A stretch of 64,000 nucleotides of DNA from Candidatus Enterousia sp. (GTDB lineage: Bacteria > Pseudomonadota > Alphaproteobacteria > Rs-D84), in contig JAZLBQ010000026.1 in the NCBI GenBank assembly GCA_045613785.1, positions 12,697 to 76,696 on the forward strand, read 5' to 3'. The notes below the pieces were generated by a model. That model saw only the letters and a program-made list of their open reading frames with translations. It was not told the origin of the DNA and searched no databases. Positions 1 through 64,000 of this stretch are shown one piece after another; within the stretch, counting starts at the first letter, position 1, and each line of letters opens with the position of its first letter. Both the position numbers and the translations under genes were made by a program.

Positions 1-868
1 GCAGCAACTGTTCCTGGCTTTGGATTTTTCGCCTGATGATAAGTCGTTTTTTGAAAGAACGCCCCACTTGTCACCTTATCAAATTCTTCCTTGTTAAAAG
101 GTTTATCGTGCCAGTCCCACCACAATGCATGTGTTGGGTCCTGGTCAACGTGTGGCATTTTTGCAAAATATTTTATTGCCCGTGGGTCATTGTGAACCAT
201 TGTCTTGAACAACAATTGATGCATAAAGTAATCAAACGGTCCATTTTCTTTTGTCCAATAATCCAGCATCATAGCCCGCCAAGCGTCCAGCAAATACGCC
301 CCCTTGCGTGAACGGATAAAGCAATTTTGCATATAACTATATGGGCTGCCAACCTTTTGTCCAGCCATATAGACAAAGAAATCTTCATCAGCAATCCAGT
401 CAGGAATAGGCTGTGTTACAAAGCCCGTAGAATCCAGCCAAAAACCGCCGTGGTTATATAGCAATTCGACACGACAAATATCTGCGAAATGTGCGTGAGA
501 TATTTTTCCAGCCTTACGCTTTTTCATAATAATTTCTGGCAGTGTTATATAATCAAACACTGTCTTTTCGTCCAGCACCACCAATTCTTGTTTACAGTGT
601 TTTCTGACACTACGGAAACAAGCCTTGACTAATTCCGGTGCATTTTCTTCACCCTGCAACCACAGTGAAAAAATTTTATCATTTGCATCATTATTGACCA
701 CTTTGCGTTCCTTGACAGCGGCTGCGGCTGGCAAATATCTTTCAAAATATTTTGGTATTACACGTTCAATCACAGCACTTCGCACAGCACGACGTTTTAG
801 TCGTGGTCGCCAAAACCAGTTTAAAATATGTCCTTCTACAATAATCTGAGTCATTGCCCACATACGTT
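1..868 (-). CDS. glycosyltransferase, capsular-polysaccharide-synthesis/OCH1-like family (3' end beyond window edge)
   Basis: Manual minus-strand translation from the ATG at 868 gives MNFQRMWAMTQIIVEGH...; the AGGA RBS is 6 nt upstream. The HFADICRVELLYNHGGFWLDST segment resembles the sugar-binding motif of Gly_transf_sug / Caps_synth families. The reading frame runs off the window. Confidence 0.55.
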
Positions 869-931
869 GAAAATTCATAACCAATCCTTTTTATAAAACT
901 AAATTTCCCCAGTCAAAAACTGGGGAACCAA

Positions 932-2014
932 TTACTCTTCAGAATCCACCGCTGATGTTTCTTCATCATCGATTGGACCAGTTGTCATTTCTTCGGCTAT
1001 TCCGGACGAACGTGCCATAATTTTATTCAACAATTCTTCCTGTTCTGCCGGGTGATCTTTCAACCACTGACGAGCGTTAGCCTCGCCCTGCCCCATACGT
1101 TCACTGTTATAAGAATAGAAACTGCCTGCTTTTTCAATCAAGTCATATTTCACACCCATATCCAGAATTTCACTTATTCTTGAAATACCTTCACCATACA
1201 TAATCTTGAAATCAACAGTTCTAAATGGTGGTGCAACCTTGTTTTTAACAATTTTAACACGTGTTTCATTACCGACAATATTTTCTTTGTCTTTGATTTG
1301 TCCTGTTCTACGAATATCCAAACGCACCGACGCATAGAACTTTAACGCATTACCACCCGATGTTGTTTCTGGATTACCGAACATAACCCCAATCTTCATA
1401 CGAATTTGATTGATAAAGATAAGCAATGTATTACTGCGAGAAACAGACCCAGCCAATTTTTTCAAACTTTGACTCATAAGTCTTGCTGTTGTTCCAACGA
1501 ATGAATCCCCAATATTTCCTTCCAATTCTGCCTTTGGCACCAATGCCGCCACAGAATCAATTACAACAACATCAACCGCACCAGATTTAATCAAAGTATC
1601 TGCGATTTCCAATGCCTGTTCCCCAGAATCTGGCTGTGAAATAATAAGATTCGAAACATCAACACCCAACTTTTTTGCATAAGAAGGATCTAATGCATTT
1701 TCCGCATCAATATATGCACACGTTCCGCCTTTTTTCTGTGATTCTGCAACCGCATGCAACGCTAATGTTGTCTTACCTGATGATTCAGGGCCATATATTT
1801 CGACTATACGTCCTTTTGGATAACCGCCGACACCCAACGCAATATCCAACCCTAACGAGCCTGACGAAATCGCCTCTATATTTTGCTGCGATCCATCGCC
1901 CATTTTCATAATGGCTTCTTTACCGAACTGTTTTTGAATTTGTGCCAACGCAGATTCCAACGCTGGATTTTTTCCAGCCACTCCGCTATCTTTTGCAGCA
2001 TCTTTTTTTGCCAT
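932..2014 (-). CDS. recA: recombinase RecA
   Basis: 360-aa ORF with the Walker [10 protein letters not shown] and a RecA core ([59 protein letters not shown]). Confidence 0.95.
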
Positions 2015-2077
2015 AATTTTCCCCTTTTTTTCTTAAGGAAATCTTACAAACAAACCACGAAAAAAGCAACGAATTTG

Positions 2078-3265
2078 TTATCTTTTCTTTTCTGGCAAAA
2101 TCAACAAACTAAACGCCCCGACAAAGACGGTTACAACCCACACAGCCGACGTTGTTCCGAACAAAGAAATCACAACTGCCGCCAACATCGGTGCAATAAC
2201 ATTTGGCAAATTAGAACTTGTTCTAAACACGCCATAATACTTGGCCTGCTGTGCCCGTCCCATACCGTCAAAGAACAACAAATCATGAACAGATTCCATC
2301 AATGCCCCCGACACCTGCCATGCAACAAATATAACCAATAACGGCACACCTGTAACGATTGTTGCAGCCGCTGACAATAATGCAAAAGAACCAAATCCCA
2401 GCATCAGCCAAATTGTTTTACCAAAACGTCTAACTGCCCGCCCCATAAATTCACTAAGCAACAAATAAGGCACAATCCCCAGCGTTAAAACCCAACCCAA
2501 CACGTCCTTATCAAATCCATTTTCAACAACCAAAATCGGCACATACAAGACACGCATTGCACGCAAAGAATAATACCCAAAGTTTACCAAATAAGCCCGC
2601 ACCATACCTGGCACCCTGAAAAATTGAACAGTATTTTTCCACAACGCCCGGAAAGTCTTGCGTGGATTGACCGGCTTTATTTGTTTATCTTCCTGAACGA
2701 TTTTGAAATATTTGAACACCGACCAAGCAATCAGATAAATCACAGCAGATGCAAAAAACGCCGCCCGATTACCAAACAAATCTGCAATCCAAACAGCAAG
2801 CATTGGTGCGAACAAGGCCCCCACATTCAACCATAAATGATACCGTGAATTTAACCTAGCCATACCGATATTTTTTGAAAAATCAGACATAAACAACGGA
2901 ATCAACATACTTGACAATGTGATTGCAATCCCGGTTGTATAGTCCAGAATAACAAAAGTCCGTGGCAATATTGAAAAGCTCATCATCGCATAGCAAATTG
3001 CCATCATCAGCAAAGCAAAAAAGAACACCCGAACCTTGGAAAAAGCCCGCAAGATTTCATTTGCGAACAGCCCTACAACAAAACAGAACACAGAATAAAT
3101 AGCAACATAAATTCCGACAATTGCAGAAGACTTAAAAATCTCTAATAAAACCAGTGAATAAACAGCATTGTAAATTCCATCTGCAAACCCTGTAAACAAA
3201 CCCAGATTTGCAAACGAAAAGCCACTAACACTTTTTCGAACTGAAATATATTTATCCCTTGCCAT
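2078..3265 (-). CDS. MFS-family transporter
   Basis: 395 aa, about 12 predicted hydrophobic helices; overall resemblance to major facilitator proteins. Confidence 0.6.
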   Translation of the reverse strand: MARDKYISVRKSVSGFSFANLGLFTGFADGIYNAVYSLVLLEIFKSSAIVGIYVAIYSVFCFVVGLFANEILRAFSKVRVFFFALLMMAICYAMMSFSILPRTFVILDYTTGIAITLSSMLIPLFMSDFSKNIGMARLNSRYHLWLNVGALFAPMLAVWIADLFGNRAAFFASAVIYLIAWSVFKYFKIVQEDKQIKPVNPRKTFRALWKNTVQFFRVPGMVRAYLVNFGYYSLRAMRVLYVPILVVENGFDKDVLGWVLTLGIVPYLLLSEFMGRAVRRFGKTIWLMLGFGSFALLSAAATIVTGVPLLVIFVAWQVSGALMESVHDLLFFDGMGRAQQAKYYGVFRTSSNLPNVIAPMLAAVVISLFGTTSAVWVVTVFVGAFSLLILPEKKR

Positions 3266-3319
3266 ATTGATAAATTATAGCATAAAAAAAACAAATCAGC
3301 AAACGCAAGGAATCAAAAT

Positions 3320-3430
3320 TTTAATGAAATTAAATAGAATAATTTAGATACGGACAGTGCCGTCCCCGCTGTGTCCAGAAGCGACATAAGGGAACGGCAC
3401 CGTTCGCAGATGAATTATTATATTTAATTT
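3320..3430. repeat. MITE-like palindromic element, copy 1 (TIR AAATTAAATAGAAT / ATTATATTTAATTT with internal hairpin)
   Basis: Near-identical to copies at 16011-16120 and 22661-22760. Terminal inverted repeats plus an internal imperfect palindrome gcggacagtgccgtcccc...gggaacggcaccgttcgc. Overlaps the yebC stop codon. Confidence 0.8.
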
Positions 3431-4140
3431 GCGGCAGTAAACACCTTCTGCACATCATCATTCGCATCCAATGCATCAACTAACTTTTCCAATTTAGCAT
3501 ACGCTTCGTCGTCCAAGTCCATTGGCATATTTGGAAGCCATGTCAATTCTGCCTGTTCTGGTTCACCCAATTTATCAGCCAAGATTTTTTGTGCATTGAT
3601 AAAATCTTCTGGTTTTGTTGTGATGATAAAACCTTCTTCGGATGTTTCCAGGTTATCAGCATTAGCCTCCATAATGATTTCCATCATTTCATCTTCAGTT
3701 TTGCCGATTGATGCAGGATACATAATCTGACCGGCACGTGTAAACATAAAGACAACACTGCCTTCTTCACCCATATTTCCGCCATTTTTACCAAAGATGT
3801 TACGAATTTCTGGCACTGTGCGACGTGGGTTATCGGTCAAGGCCTCTACAATAACAGGCACTGCCCCTGGTCCATAACCTTCATATCTTACTGCTTCATA
3901 GTTTTCGGTATTTGACCCCGATGCTTTATCGATTGCACGTTTGATATTATCGTTCGGCATAGAATTCTTGCGTGCTGTCAAGATTGCCAAACGCAGGCGT
4001 GGATTATTATCAGGGTTTTTATCACCCAGCTTTGCCGCCATTGTAATTTCACGTGCTAATTTTGTAAACAAACCACTTCGTGCTGCGTCTGCTGCACCTT
4101 TTTTGTGTTGGATATTATGCCATTTACTATGTCCACTCAT
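3424..4140 (-). CDS. yebC: YebC/PmpR-family transcriptional regulator
   Basis: 238 aa; MSGHSKWHNIQHKKGAADAARSGLFTKLAREI is the canonical YebC N-terminus. Confidence 0.9.
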   Translation of the reverse strand: MSGHSKWHNIQHKKGAADAARSGLFTKLAREITMAAKLGDKNPDNNPRLRLAILTARKNSMPNDNIKRAIDKASGSNTENYEAVRYEGYGPGAVPVIVEALTDNPRRTVPEIRNIFGKNGGNMGEEGSVVFMFTRAGQIMYPASIGKTEDEMMEIIMEANADNLETSEEGFIITTKPEDFINAQKILADKLGEPEQAELTWLPNMPMDLDDEAYAKLEKLVDALDANDDVQKVFTAAN

Positions 4141-4190
4141 ATTTGACCTTTTTATTTATTTAGGTTAAAATCACCCCAAAAGGATAGCAA

Positions 4191-4784
4191 ATGATTGGTA
4201 AATTGCAAGGCATAGTTGACTATATTGGCGACGGATATGTAATTTTATTGACAGGGGGTGTCGGCTACAAGGTTTATACTGCCGAATACCTGCCGCACAA
4301 AAGCACGGTAGAGCTGTGGATAGAAACAATTGTCCGAGAAGATTCCATACGCCTATTTGGTTTTACCAGTCTATCTGCACAAAACCTGTTTAATATGCTA
4401 ACGGGGGTTTCTGGTGTTGGTCCAAAGGTTGCTTTGGCAATACTTGGGACAATAAATTCCGACACATTGATGTCAGCGATTGCGACAGGCGACGCAAAAA
4501 CGATTGCTACTGCCCCAGGGGTTGGCAAAAAGATGGCAGAAAAAATCATTGTTGAATTAAAGAACAAAGTAGGTGGCATATCTGCGACATTATTTGCCCC
4601 AGAAGTTGACACAACTATGACAGCATCGTCTGCCCTACCAGATTTATTGATGGCATTAGAATCCTTGGGCTATCGCCGTCTAGACATTATTGAAATGGCA
4701 CAAAAGTTGGTGAATCAAAACCCAACCGCAGACGTATCTAAACTGGTTCCCCTGGCATTAAAAGAAATCAGCAAAGGCAAATAA
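4191..4784 (+). CDS. ruvA: Holliday junction branch migration protein RuvA
   Basis: 197 aa; MIGKLQG...GVGYKV N-terminus and the HhH segment GVSGVGPKVALAILG. Confidence 0.9.
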   Translation: MIGKLQGIVDYIGDGYVILLTGGVGYKVYTAEYLPHKSTVELWIETIVREDSIRLFGFTSLSAQNLFNMLTGVSGVGPKVALAILGTINSDTLMSAIATGDAKTIATAPGVGKKMAEKIIVELKNKVGGISATLFAPEVDTTMTASSALPDLLMALESLGYRRLDIIEMAQKLVNQNPTADVSKLVPLALKEISKGK

Positions 4785-4788
4785 AACA

Positions 4789-6114
4789 ATGAACAATAAC
4801 GACACAATTTTTGCACTTTCATCTGGGCACGGCAAATCAGGCGTTGCGGTTATTCGCATATCTGGCGACAAACTGCACGACGTATTTTCCACTTTTATAA
4901 ACAAGCCTGAATTTACCCCACGCCAGGCATATTTTTGCAATCTTCACGACAATAATAATGACCTGCTGGATCAATGCCTGGCAATATATTTTCCTGCTCC
5001 ACACAGTTTCACAGGCACTGACGTTATTGAATTACACACACACGGTGCACCTGCAACAATCAATGCGGTATTTGAATACCTAAAGACATTAGGCATGCGT
5101 CTTGCGACCCCTGGGGAATTTTCACGTCGTGCATTTTATAATAACAAAATGGACTTAGCAGATGTTGACGGTCTGGCGGCATTACTTGACGCCCAAACAG
5201 ACCAGCAACGCAAACACGCCCTTAAATCAATGCTGGGTTCAGACAGCCAGATTTACAACACCTGGCGTAATCAGATGGTTGAAATATCGGCTTATGCTGC
5301 TGCTATCCTTGATTACAGTCCTGATGATTTACCAGAAAACATATCTGAAACAATAAAATCCAGAACATCAAAATTATACATTGAAATAACCAATGCATTA
5401 AAAAAATACAAAACATCACGTGCAATCCGTGGCGGTATAAATATTGCATTAGTTGGCGAAACAAACGTTGGTAAATCATCAATATTTAATTACATTGTTG
5501 GTTCTAATCGCGCGATTGTATCTGATATTGCTGGCACTACACGTGATGTCATATCTGCAAATCTTGACATTGACGGATACCTGGTAAATTTATCAGACAC
5601 GGCAGGTCTGCGTGAAACAGACGATATAATTGAATCAATCGGGATACAGCGAACAAAATCAGAAATCAAAAACGCAGATATTGTCTTGCACGTTTACACG
5701 CCGGACACTGTTCCACTGTTACGCATAGATGAATCCCGCATTGGTCCAAATCCAAACATAAACATTGTGAACAAGTGCGACACAATTCCTCAATCAGAAT
5801 ACGACTATGAATTTGGTCTGCCCATATCTGCCAAGACAGGTATTGGAATGGATGATTTAATGGAAACAATCCGCAATAAAATTCACGAGATATTTGACAC
5901 CACAGAAAACAGCCTTTGCATAAATGCCCGCACCAAAGAATTATTAGAAACTGCCCAATCCGAATTAGGCAACGCACTAAACGCTGGCGAAAATTACGAC
6001 ATATTTGCCGAACACACTCGCCGTTCTGCGGACGCAATTGGCAAGATTCTGGGCACAATCACGGCAAGCGAGGTTCTAGACAAAACCTTTGGGCAACTAT
6101 GCCTAGGCAAATAA
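4789..6114 (+). CDS. mnmE: tRNA modification GTPase MnmE
   Basis: 441 aa; G-domain GETNVGKSS, DTAGLRE, and a C-terminal CLGK tail typical of MnmE/TrmE. Confidence 0.9.
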   Translation: MNNNDTIFALSSGHGKSGVAVIRISGDKLHDVFSTFINKPEFTPRQAYFCNLHDNNNDLLDQCLAIYFPAPHSFTGTDVIELHTHGAPATINAVFEYLKTLGMRLATPGEFSRRAFYNNKMDLADVDGLAALLDAQTDQQRKHALKSMLGSDSQIYNTWRNQMVEISAYAAAILDYSPDDLPENISETIKSRTSKLYIEITNALKKYKTSRAIRGGINIALVGETNVGKSSIFNYIVGSNRAIVSDIAGTTRDVISANLDIDGYLVNLSDTAGLRETDDIIESIGIQRTKSEIKNADIVLHVYTPDTVPLLRIDESRIGPNPNINIVNKCDTIPQSEYDYEFGLPISAKTGIGMDDLMETIRNKIHEIFDTTENSLCINARTKELLETAQSELGNALNAGENYDIFAEHTRRSADAIGKILGTITASEVLDKTFGQLCLGK

Positions 6115-6132
6115 CTCCCCAATCAGCATAGA

Positions 6133-6315
6133 TAAAATTAAATAGAATAGTCTAGAAAAAAACAATCGGGAATCGTAGTGCACAAACGCTACATACGATT
6201 CCCGATTTAAATTATAATTTATTGAAAATAAAAGATAATAGTATAGATACGGGTGGGGACGATATCGTAGTGCTCAAACGCTACATAAGATATCCCCCCC
6301 ACCCATAGATATGCC
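6133..6315. repeat. MITE-like element, tandem divergent double unit (copy 2a/2b)
   Basis: Starts with AAATTAAATAGAATAG. Two hairpins (aatcgggaatcgtagtg...ctacatacgattcccgatt and gggtggggacgatatcgtagtg...gatatcccccccaccc) share the loop core GTGCxCAAACGCTACATA with the other copies. Confidence 0.6.
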
Positions 6316-6329
6316 ATCAGATTTTATTT

Positions 6330-7910
6330 TTATTCGTGGCGGTCAGGATACATTCCATCTATCAGATTCTGACGAACCACGTGATGTTTAACCTTTTGCG
6401 TGCCAGTCAAAGGCAAATCCTCGGTTGTCATCGCAAAGTGTGTAACCCACTTATAACTGGCAACTTTTTTATTTGCTGCTGCAATTTCCGCCCCCAGTTT
6501 TTCGATTGTCATACCTGGTTCAACACTGAACACACCATATGAAACCGTTTTATCTTTGACCTTGTGTTCAAAGACAGCAACGTTTTTAACACCAGGGATT
6601 GTGATAAACATACCTTCTAATTCATCTGGATAAACGTTTTTACCACTGTCTAAAACGATAACCTGCTTTTTGCGACCAGCAAAATGCAATTCACCGTTTT
6701 TGTCCATTGTAACCATATCACCAGTATTAAAGAAGCCACGTTCATCAAAGATTTCTTTATTGGCTTCTTCGTTATTCAAGTATCCACCGAACACCTGATG
6801 TCCACGCAACCACAGAACACCAACGCCATCTTCGTTTTTATCACGAATTTCGCATTCATTATTCAGTGTTGGTCCACCAAAAGCGAACGGCAAACGTTTT
6901 TTAGTTGGCTTTGAAATACAGATTGGTCCAACAGTTTCGGTCAAACCATACCCCTGGATAAATGTCAACCCCAAACGTTCATAGAAAGTTTCAACCTCTG
7001 GCTTAGTTGCTGCACCACCTGCAATCAACAAGCGTGCACGTCCACCAAAGACATCCAAGATTGGTTTTTGGACTTTACGCACCAGCGCACCCAAACCAAT
7101 TTTCTGCAATGTCTTGCCGTATTTCAATACAAAAGACACCAACCCCCATTTTTTCTGTGCTTTGACGTTATCAATAATTTTGTTCCGGAAAACTTCCCAC
7201 AATCTTGGCACAGCTGGGATAACTTGTGGTCGGAATTTTTTAAAGTCCGCCATAATTTCCTTTGGATTGATTGTTGGCTGCAACAACACCCCTGCCCCAT
7301 AGTGCAAAGTTGCCAAGATTTCGACTGCGAAACCGAACACGTGATACATTGGCAAAAATCCATACAGATAATCACCTGGTTTAATCCATTCAGCCATTGA
7401 TTCCAATGAATTTGTGCATTCAACGATATTAAAGTGTGTCAACGGCACAACCTTTGGCTGCCCTGTTGAGCCTGATGTAAAAGACATTGTTGCAATATCC
7501 AAAGATTCTACTGCAGCAGGCTTTAAATCAGGGTTTATATCGCCATCTTTCTTGGTAATTTCATAGAAAGTAAATTTATCTGTTTTGTAAACAAAAGACT
7601 TTTCTGCACACACGAACTTACAGTCTGTGATTGTTGCCATATTGTCATATTCAAATGGGGTCAGATTTGTATCCAACAACAATACTGTCCCCCCCAGATA
7701 CCAAATTGCGAATAACGATATTGGGAATTCTGGGATATTATGCGACAAGATACCAATTACATCGCCTTTTTTAACACCTGCTTTATCAAGTGAAGCGGCT
7801 CTAGCCTTTACCAAACCAATGAAGTCTTTATACGTAACCCCTTCACGCACCAGATATAAATTATCTGGATATGTCTGTGCTGTTTTTTCCAGCATTTGAT
7901 ACATATTCAT
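6330..7910 (-). CDS. long-chain fatty-acid--CoA ligase (AMP-binding enzyme)
   Basis: AMP-binding motif TSGSTGQPKVV, GYGLTE, and the C-terminal K of the adenylation domain. Start set at the internal MNMYQMLEKTAQTYPDN; the upstream 52 codons of the ORF look non-coding. Confidence 0.8.
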   Translation of the reverse strand: MNMYQMLEKTAQTYPDNLYLVREGVTYKDFIGLVKARAASLDKAGVKKGDVIGILSHNIPEFPISLFAIWYLGGTVLLLDTNLTPFEYDNMATITDCKFVCAEKSFVYKTDKFTFYEITKKDGDINPDLKPAAVESLDIATMSFTSGSTGQPKVVPLTHFNIVECTNSLESMAEWIKPGDYLYGFLPMYHVFGFAVEILATLHYGAGVLLQPTINPKEIMADFKKFRPQVIPAVPRLWEVFRNKIIDNVKAQKKWGLVSFVLKYGKTLQKIGLGALVRKVQKPILDVFGGRARLLIAGGAATKPEVETFYERLGLTFIQGYGLTETVGPICISKPTKKRLPFAFGGPTLNNECEIRDKNEDGVGVLWLRGHQVFGGYLNNEEANKEIFDERGFFNTGDMVTMDKNGELHFAGRKKQVIVLDSGKNVYPDELEGMFITIPGVKNVAVFEHKVKDKTVSYGVFSVEPGMTIEKLGAEIAAANKKVASYKWVTHFAMTTEDLPLTGTQKVKHHVVRQNLIDGMYPDRHE

Positions 7911-7980
7911 AGTATAAAATTCCTTGTTGTTTTTTATATTGGACACGGATATTATACTCAGTAAACCAAGGAAATCAATT

Positions 7981-8751
7981 ATGAAAATTTTGACATTAAA
8001 TATAAACTCTATCCGTGCCCACATTGAAAGTTTCATTGACATTTTGCGTCGTGGTGAATACGACACAATCCTTGTTCAGGAATTAAAGGTTGAAACTGCA
8101 AACTTTCCACATGCCCTATTTGATGAATATGGATATAACGTGAAAGTTTTTGGTCAAAAGTCCTGGAATGGCGTTGCAACATTTTCCAAATTCTCCATCG
8201 AAGACGCTATCCTTGGCATGCCAAATTACGCAGATCCTAACGCCCGTTTTCTAGAATGTGTTGTTGACGGTCACGTTCGCCTGATAAACACATACATGCC
8301 AAACGGGGACACAGTTGAATCGCCCAAATTTCCATACAAACTAGAATGGATGCGTGCCTTTACAGATTACATATCCCAATATTTGGACAGTCCAGAACCT
8401 GTAATCATTGGTGGTGATTTCAACGTTGCAATCCAGGATCGAGATATCTGGAAGCCCAAAAATTACGAAGGCATTGCAATTTCTGCACCTGCCGCACGCA
8501 GCATTATGAACCAATGGCTAGACGCAGGCTGGACAGACGCCTGGCGTTCTCTGCACCCAGACGAAATAGATTATACCTGGTATGGCTATCGTGGCCGTGA
8601 CACAGTCGGCAACAAACAAGGCCTTCGCCTGGACTACTTTTTGTGCAACAAAACTGCTACAAAAATGATAAAGAATTGTGAAATAGACCTTGAACCACGC
8701 CTGGCCACAAAACCAACAGACCACTGTGGTTTAATGCTTGAAATAAAATAA
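7981..8751 (+). CDS. xth: exodeoxyribonuclease III
   Basis: MKILTLNINSIRAH N-terminus, the EEP-fold motifs QELK, GGDFNV and DHC near the C-terminus. Start moved to the internal ATG at 7981. Confidence 0.9.
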   Translation: MKILTLNINSIRAHIESFIDILRRGEYDTILVQELKVETANFPHALFDEYGYNVKVFGQKSWNGVATFSKFSIEDAILGMPNYADPNARFLECVVDGHVRLINTYMPNGDTVESPKFPYKLEWMRAFTDYISQYLDSPEPVIIGGDFNVAIQDRDIWKPKNYEGIAISAPAARSIMNQWLDAGWTDAWRSLHPDEIDYTWYGYRGRDTVGNKQGLRLDYFLCNKTATKMIKNCEIDLEPRLATKPTDHCGLMLEIK

Positions 8752-8783
8752 AATAAAATAAAATAAAATAAAATAAAATAAAA
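8741..8783. repeat. (AAATA)8 pentanucleotide microsatellite
   Basis: Eight perfect AAATA units overlapping the last three codons and stop of xth. Confidence 0.9.
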
Positions 8784-8800
8784 CAGCACAACAAAGACCT

Positions 8801-8834
8801 AAATAGAATGGTAAAACCCCAACCATTCTATTTA
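8801..8834. repeat. mini-palindrome made of the MITE TIR motif (AAATAGAATGG...CCATTCTATTTA)
   Basis: An 11-bp inverted repeat around a 12-nt spacer. It reuses the AAATAGAAT terminal motif of the MITE family and also supplies the TAA stop of the addB-like gene. Confidence 0.6.
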
Positions 8835-11345
8835 ATCTTTTGCTCTTTTCAAATCATCAAACGCCTGATATTTCTTATCGCTTGTTTCATAGTATTCATA
8901 TCCTGCATTTCCTGCCGAATACATATTAAACAACTCTGTTGTTTTATTGACTGCGGCATCTATCATTTGTTGTGTTTGCTCTTTATCATAATTGATAACA
9001 CGTGCATCACCATTTTTTAACTGCAAGAACTTCATCACAGGTGTTTTAGACAATTCTGTTGTTTCGATTGGAAATCCATCTGTTTGCAGGATATAAGCCT
9101 CTAATGGTAATTGTGGCATATTGCCCTGCTCTAATTGACTTTTTGATGGTGCAGAACCTGTTTTAATATCCATCACCACCCCGTCCCAGAATCTATCTGC
9201 CTTGGCACGAACTGTTCGTCCAGCAATTTTTACACTACCCTCTTTTTCAATTCCTGGGTTTTGAATATCTTTCAGTGCCTCGGACACCACGGGTGCTATT
9301 TCATAAAACCGCTTTCGCCAGAAATGAAACAACACACTATTTGTTCCCAGCAATTCACGAGCCTTATTCTCCATTTGAGCCGCCAACACATCAGGATTCC
9401 AATCGGTTGCATCTTCGATAACCTTGTGAACCAGATTTCCAAAATCACGTCCATCGACCCCGACCCAATAATCGTCCAATACCCTCAGTCTTAAAATATG
9501 CTTTACATAAAAAGCGTATGGATTATGAATTAAATATTCCAGTTCTGTCACATATACATCAGACCAATCTGCTGGTGGTGTTGGCACAGAATAATCCAAA
9601 CTCTGCATTTTCACATTATCTAATTTTGCCACGGCCTGTGTAATATCTTTATTTCTGTCAAACTTTCCTTTGGCCACAATCACACGTGAAATAAATCTAG
9701 ACTCGGCGGTTTGCACCCCACCTGAAACAGTGCTTCGCAGCCACCAAACCTGTGAACCACAGGACAGATTCATAAAATCCAACGACTGCAACGAAACCTT
9801 GCGGTCAGGCGACGGCAATCCAATTTTTTCAGCCAAATGCCAGGGCAGCCAGGCATTTTCATAACCACGTGCCGGAAACATTCCATCATTTAGTCCTGTT
9901 AAAATCACAACATCTGCGGTCTGCATTCTGGATTCGATTGTTCCCAGCACAACGACCTGTGCTTTATCGTCCATAACCCCACGCACAGACACATTTGATA
10001 TGGCATCTAAAACAAAAGCACGTGCATCAACCAGACTCAACTGCACACCAATTGCAGCCAACGCATCTGAAACCTTTTTAATTTCAATCCATATCTGCAC
10101 AGATGTTGCATCGTCCACCACAAAGTTCGGTGTAAATTCCGCCTGATGTTTTTGAACAATCAAAGAAATCGTATCAAATAAATTGTGTTTGCATTCTGCA
10201 CAAATTTCATCAAATTCATTTGAAGACGTTTCAATCCATCCATCAATCATATTCAGCAACGCCCGCCCTGTTGCGGTCATTGTTCCTGGGACACCACCTG
10301 AAAAATCAGCCTTTATTCCCCGACTTGCCAATTCTGTTGCAATACGTTGATTTCCGGCTGCGTCAGGTGTTATAACTAAAACTGTTTTATTTTCATCTAA
10401 TGCCCTTTGTGCAATTTCTGCAACGGCTGCAGCCTCGACTGATTCACGTGAACATTCGACCAAATGACAGTGCGACAAATCTACATCACTATTCATCACT
10501 GAAACATCATTTCCAAAAGCCTTATTCATAAAATCAATTGCAGATGGTCCAACATCAATCGGCACAACATCATCAGCCTCTAAGCCCAGTCTTGATAAAA
10601 ATTTATATTCAGAATTATATGGATTTGTATTTAATTGAAAATCCTGAACACGCCCCGATATTTTTCCAGACAAAATTATTCGTCCATGTGGTTGCTTGGC
10701 AATTTCAACCATCAAATCAGCTGTCGCTGGAACACTAGCAGTTGACGCACAAACAACAACCAATTTATATCGATTCAAATAATCTTTCCAACGACGAATA
10801 TCCCTATTTTTAGCCATTGCAGATGTCAATCTTCCGCCTGCATAATCATTCATAAAAGTTGACATTATGCTTAAAAATCTGGCCTTATTTTGAAAATGTC
10901 GTGCATACTTTTCATCAACCAATCCCGCCCAGTCAACAGTTGCAACATCAATTCCTTCATTTTCCAGATAATCGCACATACGCACTAAATCTCGTGCCAA
11001 TGTCAAAGCAGTTGTCCAGTTTCCAACACTTGCATCTGCGACCAGCAATCTAGCCATTAAAACAATACGTTCAGTATTTGAAATAATATCCCTAGAACGA
11101 ATATCTTCCCAGTCTTCATCATTTGGGTTATCAACCCCTTCCCCCAGCGCAACCAACTGTGGCAAAATCACAGCACCACCAGACTTTTGCACAATCATTT
11201 TTTCGACTGTTCGCACAGCACGACGACTGGGCAAGAAAATCAGCATATCTGCCAACGCCACCCCAGAAGCACTGATAAGTTTCCACAACGCCTCTGAAAT
11301 CTTGGCAGGATTAGTTGCGTAAAAAACGCTATGATTATTTGACAC
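8832..11345 (-). CDS. addB: AddB-like double-strand break repair protein (PD-(D/E)XK helicase-nuclease family)
   Basis: 837 aa. The N-terminus ADMLIFLPSRRAVRTVEKM resembles alphaproteobacterial AddB. No addA was seen adjacent. Confidence 0.5.
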   Translation of the reverse strand: MSNNHSVFYATNPAKISEALWKLISASGVALADMLIFLPSRRAVRTVEKMIVQKSGGAVILPQLVALGEGVDNPNDEDWEDIRSRDIISNTERIVLMARLLVADASVGNWTTALTLARDLVRMCDYLENEGIDVATVDWAGLVDEKYARHFQNKARFLSIMSTFMNDYAGGRLTSAMAKNRDIRRWKDYLNRYKLVVVCASTASVPATADLMVEIAKQPHGRIILSGKISGRVQDFQLNTNPYNSEYKFLSRLGLEADDVVPIDVGPSAIDFMNKAFGNDVSVMNSDVDLSHCHLVECSRESVEAAAVAEIAQRALDENKTVLVITPDAAGNQRIATELASRGIKADFSGGVPGTMTATGRALLNMIDGWIETSSNEFDEICAECKHNLFDTISLIVQKHQAEFTPNFVVDDATSVQIWIEIKKVSDALAAIGVQLSLVDARAFVLDAISNVSVRGVMDDKAQVVVLGTIESRMQTADVVILTGLNDGMFPARGYENAWLPWHLAEKIGLPSPDRKVSLQSLDFMNLSCGSQVWWLRSTVSGGVQTAESRFISRVIVAKGKFDRNKDITQAVAKLDNVKMQSLDYSVPTPPADWSDVYVTELEYLIHNPYAFYVKHILRLRVLDDYWVGVDGRDFGNLVHKVIEDATDWNPDVLAAQMENKARELLGTNSVLFHFWRKRFYEIAPVVSEALKDIQNPGIEKEGSVKIAGRTVRAKADRFWDGVVMDIKTGSAPSKSQLEQGNMPQLPLEAYILQTDGFPIETTELSKTPVMKFLQLKNGDARVINYDKEQTQQMIDAAVNKTTELFNMYSAGNAGYEYYETSDKKYQAFDDLKRAKD

Positions 11346-11895
11346 CCAACGTTTCCTTTATTTTTTCCAAACCTGTTTTCTTTTCTGCAGACGTCATTAA
11401 AACTTCTGGCAACATTGCTCCATGTTCAGTATGCAGAATTTCGATCTGTTTAGTTTCACGAACTTTTTTATCTTTTTTTGTGTAAACAATCTGATAAGGG
11501 ATTGCATTTGCATCGCAAAAATCCATCAAATCCAAATCAGCATCTTTTGCACCAATTCGTGAATCAATCAATATAAACAGACGCTTTAATTGACTTCTGC
11601 TCAACAAATATTCTTCTAAACGTTTCAGCCATCTCATTGCATCGACTTTGGACACTTTGGCATAACCATAGCCCGGCAAATCAACAATCATCACCCTATC
11701 GTCCAGATTAAACAGATTTAAACTTTGTGTTCGCCCAGGGGTATTAGACGTTCGTGCAACAGGCGTTCCGACGACTGCATTTATCAACGACGACTTTCCA
11801 ACATTACTACGTCCAATAAAAGCATATTCTGCGAATTGCGTCTTGGGCAACGACTTTACTGTTTCGAAACTGCCAACAAATTTAATCATCTGCAC
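11335..11895 (-). CDS. engB: ribosome biogenesis GTP-binding protein YihA/EngB
   Basis: 186 aa; FIGRSNVGKSSLINA, DLPGYGYAKV. Confidence 0.9.
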   Translation of the reverse strand: MQMIKFVGSFETVKSLPKTQFAEYAFIGRSNVGKSSLINAVVGTPVARTSNTPGRTQSLNLFNLDDRVMIVDLPGYGYAKVSKVDAMRWLKRLEEYLLSRSQLKRLFILIDSRIGAKDADLDLMDFCDANAIPYQIVYTKKDKKVRETKQIEILHTEHGAMLPEVLMTSAEKKTGLEKIKETLGVK

Positions 11896-12682
11896 CCTCT
11901 TTTTCTAGCAAGCGTTTATAAGCTTCTTTTTTTGAAATTCCTGTCATTTTTGCTAAATCTGCCGCTGCGGATTTCATCGAAGTCAATGCGATATCATTGA
12001 CAATTTTTGATATTTCATCATCAGTCATTTTAACTTCTGGTCGTGGTGCGACGACTATAACGATTTCGCCACGTGGCGGAGTAATATTCATCAATTCCGC
12101 CGGATAGCCTATAATAGTTTCTTCATAGATTTTAGTAATTTCACGAACAATTGCAATTTTTCGTTCTGGCATAACCCGTGCCATATGTTCGATTGTTGCC
12201 ATAATTCTATTTGGGCTTTCATAGTAAATAATTGTATGCGGTATTTTATTATCATCACGCAGTTTTTTTTCATCAAAGAATCCACAAAATGTAAATCTGT
12301 CTGTTGGGAATCCGCTCAGAACCAATGCACTAATTGCTGCCACAGGCCCTGGCACAACAAAGACAGGCAGTCCTGCCTCTCGTGCTGCCCTGACGATACG
12401 AAACCCAGGATCAGAAATACCAGGCATACCCGCATCACTAACTGTTGCGACTGCCATACCGGACTGAATTTTTTCAATAATTCCTGGCACTGCATCACGT
12501 TCATTATGTTCGTGCAAAGAAATCCGCTTTGTTTTTATATCAAAATGACTGGCCAATTTGCCAAAGACCCGTGTATCTTCTGCGGTAATCAAATCAACAT
12601 TTTGCAAAACTTCTATTGCCCGTGGCGACATATCCGCCAAATTTCCTATTGGAGTTCCAACAATGTAAAGCCCTGATTGCAT
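11882..12682 (-). CDS. rsmI: 16S rRNA (cytidine1402-2'-O)-methyltransferase RsmI
   Basis: 266 aa; LYIVGTPIGNLADMSPRA...ITAEDTR. Divergent from an lpoA-like gene, as in E. coli rsmI-lpoA. Confidence 0.9.
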   Translation of the reverse strand: MQSGLYIVGTPIGNLADMSPRAIEVLQNVDLITAEDTRVFGKLASHFDIKTKRISLHEHNERDAVPGIIEKIQSGMAVATVSDAGMPGISDPGFRIVRAAREAGLPVFVVPGPVAAISALVLSGFPTDRFTFCGFFDEKKLRDDNKIPHTIIYYESPNRIMATIEHMARVMPERKIAIVREITKIYEETIIGYPAELMNITPPRGEIVIVVAPRPEVKMTDDEISKIVNDIALTSMKSAAADLAKMTGISKKEAYKRLLEKEGADD

Positions 12683-12703
12683 TAAAAATCCTTTTATAGT
12701 AAA

Positions 12704-14350
12704 ATGATACAGAATAAAATGGATTTTTCAATGTATATAAACAGAATTTTTGCATATTTAACAACTGCCGTTATCCTGGCTGGCTGTGCTGGCACTGACA
12801 ACCAAGACACCACATCAATCGATTGGTTTGATGCCCACGACGCAATGCAGACAGGCACACCAACATTGATGTATGGCCAACTATCTGACGGCTATGGAAC
12901 ACTTGAATCAACCTCTGACGATTCTGAACACACAATCGCAGTCCTATTGCCACTATCTGGTCAAAATGCATCTGTTGGAAAAACGATACGCACTTCGGTT
13001 GAAGCAGCAGTTTTAAAGAACGCACCAAAAAATCTGTCAGTCTTATTTTATGACACATCTGAAAACCTGCCTGAAACAATCAACACGGCTCTATCAGAGA
13101 ATCCAGAAATTATTGTAGGCCCTGTATTTTCCGACTCGGTCAAGACACTAGCCCAACAAAAGCCTGCAAACCTGCCGGTTATATCATTTACATCTGATGC
13201 ATCAGCCCTGGGCGATGGTATTTTAACAATGAACCTTATGCCAACAAATGGCGTTGAAACAATCGTCCACCAGATGAAGGCAGACAATACAAATCAGTTT
13301 GTAATTCTAGCACCAAATACAACATCTGGAAAATTATTGGCAGGCACTGCAAAAAACGCTGCCCAGATATATGAATTACCACTGTCTGGAATAATCTATT
13401 ATACCCCTGGCGACCCCGACTCTATTAAAACCGCCAGTCAAAGTGCCGCAATGCACAACGCCCGCACAGCGGCTCACACTCGTGCCCGCCAGGTATTATC
13501 TGATATTTTAATAAACGAACGCTTGACTGCATTGGAACGCAGCAGTCTAAACACTCAACTGGAAAAACTGTCTAAAACAGAAACCGTTGGTCGTGTTCCT
13601 TATGACGCTGTCCTATTCCTAGGCAATGGCGATGACACAAAATCATTAGCATCATACTTACGCTATTTTGATGTTCCTGCAAATAGCACAAAATTCTATG
13701 GCACAACAATGTGGGACGGCTCTGACATAACATCTGACCTGACAATGTCTGGGGCAAAATTCGCAACATTGCCTGACACAGCCCCTGAATTTATCAAGAT
13801 TTATGAACAGATTTCAGGCACACAACCTGACAAACTAGCATCATTTGGCTATGATGCCGCCAACCTTGCAATTGGAATGATTTATTCTGATAAATCAACC
13901 GCTGCATACCTACTAGACCCCAGCGGTTATATCGGCAGCAACGGCTTATTCCGTATACAACCAACAGGTGCATCTGAACACGCCTTGCGTATTGTTCAGT
14001 TAAACGGCACAGGAACACCGATTGAAATCAAATCTGCCCCAACAGACTTTCAATCACCATTGTATAACATCGAACAGCGGCACATAACACCTGCCCCTGC
14101 AATGGCTTTGGAAACCCCTGGCATTGACCCAGACAATTACGTAAAACTGCCTGAACGCCTACGCAGCAAATACCGCAGCAAAACCATTGGGACAAACATT
14201 TCCATTGCCCCAACAGTCCGCAAAAGTGAAATTGTTGCGATTCTCCCCGAAGACGACAGCGACACAATTCAATCAGAAAACTATACACCCGTAAAACTAG
14301 AATCTGTCTCACGCAGTTATATCGAAGAATACGAAATCTACGAAGACTAA
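12704..14350 (+). CDS. lpoA: LpoA-like penicillin-binding protein activator lipoprotein
   Basis: Lipobox LAGC, a periplasmic ligand-binding-type fold, and conserved divergent synteny with rsmI. Confidence 0.6.
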   Translation: MIQNKMDFSMYINRIFAYLTTAVILAGCAGTDNQDTTSIDWFDAHDAMQTGTPTLMYGQLSDGYGTLESTSDDSEHTIAVLLPLSGQNASVGKTIRTSVEAAVLKNAPKNLSVLFYDTSENLPETINTALSENPEIIVGPVFSDSVKTLAQQKPANLPVISFTSDASALGDGILTMNLMPTNGVETIVHQMKADNTNQFVILAPNTTSGKLLAGTAKNAAQIYELPLSGIIYYTPGDPDSIKTASQSAAMHNARTAAHTRARQVLSDILINERLTALERSSLNTQLEKLSKTETVGRVPYDAVLFLGNGDDTKSLASYLRYFDVPANSTKFYGTTMWDGSDITSDLTMSGAKFATLPDTAPEFIKIYEQISGTQPDKLASFGYDAANLAIGMIYSDKSTAAYLLDPSGYIGSNGLFRIQPTGASEHALRIVQLNGTGTPIEIKSAPTDFQSPLYNIEQRHITPAPAMALETPGIDPDNYVKLPERLRSKYRSKTIGTNISIAPTVRKSEIVAILPEDDSDTIQSENYTPVKLESVSRSYIEEYEIYED

Positions 14351-14371
14351 CGGAAAAACCTATACAATTTA

Positions 14372-14399
14372 CCCCCAAAAAAAACGGGGGTGTTTTTTT
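14372..14399. terminator. rho-independent terminator (bidirectional hairpin)
   Basis: acccccaaaaaaaacgggggtgttttttt. Confidence 0.7.
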
Positions 14400-14523
14400 G
14401 ACAAACAAAATAAAAAAATACCCACATAGCGTGGGTCGGGAGTATGCTTGCACTAATCGAACAGAAAACAAACAAGAATTTTCCAATTTAATGCAACTGG
14501 TAAAAGAGTTTAAAGAGAAATGG

Positions 14524-15531
14524 TTAATATCTTGATTTTTTTAATTGATTAAATAATTCGTATTCTATTCCATAGGAACTGATTTCTGTTGCGGATTTAT
14601 GGTATGCTTTGTCGTTTATATGAGCAGGTACATACGTAGCACGATCAATATACTGAATTTGTGGTCCCAATGCACCTTGGCGTGGTTTTTGATAATCTAA
14701 TGCATGGTGTATTTCGTGTGCTAATACGCTAACCATGCTATAAAAGAAATCGTTTTTATCTGGATGATGTTTTTTTACGTTCGTGATATTTACACGTACA
14801 ACTGATGATTTATATGCGTTTGGGTGTTTTTCTAGATCTTTGAGAAATTCATCCAAAAGTTCTTTCTTTTCTGTTTCGGATATATTTGATGGAAAAGTTA
14901 TGCTATAGGCGTGCGTGTGAAAACCATCGGTAACATCGTATCTGCCATTTGGTTTTACATCAGAATTTTCCCAATCAGTTATGACTTTTGAATCAATATA
15001 GCAGTCATATTCTTTGCAAAAATCTTTAGTTAAGGCATTAAATAAAGCATTATAAGCATCGATTATGCTACTTTCATCAGCCTCACGAGCAGCCACAACC
15101 AAATCTTTATGATTGTTTAATCTGCGTATCCAATCGGCAGAAAATTGTTTAGCCAATATGTATATATTTACTGTTCCTGCTTTGAATTTATCGCGTATTT
15201 TTTCTGGATTTTCATTGTTTTTGAACATTTGACTTAATTCTCTGTCGAATGTATCAAATTCACCTTTTATATAATTCAAATCCTTACTAACAGCGAACAA
15301 TGTAATAGGCAAATTTTTTGGCCTGTATTGATCCAATGAAATCGCTTTTGTAATTTTTGTGACCAATTCATCCGGTGAAAATTTGGTTAATAACCTGTTG
15401 GCAAAACCATCAATATCATTCATTTGTTTAAGTATACTATCTTTTTCATTTTGGTTTTTGGCGGCTTTATATTGTTTTAACAAATCAATGGTTTGTAATG
15501 CAGAGTTTATTTCAAGATTTTCATTATCCAT
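14524..15531 (-). CDS. hypothetical protein with HExxH zinc-metalloprotease motif
   Basis: 335 aa with no signal peptide; the VLAHEIHHALDY motif sits near the C-terminus. Confidence 0.5.
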   Translation of the reverse strand: MDNENLEINSALQTIDLLKQYKAAKNQNEKDSILKQMNDIDGFANRLLTKFSPDELVTKITKAISLDQYRPKNLPITLFAVSKDLNYIKGEFDTFDRELSQMFKNNENPEKIRDKFKAGTVNIYILAKQFSADWIRRLNNHKDLVVAAREADESSIIDAYNALFNALTKDFCKEYDCYIDSKVITDWENSDVKPNGRYDVTDGFHTHAYSITFPSNISETEKKELLDEFLKDLEKHPNAYKSSVVRVNITNVKKHHPDKNDFFYSMVSVLAHEIHHALDYQKPRQGALGPQIQYIDRATYVPAHINDKAYHKSATEISSYGIEYELFNQLKKSRY

Positions 15532-15740
15532 ATTAAATTCCTTTGCGTGAATTATATCATAAAGCTTTGTATATTAAAATTATATATAGAGAGGGAGGAT
15601 CCGAACGGGGCAAACCATTGGAAATCTTGACTGTTCGAAGATTGGTAAAATTTAGTGTTTTTTAGATATGATTTTTTCGAACAAGTAAAAGCATTGGAAA
15701 TCTAAAAGAAAACCGCACTTTAATGGTGCGGTGTATCTTT

Positions 15741-15827
15741 TGGTGGGAGTGGCTGGATTCGAACCAGCTCAGGCTTAAGCCAACAGATTTACAGTCTGCC
15801 CCGGCTCTCCAACTCCGGCGCACGCCC
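15741..15827 (-). tRNA. tRNA-Tyr (GTA), type II with long variable arm
   Basis: Reverse complement GGGCGTGCGCCGGAGTTGGAGAGCCGGGGCAGACTGTAAATCTG...CCACCA; anticodon loop CTGTAAA. Confidence 0.85.
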
Positions 15828-15833
15828 AATCCT

Positions 15834-15907
15834 TGGTGCGGGCAGCGGGAATCGAACCCGCATTTCAAGCTTGGAAGGCTTGCATACTAGCCTTTGTACT
15901 ATGCCCG
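15834..15907 (-). tRNA. tRNA-Gly (TCC)
   Basis: Reverse complement GCGGGCATAGTACAAAGGCTAGTATGCAAGCCTTCCAAGCTTGAAATGCGGGTTCGATTCCCGCTGCCCGCACCA. Confidence 0.85.
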
Positions 15908-16010
15908 CAACAAAATCAAAGCCATCTGATTATATACGAAATGAAAACAAAATCAAGAACAAAGTAAAAGAAGAATAAAAATAAATTCCTGCCCCACCCA
16001 AATCCTGAGT

Positions 16011-16120
16011 TTAATGAAATTAAATAGAATGATTTAGATGCGGACAGTGCCGTCCCCGCAGTGTCCACAAGCGACATAAGGGAACGGCACCGTTCGCAGA
16101 TGAATTATTATATTTAATTT
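16011..16120. repeat. MITE-like palindromic element, copy 3
   Basis: About 95% identical to copy 1. Its right TIR supplies the TAA stop of the 80-aa Cys-rich gene. Confidence 0.8.
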
Positions 16121-16361
16121 ACCGCAATGGCGGGAAACAATCACCCCCCACTTCCGGACAACAGTTAAATCCTAAATCAGCCATGTCGGTATATACTTCA
16201 CCTGGACAACAACCATATTTATCTGGTTGTGCACCATAATCACAGACCGGCATATCACTAGGACGCATTGCATCACGATTAGCCCCTGTTAAAACACCAA
16301 AAGCAAAGCCTACAAAAAAAGCAATTACAACTGAAACTATTGAACAGATGTTTTTCTTCAT
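16119..16361 (-). CDS. small secreted cysteine-rich protein (six-Cys C-terminal module)
   Basis: 80 aa with signal peptide MKKNICSIVSVVIAFFVGFAFG; C-terminal module CDYGAQPDKYGCCPGEVYTDMADLGFNCCPEVGGDCFPP. Confidence 0.6.
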   Translation of the reverse strand: MKKNICSIVSVVIAFFVGFAFGVLTGANRDAMRPSDMPVCDYGAQPDKYGCCPGEVYTDMADLGFNCCPEVGGDCFPPLR

Positions 16362-16382
16362 CTTTACGCCCTTTGTCTTGTG

Positions 16383-16970
16383 TTACTGTTGTTTAAATGG
16401 TGGGAAACATTCATTGCCACCGTCTTTTGGGCAACATGCAAAAACGGCATTTCCCAAATCTCTGAATATTTCATCGCCACAGCAACCAAATTTATTTGGC
16501 TTTGAACCATCTGCACAAAGCCCTGCATCTAAATTGGCTAATTCCTTTTCAACTTCGGCCTGAATCTTGGCATTTTCTGCTGCGATTTTTTCTTCTTCAG
16601 TCATCGTATCTTCTGGAGCTACTTCTTCTGCACTTGCAACTTCTTCGGCCTTAACCTCTTCTTCTGTGGTTGAATTTTCTGGATTTTCTTCAACCTCTTG
16701 TGCTTTTTCCTCTGTTTCAATCACAACCATAGACGTCGCACTAGAACGTCTTGATGCAGCAACCTTGGCACATTTGCGACGATAATCCGCCTTTAACTTG
16801 GTTAGTTCTGCAATTATTTCATCATCAGGATCCACAATCTGCACCAATTCAGTAATTTTGTTTTGAATATCAACACAAGTCAAACGCTGAGAAACATTAA
16901 CTGTTGACACATCATCAGCCCATGCATTTATTGCAAAAATACAGCCGAACAAGACAATTAGTTTTTTCAT
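16383..16970 (-). CDS. secreted acidic protein with the same six-Cys C-terminal module
   Basis: 195 aa with signal peptide MKKLIVLFGCIFAINAWA and a Glu-rich linker; C-terminal module CADGSKPNKFGCCGDEIFRDLGNAVFACCPKDGGNECFPP, paralogous to 16119..16361. Confidence 0.6.
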   Translation of the reverse strand: MKKLIVLFGCIFAINAWADDVSTVNVSQRLTCVDIQNKITELVQIVDPDDEIIAELTKLKADYRRKCAKVAASRRSSATSMVVIETEEKAQEVEENPENSTTEEEVKAEEVASAEEVAPEDTMTEEEKIAAENAKIQAEVEKELANLDAGLCADGSKPNKFGCCGDEIFRDLGNAVFACCPKDGGNECFPPFKQQ

Positions 16971-16978
16971 TTTTTTTC

Positions 16979-17515
16979 CTATTGTTCATTGATTATTTTT
17001 TCGACTTCCAAGATAAAATCAATCGCAGGTGCAGTCAGTTTTTTCGCAGTTTCGAATATTTCTTCGGCTGCCATCTGCATATTCAAACGTTTATACGTTT
17101 CAACAACTTCGATTGTATCTTCTTGACTAAATTCATCATCTGTTATTGCCCGTGCAATTTCCAGTTCTTGCTTTGCCAATTCAACATACTTTTCAGAGTT
17201 TTCCGCACATCCCCGTTCGGACAAATTAGCATAGATTTTTGCACGCATAATTCTGTCATCAGAAATAGTATTTTCTGCTGGCAATTTTTCCAACAATAAC
17301 TCTTCTACAATGACACAAGTTGGTTTTGGTTCTATCTGAATTTCTGGCACAGGGTTTGTTGTTTCTTCGACCTCTGCTGCAATAACTTTTTTTGAACTAC
17401 TGAACCCCAGTCCAACCATTATACCACATACAAACAATGCAAGCAGTCCCATAATTCCCCAGAATTTTTGAGCCTTGGTATGAACAATTTTATATTGTTG
17501 TTTTTGTTTTTTCAT
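16979..17515 (-). CDS. hypothetical single-pass membrane protein
   Basis: 178 aa; N-terminal TM GIMGLLALFVCGIMVGLGF, then a predicted helical periplasmic domain. Confidence 0.5.
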   Translation of the reverse strand: MKKQKQQYKIVHTKAQKFWGIMGLLALFVCGIMVGLGFSSSKKVIAAEVEETTNPVPEIQIEPKPTCVIVEELLLEKLPAENTISDDRIMRAKIYANLSERGCAENSEKYVELAKQELEIARAITDDEFSQEDTIEVVETYKRLNMQMAAEEIFETAKKLTAPAIDFILEVEKIINEQ

Positions 17516-17543
17516 TTAACTCTCTCCCTTAGTTTTATTATTG

Positions 17544-18254
17544 TTATTCCACGATTCCGTTGTTGATTGTAATTCTACGATCTGCCCGCTGTGCCAGATT
17601 CATATCATGTGTCACGAACAGCATTGCCATTTTATTCTTGCGTGCTAAATCCAGCAATAAATCGAACACCGCCCCTGCATTATGCGGGTCAAGACTGCCA
17701 GTTGGTTCATCTGCCAACAAAATATCAGGATTGTTTGCCAAGGCTCGTGCCACTGCCGTTCGTTGTTGTTCACCACCACTCATTTCACCAGGATGATGAG
17801 ATGCACGATGTGCAACATTTGCAGCCCGCAACAATTTCATTGCCCTGGCCCTGGCGACATTTTCTTCGACGCCATTTGCCAGCATTGGCAACATGACATT
17901 TTCCAATGCGGTAAAGTCAGCCAACAAATTATGTCGCTGATAAACAAAGCCTATTTTTTTACGACGAACCTGAGTCCTTCTTTCTTCGTCCATTCTTTGA
18001 ACAGGCATACCGTTTATCAAGATACTGCCACCACTTGGCTTGTCCAACAGTCCTACACATTGCAACAAAGTAGATTTTCCTGACCCAGACGAACCAACCA
18101 TTGCAACAATTTCACCACGATGCAAATCAAATCCCCCACCACGCAATATATGCAAAGGCTGTCCGCCTTCGACAAACGTGCGTTTAATATCCCGCACTGA
18201 CATAACCACGTCACCAGACTGTACCTTTGACAAAGACTCTAAAATATTCGCCAT
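17544..18254 (-). CDS. lolD: lipoprotein-releasing ABC transporter ATP-binding protein LolD
   Basis: 236 aa; Walker A GSSGSGKST, signature LSGGEQQR, and high similarity to E. coli LolD along its full length. Confidence 0.85.
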   Translation of the reverse strand: MANILESLSKVQSGDVVMSVRDIKRTFVEGGQPLHILRGGGFDLHRGEIVAMVGSSGSGKSTLLQCVGLLDKPSGGSILINGMPVQRMDEERRTQVRRKKIGFVYQRHNLLADFTALENVMLPMLANGVEENVARARAMKLLRAANVAHRASHHPGEMSGGEQQRTAVARALANNPDILLADEPTGSLDPHNAGAVFDLLLDLARKNKMAMLFVTHDMNLAQRADRRITINNGIVE

Positions 18255-18929
18255 TTATTCCCGCCCATTATTCTTATTTAGTTCTATCTGTGCCACAGCC
18301 TGCTTTAATATATCACGAAATTGTGGCGCAACCACATGCCCAACTCCATACCAAATGCCCTTCAGCGCTTCTTGGGTATCAACATCCATCTGGTCTTTGG
18401 TTCTATTCAGATAATATTCAATATCTTCGGGCGAAAAACCAAAGGCAACCCCATGAATAAAATCCAACTCCAAATTATTTAACAACTTATCTGCATATTG
18501 CGGAAAGTTCTTTTTTGCATCCTGCACTTTTGCTGGCTTTATCGAAACATTTGCCAATTCTGGATTCAGACGCTTTATTTCATCTACATAACGCTTCATC
18601 TGAACACGCCAATTGTCCTTATTTTGCAAAATATAATTTTCTAAATCTGCAATTTCCTGTTCTGAATATCGCGTATCACCAACCACTATTTTACGCACCG
18701 CTTTTTGATAATCTTGCAGTCTGTACATATACCCATATCGCATCATCAAACCAAATGGACTTAATCCATCTGGCAACTTATATTGATAATAAATCTTGAA
18801 TGGTAATTTTACCCCATGCTCCACAAACATCTTTTCTGCATCCAACGCACTAGACTGATACTCGCCCCACTCTGCATTAAATTGTTCCAGCATAATTTTG
18901 TTAAAAAGCAATTCTGTTTTCTTACTCAT
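18255..18929 (-). CDS. hypothetical cytoplasmic protein inserted between lolC and lolD
   Basis: 224 aa with no recognisable motif. Its start overlaps the lolC stop by 8 nt, and its stop TAA directly abuts the lolD ATG (TAAATG). Confidence 0.5.
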   Translation of the reverse strand: MSKKTELLFNKIMLEQFNAEWGEYQSSALDAEKMFVEHGVKLPFKIYYQYKLPDGLSPFGLMMRYGYMYRLQDYQKAVRKIVVGDTRYSEQEIADLENYILQNKDNWRVQMKRYVDEIKRLNPELANVSIKPAKVQDAKKNFPQYADKLLNNLELDFIHGVAFGFSPEDIEYYLNRTKDQMDVDTQEALKGIWYGVGHVVAPQFRDILKQAVAQIELNKNNGRE

Positions 18930-20175
18930 TTCTCAGCACCTCAACCGGGTCTGTATTTGCCGCTTTCCACGCTGGATACAGCGTCGCCAAAAATGCCAAC
19001 AATATTGCAATCAGCGCAATACCCAAAACATCTGTCCACACCAACTTTGATGGCAACTCTGACAGATAATATAATTCCGCCGGGAACAAATCCCGTCCTG
19101 TCAACCATTGGAAAAACTGTCGTATTGGTTCAATATAAATTGCGACCACCACCCCCAGTATTGTTCCAAATAACGCCCCAATAATTCCAATTGATGTTCC
19201 TGACAAAACAAAGATTTTCATCATAGACCGACGACTGACCCCAAAAGTTCGCAACACTGCAATATCTTTGTTTTTATCTTTGACCAGCATTACCAACGAC
19301 GAAACTATATTAAAAGCCGCCACAATAACAATCAGCAACAAGATTAAAAACATAACATTTGATTCGACCTGCAACGCCCCAACAAACCCACGATTTAAAT
19401 CACGCCAATCACGGACAACAAATCCTTCGGGCAATAACCTTGCCAAACTTTCCACAACGACTGTTGTATCTTCTGGGTCTTCCAAGAAAACATCAATATG
19501 TGTTACACTATTTCCGATATTTAGATACTTTTGTGCAGTTTCCAGCGGCATAAAGATATACCCAGAATCATATTCATACATACCCATAAAGAAAGAACTC
19601 ATCACCGGATAAGACATAATTCGTGGCATTGACCCAAAAGGTGTTGGTGTTGCTGCATTTGCCGATACCAATGAAATTTTATCCCCCATCGTGACACGCA
19701 ACGCACGTGTAAGCGACGCCCCTGCAACCAATTCACCATCAGATATAGCAGACAAATCCTTACCATAAATACGTGTTCCATTTTGTGTTTTTTTTGCCAA
19801 ATCAGACATACGAATACCACGAATCATTGCCCCTGTGTTATTACCATTGGCTGTGGCCATAACCTGCCCTTCTGCGATTGGCACGATACCGGTTGCCCGT
19901 TGTTCAACAACCTTGTTTTGTTTAATTTTGTCGATTAGGAAATCAAAGTCAGCAATTGCACCATCTTGATGATAGACAACGACATGTCCGTTCATTCCCA
20001 CGATACGCCCTAACAGAGTCTCGTGAAAACCACCCATTACAGACATCACAACAATCAAGGTCGCAACACCTAACATGATACCAATCAGCGACACCCAGGA
20101 AATCACAGAACCGAATCCCCGTTTTTTTGCCCCCAAATATCTAAAAGCGATTTTTCTTTCCAGTTTTGAAAACAT
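18922..20175 (-). CDS. lolC: lipoprotein-releasing system permease LolC/E family
   Basis: 417 aa; N-terminal TM, a large periplasmic domain, and 3 C-terminal TMs (FtsX/MacB-like topology); LolC-like N-terminus FRYLGAKKRGF. Confidence 0.8.
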   Translation of the reverse strand: MFSKLERKIAFRYLGAKKRGFGSVISWVSLIGIMLGVATLIVVMSVMGGFHETLLGRIVGMNGHVVVYHQDGAIADFDFLIDKIKQNKVVEQRATGIVPIAEGQVMATANGNNTGAMIRGIRMSDLAKKTQNGTRIYGKDLSAISDGELVAGASLTRALRVTMGDKISLVSANAATPTPFGSMPRIMSYPVMSSFFMGMYEYDSGYIFMPLETAQKYLNIGNSVTHIDVFLEDPEDTTVVVESLARLLPEGFVVRDWRDLNRGFVGALQVESNVMFLILLLIVIVAAFNIVSSLVMLVKDKNKDIAVLRTFGVSRRSMMKIFVLSGTSIGIIGALFGTILGVVVAIYIEPIRQFFQWLTGRDLFPAELYYLSELPSKLVWTDVLGIALIAILLAFLATLYPAWKAANTDPVEVLRNE

Positions 20176-20187
20176 CAGTTTTTATCC

Positions 20188-21516
20188 TTATTCACTCAAA
20201 AAATCACGCAACGCATCACCAATCAGTTCATTTGCCTGTCCAATTTGAGCAGGTCCATCAACAATTGAAATCACACGTGGCGACATAAAGACAACCAGTT
20301 CTGCAAAAGGCGACACCAATGTTTCAGGTGTTGTCACAAACGAATGCGTTGGAATACCGATAATCACATAGTTATCCCCAACACTTGTTGGCAAATTGAA
20401 TGAGCTCAATTCTCCCTGACTTGTTCGCAACACGATTTTTGCATCAATCTTATCACGACCACCAAAGTCCCCATATTTTCCGGTTGCCCCAACAATTAAA
20501 TCTGTTTCCAATCGTTCTTCACGACCACATTGTCCGATATCAAATCTTGATTGCCAACCATTTGGTATAGCAAACGTTCCTTGAGAAATTAAAACAACAT
20601 TTGCCTGTTGTGCTAAAAATTCCTGCAAAGTTTTTGTATTGATTTCAGGACCTACGACCAACGCACGTCCAACGACACCTGGCACAGACATTTTAATATT
20701 CTTTTCACCGAACGCTGGCAATAAATTCATCCAAACAATTGGGTTATCTGTTCGTGGATAGACACGATAAACATCGATATCCCACGCCAACATATATTTC
20801 TTTCCAGAAACATCTGCGATAATCCTTGCGACCTCACGTTCAGTCTGATAATTTCCTTCAAAGACCAACGTTTTATCTTGCCAATCAACAATTAGATTAC
20901 GCATATCTGCACCATGCATTGCGTCCAGCAACGCCATAATAATCGTTTCATCTTGTGGCATTTTAATCAGCCACTTTCCACGATGCATCAAATGCAATTC
21001 GCCATTTTGTGCATCATAGGAATAATAAGCACGTCCCATTTTTGCCATCAATTCAACAGCATCAGACAACGCCCCCGATGAAATAGTCCCTGAAATTTTT
21101 TCAAATAACTGTTCATCTTCTACAACTGCAATATCTGTTCCGTCCAGCAATTTATCCAACGCCCGTTTAACAGTCAAATCCTTGAATTCATAGTCTGAAA
21201 CTTTCAACTCTGGCAGTTCATCACCCACCCCCAGACGTATCATTTCAATTTTTTCAGCAGGCACAACCGAAACCACACTTTGATTATTCCAATCAACTTC
21301 ACACCGCTTTGGCAGCTCTACCGAAAAGCGTCGTGCAGTATCTGTTGTCAAGGCTGCTTTTTTTGGAAAGATTGGCACAGAATTTTCATCGATTACCAAC
21401 TCGTCAATAACAGTGATATTATCAATAATCTGCACAGGCTTGTCTTCTTGAACACAGGCCGCCATTGCGAAACAACAAATCACCCAAGATAATTTTTTTA
21501 ATGCTCTCATACCCAC
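20188..21516 (-). CDS. outer-membrane lipoprotein with secretin-like features (tentative)
   Basis: 442 aa; signal peptide plus Cys (FAMAAC), a secretin_N-like block (VKRALDKLLDGTDIAVV...LSDAVELMAKMGRAYYSYD) and a C-terminal IIGIPTHSF...ELVVFMSPRVI resembling the secretin VPxLGxIPxLGxLF...ELLVFITPRII motif. Confidence 0.35.
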   Translation of the reverse strand: MGMRALKKLSWVICCFAMAACVQEDKPVQIIDNITVIDELVIDENSVPIFPKKAALTTDTARRFSVELPKRCEVDWNNQSVVSVVPAEKIEMIRLGVGDELPELKVSDYEFKDLTVKRALDKLLDGTDIAVVEDEQLFEKISGTISSGALSDAVELMAKMGRAYYSYDAQNGELHLMHRGKWLIKMPQDETIIMALLDAMHGADMRNLIVDWQDKTLVFEGNYQTEREVARIIADVSGKKYMLAWDIDVYRVYPRTDNPIVWMNLLPAFGEKNIKMSVPGVVGRALVVGPEINTKTLQEFLAQQANVVLISQGTFAIPNGWQSRFDIGQCGREERLETDLIVGATGKYGDFGGRDKIDAKIVLRTSQGELSSFNLPTSVGDNYVIIGIPTHSFVTTPETLVSPFAELVVFMSPRVISIVDGPAQIGQANELIGDALRDFLSE

Positions 21517-21536
21517 TTCCTTTCGATTAGACCCTA

Positions 21537-21917
21537 TCAGATATTCATAACCCTTTCAAATTCTTCCAACGTCATTTCATGTATAGGCTTTTGCGTTGGT
21601 GTTACTAAATCACGCACACGTTCAAATTGTGCTGCAAAGCGATTTATCAGCCCGACAATTTCTGGGGTCAGATTTTTATTCTGTGCAATCAAACGTCGTC
21701 CATACTCTACAACATACTCTAACACATCAGCCATATAAAATCGCCCGACATAGTTTTCCATTGCAATCCCACCCTTTTGGACACAGATTGCAGACATCAT
21801 CATTGCGGTCTGATTATAGTAATTTGCCAACTTGATAAACTGCTGAACAGTCACAGCCATACTATTGTCCTTTCTCTCTTTTTTTACATTATAAAAACTA
21901 TTGCCCCCATAACGCAA
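21537..21917 (-). CDS. hypothetical protein
   Basis: 126-aa ORF; the true start may be the internal MAVTVQQ (~21860). Confidence 0.4.
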   Translation of the reverse strand: MRYGGNSFYNVKKERKDNSMAVTVQQFIKLANYYNQTAMMMSAICVQKGGIAMENYVGRFYMADVLEYVVEYGRRLIAQNKNLTPEIVGLINRFAAQFERVRDLVTPTQKPIHEMTLEEFERVMNI

Positions 21918-21936
21918 TTAAATTATAATATAAACC

Positions 21937-22323
21937 ATGAGAATAAAAATTCTAAGCATCTTTTTATGCATTGCTTTAACTTCATGTGCCTCTGTAAACC
22001 AAGGCAGTATTGACGACGCAACTGTTTTAAATTGGGAAAATGAAGCGGTTACTACCGAACAATTCGTCCGTGACCACAAATCATGCCTGGGAATAGACCG
22101 CCCGTCATACCAGCCACGCTCACGCATTGCGAAATTACTGGCCCCTAACCAGTCTGCAATGATGCCTGATTGGGACGGTCTGTGGGTAACCTTTCAATCA
22201 AACGAATATCGTGACGTTGGGCAACGCAGCCTGATGAGTGTCCCCCGCAACAGTTCATCACGCACCGTTGGTGCATACCGCCGTTGTATGTTCCGCCGTG
22301 GATATTTATTACGTGCAATGTAA
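21937..22323 (+). CDS. hypothetical lipoprotein
   Basis: 128 aa; lipobox LTSC after MRIKILSIFLCIA. Followed by the hairpin terminator at 22322-22353. Confidence 0.5.
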   Translation: MRIKILSIFLCIALTSCASVNQGSIDDATVLNWENEAVTTEQFVRDHKSCLGIDRPSYQPRSRIAKLLAPNQSAMMPDWDGLWVTFQSNEYRDVGQRSLMSVPRNSSSRTVGAYRRCMFRRGYLLRAM

Positions 22324-22353
22324 AAAAAACAATCCCGAACAGGGATTTTTTTA
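22322..22353. terminator. rho-independent terminator
   Basis: aaaaaaaacaatcccgaacagggatttttttatt. Confidence 0.7.
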
Positions 22354-22513
22354 TTCTCAAAAACAAACGCAAAATAGATGATGAATTTCTGGTGCCCGCA
22401 GGGTGCCAGAAAATTATCAGATATTGCGTATTGTGCAAATTTTACGATGGGCGTGTATTGAACATACATAACCTGAGTAAAATTAAACAAACGCAAAATA
22501 GATGGTGAATTTC

Positions 22514-22587
22514 TGGTGCCCTAAGCAAGAATCGGACTTGCGACTCGTCCTTACCAAGGACGTGTTTTACCACTAGACTATTAGGGC
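22514..22587 (-). tRNA. tRNA-Thr (GGT)
   Basis: Reverse complement GCCCTAATAGTCTAGTGGTAAAACACGTCCTTGGTAAGGACGAGTCGCAAGTCCGATTCTTGCTTAGGGCACCA. Confidence 0.85.
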
Positions 22588-22660
22588 GACAAAACTTTTT
22601 TTCAATTATACGAAGCCACAAGAAAAAATCAAGGATAAAAAATAAAGAATCCTAAACGTT

Positions 22661-22875
22661 TAAATGAAATTAAATAGAATGATTTAGATGCGGACAGTGC
22701 CGTCCCCACAGTGTCCAGAAGCGACATAAGGGAACGGCCCGTTCGCAGATGAATTATCAACAAATAAATGAAATTAAATAGAATAGTTTAGATATGTGAA
22801 AATCCGTTGGCGTAATGTATTGAACATACATGAGCCAACGGATTTACGCATAGATGAATTATTATATTTAATTTT
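22661..22875. repeat. MITE-like element, tandem pair (copy 4a canonical, 4b with a different stem aaatccgttgg/ccaacggattt)
   Basis: 4a (22661-22760) is ~95% identical to copies 1/3 and carries a truncated right TIR. 4b (22767-22875) has the same termini but a different, perfect 11-bp stem. The end of 4b supplies the TAA stop of 22874..23431. Confidence 0.75.
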
Positions 22876-23431
22876 ACTCGATACAACAGTTGACGGCATT
22901 CCTAACCCAGTTCTTTAACTTGCCCATACCACTCTTTTTTTCAGCCTTTGCGGTTTCAGGTGGACATTCAGCAGTTTTTACTGATTCTGATTTTTTTGTT
23001 GCTTTGGCTTCTTTTTTTTCGCCGGTCAGCATCCCCATATTCAATCCCCAGAACATACAATACAATTCATAGGATTGATCAAACAAAGAATACGCAGTTT
23101 CTTTATCCCCTGCAGCCAAGGCTTTAGTTCCAACTTCGAACACACGCATAGATGCCGCCAACAAGTGCTTTGAAATACACCAAACCTCACCTTCATAAGA
23201 AGGGATAATTTTCAGCATTGCATTTTTACGCATTTCACGGACTTCGTTTATCAAGTCATAGAATTCTGTCTTGCCAGTTTTTGCACCTGAAAACATTAAA
23301 TGTTCTTCGATAGAAATCAGGTTCATAATACCGATTGTCAAATCTTGGTCGCTAGACAAATCTTTTGGATTTACTTTTTTTGCGGCATCTAACTTTTCGA
23401 CAAATTCCTGAACAGATTCAATTTTTTTCAT
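22874..23431 (-). CDS. hypothetical protein (C-terminus ...NAVNCCIE)
   Basis: 185 aa with no signal peptide and a Lys-rich tail ending in CCIE. Confidence 0.45.
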   Translation of the reverse strand: MKKIESVQEFVEKLDAAKKVNPKDLSSDQDLTIGIMNLISIEEHLMFSGAKTGKTEFYDLINEVREMRKNAMLKIIPSYEGEVWCISKHLLAASMRVFEVGTKALAAGDKETAYSLFDQSYELYCMFWGLNMGMLTGEKKEAKATKKSESVKTAECPPETAKAEKKSGMGKLKNWVRNAVNCCIE

Positions 23432-23448
23432 ACCTCAATCCTTTTAAT

Positions 23449-23946
23449 TTACATACAACCAATCATCAACCAACTAGCCAACAACAATGCTACAATAGGC
23501 AAAACTACTTTTTCAAACGGAAAGTGAGCATGTCCACCATTTTTATTTTTCATCCACTGATATAATTTGCCTACCAAGACAAAAATCAATGCCCCACACA
23601 AAGTTCCAAACAACACAGGGTCCATAACGAACGCCCCACAAATTGTTACAGGGTTATATTCGACGACGCCCATATAAACGAACCCGATCATTGCAACAGA
23701 CAACAAAATCACGAATGCATCACGTCCACGGAAATGCCATTTTTTCTTGTCCATAAATTTCAAGGTCCAATACCCCAGCAAAGTCAACAATGCCCCAGCC
23801 CACAAACCAACAACTGCATCAGGCACGCCCAAGCGTCGTGCGATATCCAACCCTGCCCCAATGGCGATTGTGCAAACCGGGCACGCCGGATTAGCCAAAA
23901 GATTTCCTGGCATCAACGCAATCAAAGCCAACAAAAATTTACGCAT
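23449..23946 (-). CDS. hypothetical membrane protein with CPVC motif
   Basis: Start taken at MRKFLLALIALMPGNLLANPACPVC; about 4 predicted TM helices. The longer ORF-track N-terminus looks non-coding. Confidence 0.45.
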   Translation of the reverse strand: MRKFLLALIALMPGNLLANPACPVCTIAIGAGLDIARRLGVPDAVVGLWAGALLTLLGYWTLKFMDKKKWHFRGRDAFVILLSVAMIGFVYMGVVEYNPVTICGAFVMDPVLFGTLCGALIFVLVGKLYQWMKNKNGGHAHFPFEKVVLPIVALLLASWLMIGCM

Positions 23947-24118
23947 AACCTTTCCTTTTACTGCTAAATCGTTAGCATTATACAAAATATATAAAAGATA
24001 AGTCAACCCCCACAAATCAAAAACCACCTTCTGCTTGCACCCCTGCATTTTTATGCTATAAACTCTATGTAAAGTTTTTTTATAAAAATATTCCTAAAAA
24101 TTTGATATAATTATAGTT

Positions 24119-25048
24119 ATGAGATATATCACTTTATTTTTTATAATATTTCCATTTGTCGCATCGGCGAATGCACTGCCGCTGGATGATGCATTGCGTG
24201 CCACATACACCGCATGCGTTGGTATTGATGATGAATTGACTGACCTGAAAACAATGGCCGGGATAAATACTGCAATTACATCTGTTGGAACGGCGGCCGG
24301 TGTTGGTGCAACGGTCACAGGGCTTGTAAAAGCCAACAAAGATAAACAAATTGAAGTAAAACTGGAAAAACTGCGCGAAATTGAACAAAAAAATCCAGAC
24401 CTACAATCCACAAATGCTGAATGGGATAATTTTGAATCCGGCCTGACAACAGAACTGGCCAATGCAAAAATAGAGGTTGAAAAATATCAGGCTGAAATTG
24501 AAAAACTGAATAAGCAATCAAAAAAATTGGGTAATTGGCGGACAGGCCTGATGGCGGGCGCAACCGCAACCAATGTGGCTGGTGCAATTATTGCCGGCAC
24601 AAATAAAGTAGATGGCGACCTGAAAACGCAAATAGACAATTGTATCGGCAGTGTCAAAACCCTGCAAAATTCCATTATGCAGGCACGAATAAATGGCGAA
24701 GATGTGTCCGAGGCAGAAACAATCGCATCCGCATGCGTCGAATATGAATATGTCGATGTGTCCAAAATAAACAATCGTGCCAAGGGCGCAATGATTTCAT
24801 CCTCCGTTGGTGCTGCGACTGGATTGGCCGGAACGATTACATCCGCCACAGCCAATTCAAACAAAATACGCAATGCCCAGGGTGATGCAGCACAACAAAA
24901 AGAAAAAAATCTGAATACTGCCTCAAATGTGTTGGCGGGCGCAACAACTGTGGCTTCGGCAACAGCAACTGTATTCAACGCGACACAGATATCCGCGATA
25001 AAAAAAGTAGCAAGTGTTGCCGAAAAATGTACGGGGGTATTGAAATGA
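24119..25048 (+). CDS. secreted Ala/Gly/Thr-rich coiled-coil protein
   Basis: 309 aa; signal peptide MRYITLFFIIFPFVASANA. The stop overlaps the next ATG (ATGA). Confidence 0.5.
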   Translation: MRYITLFFIIFPFVASANALPLDDALRATYTACVGIDDELTDLKTMAGINTAITSVGTAAGVGATVTGLVKANKDKQIEVKLEKLREIEQKNPDLQSTNAEWDNFESGLTTELANAKIEVEKYQAEIEKLNKQSKKLGNWRTGLMAGATATNVAGAIIAGTNKVDGDLKTQIDNCIGSVKTLQNSIMQARINGEDVSEAETIASACVEYEYVDVSKINNRAKGAMISSSVGAATGLAGTITSATANSNKIRNAQGDAAQQKEKNLNTASNVLAGATTVASATATVFNATQISAIKKVASVAEKCTGVLK

Positions 25049-27678
25049 AGAAAACCCTGATTGCATTTTTGTGTACATTTATTGCGTTACCTGCGGTGGC
25101 TGATAATTATATCAAATTCAAGGCATCCGCAATCGAAGATACGATAAATACAATGGTGCCAGAATCACACCGCGCGTCCGCAGCAGACGAATATCAAAAA
25201 CAGATGGATTCAACCACCGGTAAAATATCTGTTATGGGTATTTACAAGGTTTGTGCAGCCGCCGGGTTCAATATAAATAACACAAATGGATATAACGGTT
25301 GTCGCCTGTTTATAAATACAATCGCAGAAAAATCTGGTTTTGGCTCTGGCAGCGCAACCCAACAAAATTGTGCAAACAAGTTCAATGGCATTTGGGCTTT
25401 ATCCCCCGATGGCACAGAACAATGTGTTGGCAGAGACGGCCATAAATTGGTATATCACGCATCATGTGATGGTGCGGGTGACGGTTGTATACGGGATTTT
25501 TCATCCCTGCAAACCCAGGAACCAAATGCACGCGAATTTATACAGGCATACGGACAACAAAAGAATCTGCAATTTACATGTTGGTATACATATGACAATC
25601 GTCGTGGCATAACCAGCCCACTGGGGCAAGATTACATAAAATGTAGTGCCGGTGGTAAATCATACGAATTTGAATTTGACGATTTGATTCAGGACCCAAG
25701 TAAAACCGCGGTTGAATCTGAAAATACAGCCCTGTGTGAAATGTTTGGTGGTAAAATTGTAAAAAATCCAGACAGCAGTATTGAAAAACAATGGCAATCG
25801 TGCGAAGTATCAAGGGAAATTTGCAATGGCCCACTACATAATTTGGCAGTCAAAATCGGACACAATGTAATGTACCAGGGATACTGCCGCCTGTCACGCA
25901 CAGTAACAGAAACATCGGTCGTTGGTCTGAAAACATTACCAGGTGTGGACAGTCGTATATTCTATAACACAGGCGCCCAAATGCGTGCCGGCATGGCCAA
26001 GGAACAAACCGAAGAATATCTGCGCACAAAATTCCCAAATGAAACATATGTAAACTGTGACCCAAATCCAAAAATATTGAACGAAGGCTTTGGAATTGAC
26101 CGGGACTATGTCATGACCTGTACCGTTGGCAGTAAACAGGTTGATTTCATATTCCATGACCTGACCGAGGGGGCGGATTATAAAGCAGAATCTGGCGAAG
26201 CAAAAATGGCATGTGCAATTGTGTCCGAGCGTCTTAACGGACAAAACTGCCATGGTTTGGACCAAGCTGCATGTACAGACCTGGGCAACAAATTAAAGCA
26301 AATGGGGCGTCGTGGCACAGACTATAAACCCGAACAAGGTGGCTGTATATTACTAGACACACAAAACGAAGAACTGGTTAATCTGGGATTGGAAATTGCG
26401 GGCGGTGTTGCATTAACAGTCCTCACAGGTGGCTATGGCGCAATTGCTGTCGTTGCCTCAATTGCAACAGATATTGGCTTTGAACAACTGAATCAATTGC
26501 TACGCAAAATTCCCTATAACGACTATCTAGAGTTTATGGAACACGCCAATAAATGTAGCGACACCGACACCAGCATTGAAAATCAGTATTGCGCTGGGAA
26601 TGTTCTGAATAAATATTTTGCATTAATTGCGGGCAGCATGGATAATCTGGCGCCTGAAATCCAGCAACGTGCAAGTGATAAATTACAATCCATGATGAGA
26701 ATTCTTTCAGATCCCGAAATCCTAACAACGGTTGATTTGTCTCACATTTCGGTTCAAAAGCGATCACGAAACCTGGCTTCGTTTGGTGCACTGGGATTAT
26801 TATGGCTGGCAAACCCTGATAAATGGGCAACCAAGGCCGATGATTTAATCCGCCAAGCCACAAAAATGGGAAAAACTATCAACAAAATTGATAATGTCGT
26901 TGACGCTGCGCGTATGTTTGGACGCACCAATCTTGATGATATTGGTGTTTATTCCAAGGGGTGGAGTGCTTTTCCATTGGAAGGATACAATAAATTCAAA
27001 ATAAAGGAAATAAGTTATCCAGGTGAAGCCGATGATGTACGTAGGGCCTTAGAATCTTCTGTGCCTAAAAAACCAAACCAAGCATTCTTAGGTGTAAAAG
27101 ACGACTATATTTACATAACATATGCAACAGATTTAGATCAGATGCGTCCTATATTCAACAGATATGTATCTGGTTCTAGTGTCGATAATGTTGCCGAAGC
27201 AACAATAAAAATTCCAGCTGGAAAACAGGGGGCGGCAGATATTATCCACAGAAGCGGAAACTCGGATGGTCTTACCGGATGGGAACCTGTCGAGACAATC
27301 GGTGATATAAAGACACCTACATATAACCAAGCTTACACATCGCCATCAAATACAAGCACAAGCAAAAGGTCTATTGTTGACGATTTGTTGGAGGAAAGAC
27401 GCAAAGCACAACAGGTATCTGTTCAAACACCGCAAACAACAGCAACAACCCAAAAATCGTTCTTAGATATTGCACGTGAAGCCGATGAGGCGGGTCAAGC
27501 AAGAATAGACGCATTTCGTGCAAAATACGACATGAGTACACAAGGCAGACTAAAATATACAAAAGAGCAATGGAAAGAAATTTTTGATAATGAAATCGGG
27601 TGGTCTGACCTAGAGGATACTTTCAGGGATGATTTTTTCCGTGATTATCAGTCTCTACTTGAACTAAATCGATACTAA
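25045..27678 (+). CDS. large secreted cysteine-containing hypothetical protein
   Basis: 877 aa from MKKTLIAFLCTFIALPAVA. Has an internal repeat (YEFEFDDL... / VDFIFHDL...) and is translationally coupled to the upstream gene. Confidence 0.5.
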   Translation: MKKTLIAFLCTFIALPAVADNYIKFKASAIEDTINTMVPESHRASAADEYQKQMDSTTGKISVMGIYKVCAAAGFNINNTNGYNGCRLFINTIAEKSGFGSGSATQQNCANKFNGIWALSPDGTEQCVGRDGHKLVYHASCDGAGDGCIRDFSSLQTQEPNAREFIQAYGQQKNLQFTCWYTYDNRRGITSPLGQDYIKCSAGGKSYEFEFDDLIQDPSKTAVESENTALCEMFGGKIVKNPDSSIEKQWQSCEVSREICNGPLHNLAVKIGHNVMYQGYCRLSRTVTETSVVGLKTLPGVDSRIFYNTGAQMRAGMAKEQTEEYLRTKFPNETYVNCDPNPKILNEGFGIDRDYVMTCTVGSKQVDFIFHDLTEGADYKAESGEAKMACAIVSERLNGQNCHGLDQAACTDLGNKLKQMGRRGTDYKPEQGGCILLDTQNEELVNLGLEIAGGVALTVLTGGYGAIAVVASIATDIGFEQLNQLLRKIPYNDYLEFMEHANKCSDTDTSIENQYCAGNVLNKYFALIAGSMDNLAPEIQQRASDKLQSMMRILSDPEILTTVDLSHISVQKRSRNLASFGALGLLWLANPDKWATKADDLIRQATKMGKTINKIDNVVDAARMFGRTNLDDIGVYSKGWSAFPLEGYNKFKIKEISYPGEADDVRRALESSVPKKPNQAFLGVKDDYIYITYATDLDQMRPIFNRYVSGSSVDNVAEATIKIPAGKQGAADIIHRSGNSDGLTGWEPVETIGDIKTPTYNQAYTSPSNTSTSKRSIVDDLLEERRKAQQVSVQTPQTTATTQKSFLDIAREADEAGQARIDAFRAKYDMSTQGRLKYTKEQWKEIFDNEIGWSDLEDTFRDDFFRDYQSLLELNRY

Positions 27679-27950
27679 TCCAATCGCCCCTGTGGCGGTT
27701 TTTGTTTAGTTGTATTTTGTATTATACCTTATCCCTTTGTAAACCTTTGTAATCTTTTGTAGCCTTTTGCCGCGACTTTCTGTTTGTTTCCCTTTATAAT
27801 TCATAGTGTAAAGCAAGCAAAAGGATTACGCATGTAAACATATTTTTCTATGTCCGAAATTATGTCTAGAATATGTAAAACAATCTGCGTAAAGTCGCGA
27901 AATCGGGAAAATTGGCACAAAATAAAAAATCCCGGAACACCGGGAAATTC

Positions 27951-28025
27951 TGGTAGCAGCGGAGGGATTCGGACCCCCGACCAAAGGATTATGATTCCTC
28001 TGCTCTACCACTGAGCTACGCTGCC
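27951..28025 (-). tRNA. tRNA with CAT anticodon (elongator Met or lysidine-Ile2)
   Basis: Reverse complement GGCAGCGTAGCTCAGTGGTAGAGCAGAGGAATCATAATCCTTTGGTCGGGGGTCCGAATCCCTCCGCTGCTACCA; followed by the hairpin tcccggaacaccggga plus a T-run. Confidence 0.7.
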
Positions 28026-28162
28026 AAACGCCACAAATTATAACATTAAAATTTTAAATTGCAAGAAAAACAAATTATTGGATTTTATTCTTGTTTACAA
28101 ACATTATGTTTTTTAACAAAATTTGATTGAGCCCTTATCCCAACTGTGGTATTATGTCCGCT

Positions 28163-28720
28163 ATGAGAAAATTTTTATGTGCCTTATTACTATCTTTATC
28201 CGTGGCAACTGCCAACGCAAAAACAAACCCATTTTTTAATGATTACGACAACCAGTTTGCCGTCAATTTTGGCTGGGGTGTGGACAGTGGTTTTTTAATT
28301 CCTGCACCTGTTCGCTGGGTTCCTTTTGTTATGTTAAACGCCCAGTATTCACAACCTTCAGATTTTTTCCGCCTGCCGGGTCGTATGTCTATCAACATAA
28401 CCCAGACACTTGGTTTTGGCACATCACGTGGCTGGCATTGGGATAAATACACAATTCCGATTGTAACTCTTTCCCAAGATTTCATTTTTGCCCAGACAAC
28501 AAATTGGTATTTCTTTTCTGGTATTTCTGCCGGTTTTCAGATGCAACAAAACGAACGCATTGGCTCTAAATTGTTATTTGGATTCAAACTAGGCACAGGG
28601 TATAAACTAAGTGATTGCACCAACCTAGAATTTTTTGCCCAGCATTATTCCAATGGCAACACCGCCCCAGAAAATCATTCTTATGCGTTTTTCGGAACAG
28701 GTTTAACCTTTAACTTTTAA
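28163..28720 (+). CDS. pagL: lipid A 3-O-deacylase PagL-like outer-membrane beta-barrel
   Basis: Signal peptide MRKFLCALLLSLSVATANA, C-terminal aromatic residue, and the HYSNGN motif matching the catalytic His/Ser region of the PagL family. Confidence 0.5.
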   Translation: MRKFLCALLLSLSVATANAKTNPFFNDYDNQFAVNFGWGVDSGFLIPAPVRWVPFVMLNAQYSQPSDFFRLPGRMSINITQTLGFGTSRGWHWDKYTIPIVTLSQDFIFAQTTNWYFFSGISAGFQMQQNERIGSKLLFGFKLGTGYKLSDCTNLEFFAQHYSNGNTAPENHSYAFFGTGLTFNF

Positions 28721-29383
28721 TCACCAATCAATTGGTGTTTTTCCGACCTTTTCCAGGTATTGATTTGCCTGACTAAAATGCTTACACCCATAAAATCCAC
28801 GATACACCGACAAGGGCGACGGATGAGCACATTTCAACACCAGATTTTTTTCATTATTCACAAAAGCCGCTTTTTTCTGGGCATCACCCCCCCACAACAA
28901 AAAGACAATATTTTCACGTTGCCCAAGAATTTTGATAACAGCATTTGTAAATTCTTCCCAACCACGACCAAAATGCGACCGTGCCTGATGAGCTTGAACA
29001 GTCAACGTCGCATTCAGCAATAAGACCCCTTGATTTGCCCAACTGGTTAAATCGCCATTTGTCTTGGACTTTCGTCCTAAATCAGATTGAATTTCCTTGT
29101 AAATATTTTGCAGACTCGGTGGCACAGGCGTTGGCGACAACACAGAAAAACAAAGCCCATGTGCCTGCCCTGGTTCATGATATGGGTCTTGACCAATGAT
29201 TACAACTTTGACTTTTTCCAATGGGCATAAATTAAAGGCATTAAAAATATTTTGTGGTGCCGGATAAATTGCCTTGCCAGACATATATTCTCCACGCACA
29301 AAATCCGTCAGTTTGATAAAATAATCCTTATCAAATTCGTCCTTTAAAGCATCTTTCCAAGATTGTTCAATTTTTACATTCAT
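28721..29383 (-). CDS. ung: uracil-DNA glycosylase (family 1)
   Basis: 220 aa; VVIIGQDPYH, GVLLLN, AHPSPLS motifs. Confidence 0.9.
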   Translation of the reverse strand: MNVKIEQSWKDALKDEFDKDYFIKLTDFVRGEYMSGKAIYPAPQNIFNAFNLCPLEKVKVVIIGQDPYHEPGQAHGLCFSVLSPTPVPPSLQNIYKEIQSDLGRKSKTNGDLTSWANQGVLLLNATLTVQAHQARSHFGRGWEEFTNAVIKILGQRENIVFLLWGGDAQKKAAFVNNEKNLVLKCAHPSPLSVYRGFYGCKHFSQANQYLEKVGKTPIDW

Positions 29384-30045
29384 AGTTTTATCAATCCTTG
29401 TTGTAAACTACGCCACAAAACGACATCTATATACCCACGTGGCAAACCTGTCTGATTTACTAGATGTGCAAACATATCATCACAAGCATTTTTCACTTCT
29501 GCTGACAAATTACCGTTATCTATTAGCAAAGATTTATTTGCAAACACACACCCCAACCGTTGAATCCAGACATCATATTTCACAACATCTTCACCCAGAT
29601 TTCTTGCCAAATGGTTTGCGGTAATTTTACCGATATGTGGTAATTTTTGCAGATAGTTCAATCGTTCATCTGTTGAATTCAACAAATAATAACCAGAACA
29701 AAAATCGACACGATTTTCCCAAATTTTACAAATCGCATTTATTTTATTTTTATTATTGAACAGATGCATCAGCATTTCGAAATCAGCACCAACTGCATTC
29801 AACACAGTCATAATTTCCAAGTGCTTTTTCTTGGCTGTTTTTTGAGAAAACCCACCTGCCAAAATCACATAGACACAGTGCGACGCAAAATCATCGGGCT
29901 TATATATTTGACGTGCAGATAAATTCTTTAAAATTTCATCAAAAGTTTGTGCATCACTATCCAGTCCCATTTGACGCAACTGTCTGTCCAACGCAAAAAA
30001 CCAATCTTTTGTCCACATAGTCATCACATATAAAAACGATGGCAC
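29380..30045 (-). CDS. HhH-GPD superfamily DNA glycosylase (3-methyladenine glycosylase/MagIII-like)
   Basis: 221 aa; helix-hairpin-helix LPHIGKITANHLARNLG; overlaps ung by 4 nt. Confidence 0.5.
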   Translation of the reverse strand: MPSFLYVMTMWTKDWFFALDRQLRQMGLDSDAQTFDEILKNLSARQIYKPDDFASHCVYVILAGGFSQKTAKKKHLEIMTVLNAVGADFEMLMHLFNNKNKINAICKIWENRVDFCSGYYLLNSTDERLNYLQKLPHIGKITANHLARNLGEDVVKYDVWIQRLGCVFANKSLLIDNGNLSAEVKNACDDMFAHLVNQTGLPRGYIDVVLWRSLQQGLIKL

Positions 30046-30069
30046 AGATTAAACTGTGCCATCATCTAA

Positions 30070-32469
<2,400 letters not shown>

Positions 32470-32546
32470 TTAACATTCCTTTCTTTTTTCTGTGTAAAAC
32501 ATAGCAATTTCTGCTATAATTAGCAAGGAAAAAGGGGATAAATATA

Positions 32547-32837
32547 GTGGTGAATGAAACAGAAAAAATTTTTACAAAATCGGATTATATGACACCACTA
32601 CAAGTGTCCAAGAAATTGAACATTGACGAAGAAACAGCATACAAAGCATTAAAAATAATGTATCTTCGTCGTGCTACAATTGCGGTTCGAACAAAAACAT
32701 CTACTGTTATCCGTCCAATTGTAATCTGTTCAAAATTCTCACGCACTAAAAATGGCGGAATTCTGCCATATCGTCTTCGTTCTGATGCACTATCTGAAAT
32801 CGCCAAATATTTACAAGAACAAAAAAACCAAGGGTAA
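32547..32837 (+). CDS. hypothetical small protein
   Basis: 96 aa, basic, possibly DNA-binding; starts with GTG. Confidence 0.35.
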   Translation: MVNETEKIFTKSDYMTPLQVSKKLNIDEETAYKALKIMYLRRATIAVRTKTSTVIRPIVICSKFSRTKNGGILPYRLRSDALSEIAKYLQEQKNQG

Positions 32838-32842
32838 GTAAT

Positions 32843-33412
32843 ATGAAATTCAAACTGTTATATTTTGGAGACATTTTAATCAATCCTAAAAAGCGTGCAC
32901 AACACATTGCTGACATTCGCATGCAGTTTCATCCACAATTAAAAAAATTGATTGAACACAGTCCTTGGAACAACCTGACCCAGTATATGGTTCCGAACCC
33001 AACCAAAAGCCCAATAACAACGCGTCACGTTGGTGGCATTGATTGGAACCCCATTATTACACCAAATTTAAAATTGATTGCAGAGCTAGACATTCAAATG
33101 CTGCATCCTGAAATCGTAGGTGTTCCACGTTCAGACATTGACAACCGTGTAAAGACAATTATGGACGGTCTTCGTTGTCCACAAAACGAACACGAAATAG
33201 GCTCAAACACGCCACGTGATATTGGTCCTATTTATACACTGCTGGACGACGACCATTTGATTACAAAACTATCCGTCAACACCAGCCACTTGCTTGATTC
33301 AAACATATTTGCAGAACACGAATTAAGCACACCTGATTCTGTATTTATGATGATTGATGTAAATGTCCGTGTTGCCGAAGGCACATTGGAAAATCTGCCA
33401 TTTATGGTATAA
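32843..33412 (+). CDS. hypothetical protein
   Basis: 189 aa; starts 5 nt after the previous ORF; no motif recognised. Confidence 0.4.
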   Translation: MKFKLLYFGDILINPKKRAQHIADIRMQFHPQLKKLIEHSPWNNLTQYMVPNPTKSPITTRHVGGIDWNPIITPNLKLIAELDIQMLHPEIVGVPRSDIDNRVKTIMDGLRCPQNEHEIGSNTPRDIGPIYTLLDDDHLITKLSVNTSHLLDSNIFAEHELSTPDSVFMMIDVNVRVAEGTLENLPFMV

Positions 33413-33432
33413 AGCCAAAAAGCAAATAAAAC

Positions 33433-33515
33433 AAAAAATCCCCTACTTGGGGATTTTTTAATATTAAATAACACATAACAGATAAAAAAAATCCCCCAAA
33501 CGGGGGAATTTATTA
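33433..33515. terminator. two adjacent hairpin terminators (aaaaaatcccctacttggggatttttt ; aaaaaaaatcccccaaacgggggaattt)
   Basis: Sit between convergent 32843..33412(+) and pal(-). Confidence 0.7.
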
Positions 33516-33932
33516 TTTAACCGTTGTTGTAGCATTACGGTTCCACTTCCAGACTTCTTCACCAGAACCCTGAACTAATGGACGTTCTTTACCATATGAG
33601 ATAGTAGAGATACGTTTTGCATCGACACCGTCTTTTACGATAACAGCTTTTGCTGCATTTGCACGACGTGCACCCAATGCCAAGTTGTATTCTGTTGAAC
33701 CACGTTCGTCGCAATTACCTGCGATTTGGATTTTAACATCTTCGTGATTTTTCATATACAAAGCCTGACCCAGCAAGTTATTCTGTGCATCTTCTGAGAT
33801 TTCATAAGAATTAAAACCAAAGAATACACGCTGATCGTTCAAGTCTGCTGGTTCAACGATTTTAGAAGAACCGCCGCACGCTGCCAACAAGCCTGCAACG
33901 CCTGCCAACAAAGCAAAGTTTTTGATTTTCAT
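33513..33932 (-). CDS. pal: peptidoglycan-associated lipoprotein Pal (OmpA-family)
   Basis: 139 aa; lipobox LAAC; OmpA-like motif NLALGARRANAAKAVIV. Confidence 0.85.
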   Translation of the reverse strand: MKIKNFALLAGVAGLLAACGGSSKIVEPADLNDQRVFFGFNSYEISEDAQNNLLGQALYMKNHEDVKIQIAGNCDERGSTEYNLALGARRANAAKAVIVKDGVDAKRISTISYGKERPLVQGSGEEVWKWNRNATTTVK

Positions 33933-34013
33933 GAAAATACTCCCTTGTATTTCTGTTGCTCGTGGTATATTCTACTATAAAAATATTGAATTATCAAGGG
34001 GCAAACAAAAAAA

Positions 34014-34790
34014 ATGTCTTACAGTGAATTGGCTTATCTTGAACTTGCTGGCGTTCGTTGGGAAATCAGCGACACCCCGATTACTGCACCTCGAACACCT
34101 GTTGAAACGACTAATTCTGCCCCTGCCCGTCCAACGGCTGCCACCATTATTGCAGAAATTGGTCGCAGTGCATCGGCTGTTGTTCCACCGATTACTCCGA
34201 CTGCAACAGTATCGATTGAAACTGTCCGTTCAATGGCGGCACGTCCTGGCGATACAGCAACATTGAATCGAATGATTGGTGAATTTAATCACCCATTACG
34301 TCCAACGGCGACAAACACTGTCCTGCCACACATTGGCAATGGCAAACTGATGATTATCACAGACACCCCTGGTCCAGATGATGATTTAAGTGGCAACGTC
34401 TTGTCTGGGACACCTGGTGAATTGATGGATAAAATGCTGGCAGCAATTGGGCAAAGCCGTCAAACAACATCGATAGTTCCGATTGTATTCTGGCGAACAC
34501 CTGGTGGCCGCACACCGACCCAATCAGAACTTGACCTTGCCCGTCCATTTATTGACCGTGCAATAGAATTATTAAAACCAACTGTAATTTTAACACTTGG
34601 GACATTACCTGCCACCCAGATGTGCGGTGTAAACCTTGCCAAATCGCACGGTGTTGCGACAACTCTTGAAAATGGCACAACAATAGTCCCGATTTATCAT
34701 CCAAATTATCTGATATTAAAGCCAGCGGCCAAGCGTGACGTATGGACTGTCCTACAAAATGTTCAAAATATCTTGAAAAGTGCCGAATAA
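34014..34790 (+). CDS. uracil-DNA glycosylase superfamily protein (family 4/5-like, no Fe-S cysteines)
   Basis: 258 aa; Ala/Pro/Thr-rich N-terminal extension, then ITDTPGPDDDLSGNVLSG (GEGPG-like) and IYHPNYLI (HPSPL-like) motifs. Confidence 0.55.
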   Translation: MSYSELAYLELAGVRWEISDTPITAPRTPVETTNSAPARPTAATIIAEIGRSASAVVPPITPTATVSIETVRSMAARPGDTATLNRMIGEFNHPLRPTATNTVLPHIGNGKLMIITDTPGPDDDLSGNVLSGTPGELMDKMLAAIGQSRQTTSIVPIVFWRTPGGRTPTQSELDLARPFIDRAIELLKPTVILTLGTLPATQMCGVNLAKSHGVATTLENGTTIVPIYHPNYLILKPAAKRDVWTVLQNVQNILKSAE

Positions 34791-34828
34791 TAGTTAATAA
34801 TTTGGCATATTTAACAAAGGAGCCTACA

Positions 34829-35377
34829 ATTAAACCTACAATGAACCGTGACAATCGTCGTGACGCAGGTCCACGTATGAACAATCGGATATTTGCAAAA
34901 GCCGTCCAGGTAATTAGTTCAGACGGCCAGAATCTGGGCATTATGCCAACATCTCAGGCCTTACAGATGGCATCTGACGCTGGTCTTGACCTGGTTGAAA
35001 TCAATGCGAACAACGCCACCCCTATTGTAAAGATAATGGATTATGGCAAATTCAAATACGAACAAAAGAAACGTGCGTCTGAGGCTCGCAAGAATCAAAA
35101 AACCATTGAAATGAAAGAAGTTTGGGTAAAACCTTTTATCGAAGAAAACGACCTGAACATCAAATTAAAAAAGGTTTTTGAATTTTTATCATCAGGGAAC
35201 AAGGTTAAAATTGCAGTTATGACCCGTGGTTCCAAGAAAGTTCTAGCCCGTGGCAAAGATGCAGTTCCTGAATTATTTGCCCGCATTTTGGAAATAATTG
35301 GTGACAAGGGAACACTGGAATCAAAATCGAAACCAGACGAACGCACAAAATCAATTATTGTTGCCCCGGCAAAATAA
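34829..35377 (+). CDS. infC: translation initiation factor IF-3, probable AUU start
   Basis: The IF-3 core (LGIMPTSQALQMASDAGLDLVEI..PIVKIMDYGKFKYE) is clear. An ATT at 34829 sits 6 nt after the AGGAG SD; the first in-frame ATG (34841) is 18 nt from the SD. Confidence 0.8.
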   Translation: MKPTMNRDNRRDAGPRMNNRIFAKAVQVISSDGQNLGIMPTSQALQMASDAGLDLVEINANNATPIVKIMDYGKFKYEQKKRASEARKNQKTIEMKEVWVKPFIEENDLNIKLKKVFEFLSSGNKVKIAVMTRGSKKVLARGKDAVPELFARILEIIGDKGTLESKSKPDERTKSIIVAPAK

Positions 35378-35387
35378 AGAATAGATT

Positions 35388-35471
35388 AAAAAAATCCCCG
35401 TTTGGGGATTTATTTTTTCAAGAACAGTTGATTTATCCAATAAAAAAATCCCCACTTGGGGATTTTCATTA
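35388..35471. terminator. two hairpin terminators (aaaaaaatccccgtttggggattt ; aaaaaaatccccacttggggatttt)
   Basis: Sit between infC(+) and the lipoprotein gene(-). Confidence 0.7.
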
Positions 35472-35882
35472 TTTACAATTTCCATACTCACATTCCCGAT
35501 ATGGATTTGGTGCACTAACTGTGGCAGGCCCACCATCTTTTGCAGTTCTAACATTATTAGGATGTGGACAGTCATAAACATTTGCGACCAAAACAAAAGC
35601 ACGTTCTGGGCCAAATATTACCCATTCGTTTGGTTTTGTTCTCTGACTTGTAATCCAGTATGCATTACCTGTTCTTGCCTGGTCAACGATACGATTTTCC
35701 AAATATCTACGTGCATCATCAGCATCATAAACCGAAACTTCTGATTCCAGTTTATACAAGAAAGTGCAACCAATTGGTTCTGCATCTAATTGAACAAGAT
35801 ACTGACTGCCGTTTTCATTTTTTATCATGCCACCGCATGCTGCCAATGCACCAACAATCAACAATGCAAAAATTTTTTTCAT
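35469..35882 (-). CDS. hypothetical lipoprotein
   Basis: 137 aa; lipobox LAAC; C-terminal Cys-rich tail. Confidence 0.5.
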   Translation of the reverse strand: MKKIFALLIVGALAACGGMIKNENGSQYLVQLDAEPIGCTFLYKLESEVSVYDADDARRYLENRIVDQARTGNAYWITSQRTKPNEWVIFGPERAFVLVANVYDCPHPNNVRTAKDGGPATVSAPNPYRECEYGNCK

Positions 35883-35899
35883 AACAGTGCCTTTTTATT

Positions 35900-36841
35900 C
35901 TATTCAGCTTCAATTATATCATAATTGTCAGGATTACTAAATAACTTTTTCAAGACTAAATTATTCAACGCATGGCTGCCTTTATAAGATTCCAATTTTC
36001 CACAAACCATACCACCGCTGGTAAACATATCGCCAACAGCATCAACGATTTTATGTCTAACGAATTCATCAGGCCAAATCAGTTCATTTAATGTCCCATC
36101 CCCTGCATCGTTCAATGCAATAACATTATGTTCACTTGCACCACGTCCCATACCACGTTTTTTCAAATACTCCCATTCAGAATACTTACCAAAAGTTCTT
36201 GCCCGTGCGATATTTTGCACAAAATCTTCCGCCGCCTTTTCCGACCCATCAAAAGAATAAGAAAAAGATTGCTTTCCTATAATTTTTTCTGGATAAACCA
36301 ACGTTGCAACAATATCCAAAGACTTAGCGTCATTTGGGCTCAACTTTACAAATCCATCTGATTTACGTCCTGCGATTGTATTGATAATCCACAGTTTAAA
36401 TCGGCCAAACAATGGCAGTTGACGCAAAACTTCCTGTGCTTTTACAACAACTTCTTTTTTCACAACGACACGTTTTCTAGCACCACCTGTAATACCTGCA
36501 GCACGGAAAGCCTTGATAAATTCTGCAGCACTACCGTCCAGAATTGGTGTTTCTGGTCCATTTATTTCAATAACAGCACTGTCCACACCGACAATAAATA
36601 ACGCTGCCATTAAATGTTCTACTGTCTGAACATGTGCCCCTGACATTTTACCAATAGTGGTATTACGCATTTTTGTTTCACCGACATTATTCCATGTTGC
36701 CGGAATCAATTCAGAATCTTTCAAATCCACCCTACGCCAAAAGATTCCAGGTTTCTCAGATGGCCGAATCAAAACTTCGACTTTATCCCCAGAATGAATA
36801 CCAACCCCCGAAATTTTCAACATATTTTTCAAAGTGCTCAT
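35900..36841 (-). CDS. lpxC: UDP-3-O-acyl-N-acetylglucosamine deacetylase LpxC
   Basis: 313 aa; ...TVEHLMAAL, ARTFG, EFVRHKIVDAVGD, GSHALNN, all LpxC hallmarks. Confidence 0.9.
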   Translation of the reverse strand: MSTLKNMLKISGVGIHSGDKVEVLIRPSEKPGIFWRRVDLKDSELIPATWNNVGETKMRNTTIGKMSGAHVQTVEHLMAALFIVGVDSAVIEINGPETPILDGSAAEFIKAFRAAGITGGARKRVVVKKEVVVKAQEVLRQLPLFGRFKLWIINTIAGRKSDGFVKLSPNDAKSLDIVATLVYPEKIIGKQSFSYSFDGSEKAAEDFVQNIARARTFGKYSEWEYLKKRGMGRGASEHNVIALNDAGDGTLNELIWPDEFVRHKIVDAVGDMFTSGGMVCGKLESYKGSHALNNLVLKKLFSNPDNYDIIEAE

Positions 36842-37740
36842 TTAACTTTCTCCTTTAACCAATCCAAAAACGCATTATCAATAACAGTATCCAAACGTGC
36901 GTATTTAATTTGATCCTGCATTGGTGCAGGCAATCGCACCCAGTCTTTTTCAGTTGTAATCAGTTTTGCGTTTTTCTTATTTGCCAGATTTATCAACTTT
37001 TCCAAATCTTCATTTGTGTATTGATAGTGGTCTGCAAACGAACGAGTTGCTACAACATTTTTCAACGCATTAAAGAACTTTTTTGGATAACCGATTCCAG
37101 CAAAAGCGACCAATTTCACATCATCTGCATATGGCGACACAGTCTGATTTTTTGCATAGAACACGGGCACACCATCTGGCAATTTAAAGTTCTTTTTTGC
37201 TTTTTTATTTTTTATGACAATAATAGCGTCTGCTTTTTTTGCAAATCTTTTTGGCACTCGCAAAGGCCCTGCTGGCAAGATAAACCCATTTCCATATCCC
37301 AACGCCTCATCAAATACGATAATAGAAACATCTTTTTTTATTGTTGGATTTTGCAAACCATCGTCCATAACAATTGGTGTTTTATCATCTTGCTTGTTCA
37401 ACAAGACAATATTAGACCGCCTATCACCGACATGCACAGCCAACCCAGTTCGTGCCAGCATTGCGGCCTCGTCCCCGACATTACCATTTTCTTTACTTTT
37501 CTTATACCCCCTCATAACGACAGGGGCGCCAAAATAGTTTGCAATAGCCCTAACCACAGGTGTTTTTCCGACCCCACCTGCAAAAATATTACCAACACAA
37601 ATAATTGGTCGCTGTGATTTTAACGGTCTAAATGCACGCAACCAAAATACAACACGACTAAAAGCAAAATAAATCCACCCCACCGGCATCAGAACTAACG
37701 CCACAGGATTTTTTTTCAAAAACCACCACGGAGTCTTCAT
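36838..37740 (-). CDS. lpxK: tetraacyldisaccharide 4'-kinase LpxK
   Basis: 300 aa; P-loop VGNIFAGGVGKTPVV. Confidence 0.85.
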   Translation of the reverse strand: MKTPWWFLKKNPVALVLMPVGWIYFAFSRVVFWLRAFRPLKSQRPIICVGNIFAGGVGKTPVVRAIANYFGAPVVMRGYKKSKENGNVGDEAAMLARTGLAVHVGDRRSNIVLLNKQDDKTPIVMDDGLQNPTIKKDVSIIVFDEALGYGNGFILPAGPLRVPKRFAKKADAIIVIKNKKAKKNFKLPDGVPVFYAKNQTVSPYADDVKLVAFAGIGYPKKFFNALKNVVATRSFADHYQYTNEDLEKLINLANKKNAKLITTEKDWVRLPAPMQDQIKYARLDTVIDNAFLDWLKEKVK

Positions 37741-37742
37741 TT

Positions 37743-38540
37743 TTATCCTTTTTTCTTAGCGTTCTTTTTTTCTTGTGCGACTTCTCTTTTTTTACGTTTA
37801 TACTCAGAGGCAGTCAAATCCTGTTCTATTTCAGGCAATCCAAATTCGGCATCCAATTCACGCATCTGTGCCACCATAAAGTTCTCTAAATCCTTTCGAA
37901 TTTTTTCAAACTCTTCGTTTGTTGCCTTACGTGGGACAAATATAGGATTACCTATATTGCATATAATTTTCGAGAACGGCAAACAAACCAAATACTTATC
38001 CCATCTATCCTGAATCCATGCCCGTGAAGTCGAATAGCAAACAGGAATAATTGGTGCCCCTGACATTTTTGCGAAATACAAAGCCCCATCTTGCACACGC
38101 AAGGACGGTCCACCAGGTCCATCTGGCGACATACAAATAGCATGATCTCCACGTGCCAAAATACGCAACCCCTCACGCAGGACAGACACCCCGCCCTTAT
38201 GAGAAGAACCATAAATTGCCCTCAACCCGAACAGATGCTGTAATTTTGCCATCATTCGTCCATCTTTATGGCGACTTGCTACGGCATAAGCCCTCATTCC
38301 GCCCAAACAAATAATCGGGCTAAGCATCATTGACCGCCCATGCCAAAAGACAAAAATTGCTGGTTTTTTACGATATTCATAGAAAGTTTCGATATTAGAA
38401 ACACGTTTTTTTGATGTAAAATACGTAAACCACATTGGGATTGCCAAGCAAACAGCGATAATCCATTGAAAGATTCCCAATCCCAGGATAGGCTCCCAAA
38501 ACTTTTTCCAAACTTTTCTAAACGTTTTATTATGAATCAC
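37743..38540 (-). CDS. lysophospholipid acyltransferase family protein (DUF374-type)
   Basis: 265 aa with an N-terminal TM; a conserved partner upstream of lpxK in alphaproteobacteria. Confidence 0.6.
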   Translation of the reverse strand: MIHNKTFRKVWKKFWEPILGLGIFQWIIAVCLAIPMWFTYFTSKKRVSNIETFYEYRKKPAIFVFWHGRSMMLSPIICLGGMRAYAVASRHKDGRMMAKLQHLFGLRAIYGSSHKGGVSVLREGLRILARGDHAICMSPDGPGGPSLRVQDGALYFAKMSGAPIIPVCYSTSRAWIQDRWDKYLVCLPFSKIICNIGNPIFVPRKATNEEFEKIRKDLENFMVAQMRELDAEFGLPEIEQDLTASEYKRKKREVAQEKKNAKKKG

Positions 38541-38697
38541 AATAAACCCTTACTTTAAATACGACTGTGCAAATCTTAGCAACAAAAATTAGATAATTCA
38601 AGGCACTTAGGAAATTCCGACAAAAAAGCAGGTATAATTTTTTTCATTTGACTTTTCGTATAACAATAAGTATAATAGCATAGCTTTTTTACTTTAT

Positions 38698-38774
<77 letters not shown>

Positions 38775-39064
38775 GAATTCCGCCCCATTTTCACCCTTTT
38801 GCTACCTATTTGCTACCAAGAACAACCATTAAAGATAAACAAAATCATACATTATTAAGAATTGACATCTGATTTGAACATACTAGAATTCAAGCATAAT
38901 CAAAAGAATTCTTATTTTTCTAACAATACCTAACCCAACTTCAAATACACACAGGGGACGGGGGGGGGAGCAAGGTATAAGCCATAAAAAACACAAATCG
39001 GTCTTGAACTAAATAAAATAGAACAAGAATTAAACCAAACATCGTATCTTATTACTATACAATA

Positions 39065-39739
39065 TCAAACATTCTGGCTTATAAACTTCTCATTTACTAT
39101 TTCTTTTGTTTTATGCATCAAATACAATCTCATCAAATGTGAAAATGTTTCCGTTGTCGGTTTTATAATATCCCAAACCAACAATTCTGTATCAAACACA
39201 CCTGTTTTCATCCATTTTTCTTCAAGTTTTTCATAAACATAAATCATACTTTGGCCAACATATTTATAATCAAAACTATAAACCTTTCTTTCTTGTGGGT
39301 TAAGACTAGGAATAGCACTTGCCGCTATTGCCATTCCCATAAATGCAAACTTTGGTTCAAATGTTTGATAATCCCAACACGCTGAAACACCTATTATATT
39401 TCCATACTTATCCCACAACAGCCATGTATAGGTATCCAATGAGTTATTATAAGTCGGAACCAAATGCTTAAAATACCAATCCGTCCTATCCAGACAAATA
39501 TCCTTTAGCAAAGGATAATTTCCAACAAGTTTTTCAACATTGTTAAAATCACCAGCATATTCAAATAATAATGGTCCTGTTTCTCTGTTATAAGAAAACA
39601 TCATAATGGTGCTTATCTCAGAATTAATACCGTTGTCTTTTAAGATTTTATAATTTATCTCAAACCAATCTTTTGAATATTGTGTATAAACTGGCAATTT
39701 TACTTTTTTTTGAAATAACTTTTTAATTATATTTGTCAT
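39065..39739 (-). CDS. hypothetical protein (island cargo)
   Basis: 224 aa, very AT-rich codon usage; no motif recognised. Confidence 0.45.
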   Translation of the reverse strand: MTNIIKKLFQKKVKLPVYTQYSKDWFEINYKILKDNGINSEISTIMMFSYNRETGPLLFEYAGDFNNVEKLVGNYPLLKDICLDRTDWYFKHLVPTYNNSLDTYTWLLWDKYGNIIGVSACWDYQTFEPKFAFMGMAIAASAIPSLNPQERKVYSFDYKYVGQSMIYVYEKLEEKWMKTGVFDTELLVWDIIKPTTETFSHLMRLYLMHKTKEIVNEKFISQNV

Positions 39740-39747
39740 ATTTCCCC

Positions 39748-40410
39748 CTATTCAGACACCACGTTTTCTCTCTTTCTTTCCAATTCTAAAATATCTCTAA
39801 ACTGGTAGGTATATGTAAAAATTTTATCCATATACATATTATCACCAGCCCAATACTTATCAGAAATATACCCCAAATATATTTTATCTTTATAAAACTT
39901 TATTTCTGTCAAAAATAACGTTTTTCTACAAGGCACTAACTCTGTATTAAATACAGGATATGAATTATTAAAAGCATTCATATAACCATACCCCACGATA
40001 GTTTTTGACCCCGTATAAACAGAACCAGCATAATTAGCTTTTTCACAAACATCCGGCACAGATATACTATATACATTAATTTCCCTTCTTACCTTTACAG
40101 GATTTTTGCATTTATAATTATTTATTTCTTTATCATAGTCTCGCTTAGTCATTTTTATACCCGACCTTGCGTAACCAACATTTGTATTAAACGGGTCATT
40201 GGTATAAAATGGATTTTCATCCAATTCTTTAAACCCAGTACTAAATTCTGCACCTTCAAAAACAATGCAAAAATCATCCGATTTTAAATACTGTTCAATT
40301 TTGTGCATATTTTCATAATCATAACCACTACCTTCAAAACACCTATCTACACAAGGTTCCATTACACATCCAAACAACAAAAAAACAGACAATAAAAACG
40401 CCCTATTCAT
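39748..40410 (-). CDS. hypothetical lipoprotein (island cargo)
   Basis: Start at MNRAFLLSVFLLFGCV, a lipobox-like segment; Cys- and Tyr-rich. Confidence 0.45.
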   Translation of the reverse strand: MNRAFLLSVFLLFGCVMEPCVDRCFEGSGYDYENMHKIEQYLKSDDFCIVFEGAEFSTGFKELDENPFYTNDPFNTNVGYARSGIKMTKRDYDKEINNYKCKNPVKVRREINVYSISVPDVCEKANYAGSVYTGSKTIVGYGYMNAFNNSYPVFNTELVPCRKTLFLTEIKFYKDKIYLGYISDKYWAGDNMYMDKIFTYTYQFRDILELERKRENVVSE

Positions 40411-40878
40411 ACCACACCCCTTATAAAAAAATACCGTCAACAAGGGAATATTGACGGTCGGGTGGCTTCAAAACATCAAGTAAATGCCCCGTTGCTTTCA
40501 GAATAATCCTATTATATAACAACGGACACCCGACCACAGGTCAGGCAAAACGGTGCGAACACACCATTTAGAATATGGATAACGATGCAATTCGCACCGT
40601 ACTTGATGGGTTTTGAAGGCCCCGAACCCGCTAGTCCCCTATCGGATTCAATGCTTATGATAACAATAAATACCTATAAATGCAAAACAAAAACCGGCCC
40701 ACCACAACTATTAAATAACCAACAACAAAAGCCCGTATTTTAATACTAACAGACCTTTTAGATTATATTTAAACACAAACAACTTAATTAGCTTGTATTA
40801 AAACATTGACTATTTGTTTTGCTTGTATTAAAATACAATCTATATAAATAGGTTATATTAAAATAAAAGGTAATAAAA

Positions 40879-41976
40879 TTGGCTTCTTTTACTTTAAAAA
40901 AATTTCCAGACATTTTATCCGATATACCATCAACTACAGATACATCTAGTGCCTTATTAAAATTAGCTAGATATGATGGCATGATAGAATTCATACCGTA
41001 TCCAGAAGTATTAACAAGCATATTATTTTACCAAGAATCGGTTATGTCATCTAGACTGGAAGGCACGATAGCAACAATTACTGACATATTAAATTATAAA
41101 GTTGGAAAAAATCTATCAGAAAGATTAGAAAAAGACGCTACAGAAATAGAAAATTATAAAGACGCTCTAGGATACTGTATTAAAGAAGCAAAAGATAATA
41201 ATTTTGAAATCACAAACAGACTAATAAAAAACATACAAGCTATTATACTAAACAACTCTAGAGGTGGAGACAAACTTAAAGGAAAATATAAAGAAAAACA
41301 GAATTATATAGGTAATAAATACGATGGAGAGATAACATATACTCCAGTATCTTACTTACACACAGAAGAATATATGAATAATCTAATAAATTTTATAAAT
41401 TCAAATACATCTGAAAACCCGCTTGTTAAAACCGCAATTATTCATGCATATTTTGAACTAATACACCCTTTTGAAGATGGAAACGGAAGAGTTGGACGTA
41501 TTTTAATACCAATACTATTAAAAAAATACAATATACTATCCACGCCATATTTTTATATAAGTTATTACTTTTCTGTAAATAGAAACAAATACATATCTGC
41601 CTTGGAAAAAATTTCAAAAGAAAACGATTGGCAGACCTGGATTGACTTTTTTATCAAAGCAATTGAACACCAGACAACGGTATTAACAAACATATTAAGA
41701 CAATTAAAAGAAATTAGAAAAAAAACAGAAGAAGAAATATCAAGCTTAAAAACACAATTTTGTATCCCTATACTTAATTTTCTATTTAAACAAATTAAAT
41801 TTAAAACTACTGATTTTATAGAAAAAACAGGAATTAATGCTAACACATCAAGAGCATTATTGAAAACACTAGAAGAGAAAAACATACTTGAAATAGAAGA
41901 AAAAGGAACCGGACAAAGTCCAACAATATACAGGTTTAAAGAGTTATATCAAATTGTTAAGGATATATCAGCATAA
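40879..41976 (+). CDS. fic: Fic-family AMPylator, class II (intramolecular inhibitory helix)
   Basis: Canonical active site HPFEDGNGRVGR, plus an N-terminal SSRLEG matching the (S/T)xxxE(G/N) inhibitory motif. Confidence 0.85.
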   Translation: MASFTLKKFPDILSDIPSTTDTSSALLKLARYDGMIEFIPYPEVLTSILFYQESVMSSRLEGTIATITDILNYKVGKNLSERLEKDATEIENYKDALGYCIKEAKDNNFEITNRLIKNIQAIILNNSRGGDKLKGKYKEKQNYIGNKYDGEITYTPVSYLHTEEYMNNLINFINSNTSENPLVKTAIIHAYFELIHPFEDGNGRVGRILIPILLKKYNILSTPYFYISYYFSVNRNKYISALEKISKENDWQTWIDFFIKAIEHQTTVLTNILRQLKEIRKKTEEEISSLKTQFCIPILNFLFKQIKFKTTDFIEKTGINANTSRALLKTLEEKNILEIEEKGTGQSPTIYRFKELYQIVKDISA

Positions 41977-42136
41977 ATGTTTATCCACAAACCCCAGCAT
42001 TTTATCTGTAGCGGTTTGCATTGAATCACGAATTGGGTCAACCGTCAGGCGGCTATAAACCTGTGTTTCGCTGGTGGATTTGTGGCCAAGTGATTTACCA
42101 ATAACCGGCAAACTGGCACCTAATATCGCCTGTCAT
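41968..42136 (-). pseudogene. tyrosine recombinase/integrase remnant (C-terminal ~55 codons, frameshifted)
   Basis: Minus-strand frames give MTGDIRCQFAGYW* and then, after a frameshift, SLGHKSTSETQVYSRL...DKH. This matches the HxLRHTFAT...LGHSSIxTTxxYxH integrase C-terminal catalytic-Tyr region. Confidence 0.6.
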
Positions 42137-42540
42137 GAATCCAAATACACCAACCCCTGTGGAGGGGATTTCAACCCAATTTCTGCCAACGTTTTTGGCA
42201 CATCAAACCGAACAACATTCCCCAATTGATATGCATACGCCACATCACAACCTGCAAAATAAGACTTAAAAAATTCATACGACACGCCGGCATTATTCTT
42301 TACAATTTCCCACATTTCATCAGGCCCCATTGAAATAATCCGAACAACCCTTGCCGCACCTACAACCCTTTTCATCGGCCGTGTTTCATAGATAAAAATT
42401 TCATCAACCGCCTTTCTTGGACAAACTTTTCTAAATTCAAACTTTTTATCCCCAGATAAAATTTTTTCAACAAATTCAGGCTTTATCGCCAACAAAATCG
42501 CCATTTGTTCCTCTTTCAAGATAAAAACAGAATTATTCAA
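42133..42540 (-). CDS. ASCH-domain protein
   Basis: 135 aa; similar to ASCH/PUA-like small proteins (ILLAIKPEFVEKILSGDKKFEFR). Confidence 0.5.
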   Translation of the reverse strand: MNNSVFILKEEQMAILLAIKPEFVEKILSGDKKFEFRKVCPRKAVDEIFIYETRPMKRVVGAARVVRIISMGPDEMWEIVKNNAGVSYEFFKSYFAGCDVAYAYQLGNVVRFDVPKTLAEIGLKSPPQGLVYLDS

Positions 42541-42599
42541 TATGACCTATTGGGCACTTATCCAAGAAACCCAACGATTTCAACGTTAAAAGAAAATAA

Positions 42600-43583
42600 T
42601 CACATTTTATAGATTCTAACAAAACTTGTTTCACTAGTTCCCGTTGAACCACTTCCACCATCACCACCATTTACAACAAGTGTTGTTGATGTTCCAGCAC
42701 CATTGATTGCACCACCACCGCCGCCACCACCATAAGATATTGCCGTCTGACCACCGCATGAAAAACTAACACTTTCACCGCCCTTGCCACCTATGACCGA
42801 TGCATATTCTGTGCATTTATATGTTTTACAACTGGTGGCATTACCGCCATCGCCACCACTTTCTGGTGTTCCGTCCGTTCCCGGGTCAATACTCACAGTA
42901 AAATCTGGATAAGATGACGCATTATTATATTGCCACGACGTCCCCCCCTTATCACTTGGCGAACCACCGCCACCGCCACCAACACCATATGTATCTGTTT
43001 TATATATTCTAAATCCCCGATATCCATTTGCACCGCTAAGTCCAGACTTTCCACCAAAACCATTGCCTATTGCCACAGCAGTTGCACTATACAATCTGTT
43101 CACGGCACTATTATTATATGAAATTGTGCATGTATTTCCGGGACCACCTTCGGCCCGCCAAACACGTTCACCAACAACCAGCAAAGAATCGACCCCTGAT
43201 GCACCACCACCAAAAGTCCCGTGTTTTGTTCCCGTTTTCTTCACACTTCCTGGATTACCATCGCCACCACGAAACACATGAACTTCTGTTGGTTCAAACA
43301 CTGAAAACAAAGCAGACACAACCGATGTTTCAGACAAATCAACAAAGTCCACACATTCATCGTTTTTCAGTCCGACACCACCACGCAATTCCGCCCGATA
43401 ACATCCTGGTTCCAAGGTAATAGAATTACAAACATTGATATCATTTTCTTCATAGACTAATTCTTCACTACCGGACATAACGCAAGCCCCCTGTGGCACT
43501 TCGTCTGCCGCCATATAGATATTACCTCCAGGTCCGGTTATATATAATGCATTTGCTAAGATCAAGGCAGGTATAAACATCAA
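42600..43583 (-). CDS. glycine-rich secreted protein, paralogue A
   Basis: 327 aa; N-terminal hydrophobic signal, poly-Gly runs (GGGGGGS, GGGGGGAING). Shares the blocks LVYEEN.IN.CNS, YRAELRGG, VFRGGDGN, GGGASGVDSLLVV, ISYGGGGGGG and ETSFV.IYK with 43592..44596. Confidence 0.55.
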   Translation of the reverse strand: MMFIPALILANALYITGPGGNIYMAADEVPQGACVMSGSEELVYEENDINVCNSITLEPGCYRAELRGGVGLKNDECVDFVDLSETSVVSALFSVFEPTEVHVFRGGDGNPGSVKKTGTKHGTFGGGASGVDSLLVVGERVWRAEGGPGNTCTISYNNSAVNRLYSATAVAIGNGFGGKSGLSGANGYRGFRIYKTDTYGVGGGGGGSPSDKGGTSWQYNNASSYPDFTVSIDPGTDGTPESGGDGGNATSCKTYKCTEYASVIGGKGGESVSFSCGGQTAISYGGGGGGGAINGAGTSTTLVVNGGDGGSGSTGTSETSFVRIYKM

Positions 43584-43591
43584 GTATTACT

Positions 43592-44596
43592 TTAACCTAT
43601 TTTATAAATTTTTACAAAGCTTGTTTTACTTGTTCCTTTTGAACCACTGGCACCATCACCACCATTGACACAGTCCGTGTCACACCACTGCCCACTTGAT
43701 TCACATCCCGACTGATAAAAAAAACACATGCCACCACCACCACCGCCACCATACGAAATTGCCGTCGTCCCAGCACAAGAAAACACAACATTTTCTCCAC
43801 CCTTTCCACCATAACCATAATTAGAGGTCAAAGAATTTTCTTTTTTATTTTTTACAGTTCCACCATCACCACCGGCACTTGCAGTTGCGTTACTACCACC
43901 TGCAATATAAGAATACGAAGAACTTGCCTCACCTCCTATTCCGCCACCAATATTATTTGAACCACCACCGCCAGCACCACAATAACCACGTGCCTGGTAT
44001 TTAATTGTTGACCCATTATTTATGGTTTTATCTGCCGTAATACCACCGCCACCGCCATAACAAACGTCAAACAAAGCATACCCCCCACCATTCAAACCAC
44101 TCACTGTTCCTGTGATACACTTTGAACCAACCGCCCCTGTTGCCCTGATTACACGTCCTTCAACAACCAACAACGAATCCACCCCTGACGCACCACCACC
44201 AGAAATCTGATGTGAATTCGCCCTTTTGCTATCATTACCATCGCCACCACGAAAAACATCAATCACTGTTTCTTGGTTTATTTTGAAAATACTTGAAACA
44301 ATTTCACTATCAAAACGTTGAGTTCCAATTCCGGACTGACAAGACGCAGGTTTTCCCCCTGTTCCACCACGCAATTCTGCCCGATAAATTCCTGCTTCCA
44401 ACCGCACAGAATTACAGGTATTTATCGAGTTTTCTTCATACACCAGTGTTTCAGATCCATCATAAATTCCACCTTCTACTGGGATTAAAGCTACGTGAAA
44501 AACCTCGCCTGCGGCGTTTTTTATATGCATAGCAGGCGACGTCAACTGTTGCTGTTGTGCAACAATTTGAATATTATCAACATTTATTACAGGCAT
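43592..44596 (-). CDS. glycine-rich protein, paralogue B (no obvious signal peptide)
   Basis: 334 aa; the same conserved blocks as paralogue A; tandem duplicate 8 nt upstream. Confidence 0.55.
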   Translation of the reverse strand: MPVINVDNIQIVAQQQQLTSPAMHIKNAAGEVFHVALIPVEGGIYDGSETLVYEENSINTCNSVRLEAGIYRAELRGGTGGKPASCQSGIGTQRFDSEIVSSIFKINQETVIDVFRGGDGNDSKRANSHQISGGGASGVDSLLVVEGRVIRATGAVGSKCITGTVSGLNGGGYALFDVCYGGGGGITADKTINNGSTIKYQARGYCGAGGGGSNNIGGGIGGEASSSYSYIAGGSNATASAGGDGGTVKNKKENSLTSNYGYGGKGGENVVFSCAGTTAISYGGGGGGGMCFFYQSGCESSGQWCDTDCVNGGDGASGSKGTSKTSFVKIYKIG

Positions 44597-44734
44597 AGTC
44601 CCTCAAAATACCTACTCTAATCATAGAAAAAAAACATCACATTGAGCAAGTCATAAAGAAAGAAACAATAAAGTAATTGCGACATATTCATAAAAAGTCT
44701 TAAAATAGCATTAAACAAAGACAGGCAAACAGAT

Positions 44735-45310
44735 ATGAAAAAGATAATCGCAACAATTTTACTATTTATTTTCAGCACCCTGCCAGGACAATCCAAAGAT
44801 TTTGCCCCATATCTTGGTGTTGATATAGGATTAAACATTGCACAATACACATCAGACTACGGTCTGGACAAGAATTATTACAACGGAACAATCAACGCAG
44901 GTGCACGCATTGGCAGTAATTTTGGAATAGAATTATTTTATACTCACACGCTACCCAACGAAGTTGATTATGTTTTTTCGGCTGAAACAATAACCAACCA
45001 AGTTTATTATAATGCATTTGGTTTTGACATTTATGCATATTATAACCTGCCATCGAACTTTGATTTTTTCACATCATTTGGGGTTGCAAATTATAAAACA
45101 TATAACAAATTGACCTATACCACACCGTTCGATGAAGCATCTGCCAAGACAGACTTTACCAACACCACGACCCGATTTGGAATAGGCCTGTTATACACAT
45201 TTTCTGACGATAATGTATCAGGTCTTATTCAATATCAATATGCCCCGATAAACAATGAAATAATAAATACTATATCTGAATTTTCGATTGGTTTTCGATA
45301 TATATTCTAA
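44735..45310 (+). CDS. small outer-membrane beta-barrel protein (OmpA/OmpW-like porin family)
   Basis: 191 aa; signal peptide, alternating aromatic/hydrophilic strands, C-terminal ...GFRYIF. Confidence 0.6.
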   Translation: MKKIIATILLFIFSTLPGQSKDFAPYLGVDIGLNIAQYTSDYGLDKNYYNGTINAGARIGSNFGIELFYTHTLPNEVDYVFSAETITNQVYYNAFGFDIYAYYNLPSNFDFFTSFGVANYKTYNKLTYTTPFDEASAKTDFTNTTTRFGIGLLYTFSDDNVSGLIQYQYAPINNEIINTISEFSIGFRYIF

Positions 45311-45338
45311 AAAAATCCCCGGAAAGGGGATTTATTTT
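45309..45338. terminator. bidirectional hairpin terminator
   Basis: aaaaaaatccccggaaaggggatttatttt, between the OMP gene(+) and rfbD(-). Confidence 0.75.
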
Positions 45339-46161
45339 AATCAAAATCTTTTAATGCTTTTTTCAAACTATCCTTCCAGTGTGAAATTTTTATTCCAAAG
45401 ACTTCTTTTATTTTATCTTTATCCAAGACACTATAAAACGGTCGCACTGCCCGTGTAGGATATTGATTTGATTTAATTGGATTTACAACACATTTAATTC
45501 CAGACAAATCCAAAATCTCGACTGCAAAGTCATACCACGAACAAACACCTTCATTAGTAAAATGATAAACACCTGAGTTTTCTGGTTTCATCTGTGGAAT
45601 AATTTGCACGATTGCATCTGCCAAATCCGCTGCAAACGTAGGCGTTCCAATCTGGTCTGCGACAACATTGATAACATCTTTTTCATTACCTAATTTTCGC
45701 ATAGTCTTTACGAAATTATTACCAAACGCTGAATACAACCACGCAGTTCTAATAACAACTGCACAATTTGAATTTTTCAGAACAGCAATTTCCCCTGCCC
45801 GCTTTGTTTTTCCATAAACAGACACAGGATTTGTTTTTTCATCTGTTTCATATGGTCTATGTGCTGTTCCATCAAAAACATAGTCCGTTGAAATATGTAT
45901 AATTTTTGCTCCTGTCTTGGCCAGATTTCTTGGGCCATCAACATTTATTTTTGTTGCTAACTCCACCTCATCTTCGGCCTTGTCCACGGCGGTCCATGCA
46001 GCACAATTTATAATCAGTTCAATATTATTTTCTTTTACAAAATTCTGAACAGCTCTTTCATCTGTGATATCAAGTTTATCAACATCAGCACAAATTGCAT
46101 CGGGCAATTTTTTTGATAATTCTTTACCCAACTGTCCATTACAGCCCGTTATCAGGAACAT
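45337..46161 (-). CDS. rfbD: dTDP-4-dehydrorhamnose reductase
   Basis: 274 aa; MFLITGCNGQLGKEL Rossmann motif and overall RmlD similarity. Confidence 0.85.
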   Translation of the reverse strand: MFLITGCNGQLGKELSKKLPDAICADVDKLDITDERAVQNFVKENNIELIINCAAWTAVDKAEDEVELATKINVDGPRNLAKTGAKIIHISTDYVFDGTAHRPYETDEKTNPVSVYGKTKRAGEIAVLKNSNCAVVIRTAWLYSAFGNNFVKTMRKLGNEKDVINVVADQIGTPTFAADLADAIVQIIPQMKPENSGVYHFTNEGVCSWYDFAVEILDLSGIKCVVNPIKSNQYPTRAVRPFYSVLDKDKIKEVFGIKISHWKDSLKKALKDFD

Positions 46162-46690
46162 CTTTCAATCCTTTTGCTATTCTATCTTTATCCGAAGTTA
46201 TAATTTTATCTGCTGGTATTTTCCAATCGATTCCGATATCTGGGTCATCAAATCTGATACCAAATTCTGCCGCTGGTGCATAGAAATTATCACATTTGTA
46301 TGCGAAAACGGCCTCGTCAGACAAAACAGAAAACCCATGCAAGAATCCACGAGGAATAAACAACTGCCTTTTATTATCATCACTCAATTCCACAGCCACG
46401 TGTTTACCAAAAGTAGGTGAATTTTTTCTGATATCAACTGCGACGTCCAGCACCCGTCCAGATAAAACCCGAACTAATTTAGCCTGGGCAAATTCCCCCA
46501 ACTGACAGTGCAAACCACGCACCACCCCGAACGAAGACTTTGATTGATTATCTTGGACAAACTTATTAGGTATTCCATTTTTTTCAAATTCTGCTTCATT
46601 ATAACTTTCAAAGAAATACCCACGTGCATCCACAAAAATCCGTGGTTCAACAATAACCACACCATCTATTTCGGTTTTAATAAAGTTCAT
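46139..46690 (-). CDS. rfbC: dTDP-4-dehydrorhamnose 3,5-epimerase
   Basis: Cupin motifs ...RGLHCQ..., FIPRGFLHGF; start taken at the internal MNFIKTEIDG. Confidence 0.85.
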   Translation of the reverse strand: MNFIKTEIDGVVIVEPRIFVDARGYFFESYNEAEFEKNGIPNKFVQDNQSKSSFGVVRGLHCQLGEFAQAKLVRVLSGRVLDVAVDIRKNSPTFGKHVAVELSDDNKRQLFIPRGFLHGFSVLSDEAVFAYKCDNFYAPAAEFGIRFDDPDIGIDWKIPADKIITSDKDRIAKGLKDVPDNGL

Positions 46691-46715
46691 ATTTTTCCCC
46701 TGCTTTCTAAGAACA

Positions 46716-47327
46716 TTAAAAACACTTATCCAGTTCTGCACCAGACTCGTTTTGATCAATTTGTTTATTTCTAATTTCTTGTGCGGCTTTGATTTTTTGT
46801 TTCAACAAAATTATTTCGGGGTGTTTTTGAAATTCCATATTAAACAAATCAATAACCGCATCTACATCATCTTTTGATTTAACAAAGACGGGCATAACAG
46901 AATCTGCCGCCACAAACATAGACTGTTGTAAATCTGGCTTAAAATCATCAATCACCGATAAATAAGATTCAATATGTTTATCTTCGTGTTTTAGCACGGC
47001 ATTATAACTGCACGATTTTGGGACGTGTCGCATATCAATTTGAACTATAAATTCAGAATATCCAACCAAAGCCTCAACTGTTTTTAATCCGACACAAAAA
47101 CCATCATCAACAGGATTGACATCTGCGACAAAATCATAATTATCAACCAAAGTTGCGACGACATTGCCATGCCAAAAATCCATTGGTGTTTTTGGTTGAA
47201 CAACGACTTTTTCCCAATCTGGCAAATTCACGAAAACGGCTGGATTTTTTTTAAATTTCAAACAATCATTGGCCACAGCCTGCCCTGACACCAAGATTGC
47301 AAAAATCCACCCCAAACACTTTTGCAT
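46716..47327 (-). CDS. secreted DUF922-like putative Zn-dependent protease (HExxH)
   Basis: 203 aa; signal peptide MQKCLGWIFAILVSGQAVA; YNAVLKHEDKHIESY resembles the DUF922 HExxH core. Lies immediately downstream of virB4. Confidence 0.4.
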   Translation of the reverse strand: MQKCLGWIFAILVSGQAVANDCLKFKKNPAVFVNLPDWEKVVVQPKTPMDFWHGNVVATLVDNYDFVADVNPVDDGFCVGLKTVEALVGYSEFIVQIDMRHVPKSCSYNAVLKHEDKHIESYLSVIDDFKPDLQQSMFVAADSVMPVFVKSKDDVDAVIDLFNMEFQKHPEIILLKQKIKAAQEIRNKQIDQNESGAELDKCF

Positions 47328-47334
47328 AATAAAG

Positions 47335-49764
47335 TTACTCTGCCGCCCCCTGCTTTTTCAGGTATTCATTTACAAAATTATTACCATACATTTTGTATAA
47401 TTCTTCTGCCAACAGCACTGACGAGCGTCCAGATTCAAACAATCTCAACAGATTTCCCAAACCGCCCAATTCTGTATTTAATATAACAGATTCACCATTT
47501 ACAGGTCTTGACAACAACACAGCTCTTTTCAGATTTGGATATGCCTTACCCTGGATAAAAGCCATTTCCAGCGGATTCAAATTCCAGTGTGCATAGTCAT
47601 TTGCATCAGCGGCAGGATTTCTGAAAAACATCACCGTCTGAGCCTGTCCACGCACCACATCACCAATTCCCATTTTATCCAAAACATTCGCACGTTGGAA
47701 CGCCACCATATATGCCTGACGGTTTTTACGTCCTTCTTGTAAACCGGTAATAAAGTTATCACGGAACATTTTGTTTTCCAGCATAGGTGCAGTTTCGTCA
47801 ATCATAATCAGCGACGGATTTCCCCCTGACACAGTAATATTATTGATTCTGTGCAAGATATAAGAAATAACTGCTGGCGACAAGACCTCGTCCTGTAAGA
47901 TATCAGTAAAATCGAACGTAGTCAGTCTTGAATGTAAATCCAATGTATCTGATGCTTCATTAAACATATCACCATATTGCAGTGGATCGACCCATTTTTT
48001 TAGTGCGGGCCGCATATTACCAGCCGAAGAAAAACAACTTTCCCACAGATTTTTCAACATTCTGTCATTTTCGTTCAGATAATCAAAATTCACGGAAACA
48101 GCCCGTGCTATTTCATCTGCTGACACTGCATCATTTTGTCCAGAAATAATGGCAAACCACCGCCGCAAGAACGCACGATTTGCGGCACTATCAGGCATTT
48201 TCAATGGATTTAAGTGTGTAATAAAACTTTGTTCTGTTGCATTTTGAGCTTTTTCCTTTCCCTGCATAGTGATATATTTTCCACCAGCGGCCAGTGTGAA
48301 TATTTCTGCCCCTTTATTTCTATCAAAGAAAAACGCTTTTAACTTTGGATGTCTTAAACTTTGTGCAATCAGGAAAGAAAACAGCGTAGTTTTTCCCCCA
48401 CCTGTCGGACCTATTGTCAAAGTATGTCCCACAGCAGCAGGTTTATCAGACACATGGAATTGGAATTGATAAGGTGTTCCCTGTGCAGTTGGGAAAACCA
48501 CCAATGGTCCTGGACCCCAGTCTGAATTTTCAACACCACGTGGCTGGGTTGACATAGGAATTGAAATTGCTGCTGCCCTTGACAACAACTTGAAACTGCG
48601 TGGGAAAACATCAAATCCTGGGATTTGTGCAAACCACGAAACTTTTGACGCAAACGTTTCCACGACAGGCGAAATTCCAAATGTTGCTGAAATCTTTTTA
48701 AATTCATCAACATACTTTTGCAAATCACTTGGCGTTGCCCCGAACAGAACAAACAGCGGATAATAATTTACCAGACTTTGATTTCCTGAAACATTTTCGT
48801 CCATCACGCTTTGTGCCTGAGAAATTTGTGTTTCTGTTGAATCTTTGTTTTCATCTGCTGTTGAACGCCGCTGACGGATAGTCGCTTCTACATCTGCAGC
48901 CCCCATAATATGAAATCCGTTCATACAAATCATTTCTGTCTGAATAGTAGATATTGTATCAAAGAATTCTTCTTCCAGATAATCAGGTGAAATCTTGAAA
49001 GACAAACAAGCAGCAAACGATTGATTTGGTCCACTGATATATCTTATTAAACCATCATTCAAGAATTCTACATCATCAACGGTTGTTAAACTAGCAATAT
49101 TGTTATCGGCCCTCATTGGTCTTGGTTTTGAAATAGGCGATAATATACGCCCCAAAAAGCAGGCCATATTATCAGGTGCATTATTTTTCAACAATTTTGG
49201 TCGATACGCTGCCAATATAGATTCAATATAATTACCATATTGATTTAATTTTGCCCGTGCATCACTGCCACTAACTGACAAAACGACATAGTAATTATTC
49301 AAAAATATTTTCAAGCCTTGTCCCCGCCACTTATTATAGATACGCTGTAAGGTAGGCTGATCAAATTCATAGTTTGTATTTTCATCTGCTGCATCACGCA
49401 CCATATAGAAACGCAACACAACATTAGGGTCTCTGATTTGATTAAACAACTGTGCTCTTAAATCCAAGAATTTTTCTTTTGTAGCATTATCCTGCATACT
49501 GGTCTGAACACCATCAATATGATAAACCCTGATGATACTACCGTCAGTCAGTTCCATTGAATTATCATTATAAACAGTTTTGAACGGCAAATAGTTAGCA
49601 TATTTTGCATATCCGAACTTTGGGAACAGCCTTTTTGTTAAAAAGGGCAAATAAATCAGCAATACAATAAACACAAACGCCACAGCCAAGGCCAGAACCA
49701 CCAAAGTCATCTGAAAACCACTACCTGCGAAATAGTTAAAAAAATCATTTAAATGTGTGTTCAT
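47335..49764 (-). CDS. virB4: type IV secretion system ATPase VirB4/TrbE
   Basis: 809 aa; N-terminal TM, Walker A TIGPTGGGKTT, and the CagE/TrbE/VirB4 architecture; overlaps virB3 by 4 nt. Confidence 0.85.
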   Translation of the reverse strand: MNTHLNDFFNYFAGSGFQMTLVVLALAVAFVFIVLLIYLPFLTKRLFPKFGYAKYANYLPFKTVYNDNSMELTDGSIIRVYHIDGVQTSMQDNATKEKFLDLRAQLFNQIRDPNVVLRFYMVRDAADENTNYEFDQPTLQRIYNKWRGQGLKIFLNNYYVVLSVSGSDARAKLNQYGNYIESILAAYRPKLLKNNAPDNMACFLGRILSPISKPRPMRADNNIASLTTVDDVEFLNDGLIRYISGPNQSFAACLSFKISPDYLEEEFFDTISTIQTEMICMNGFHIMGAADVEATIRQRRSTADENKDSTETQISQAQSVMDENVSGNQSLVNYYPLFVLFGATPSDLQKYVDEFKKISATFGISPVVETFASKVSWFAQIPGFDVFPRSFKLLSRAAAISIPMSTQPRGVENSDWGPGPLVVFPTAQGTPYQFQFHVSDKPAAVGHTLTIGPTGGGKTTLFSFLIAQSLRHPKLKAFFFDRNKGAEIFTLAAGGKYITMQGKEKAQNATEQSFITHLNPLKMPDSAANRAFLRRWFAIISGQNDAVSADEIARAVSVNFDYLNENDRMLKNLWESCFSSAGNMRPALKKWVDPLQYGDMFNEASDTLDLHSRLTTFDFTDILQDEVLSPAVISYILHRINNITVSGGNPSLIMIDETAPMLENKMFRDNFITGLQEGRKNRQAYMVAFQRANVLDKMGIGDVVRGQAQTVMFFRNPAADANDYAHWNLNPLEMAFIQGKAYPNLKRAVLLSRPVNGESVILNTELGGLGNLLRLFESGRSSVLLAEELYKMYGNNFVNEYLKKQGAAE

Positions 49765-50057
49765 GCTGCTAACTTTCCTGGTATTTTCTTTTTAAACAAT
49801 TGAATTTTTGCGGACACAATCTGTCCCAACTGCGGATCACGTTTTGAAAATATAGCGATAATAGAATGAACGACAATAACAGAGATTAAAAAGAACAATG
49901 GATTTACGCTTTCTTTTCCGCCTGAAACAATCAAGACGATGACGAAAACCGCCATAAAAATAATAAATTGCACAACAAAGTTCAACACGGCCAGCGAATA
50001 AGGCACATAAAAAATATGTGCTGGATTTGCCAACGCTTTTAATACCTGCTGTTTCAT
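49761..50057 (-). CDS. virB3: type IV secretion system protein VirB3
   Basis: 98 aa with two TM helices, located immediately upstream of virB4 and translationally coupled to it. Confidence 0.7.
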   Translation of the reverse strand: MKQQVLKALANPAHIFYVPYSLAVLNFVVQFIIFMAVFVIVLIVSGGKESVNPLFFLISVIVVHSIIAIFSKRDPQLGQIVSAKIQLFKKKIPGKLAA

Positions 50058-50084
50058 TCTCTATCCGTCCTTGTTTACAATTAT

Positions 50085-50300
50085 AACAATTTCAACAATT
50101 TTCAACAAGCAGAAAAGCCCCCCGTCCTAAAATTGTTAAAAGTGTTAAAAACTTCAAATTTATCAACTGTTGATTATTTTGTTTAATATTTAACAATTTG
50201 AAATCAAAACCGCACAAATCCTGGATTTTTTTGTTAAAAAACTGTTCAGAAAAAGTTAAAAACAGTTTTCAACAATTTCAACAGGCCCTACAACAACAAC
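50085..50300. promoter_or_regulatory. repeat-rich divergent promoter region (4x TTTCAACA(A/G), 3x GTTAAAAAC, palindrome ATCAAC-T-GTTGAT)
   Basis: TTTCAACAA at 50091, 50101, 50267 and 50276; GTTAAAAAC at 50143, 50232 and 50254; ATCAACTGTTGAT at 50162. All between virB3(-) and rpmJ(+). Confidence 0.45.
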
Positions 50301-50370
50301 TATTAAATAATATTATTATTTGATTTTTCAAAAAATATGTTTATAATCGACCTGTAAAAAGGATAACGAT

Positions 50371-50505
50371 ATGAAATTTTTAAGTTCATTAAAGGCTTGG
50401 AAGAAACGTGGAAATGTAAAACAGATCCGTCGTGGAAAGCAAGTTATCTTAATAGACCCTGACAATCCAAAGTTCAAAGCGAAACAGGGCTTTAAGAAGA
50501 AATAA
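50371..50505 (+). CDS. rpmJ: 50S ribosomal protein L36, cysteine-less (Rcc-type) variant
   Basis: 44 aa MKFLSSLKAWKKRGNVKQIRRGKQVILIDPDNPKFKAKQGFKKK. This matches the Rickettsia-type L36 (MKVVSSLKSLKKR...KRFKAKQG); followed by a terminator. Absent from the ORF track because it is under 60 aa. Confidence 0.8.
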   Translation: MKFLSSLKAWKKRGNVKQIRRGKQVILIDPDNPKFKAKQGFKKK

Positions 50506-50532
50506 AAAATCGCCGCTTGGCGGTTTTTTTTT
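50504..50532. terminator. rho-independent terminator
   Basis: aaaaaatcgccgcttggcggttttttttt. Confidence 0.8.
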
Positions 50533-50545
50533 ATACCTATAATAA

Positions 50546-51217
50546 TTATTCAAAAGATAAGAACGCCTCTTTCAGAACTTCTTGGACTTCACATCCTGAC
50601 AGCCCTGCCCCACGCAAGAAACGCATTTGAAAATCAGTTGGTTTATAAATACTTGCACTATGGTCTGCTTGTTTAGGAATCGATTTAATTTTCTGTCCGG
50701 GGATAAAATCAATTTTTGCACCTTCATCTGCCATTGCGACAAAAGCAACATCAGACTGGCAATCATCACAGTTTTTATCGATAACGGCAATACCAGATAA
50801 TTTAGAAACAGAATTTTTACCGGCCAGTATTTTATTTTTAATTAAAATGCCGGTATTTTTATATAGATGCCGTGCATTGCAATTATAATTCAGTTCACTG
50901 GAATTATCAATCAACACAGTTCCTGAAATTTTAGAATTTTCCCCGGCGTTTTTAATAAAAATGTTCAAAAAAGCCGGTGATTTTATTTTTACATTTACAC
51001 TTAAAATTACATTTTGATTTTTTACACCGACTTCTATATCTAAAATATTTTCGCCGGCGATTTCCCCGACATAAATAAAATGGACAGGCAAATCGTAATT
51101 TTTATTTATTGGCTTATTTTCCAAAGTAGATAATTCAGGGCAATAAACACCATCACGGAAAACGACAGTTTCCGCTGGCATAGTTTTTATGTTGAATTCA
51201 TTCCACATGTATGACAT
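50546..51217 (-). CDS. short SufB/SufD-family protein
   Basis: 223 aa; beta-helix-like repeats and a C-terminal DFQMRFLRGAGLS..EVLKEAFL resembling the SufD C-terminal LFYLRSRGI...EAF helix. No sufB or sufC genes flank it. Confidence 0.4.
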   Translation of the reverse strand: MSYMWNEFNIKTMPAETVVFRDGVYCPELSTLENKPINKNYDLPVHFIYVGEIAGENILDIEVGVKNQNVILSVNVKIKSPAFLNIFIKNAGENSKISGTVLIDNSSELNYNCNARHLYKNTGILIKNKILAGKNSVSKLSGIAVIDKNCDDCQSDVAFVAMADEGAKIDFIPGQKIKSIPKQADHSASIYKPTDFQMRFLRGAGLSGCEVQEVLKEAFLSFE

Positions 51218-51244
51218 ATTATCGACATTATAAAGGATTTTAAA

Positions 51245-52324
51245 ATGGGATTCAATTGTGGAATCGTAGGCTTACCAAATGTAGGTAAATCTACATTATT
51301 TAATGCTTTAACCCAAAGTGCAGCGGCAGACGCTCAGAACTATCCGTTTTGCACCATAGAACCGAACACAGGTCGTGTTGTTGTTCCTGATTCAACCTTG
51401 CATGAATTGGCACGTGTTGCTGGCTCGCAAAAGATTTTACCGACACAACTTGAAATTGTTGACATTGCAGGTCTTGTCCGTGGTGCATCAAATGGCGAAG
51501 GTTTAGGTAATAAATTCCTGGGCAATATTTTATCGACTGACGCAATTATTCACGTTGTTCGTTGTTTTGAAAATGACGACATTGTTCACGTTCACGGTCA
51601 AATTGATCCATTAGGCGACATAGAAACGATTGAAACAGAATTGATGTTGGCAGATCTTGAAAGCATTGATAAACAAATAAAAAACCTTGAAAAAAAGGCA
51701 CGTGGTCTGGACAAAGACGCAATAAAATTATTATCGGATGCCCAGGCAATCAAATCGAATTTAGAAAAATCAATACCTGCCCGTCTTGGCGATATTGATT
51801 CCAGTCCATTTAACTTATTGACCACCAAGCCAGTGATTTATGTATGTAATGTTGACGAAGCATCGGCAGCCACTGGTAATAAATATTCAGACCAAGTTCG
51901 TGAAAAATTTGGTGCGACAAATGATGTATTGGTAATATCATCAAAAATAGAAATGGAGATTTCACAAATTGTTGACCCAGACGAACGGAAAATGTTTTTA
52001 GACGACCTTGGCTTATCAGAATCAGGTCTGGATCAAGTTATAAAGACAGGTTATAAAACACTTGGGCTGCAAACATATTATACCATTGGTCCAAAGGAAG
52101 CACATGCCTGGACAATTACAACTGGAATGACTGCACCGCAGGCTGCTGGAAAAATTCACACAGATTTTGAACGTGGTTTTATCCGTGCCGAAGTAATTTC
52201 ACCTGCTGACTTTATTGCACTTGGTGGCGAAGTTGCCGTCAAAGAAGCAGGCAAGATGCGTCTGGTTGGTCGTGATTATATAATGCAGCCTGGCGACATA
52301 TGCCACTTCTTATTTAACACATAA
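51245..52324 (+). CDS. ychF: redox-regulated ATPase YchF
   Basis: 359 aa; GIVGLPNVGKSTLFNALT, a TGS-like C-terminus. Confidence 0.9.
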   Translation: MGFNCGIVGLPNVGKSTLFNALTQSAAADAQNYPFCTIEPNTGRVVVPDSTLHELARVAGSQKILPTQLEIVDIAGLVRGASNGEGLGNKFLGNILSTDAIIHVVRCFENDDIVHVHGQIDPLGDIETIETELMLADLESIDKQIKNLEKKARGLDKDAIKLLSDAQAIKSNLEKSIPARLGDIDSSPFNLLTTKPVIYVCNVDEASAATGNKYSDQVREKFGATNDVLVISSKIEMEISQIVDPDERKMFLDDLGLSESGLDQVIKTGYKTLGLQTYYTIGPKEAHAWTITTGMTAPQAAGKIHTDFERGFIRAEVISPADFIALGGEVAVKEAGKMRLVGRDYIMQPGDICHFLFNT

Positions 52325-52352
52325 AAATTCCCCCTTGTGGGGGATTTTTTTT
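52324..52352. terminator. bidirectional hairpin terminator
   Basis: aaaaattcccccttgtgggggatttttttt. Confidence 0.8.
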
Positions 52353-52453
52353 ACCTTTTTTATATTGAAATTATTGTCATAAATATTAAAATAAAAATGT
52401 TAAAAATTCCCGGTCTTTTTGATAATTTTGTTCAAAAAAGCCGGGAAATTATT

Positions 52454-54079
52454 TTATAAAGAAATCAGCAATTTTAATTTTTCATTATATTTTTTTAAAT
52501 CGTTATCAATCTGTGCAATTTCATCACGAATTTTAACATCACCTGTTTCCAGCAACCGATTTGTCAGTTCACGTTTTTTTGTATTTAGTTTTTCCAAATA
52601 GCGTTGCAATTTTAACGATACAATAAATTTTTCTGCTGACACTAAATCCATATTTAAATCTGGTGCATTACCATCGAAATCGATTCCCAGTGTTCCCAAG
52701 AATTCCAAATATCTTTCTGCCAGTTCTGGGAAAGTATTCACAATATACAGCAACGTTCTTTTAGTAATTGCATCGATATCAGGCAGTTTAATATTTATTG
52801 GTTCTTTAACTTTTTTCCAACTTTGCCAGTTTTGAAATTTCCGCTTATCGTATTCTTGTTTATAGTGTTTTTTTAATTCATTATCAGCCAACTTTTCCGA
52901 TTCTGCGTCCAAGAATTTTTCAGCCTGTGCACGTCCTCCTGGCGTTGAAACGACAAAGTTGTTATTTGCTATTTCCCACAAGAAATCAGTCAACCCAACC
53001 GCATCATCAATAATTTTACGCATTGCATCGACGCCGCCATTTTCAAGTATTTCATCAGGGTCTTTACCACCTGAAACAAATGCAAATTTGATATCAGACG
53101 TATCACGAACAAACGGCATAACAATACTGCATGCACGTGCTGCGGCCTTTTGTCCTGCCCCATCGCCATCAAAACAAAAAGTAATATTTCGATTAGATTT
53201 ACATAGCAACGCAATATGGTCTTCGGTCAGTGCTGTCCCAAGAGGTGCAACAGTTTCACCAAAACCATTACATTGCATTTTAATTGCGTCAATTTGTCCT
53301 TCGACAACGATACTACGGTTTGCACGATGAATTGCATCACGTGCAAAGTTCAAACCGAAAACAGTTTTACGTTTATGAAAAATATCAGTATCAGTTGTAT
53401 TTATATACTTTGGTTCACTTCCGTCCAGTGAGCGTCCAGAAAAAGCAACAACTTTACCCTTGGCGTTAAACAAAGGGAACATCAATTTATCACGAAAGAA
53501 ATCATACATTCCATAATCGCCACGCCGGCAAAGTCCAGCATCAATCAGGTATTTTGAATCTGCATATTTATTTGCGATGATATTATTTTTTGGTGCATAT
53601 CCGATACGATATTTTTTTATCATATCATCTGTGAATCCACGTTTACGGATATAATCCAATGCAACCGCCCCATCAGGTGTGAATAATTTTTCAGAATAAG
53701 TCTGTGCGGCTTTTTCGCAAATATCAAACAACGCTTCTTCACGTTGCACGACATTTTGTGGTCTAGGCTTGTATTCTGGCATTTTCATACCAGCCATATT
53801 AGCCAGTTCTTCGATTGCTTCCTTAAAGTCAATATTATTGACCTTCATAGTAAAAGAAATGATATCTCCACTTTCGCCACAGCCAAAGCACTTACAAATA
53901 CCCTTTTCTTCATTTACACAGAAACTGGGGGTTTTTTCATTATGGAAAGGGCAACACCCCCAATAATTTTGCCCTTTTTTTGTCAGCGGCACACGTCGTC
54001 CGACCACATCAACGATAGACAGTCGTTGACGCAGTTCATCGGTAAAGTTTGAATAACTAAATTTACCTTGTTGTGCCAT
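52454..54079 (-). CDS. dnaG: DNA primase
   Basis: 541 aa; zinc ribbon CPFHNEKTPSF...CFGCG; TOPRIM EGQIDA. Confidence 0.9.
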   Translation of the reverse strand: MAQQGKFSYSNFTDELRQRLSIVDVVGRRVPLTKKGQNYWGCCPFHNEKTPSFCVNEEKGICKCFGCGESGDIISFTMKVNNIDFKEAIEELANMAGMKMPEYKPRPQNVVQREEALFDICEKAAQTYSEKLFTPDGAVALDYIRKRGFTDDMIKKYRIGYAPKNNIIANKYADSKYLIDAGLCRRGDYGMYDFFRDKLMFPLFNAKGKVVAFSGRSLDGSEPKYINTTDTDIFHKRKTVFGLNFARDAIHRANRSIVVEGQIDAIKMQCNGFGETVAPLGTALTEDHIALLCKSNRNITFCFDGDGAGQKAAARACSIVMPFVRDTSDIKFAFVSGGKDPDEILENGGVDAMRKIIDDAVGLTDFLWEIANNNFVVSTPGGRAQAEKFLDAESEKLADNELKKHYKQEYDKRKFQNWQSWKKVKEPINIKLPDIDAITKRTLLYIVNTFPELAERYLEFLGTLGIDFDGNAPDLNMDLVSAEKFIVSLKLQRYLEKLNTKKRELTNRLLETGDVKIRDEIAQIDNDLKKYNEKLKLLISL

Positions 54080-56322
54080 TACTTTTTATTTGCCTTGTTA
54101 TTTATCAGTTTAATTGCGGTTTCCAAATCAGGTTGTTCTTTGACAGAAACATTGACCCGATTAGAAGATATATATGCACCATACCGCCCAGTTGGGTAAA
54201 AGAAAATCATTTTTTTAGTTTCTGGATTTTCACCGATTTTAATAGGTTCTGCTTTTTTACCAGCATTTGCCAATAATTCACGTGCGGTTTCCAGTGTTAT
54301 TGTTTCTGCTGTCCATTGTTTTGCAGCGACATTTTTAGCCCCATCTGTGACATAAGGTCCAAATTTACCAACTCTAAATTCGATACCATCACCCAGTTCG
54401 ACAGCATCAGATTTAACAGCCTGTGCGGTTGATTCTGCGGCCTGTGCGACTGCGGCATCGACTTTGCCCAACTGTTTAGTGTATTTACAGTCTGGATATT
54501 TTTCGCATCCTATAAAAGGTCCAAACTTAGACAATTTAATTCCCAGTTTTGCTCCACATTCTGGACAAACATCATTGTCATCAGGGAACAAGTGTTTATG
54601 CATAAACTCATTTATTTCATCGATAATATCTGCTGTTCTAATACCTCTTGCCCCATCAATCATATTGTTAGTAGGTGTCCAGAAATTTTCCAACGCAGTA
54701 ATTTTATCTTGTTTACCATTTGAAACATCGTCCAAAGTATCTTCTGTTTTTGCGGTAAAGTTCACATCAACCAAATCAGTAAAATATTTATTAAGATAAG
54801 AAGCGATAACCCAACCACCATTTGTTGGATGGAAACGTCGTTGTTTATCCTGTTCAACATATGCCCTATCAACAATTGTTGACATAATAGTTGCGTATGT
54901 AGAAGGTCGTCCGATTCCCAGTTCTTCCATTTTTTTTACAAGAGATGCTTCTGTATATCTTGGTGGTGCCTGTGTAAAGTGCTGTTCAGGGATAAATTCT
55001 GTGATAATGATTTTATCACCGACCTGCATATTTGGCAGTTTTGATTCTTTTTTATCGTCTTCGTCGTCTTTATCTTCGGTATAAACCTTCATAAATCCGT
55101 CAAAGGTTCGCACAGACCCCACAGCGTGGAACACACCGACGTGATTATCTGTTTCTATATCTGCTGCGACAGAATCAAATTCTGCATTTTTCATTTGGCA
55201 TGCAATAGTTCTTTTCCAAATAAGATCGTATAATTTTGCTTCATCACCACTAAGATTTTTTGCAGGTGCATCAAAGTGTGTTGGTCGAATAGCTTCGTGT
55301 GCTTCCTGTGCATTTTTTGATTTTGTTGCATAAATATTTGGAGAACTTGGCACAAAGTTATCACCATATTCCCGTCCGATAAAGTTTCTAATTTCGCTAA
55401 CTGCATCAGCGTTCAAGTTTGTTGCGTCGGTTCGCATATATGTAATTAAACCTTGTTCATACAAGTGCTGTGCGGCACTCATTGTTCGTTTAGACGCAAA
55501 GAATAATTTTCGTGCGGCTTCCTGTTGCAGTGTAGATGTTGTAAAAGGTGCGGCAGGTTTACGTTGTGTTTTTTTCTTTTCGATATTGATAACGCTTGCA
55601 CTAACTTCTGGTGTTCCCAGAGTGTTCAAAATATTATCAACTTGTTCTTGATTTTCGATGGTCATTTTTTCAATTTTCTGACCATTGAATTTATTTAGCA
55701 TTGCCTTGAACGCCACGGAATTTGCCGTGCAGGCTGATTCCAGACTCCAATATTCCACAGGTTTAAAGTTTTCAATTTCTTTTTCACGGTCAACGACCAG
55801 CTTTACTGCCACAGACTGAACACGTCCTGCGGACTTTCCCAAATTTCTACGCCACAGCAACGGTGAAATACTAAAACCAATCAGATAATCTAATGCCCGT
55901 CTGACCAGATATGCATCGACCAAGTTTTTATCAATTTCACGTGGTTCATCGATTGCGGCCTGAACAGCTTTTTTTGTAATTTCGTGAAAAGCGACACGAT
56001 AGACTTTTTTATCTTTAAGTAGTCTTTTAGCTTTAAGTATATCCAGCAAGTGCCACGCAATGGCTTCACCTTCACGATCAGGGTCGCTTGCCAGATAAAC
56101 GGCATCTGCTTTTTTTAATTCTTCTGTAATCAGTTTAATTTGTTTTTCTTTACCTGGCATAATCTGCCATTTCATTTTGAAATTATTTTCTGTATCAACG
56201 CTGCCGTTTTCAGGCACTAAATCACGGACATGACCAACCGATGCGATAACACGCCAACCGCTACCTAAGTATTTTTCAATAGTCTTTGCCTTGGACGGTG
56301 ATTCCACAATCAGTAAATTCAT
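54079..56322 (-). CDS. topA: DNA topoisomerase I
   Basis: Start taken at MNLLIVESPSKAKTIEKYLG (cf. E. coli [22 protein letters not shown]); TOPRIM, Tyr domain and C-terminal Zn ribbons. Confidence 0.9.
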   Translation of the reverse strand: MNLLIVESPSKAKTIEKYLGSGWRVIASVGHVRDLVPENGSVDTENNFKMKWQIMPGKEKQIKLITEELKKADAVYLASDPDREGEAIAWHLLDILKAKRLLKDKKVYRVAFHEITKKAVQAAIDEPREIDKNLVDAYLVRRALDYLIGFSISPLLWRRNLGKSAGRVQSVAVKLVVDREKEIENFKPVEYWSLESACTANSVAFKAMLNKFNGQKIEKMTIENQEQVDNILNTLGTPEVSASVINIEKKKTQRKPAAPFTTSTLQQEAARKLFFASKRTMSAAQHLYEQGLITYMRTDATNLNADAVSEIRNFIGREYGDNFVPSSPNIYATKSKNAQEAHEAIRPTHFDAPAKNLSGDEAKLYDLIWKRTIACQMKNAEFDSVAADIETDNHVGVFHAVGSVRTFDGFMKVYTEDKDDEDDKKESKLPNMQVGDKIIITEFIPEQHFTQAPPRYTEASLVKKMEELGIGRPSTYATIMSTIVDRAYVEQDKQRRFHPTNGGWVIASYLNKYFTDLVDVNFTAKTEDTLDDVSNGKQDKITALENFWTPTNNMIDGARGIRTADIIDEINEFMHKHLFPDDNDVCPECGAKLGIKLSKFGPFIGCEKYPDCKYTKQLGKVDAAVAQAAESTAQAVKSDAVELGDGIEFRVGKFGPYVTDGAKNVAAKQWTAETITLETARELLANAGKKAEPIKIGENPETKKMIFFYPTGRYGAYISSNRVNVSVKEQPDLETAIKLINNKANKK

Positions 56323-56326
56323 TTCC

Positions 56327-57472
56327 CTAACTCCCCTTTGCCGATAATTGTTGGTCCTTGTGAATATATGCGTTTTGACATAAACCAAATCCGAACATCA
56401 GTGATAACAGACTGCTACCTCCGAAAGACATCAGTGGCAACGGCACACCCACGGTTGGTAATAACCCCAAAACCATAGAAATATTTATAAAGTAATAAAC
56501 AAAAAAGTTCAACATAAATCCAAAGCAAATCAGTTGTCCAAATCTGTTGCGACATAATTTTGCACACCAAAACAGCACGACCACAATCCAAGTATAAATC
56601 AGCAACAGGCTAAACGCACCGATAAAACCAAATTCTTCACCCAGCATAGTAAAAATAAAATCGGTTTGTTTTTCTGGCAAAAAAGATTGTTGTGATTGCG
56701 AGCCTTTCATATACCCTTTTCCTGTCATACCACCACTGCCAAAAGCAATTTTTGCCTGATTGATTTGATAACCTGCCCCTTGCAAATCGCTGTCTGGATT
56801 AAACAGTGTAATAATGCGTCCACGCTGATAATCGTGCAATCCACCGAACCAAATTGCTGGTGCTGCCATCAGTCCTAATATTGCTGCGATAATAAACCAT
56901 TTTTTATTTGCCCCAACGATATAGAAGACCCCAACTGTAATCATACCCAGTGATAATGCAGTTCCTAAATCAGGTTGTGCCACAATCAAACCGAATGGCA
57001 CCAGCAGCATTAGTCCTGGCACCAGATAGTTTTTAAATTGTCCTAGTTCAACGGAATTAAACCAAGCAAAATATCGTGCCAACGCCAACACTAATGCAAT
57101 TTTAATAAGTTCAGAAGGTTGAATATGAATAAATCCCAGGTTTAACCAACGTTGTGCCCCCATACCTGTATGTCCGACAAAAGTAACCAAAACAATCATA
57201 ATCAGTGCGACAGCATAAATCAGATAAGCCGACTTTACCCATGTTTTGATATTTGTAAATGCGGCGAAAAAGAACACACCAAACCCCAGCATAATTTTCA
57301 TCAACTGGCTAAACGCAAAAGGTTTCCAATTACCGCCTCCTGCTGAATACAGCACAACGATTGATATCGTCAGCACCATACACATAGGCACAAACAATCC
57401 CCACGAAAAACGTCCCAGTTTTTCTGGCAGTGTCATCATATTTGCATTTGAAACACGTGTTTGTTTTGCCAT
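56327..57472 (-). CDS. rodA: peptidoglycan glycosyltransferase RodA/MrdB (SEDS family)
   Basis: 381 aa, 10 TM helices, SEDS motifs; located downstream of mrdA. Confidence 0.85.
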   Translation of the reverse strand: MAKQTRVSNANMMTLPEKLGRFSWGLFVPMCMVLTISIVVLYSAGGGNWKPFAFSQLMKIMLGFGVFFFAAFTNIKTWVKSAYLIYAVALIMIVLVTFVGHTGMGAQRWLNLGFIHIQPSELIKIALVLALARYFAWFNSVELGQFKNYLVPGLMLLVPFGLIVAQPDLGTALSLGMITVGVFYIVGANKKWFIIAAILGLMAAPAIWFGGLHDYQRGRIITLFNPDSDLQGAGYQINQAKIAFGSGGMTGKGYMKGSQSQQSFLPEKQTDFIFTMLGEEFGFIGAFSLLLIYTWIVVVLFWCAKLCRNRFGQLICFGFMLNFFVYYFINISMVLGLLPTVGVPLPLMSFGGSSLLSLMFGFGLCQNAYIHKDQQLSAKGS

Positions 57473-57476
57473 TTGA

Positions 57477-59249
57477 TTAAATTCCTTTTAACAGTTCCTT
57501 CATCAACGCTGCTGCACTGCGTGCTGCTGGTCCACTTGAACCAGAGTGTTCAGTAACAACACAGACTGCATACTTTGGATTATCTGTTGGTGCATATCCA
57601 ACAAACAGTCCGTGATTTCGCATACTCCACTTTAATTGTTCATTGGTCAGAACACCACTTAAACGTTCTTTTTTAGAAATGCTACGCACCTGTGAAGTCC
57701 CGGTTTTACCGCCCATACGCTTACCTTTGACATTGATTGCACTGCCGCTGGCTGTTCCGCCTTTTTTTAGAACTTGTTCCAGTCCGTTCATCACAAATTT
57801 GATATTTTTCTGTTGTAATCCCATCGTATCAAATTGTGGTATTTTATCTGTTTTAATCAGTCGTGGTATAATCTTTTTATTAGAAGCAACACGTGCCATC
57901 ATTACTGCCAACTGTAAACAGTTTGCCAAAATAAATCCCTGACCGATTCCAGAAATAACTGTATCACCGTGCACCCATCGTGTTCCGACCTGTTTTTCCT
58001 TCCAGTATCTATCTGGCATAACGCCTGGCATTTCACGTGCGATGACATCGTCCATAAATTTTTCTGTAAATCCCAGACGAATAGCCATTTCTTTGATAGC
58101 GTCGATTCCGATACGCAATGCGACTTGATAGAAATAAATATCGCACGAATGTTTCAAAGCCCCTGCCAGGTCAACCCAACCATGTCCTTTTTCTTCCCAA
58201 CAGTGATATCTGCGGTCGCCATAGTCCCAATGTCCTGGACAGAAAACTTTTTCACGTTCTGTTATTGCCCCTGCTTCCAAGGCCGCCAACGCTACAACGA
58301 TTTTGAACGTTGACCCTGGTGGATAAAGCCCTTCAACGGCTTTGTTCATAAAAGGTTTTGCGATATCATCACGCAAGTTTTGGATATATTCATCACCGTC
58401 ATCTTCACGGAACATATTCGGGTCAAAACTAGGTGTAGAAACCATTGCCAAAATATCACCTGTTTCAATATCCAACGCCACACCACAGCCAGAACGATGA
58501 TTAGTCAATGCGTCATAAAGAACACGCTGTGCATTATCATTGATAGTTGTCTGGACATCATTACCAGCAACAGGCGGAATAAATTGAGATTTATCTTCAC
58601 CTGTGATACGACCGACTGCATTAGTAATCATAACAGTCTGTCCTGCATCACCCTTCATATTATCGTTATAAATTTTTTCCAGTCCGGTGATACCAGTGGT
58701 TAAAAACGGAGCGTTTGGCACAGGATTTTTAGGTTCTCCTACATAACCGAATATTTGTGCCCCAGCAGGTCCTAATTCATATATACGTGCATATCCGCTT
58801 TCTACGTGCAACCCAGGCAAATTTTTTGCTTGTAATTTTGCTAACTTTCCCCAGTTTGTATTTTCGCTGACCAAGACCGGTTGAAACTTTAATTGTTTTT
58901 TTATTTTTTGTCTGATTTTATCGACTTTTTTTTGTTTAAGATTCAAATCATTTTGGACAACAGCAATCAGTTCATCTATATCGACAGCTTCTTCTGGGAT
59001 GATATAAATTCTGTAAATAGGTGCATCACGTGAAATAGGCACACCATTTCTGGACAATATTTTACCACGTTCAGGCATATCTATTTGAATACGGAAAGAA
59101 TTATTTTCGCTTTTCTTTTTATAGTCCTGATAACTAAACAGTTGCATTTGCAGCATACGCAAAACCAAAGCAGACGTCAAAACAGCCCCTGCTGTAAGGA
59201 ACAAAGCACTTCTGCGGTCAAAGGTGCGTGAAACTTCTGTATCAATCAT
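57477..59249 (-). CDS. mrdA: penicillin-binding protein 2
   Basis: 590 aa; transpeptidase STFK, SCD, KTGT motifs. Confidence 0.9.
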   Translation of the reverse strand: MIDTEVSRTFDRRSALFLTAGAVLTSALVLRMLQMQLFSYQDYKKKSENNSFRIQIDMPERGKILSRNGVPISRDAPIYRIYIIPEEAVDIDELIAVVQNDLNLKQKKVDKIRQKIKKQLKFQPVLVSENTNWGKLAKLQAKNLPGLHVESGYARIYELGPAGAQIFGYVGEPKNPVPNAPFLTTGITGLEKIYNDNMKGDAGQTVMITNAVGRITGEDKSQFIPPVAGNDVQTTINDNAQRVLYDALTNHRSGCGVALDIETGDILAMVSTPSFDPNMFREDDGDEYIQNLRDDIAKPFMNKAVEGLYPPGSTFKIVVALAALEAGAITEREKVFCPGHWDYGDRRYHCWEEKGHGWVDLAGALKHSCDIYFYQVALRIGIDAIKEMAIRLGFTEKFMDDVIAREMPGVMPDRYWKEKQVGTRWVHGDTVISGIGQGFILANCLQLAVMMARVASNKKIIPRLIKTDKIPQFDTMGLQQKNIKFVMNGLEQVLKKGGTASGSAINVKGKRMGGKTGTSQVRSISKKERLSGVLTNEQLKWSMRNHGLFVGYAPTDNPKYAVCVVTEHSGSSGPAARSAAALMKELLKGI

Positions 59250-59698
59250 TTATGCACCTTTTTAATAAGCGTTGTAATTGGGATATACAACAAGGTTGTC
59301 CAAAAGAAAATCCATAACCCCCACAGCAGGTTTAAAAACGTAAAATTCATTAAAACCTGAACCAGAACGGCACAACCAAAGAATACCATAAAAGCTGCGA
59401 TTGCATCTTTGTCCAGTCTTGTTAAATCAACCAAGGTTTGGAAACCGTTCAATGCACTGAACAGGCAATACATAGCAATCCAAAAGCAAACAGTTTCAAA
59501 ATTGTAATCCAAACACAAACACATCAATATAGAAAAAATCGTGAACCATCTAACAGGCTGAACAAACGAGCAAAAGAAAATAGGAATTATTGCCAATACC
59601 CCTGCAGGATTCCAAAAACGTCCTGACAATCGCCACAAAGCCACCGTTATAAGAAACGGGAAAGAAATCTGCAAAAAGTTTATAATTTTGCTTTTCAT
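59246..59698 (-). CDS. mreD: rod shape-determining protein MreD
   Basis: 150-aa polytopic membrane protein between mreC and mrdA. Confidence 0.7.
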   Translation of the reverse strand: MKSKIINFLQISFPFLITVALWRLSGRFWNPAGVLAIIPIFFCSFVQPVRWFTIFSILMCLCLDYNFETVCFWIAMYCLFSALNGFQTLVDLTRLDKDAIAAFMVFFGCAVLVQVLMNFTFLNLLWGLWIFFWTTLLYIPITTLIKKVHK

Positions 59699-60519
59699 CT
59701 GTATTCATTTTGTGGTGTATCAAATTTCAATATTAAAACACGAGATAATTTATCGTGTGCGACAACATCAACATCGACACTGTCAATCATTTCACCGATA
59801 ATTAAACCTGCTGGCAAAACCCCTGAAATATTACTAGAAACCAGTTTTATCCCTTTTGAAGGTTGGAATTCTGGGTCGCTAAAAAATCCCATTGTAGGAT
59901 TATTTGAACCATTACCGGTCATAAACCCATAGACTTCTGACCCGACGACCCGAACGGCGATATTTGTATCGGCATCAGTCAAGGCTCTTACACGGGCGAA
60001 GTTTTCAGCCACATCGATTACGATACCGACTAAATGCATATCTGTTGTTGCGACTGCCATGCCACTTTCCAGTCCATCACGAATACCCCGATTTATGATA
60101 AAGGTGTTATGACCCAGGACACTGTTGTCATGGATAACATCAGCGATAACAGTATCTCTTGGTTGTGCATTGACGATATTTAACTCGTCATTTAGTTTTT
60201 TATTTTCTGCCAATGCGATATCGCACAAATTTTTATTGATTGTTGCGGCATCAAGTTTTGCTCTCAGTTCTTCATTTTCGGCACGCAGGTTTGACAGTTC
60301 TGCGACATTATCGATTGTTCCCCCGACGACCCGAATAGGCCATGTAATAATATCACCTACGACTTGTGCGACAGGGACGACGATATGTCCCAGTGCGTTC
60401 ATTATTGCATAATCGGGTTTAGCGATCATAATATAGATGAACAGCACAGGCAGCACTGCCGCTGTTGCGACTGCCTTGGCCAGTGGATATAATTTGGAAG
60501 TGACATTATTTTTTTTCAT
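59695..60519 (-). CDS. mreC: rod shape-determining protein MreC
   Basis: 274 aa; N-terminal TM plus a coiled-coil (LRAENEELRAKL). Confidence 0.8.
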   Translation of the reverse strand: MKKNNVTSKLYPLAKAVATAAVLPVLFIYIMIAKPDYAIMNALGHIVVPVAQVVGDIITWPIRVVGGTIDNVAELSNLRAENEELRAKLDAATINKNLCDIALAENKKLNDELNIVNAQPRDTVIADVIHDNSVLGHNTFIINRGIRDGLESGMAVATTDMHLVGIVIDVAENFARVRALTDADTNIAVRVVGSEVYGFMTGNGSNNPTMGFFSDPEFQPSKGIKLVSSNISGVLPAGLIIGEMIDSVDVDVVAHDKLSRVLILKFDTPQNEYR

Positions 60520-60658
60520 CGCCTGCTACTTTAATCCTAAAAAGTCAGATATTCAATAAAAACTTGATTTTTGAAATAAATATGGCACAATTGGGCTGGT
60601 CAAAGTGGCAGGCATTGCCACCAGACCAAGAACTATCTAGAAAATAAAAGGATATAAA

Positions 60659-60862
60659 ATGCCAAAATTAAAGACAAAGTCGTACTTAAAGAAACGTGCG
60701 TCTATGACCGCAACCGGCAAAATCCGTGTTGCCCGCAACTCTCACAAGAAACTGTTGCGTAAGAAATCTGCCCGTGCGAACAAAGCGGGTGCAAAACCAC
60801 AGTATCTGAATGAAAATATGGTTGGACAGGCAAAAATCCTGGCACCATATGGGTTGAAATAA
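60659..60862 (+). CDS. rpmI: 50S ribosomal protein L35
   Basis: MPKLKTKSYLKKRASMTATGKIRV. Confidence 0.9.
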   Translation: MPKLKTKSYLKKRASMTATGKIRVARNSHKKLLRKKSARANKAGAKPQYLNENMVGQAKILAPYGLK

Positions 60863-60880
60863 GCAAGGGGGTAACAGGTC

Positions 60881-61249
60881 ATGGCAAGAGTAAAACGTGG
60901 AACAACCGTAAAACAAAAGCACAATAAAATATTGGCACGTGCCAAGGGTTATTTGGGTCGTCATCATTCTACATACCGTGCGGCCCGTGAAAAGACAGAA
61001 AAGGCAGGACAGTATGCATACCGTGATCGTCGCGTTAAAAAGCGTGAATTTCGTGGTTTGTGGATTGTTCGTATCAATGCCGCTGTCCGTGCAAATGGTA
61101 TGACTTACAGCCAGTTTATGAACGGCTTGAAAAAAGCTGGTGTTGCTTTGGATCGTAAAGTATTGGCAGAAATGGCATATGCTGGTGATGCAAACTTCAC
61201 AAAATTGGTTGACACAGCGAAACGATTTATCAACGCCGAAAGTAAATAA
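60881..61249 (+). CDS. rplT: 50S ribosomal protein L20
   Basis: [24 protein letters not shown]. Confidence 0.95.
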
Positions 61250-61328
61250 TACCTTGTCGGCGGGGTATCTGTTTTGTAATAATAAAGCCGTCGTTTGACG
61301 GCTTTTTAATTTTGATTGGGGTAAAGTT

Positions 61329-62276
61329 ATGCACGAACAAATAAAGAACATAAATACACTAGAAGAATTGCAATCGCTGTATTCTGCAACATTTGGAAAA
61401 AATGGCACGATGACAATGCGATTAAAAGAAATGAAGAATTTGGACAATGAAGCCCGTGCGGCACTAAACAGTGAAAACACAGCGTTGCGTGAATTGTTCA
61501 AAACACGTCAAAGTGAAATTGAAAATGCGGTCTTGATGGCAGGTCTGCAAAAGCAACGCCTGGATATGTCGTTAAATCCATTACCTGAGAACACGGGGAC
61601 AATCCATCCGCTGACACAAAGTCTGTCTGAAATTGCAGAAATATTAGAATCATTTGGTTATAAAATGTTCACTGGCCCAGAAATCGAAGACGACTGGCAT
61701 AATTTTACAGCATTAAACACACCATTGCATCACCCTGCCCGTGATATGCAAGACAGTTTCTTCTTGGAAAACGGGAATGTTTTACGCACTCAGACATCTG
61801 CGATACAAATACGTGCAATGGAATCAGACGGTGTTCCAATCAAGATGTTTGGTGTTGGTTCGACATACCGCAAAGAATGGGACGCAACCCATGGTCCAAT
61901 GTTTGGTCAAATCGAAGGTTTATATGTTGATAAGAATATAACTATGTCAGATTTGTTGGCAGATGTTCGTGCATTTTTATCACGCTTTTTTGGAATTGAA
62001 AATGTTGAGTTGCGTATTCGACCATCATTTTTTCCTTTCACAGATCCGTCTATTGAAATTGATATGAAATGGCGTGGTGATAAGTGGCTGGAATTGATGG
62101 GTGCAGGTATGGTTCACCCGAACGTTTTGCGTAATTGTGGCATTGACCCTGATGAATACCAAGGTTTTGCATTTGGTTTTGGTTGGGATCGTCTTGCGAT
62201 GTTGAAATACAATTTACCAGACTTGCGTGATTTGTATAACAATGACGTTCGTTGGTTAAAATCGGCTGGCTTTTAA
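61329..62276 (+). CDS. pheS: phenylalanine--tRNA ligase alpha subunit
   Basis: 315-aa ORF; class II motifs FRPSFFPFTDPS, GFAFGFGWDRLAML; the start may lie upstream or be non-ATG. Confidence 0.85.
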   Translation: MHEQIKNINTLEELQSLYSATFGKNGTMTMRLKEMKNLDNEARAALNSENTALRELFKTRQSEIENAVLMAGLQKQRLDMSLNPLPENTGTIHPLTQSLSEIAEILESFGYKMFTGPEIEDDWHNFTALNTPLHHPARDMQDSFFLENGNVLRTQTSAIQIRAMESDGVPIKMFGVGSTYRKEWDATHGPMFGQIEGLYVDKNITMSDLLADVRAFLSRFFGIENVELRIRPSFFPFTDPSIEIDMKWRGDKWLELMGAGMVHPNVLRNCGIDPDEYQGFAFGFGWDRLAMLKYNLPDLRDLYNNDVRWLKSAGF

Positions 62277-62291
62277 TACGGGGGTATAATT

Positions 62292-64000
62292 ATGAAATGG
62301 ACTTATGATTGGCTGACAGAATATTTAGAAACGACGGCATCTGCAAAAGATGTTGCTGACACGCTTACCCGTATTGGTCTGGAAATAGAAGACGTTCAAT
62401 CTCCTATTTCACCGATTGCCGCCCGCATTGTTGAATGCAAGGCTCACGAAAACAGCGACCACTTGCATGTTTTAATGGTTGATGATGGAACTGATACATT
62501 TCGTCAGGTTGTATGTGGTGCACCGAACGCTCGTGTTGGTTTGATATCTGCCTTGGCAGTGCCAGGTTGTGTGATTGGTGGCCACGAAATAACATCTGGC
62601 AAATTGCGTGGTGTTCTATCGAATGGTATGATGTGTTCTGCACTGGAATTAGGAATTGGCGACGACCACAGTGGAATAATTGAATTACCAACTGACACAA
62701 AAATTGGTTCTGCTGTTCTGGAAACAAAAACAGTATTTGACGCAGGCATTACACCGAACAGACCTGATTATTTATCTGTTCGTGGCATTGCACGTGATTT
62801 ATCTGCGGCAGGTCTTGGGAAGTATATTGCACCATCTGACAGTGCGTTTGAAATTGTTTCTGGCGATCGTCAGGTTATTTTACAGACAGATAAATGTCGT
62901 GCGTATAAAATGATAGAAATTCACGATATAACTGTGAATCAAAGCGACAAGAAAATTTCATCACGTTTGGCAGCGATTGGAATCAATCCAAAGAACGCCC
63001 CTGTTGATGCGACCAATTATATCTGTTATGACATGGCACAACCGATGCATTGCTTTGACGCAGATGAAATCCATGGTGATATAGTTGTCCGCCAGGCGAC
63101 CAGTGGTGAAAAATTCACAGACTTGTTTGGCAACGAACACCAATTACAAGAAACAGATATGGTAATTGCCGACAGCGAAGGTATTTTGGCACTGGCTGGT
63201 GTGATTGGTGGTGCACGTGGTGCAACAACGGAAAGCACAAAAAACATAATCCTAGAATCAGCATATTTTGATTCTGTATCTGTCCGCAAGACTGCAAAAC
63301 GTTTGGGGATTTCTACGGATGCGTCATACCGCTATGAACGTGGCATAGACCCGACAATAACAGGTTCTGCTGCAATGTGTGCTGCAAAAATTATTATGTC
63401 ATCTTGTGGTGGTAAAATTGTTGGCACATTTGCTGCTGGTGATGATTCTGCACCAAATAAGCAAATAAAATACAATCCAAATTACTTTACTAAAAAGACG
63501 GGTTTTGACATTGCCCAAGATATCCAGCGTGATATTCTGGTTGCATTAGGTTATGGTGTTGATTATTCAAATTCATCACAATGGATTTTGACTGTTCCAC
63601 CATTTCGTGTTGATGTAGAAATACCTGAAACAGTTGTTGCAGATTTATTGCGTATTCACGGCTATGACAAGATTGCTCAGTCAACCAATCACACGCATGG
63701 CGAAATCTGTCATCACGACAACCATGAAATGAATATCAAAAGATTATTGTCATCACGTGGTTTAAATGAGTGTCGTTCATTTGGATTTGGTAATCTGTCA
63801 ACAGAACAATTGTTGTCTGACAAGCCAAACATTAAAATATCAAATCCGATTACATCAGACTATGACACGATGCGAAATGGTTTGATGTTTGGTTTATTAC
63901 AGGCGGTATCAAATAATGAAAAGCGTGGATTTGCTGATTTGAATTTATTTGAATTGGGGACAGTATTTGATGGTGATGCACCGACCCAGCAACACACATC
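62292..64000 (+). CDS. pheT: phenylalanine--tRNA ligase beta subunit (3' end beyond window)
   Basis: Manual translation gives MKWTYDWLTEYLETTASAKDVADTLTRIGLEIEDV..., a B3/4 domain; the frame is open to the window end. Confidence 0.85.
   Translation, partial: MKWTYDWLTEYLETTASAKDVADTLTRIGLEIEDVQSPISPIAARIVECKAHENSDHLHVLMVDDGTDTFRQVVCGAPNARVGLISALAVPGCVIGGHEITSGKLRGVLSNGMMCSALELGIGDDHSGIIELPTDTKIGSAVLETKTVFDAGITPNRPDYLSVRGIARDLSAAGLGKYIAPSDSAFEIVSGDRQVILQTDKCRAYKMIEIHDITVNQSDKKISSRLAAIGINPKNAPVDATNYICYDMAQPMHCFDADEIHGDIVVRQATSGEKFTDLFGNEHQLQETDMVIADSEGILALAGVIGGARGATTESTKNIILESAYFDSVSVRKTAKRLGISTDASYRYERGIDPTITGSAAMCAAKIIMSSCGGKIVGTFAAGDDSAPNKQIKYNPNYFTKKTGFDIAQDIQRDILVALGYGVDYSNSSQWILTVPPFRVDVEIPETVVADLLRIHGYDKIAQSTNHTHGEICHHDNHEMNIKRLLSSRGLNECRSFGFGNLSTEQLLSDKPNIKISNPITSDYDTMRNGLMFGLLQAVSNNEKRGFADLNLFELGTVFDGDAPTQQHT

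Follow-up and report, generated by a model that had tools for sequence, protein, structure and literature searches.

A tandem pair of glycine-rich paralogues in Candidatus Enterousia with a predicted TNF-like and glycine-rich fold

Introduction

Two adjacent genes for glycine-rich proteins lie within a 64,000-nucleotide stretch of DNA from Candidatus Enterousia (order Rs-D84), hereafter called the window. What are these proteins, and do they represent something new? A preliminary description of the locus had not recognised the family and proposed that it could be a novel fibre, adhesin or bacteriocin-like family carried on an island. The bacteria concerned have genomes below 1 Mb, lack standard transporters and have been proposed to depend on partner cells (PMC12306168). 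Because their predicted fold is known from phage fibre tips and from the human ALK receptor, the two proteins, here termed A and B, are probably a binding or adhesion pair and not a new kind of protein.

Results

Gene organisation and sequence relationship

Both genes lie on the minus strand. Gene A (43592-44596), the upstream member of the cassette and its A-type protein, is an ORF of 334 aa with an ATG start. Gene B (42600-43583), the downstream, B-type member, reads as an ORF of 327 aa from a TTG at 43583, with homologues suggesting the adjacent ATG at 43580 as the more likely start, which would give 326 aa. The stop codon of A is separated from the TTG of B by a spacer of 8 nt (43584..43591, minus strand), implying that the two genes are co-transcribed and probably translationally coupled. 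The intergenic region upstream of A (44597..44734, no strand assigned) extends to a divergent OMP beta-barrel gene and presumably contains the promoter and 5' leader of the cassette; a consensus scan of this region identified no sigma-70 site with confidence, and in a promoter and terminator scan the real sequence scored no better than shuffled sequence.

The pairwise alignment proposed in the preliminary description was run by BLASTP with composition-adjusted statistics and gave 39% identity with an E-value of 2e-49, a likeness that, under such statistics, is far above chance or glycine bias. By their sequences, A and B are tandem paralogues, and the ORF coordinates and the alignment together bear out the earlier view of two such proteins of ~330 aa. 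The blocks that it quoted, LVYEEN.IN.CNS..LE.G.YRAELRGG, VFRGGDGN, GGGASGVDSLLVV, ISYGGGGGGG and a C-terminal TSFV(K/R)IYK, occur in both proteins in the same order and form the most conserved columns in an alignment of 45 family members.

Glycine accounts for 21% of the residues in A and for the same share in B, with ~13 short Gly motifs per protein and longest runs of up to 7. This high glycine content is shared with RTX, PE-PGRS and collagen-like proteins. Pattern scans of A and B found neither tandem GGxGxDxUx nonapeptides nor PGRS-type GGA/GGN repeat arrays; no strict nonapeptide match was seen, and the loose form GGxGxD occurred once, in A, in agreement with the earlier statement that these are not RTX proteins. 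Neither protein has a Pfam match to the PE domain, and the sole Gly-X-Y stretch is one run of 15 residues in B.

The predicted fold resembles the ALK/LTK glycine-rich module

AF2 models were obtained with pLDDT 85.5 and pTM 0.79 for A, and pLDDT 89.9 and pTM 0.83 for B. In Foldseek searches against the PDB, the best 21 matches of A and of B were all ALK/LTK structures of the GRD/TG region, with E-values from 4e-5 and a probability of 1.0 for A over ~335 aligned columns and an E-value of 1e-3 for B, the alignments of the two spanning ~310-360 columns. The next fold followed at an E-value of ~0.3-0.5; the solved fibre of phage Pam3 (7YFW) reached only 0.27, and the phage adhesin gp38 (6F45) was absent from the top 50 PDB matches of both proteins. 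Global superposition on ALK/LTK is poor, as TM-scores of 0.22-0.30 and an rmsd above 12 Å indicate (identity 12-15%); the fold call is based on Foldseek probability, the exclusivity of the matches and weak Pfam matches, not on tight superposition. Searches of BFVD returned 30 matches at E<1e-3, down to 1e-5, including 'glycine-rich domain-containing' proteins of phages and giant viruses, a mycobacteriophage minor tail protein and virion structural proteins of cyanophages.

Profile searches place the family in the same neighbourhood. Nine of the 45 family members match Pfam PF12810 (ALK_LTK_GRD) at E<1, two of which, P0028 and P0086, score 25.5-25.6 bits over profile positions 2-198 of 243, where the gathering threshold is 24.5 bits; a further profile, PF21722 (Gly_rich_2), is weakly matched by 4 of the 45. 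A and B themselves have no Pfam match even at E<=1, and in Pfam, NCBIfam and PHROGs together they gave nothing below an E-value of 0.1, the sole PHROG match being a weak one of B to phrog_19854, of unknown function (E 0.13). With two members passing the threshold while A and B give no match, the family lies on the fringe of PF12810. Sequence searches of the PDB with A, with the 45-sequence profile and with P0028 yielded no meaningful match. A profile search of 1.84 billion representatives reached P0183 at an E-value of 1e-6, a true tail-fibre protein (phrog_454, E 3.5e-46) with a related domain at its end; the family aligns with its tail-fibre relatives by hhalign with a probability of 97.6% and an E-value of 4e-12, covering aa 55-158 of A. 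Two distant relatives, P0147 and P0151, match phrog_2155.

The models thus give good support to assigning A and B to the fold class of the TNF-like plus glycine-rich module of ALK/LTK and Pam3 gp24, and the family has a marginal place in the known superfamily of ALK_LTK_GRD (PF12810) and Gly_rich_2 (PF21722). It is therefore recognisable after all, through its ALK/LTK fold match, its position on the PF12810/PF21722 fringe and its homology to tail-fibre tips. Of the described families a confident match to which, by the preliminary description, would speak against its reading, likeness was found to tail fibres, as to PF12810, and not to PE-PGRS proteins; in part, then, that reading is refuted. 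The ~13 Gly motifs of each protein fall in regions that DSSP leaves unassigned yet that have pLDDT above 90, and we infer that they may form a polyglycine-II lattice.

Parts of the two proteins

The N-terminal module of A (aa 1-48; 44453..44596, minus strand) is predicted at low confidence to form a beta-hairpin, with strands at residues 22-26 and 32-36 and pLDDT of 34-55 in the AlphaFold model. Its motif, MPxI(H/N)VxNxxI...Q.TSPxxHI....G..YH, is kept in 29 A-type sequences, the A-type N-terminus beginning MPVINVDN..., and the module possibly serves as a docking or oligomerisation segment. The core that follows (aa 49-334; 43595..44452, minus strand), assigned as a TNF-like plus glycine-rich (TG-type) unit from the model, Foldseek and hhalign, has modelled beta strands at its N- and C-terminal ends with ~12 Gly motifs between them, and its pLDDT is mostly above 85. 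In B, the AF2 model and Foldseek predict the corresponding TNF-like plus glycine-rich core at aa 41-327 (42603..43463, minus strand).

Subfamily alignment revealed an A-type-specific insert near the C-terminus (aa 291-309; 43670..43726, minus strand) of the pattern C..C..WC..DC, in which four invariant cysteines enclose a variable stretch. B-type proteins have a short hydrophobic N-terminus, lack the Cys-rich insert and end in ...SFVRIYKM. The cysteines number 10 in A and 8 in B, both even, and nearly all are invariant within their own subfamily.

Signal peptides and export

The preliminary description had read a signal-like N-terminus in only one of the two proteins. The segment in question, MMFIPALILANALYI of B, is hydrophobic; it lacks a charged n-region as well as a cleavage site of the AXA type, and part of it aligns with the beta-hairpin motif that A also has. 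For these three reasons we consider it signal-like yet not a classical Sec signal. A classical signal peptide was likewise not found in A or in most of the ~130 full-length relatives. Three distant relatives (P0136, P0148 and P0150) carry a classic Sec signal peptide directly ahead of the same N-terminal motif; the contigs of the relatives with signal peptides were too short for their gene surroundings to be informative. No secretion system was consistently linked to the pair across the loci examined, and T1SS genes were not found near it. Action of A and B outside the cytoplasm would require export, which we nonetheless infer.

Distribution and genomic setting

The family is narrow. It comprises 71 representatives among the 1.84 billion searched, with 206 homologues of A found, and was seen only in Enterousia-like gut Alphaproteobacteria. 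Every complete locus (~25) has the order A then B with a gap of 5-15 nt; two scans of metagenome contigs added at least one locus. What is new here is this packaging, a narrow family in the form of a fixed A-then-B cassette. No relative was found in 50,697 phage genomes (INPHARED) or in 2.9 million viral contigs (IMG/VR): the distribution is cellular, not viral, and a viral origin of the family proper was rejected on these searches.

Around the pair, ~25 loci have housekeeping neighbours only, with no capsid, tail, baseplate or terminase gene nearby. Clustering of the ORFs within 6 kb in 21 loci found no conserved neighbour of the cassette; linkage reflects local synteny among Enterousia species only. 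A small ORF with tail-fibre motifs adjoins the pair in four loci. Genes for VirB3 and VirB4 lie 2.7 kb from the pair in the window and are also found in syntenic Enterousia loci.

An island location, as had been proposed, does not hold. The closest relative, locus L004 (~91% nucleotide identity), has the pair at the same place and lacks window positions 38776-42175, a low-GC insertion of 3.4 kb beside tRNA-Met. The pair is outside this insertion, and by sequence comparison it is part of the syntenic backbone, not of the adjacent tRNA-Met island.

Copy number, variation and selection

One small genome carries the cassette in at least six dispersed copies, which keep the Gly motifs and differ in the loops between them. 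In SIG46, a multi-copy genome, the unit that is repeated at dispersed sites starts 50-170 nt upstream of A and stops at the stop codon of B. Within a genome, paralogues have a mosaic make-up in which blocks at 0.9-0.99 identity are combined with short patches that diverge, and the variable runs of A (aa 161-205 and 292-297) sit between the Gly motifs. The most variable segment of A (aa 161-205; 43982..44116, minus strand), made up of loops between consecutive Gly motifs, has the lowest column conservation within the A subfamily and coincides with low-identity patches among paralogues of one genome. Its counterpart in B (aa 151-199; 42987..43133, minus strand) shows paralogue identities of 0.35-0.60.

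The cassette is under purifying selection, with dN/dS of 0.34-0.42 overall and 0.7-0.97 in patches. For aa 161-205 of A, local dN/dS is 0.76-0.82 against 0.42 overall; for aa 151-199 of B, both pN and pS are high. No window of the scan exceeded a dN/dS of 1, and positive selection was not demonstrated. Since pS also varies from block to block among paralogues, gene conversion plus a relaxation of constraint may explain the mosaic, and selection for new specificities need not be involved. A diversity-generating retroelement (DGR) was considered as the source of the variable patches and rejected, no template repeat matching A or B; a real DGR is present in locus L001 (17 of 18 mismatches A-to-N), where the variable repeat lies in a different gene of 227 aa.

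Discussion

Proposed explanation

Our leading interpretation, which we hold tentatively, is that A and B are a co-transcribed paralogue pair that forms a hetero-oligomeric binding module, surface-bound or secreted, for attachment or recognition. Each protein would consist of a short N-terminal beta-hairpin followed by a TNF-like beta-sandwich that holds an inserted glycine-rich subdomain. The conserved Gly motifs would pack as a rigid lattice of extended, polyglycine-II-type strands, and the lattice would display the inter-motif loops, the parts that differ between copies. The two proteins probably work jointly as a hetero-oligomer outside the cytoplasm, where they might bind a ligand carried by another cell or by host material; such binding would give a gut alphaproteobacterium that has a reduced genome and depends on partners a means of attachment or recognition. 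Of the roles suggested in the preliminary description, that of an adhesin or fibre tip is the best supported, and the bacteriocin-like one finds no linked immunity, exporter or modification gene in the ~25 loci.

A more specific proposal, which we think possible if doubtful, is that the pair is a domesticated tail-fibre-tip module with which the Rs-D84/Enterousia cells attach, by means of a heterodimer or heterotrimer, to the cells on which they depend. Its export would follow a non-classical route, and gene conversion between dispersed copies would vary the loops displayed on the polyglycine lattice and thereby the range of partners.

Alternative explanations

The homology of the core to tail-fibre tip domains, together with the phage tail and virion proteins among the BFVD matches, also invites the view that the pair belongs to a phage-like particle, whether a cryptic prophage, a gene transfer agent or a tailocin. 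Cytoplasmic assembly and release by lysis would account for the missing signal peptides; the tail-fibre-motif ORFs adjoining the pair in four loci, and the GH108 lysozyme gene near the distant relative P0136, fit as well. We nevertheless consider such a particle unlikely, given the lack of relatives in the phage genomes and viral contigs searched, the ~25 loci with housekeeping neighbours and no structural phage genes, and the absence of a shaft or baseplate-docking domain from A and B. A cassette that is syntenic across Enterousia species, under purifying selection and present at six or more dispersed sites of one small genome also argues against it, as do the many invariant paired cysteines, which proteins assembled in the cytoplasm seldom have. 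If those cysteines bound metal instead of forming disulfides, A and B could be intracellular, acting as a rigid scaffold or binding an intracellular ligand. The lack of classical signal peptides in A, B and most relatives and the absence of linked secretion genes would then be expected, and bundles of glycine-rich PPII helices are known from the cytoplasm too, in Obg and acetophenone carboxylase for example (PMC12227593). This too seems improbable to us: all characterised TNF-like plus glycine-rich modules, in ALK/LTK and at the phage fibre tip, are extracellular, distant relatives carry Sec signal peptides, and multicopy mosaic variation of loops is typical of surface-exposed molecules.

The proximity of VirB3 and VirB4 suggests a further route, in which A and B are substrates of the nearby type IV secretion system, to be passed into the cell of a partner or host or exposed at the secretion pilus; a missing Sec signal is compatible with it. 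However, the linkage is local synteny only, and in the examined sequence of SIG46, of Hadza MAGs and of other genomes the cassettes are far from vir genes. Moreover, the conserved C-terminus is modelled as a confident structural strand and is present in phage relatives too, which makes it unlike a secretion tail, and we regard this route as very unlikely. A secreted glycine-rich bacteriocin or toxin pair would agree with the composition, the two small adjacent genes and the variable copies, but in no locus was there a gene for immunity, an ABC exporter, lysis or modification, neither protein has a leader peptide or a toxin match in PHROGs, Pfam or NCBIfam, and the predicted fold, that of a binding module, includes no known killing domain; we hold this reading to be extremely unlikely.

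Comparison with known systems

The extracellular TG domain of ALK/LTK (PDB 7NX1, 7NX0, 7LS0, 7LRZ, 7LIR; PF12810) is the only solved fold that matches both models over nearly their full length. The ALK glycine-rich domain is built as a lattice of 14 polyglycine-II helices. Common to ALK/LTK and the modelled pair are a beta-sandwich formed by N- and C-terminal strands, many intervening Gly motifs and conserved cysteines. Unlike ALK/LTK, A and B each stand alone as a bacterial protein of ~330 aa, lacking EGF-like, transmembrane and kinase parts and ending with the last strand of the domain; they are also a heterotypic gene pair, and binding of an ALKAL cytokine is not expected.

[quoted passage not shown] A and B share with it the two-part tip module, conserved Gly motifs and variable parts. 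Pam3 gp24 has an alpha-helical shaft, whereas the models of A and B show no helical shaft, fibre repeats or baseplate-docking domain, and in place of a shaft there is an N-terminal segment of merely 40-48 aa, predicted at low confidence to be a hairpin. Pam3 also encodes a fibre chaperone, gp25, for which the pair has no adjoining equivalent, and gp24 is phage-encoded whereas A and B reside on cellular chromosomes. Glycine-rich proteins of phages and giant viruses (PF21722; phrog_2155) are domains inside longer virion proteins; the Enterousia proteins form a narrow clade apart from these, marked by their N-terminal motif, their cysteine pattern and the pairing of A with B. The adhesin gp38 of phage S16 (Salmonella) and of T-even phages, a polyglycine-II sandwich (6F45), has conserved Gly motifs as a rigid scaffold and, between them, hypervariable segments that set specificity (PMC12227593; PMC9608196), a design principle like that of A and B; gp38, however, has a beta-helix middle domain in place of a TNF-like sandwich and caps a separate fibre protein, gp37.

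Significance

The TNF-like plus glycine-rich fold has been described before, in bacteria as well as in phages. To our knowledge, the combination of a TNF-like with a polyglycine-II module is among the rarest protein architectures and has so far been studied only in ALK/LTK and a few phage fibres. The A/B family is a compact, stand-alone cellular version of it, in the form of an obligatory two-gene pair present in several copies in genomes below 1 Mb, and as such offers a tractable system for learning how the fold binds ligands and assembles. It also provides one more instance bearing on how phages and cells exchange receptor-binding modules. Should A and B be exported with no signal peptide, the export route itself would be of interest. 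If the pair is a domesticated fibre tip, an obligate gut epibiont or parasite would encode in its own genome an equivalent of the host-range variation of phages. For the partner-dependent Rs-D84 gut lineage, A and B are candidates for the machinery of cell-cell interaction.

Sequence and predicted fold of the paired proteins

The genes for the glycine-rich proteins A and B adjoin each other on the minus strand, A at 43592-44596 (334 aa, ATG start) and B at 42600-43583 (327 aa counted from a TTG), exactly where the preliminary description had placed two ORFs. Eight nucleotides separate the A stop codon from the TTG; because B homologues begin MF or ML, B more probably starts at the ATG at 43580. 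All the sequence blocks quoted in that description occur in both proteins, in the same order, and correspond to the top-conserved columns of the family alignment (45 sequences). By BLASTP with composition-adjusted statistics, A and B share 39% identity (E 2e-49), as paralogues. Glycine makes up 21% of either protein, in ~13 short motifs each, with runs of at most seven residues. As previously claimed, neither contains a tandem RTX nonapeptide; a GGA/GGN array is likewise absent from both, and Gly-X-Y occurs as a single 15-residue run, in B.

AlphaFold2 models built from the family alignment reached a pLDDT of 85.5 and pTM of 0.79 for A, and 89.9 and 0.83 for B, with poor definition confined to the N-terminal 20-45 residues. 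Both chain ends contribute β-strands, including a C-terminal ...SFVKIYK strand, and the glycine motifs lie in high-confidence regions without DSSP assignment. In Foldseek searches of the PDB, the best 21 matches of each protein were exclusively the extracellular glycine-rich (TNF-like plus GlyR) domain of ALK/LTK, for A with E-values from 4e-5, probability 1.0 and ~335 aligned columns. Nothing else scored better than E ~0.3, the first non-ALK match of A being the Pam3 cyanophage fibre (E 0.27). TM-scores to ALK/LTK are only 0.22-0.30, so global superposition is poor and the fold assignment rests on 3Di-based statistics, the exclusivity of the matches and independent sequence evidence. PF12810 (ALK_LTK_GRD) matches 9 of the 45 family members, two of them slightly above the gathering score, and PF21722 matches four. 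Among predicted viral structures, 30 matched at E<1e-3, comprising phage 'glycine-rich domain-containing' proteins, a mycobacteriophage minor tail protein, cyanophage virion structural proteins and giant-virus collagen-like proteins. The family had been called unrecognised. A and B themselves have no match below E 0.1 in Pfam, NCBIfam or PHROGs, but their predicted fold is of ALK/LTK type.

A narrow family of two-gene cassettes

A search of 5.8 billion proteins yielded 206 relatives, nearly all of 320-345 aa and all unnamed or 'hypothetical', with organism labels only from uncultured Alphaproteobacteria. The family is narrow, since only 71 of 1.84 billion cluster representatives were recovered at E<1e-3 when these were searched exhaustively with a profile. 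Among GTDB species genomes, loci occur in Candidatus Enterousia and in gut MAGs related to it, from sources such as sheep colon and the gut of Hadza people. Enterousia belongs to the order Rs-D84, whose genomes are <1 Mb, fermentative and without standard transporters, and whose members are proposed to live as obligate symbionts or parasites on metabolites from other cells (PMC12306168). No relative of A was found by tblastn in 50,697 phage genomes, nor any family relative when 2.9 million viral contigs were scanned by pattern and tblastn; the family proper is cellular.

The family alignment divides into two subfamilies. A-type proteins carry ~17 additional N-terminal residues (MPxI(H/N)V...) and a four-cysteine insert close to the C-terminus, which B-type proteins, with their short, hydrophobic N-terminus, lack. 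In every complete locus examined (~25), the A-type gene comes first and the B-type gene starts 5-15 nt beyond it. Both the fold class and this cassette architecture are well supported. When every ORF lying up to 6 kb from the pair at 21 loci was clustered, no gene accompanied the pair consistently from genome to genome; among the neighbours are RNase E/G, PriA, RecO, ClpX, MscS, UvrA, FtsJ and rml genes. In L026 and L029, from Hadza and other human gut assemblies, two different cassettes on the same chromosome flank a shared Dus-RodZ-UvrA block, each set among housekeeping genes. A DsbA-like gene lies near a cassette, beside recO, in contigs L001 and L029, probably as coincidental synteny.

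One multi-copy genome, SIG46, holds at least six loci. Alignment of four of these defined a dispersed repeat unit that extends from 50-170 nt upstream of A to the B stop codon, in which blocks of 0.9-0.99 identity are interspersed with short patches of 0.35-0.7 identity. Within the A subfamily, the variable runs (161-168, 173-178, 188-191, 196-205, 228-231 and 292-297) all fall between the glycine motifs, which are conserved. Overall dN/dS (Nei-Gojobori) is 0.42 for A and 0.34 for B, rising to 0.7-0.97 in patches, and synonymous divergence ranges from 0 to 0.6 depending on the block. Together these values point to a functional pair under purifying selection, subject also to gene conversion and, in places, to relaxed or diversifying evolution; positive selection finds no support, as dN/dS exceeds 1 in no patch. 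In L001, a complete-looking diversity-generating retroelement (17471-20134, minus strand) lies 7.5 kb from an A/B pair. It comprises an RVT_1 reverse transcriptase (17471-18457) and two repeats, a 131-nt template (19080-19210) and a variable one (19461-19591); 17 of the 18 mismatches between them fall at template adenines. We rejected it as a diversifier of A and B, as its variable repeat lies 3'-terminally in a different, Cys-rich gene of 227 aa, and A and B match no template repeat.

Genomic setting

The pair had been described as island-borne. An insertion of ~3.4 kb (38776-42175, GC 0.28-0.33) directly adjoins a tRNA-Met (38698-38774) and is absent from L004, the nearest relative, an Enterousia MAG contig ~91% identical to the window that matches ~90% on either flank. 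It is probably a small integrated element, encoding a Fic/DOC protein (40879-41976, plus strand) and two minus-strand ORFs without Pfam or PHROG match (39065-39739 and 39748-40443). A and B lie outside it, as do the downstream ASCH gene, an upstream OMP β-barrel gene, rmlC/rmlD and virB3/virB4, and all are common to L004, L005 and L007. The right edge of the island (41983-42143) is ~97% identical to two stretches of L007, another Enterousia genome (10244-10360 and 14391-14547), ~4 kb apart as if bounding a comparable mobile segment; this sequence may be an attachment or terminal repeat.

The ASCH-domain gene (42133-42540, minus strand; a weak match, E 3.7e-4) begins 59 nt downstream of B with no predicted terminator between them, and in this species it may share a transcript with the pair. 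L004 also has the ASCH gene, which is unlinked to the pair in other genomes. The virB3-like (49761-50057) and virB4-like (47335-49764) genes, both on the minus strand and followed by a 203-aa ORF without family match (46716-47327), stand alone amid housekeeping genes, syntenic in L004, L005 and L007, an arrangement recalling the way in which type IV secretion genes are scattered in Rickettsiales. The remainder of the window is housekeeping backbone. Two large ORFs lack a Pfam match, one of 883 aa (25027-27678, plus strand) and one of 442 aa (20188-21516, minus strand); the local GC skew reversal at the former arises because it is among the window's few plus-strand genes.

Relationship to phage tail fibres

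The deep profile search extended to P0183, P0178 and P0186 (E 1e-6 to 3e-5), and hhalign of the family profile against these gave 97.6% probability and E 4e-12, with non-glycine strand residues conserved. P0183 is a true tail-fibre protein, with residues 46-176 matching phrog_454 (3.5e-46) as well as numerous other tail-fibre PHROGs. Its C-terminal domain aligns with residues 55-158 of A, and its terminus, ...SSGYLRIYRMW, resembles ...TSFVKIYKIG of A. [quoted passage not shown] Its glycine motifs form a conserved four-layer lattice, with a hypervariable distal tip proposed to bind the host receptor, and the authors of that study likened it to the C. elegans ALK GRD (PMC9608196).

Small proteins of 110-155 aa adjoin the pair in four genomes, at L005 (10077-10547), L010 (10740-11075), L020 (2688-3101) and L021 (7627-7989). 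All four carry Sec signal peptides and the phage tail/collar-fibre motifs NPHxVTxxQ[IV]GLGNVxN and LPVG..TVAAGNDxRF, and three match PHROG tail families (E 1e-9 to 1e-11), which suggests that this lineage has likewise domesticated other tail-fibre pieces as exported proteins; the window holds no protein of this type. In L024 (1236-3570), the gene for P0136, a distant relative with a signal peptide, lies ~500 nt from a GH108 lysozyme-type gene with a weak Phage_Mu_F match, hinting, on a contig of just 4.3 kb, at prophage-like settings for some outlying members.

Localisation and possible function

Localisation is the weakest point of the interpretation. No signal peptide was found in A. The N-terminus of B, previously considered signal-like, is indeed hydrophobic, but it lacks a charged n-region and cleavage motif and partly aligns with an A hairpin (LHI....G..YH). 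Just 4 of ~136 full-length relatives look Sec-dependent; in three (P0136, P0148 and P0150) a classic signal peptide directly precedes the same N-terminal motif, so at least some family members appear to be exported. Cysteines are even in number (10 in A, 8 in B) and nearly all invariant within their subfamily, as would be expected of disulfides in an oxidising compartment.

That A and B act inside the cell seems unlikely to us, and we give no greater weight to their being part of a phage-like particle released by lysis, against which stands the lack of family relatives in the phage genomes and viral contigs searched. Less probable still is a type IV secretion substrate or pilus-associated protein: in the window virB3/virB4 lie 2.7 kb from the pair, but this proximity reflects local synteny alone, and other cassettes have no vir gene nearby. 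A bacteriocin, as once proposed, is very improbable.

The fold and its Pfam families are already known, as is the fact that phages use it in receptor-binding tips. Its occurrence as a cellular family had not been described before in this form, in which the proteins stand alone, are obligatorily paired and multicopy, have an N-terminal motif and cysteine pattern of their own, and are confined to a reduced-genome gut lineage. Inferring export, oligomerisation and binding target, we tentatively favour, at somewhat short of even odds, a co-expressed and probably hetero-oligomeric binding module. In it, variable loops would project from a rigid lattice of glycine motifs, perhaps of polyglycine-II type; working outside the cytoplasm, the module would recognise a ligand carried by partner cells or by host material.
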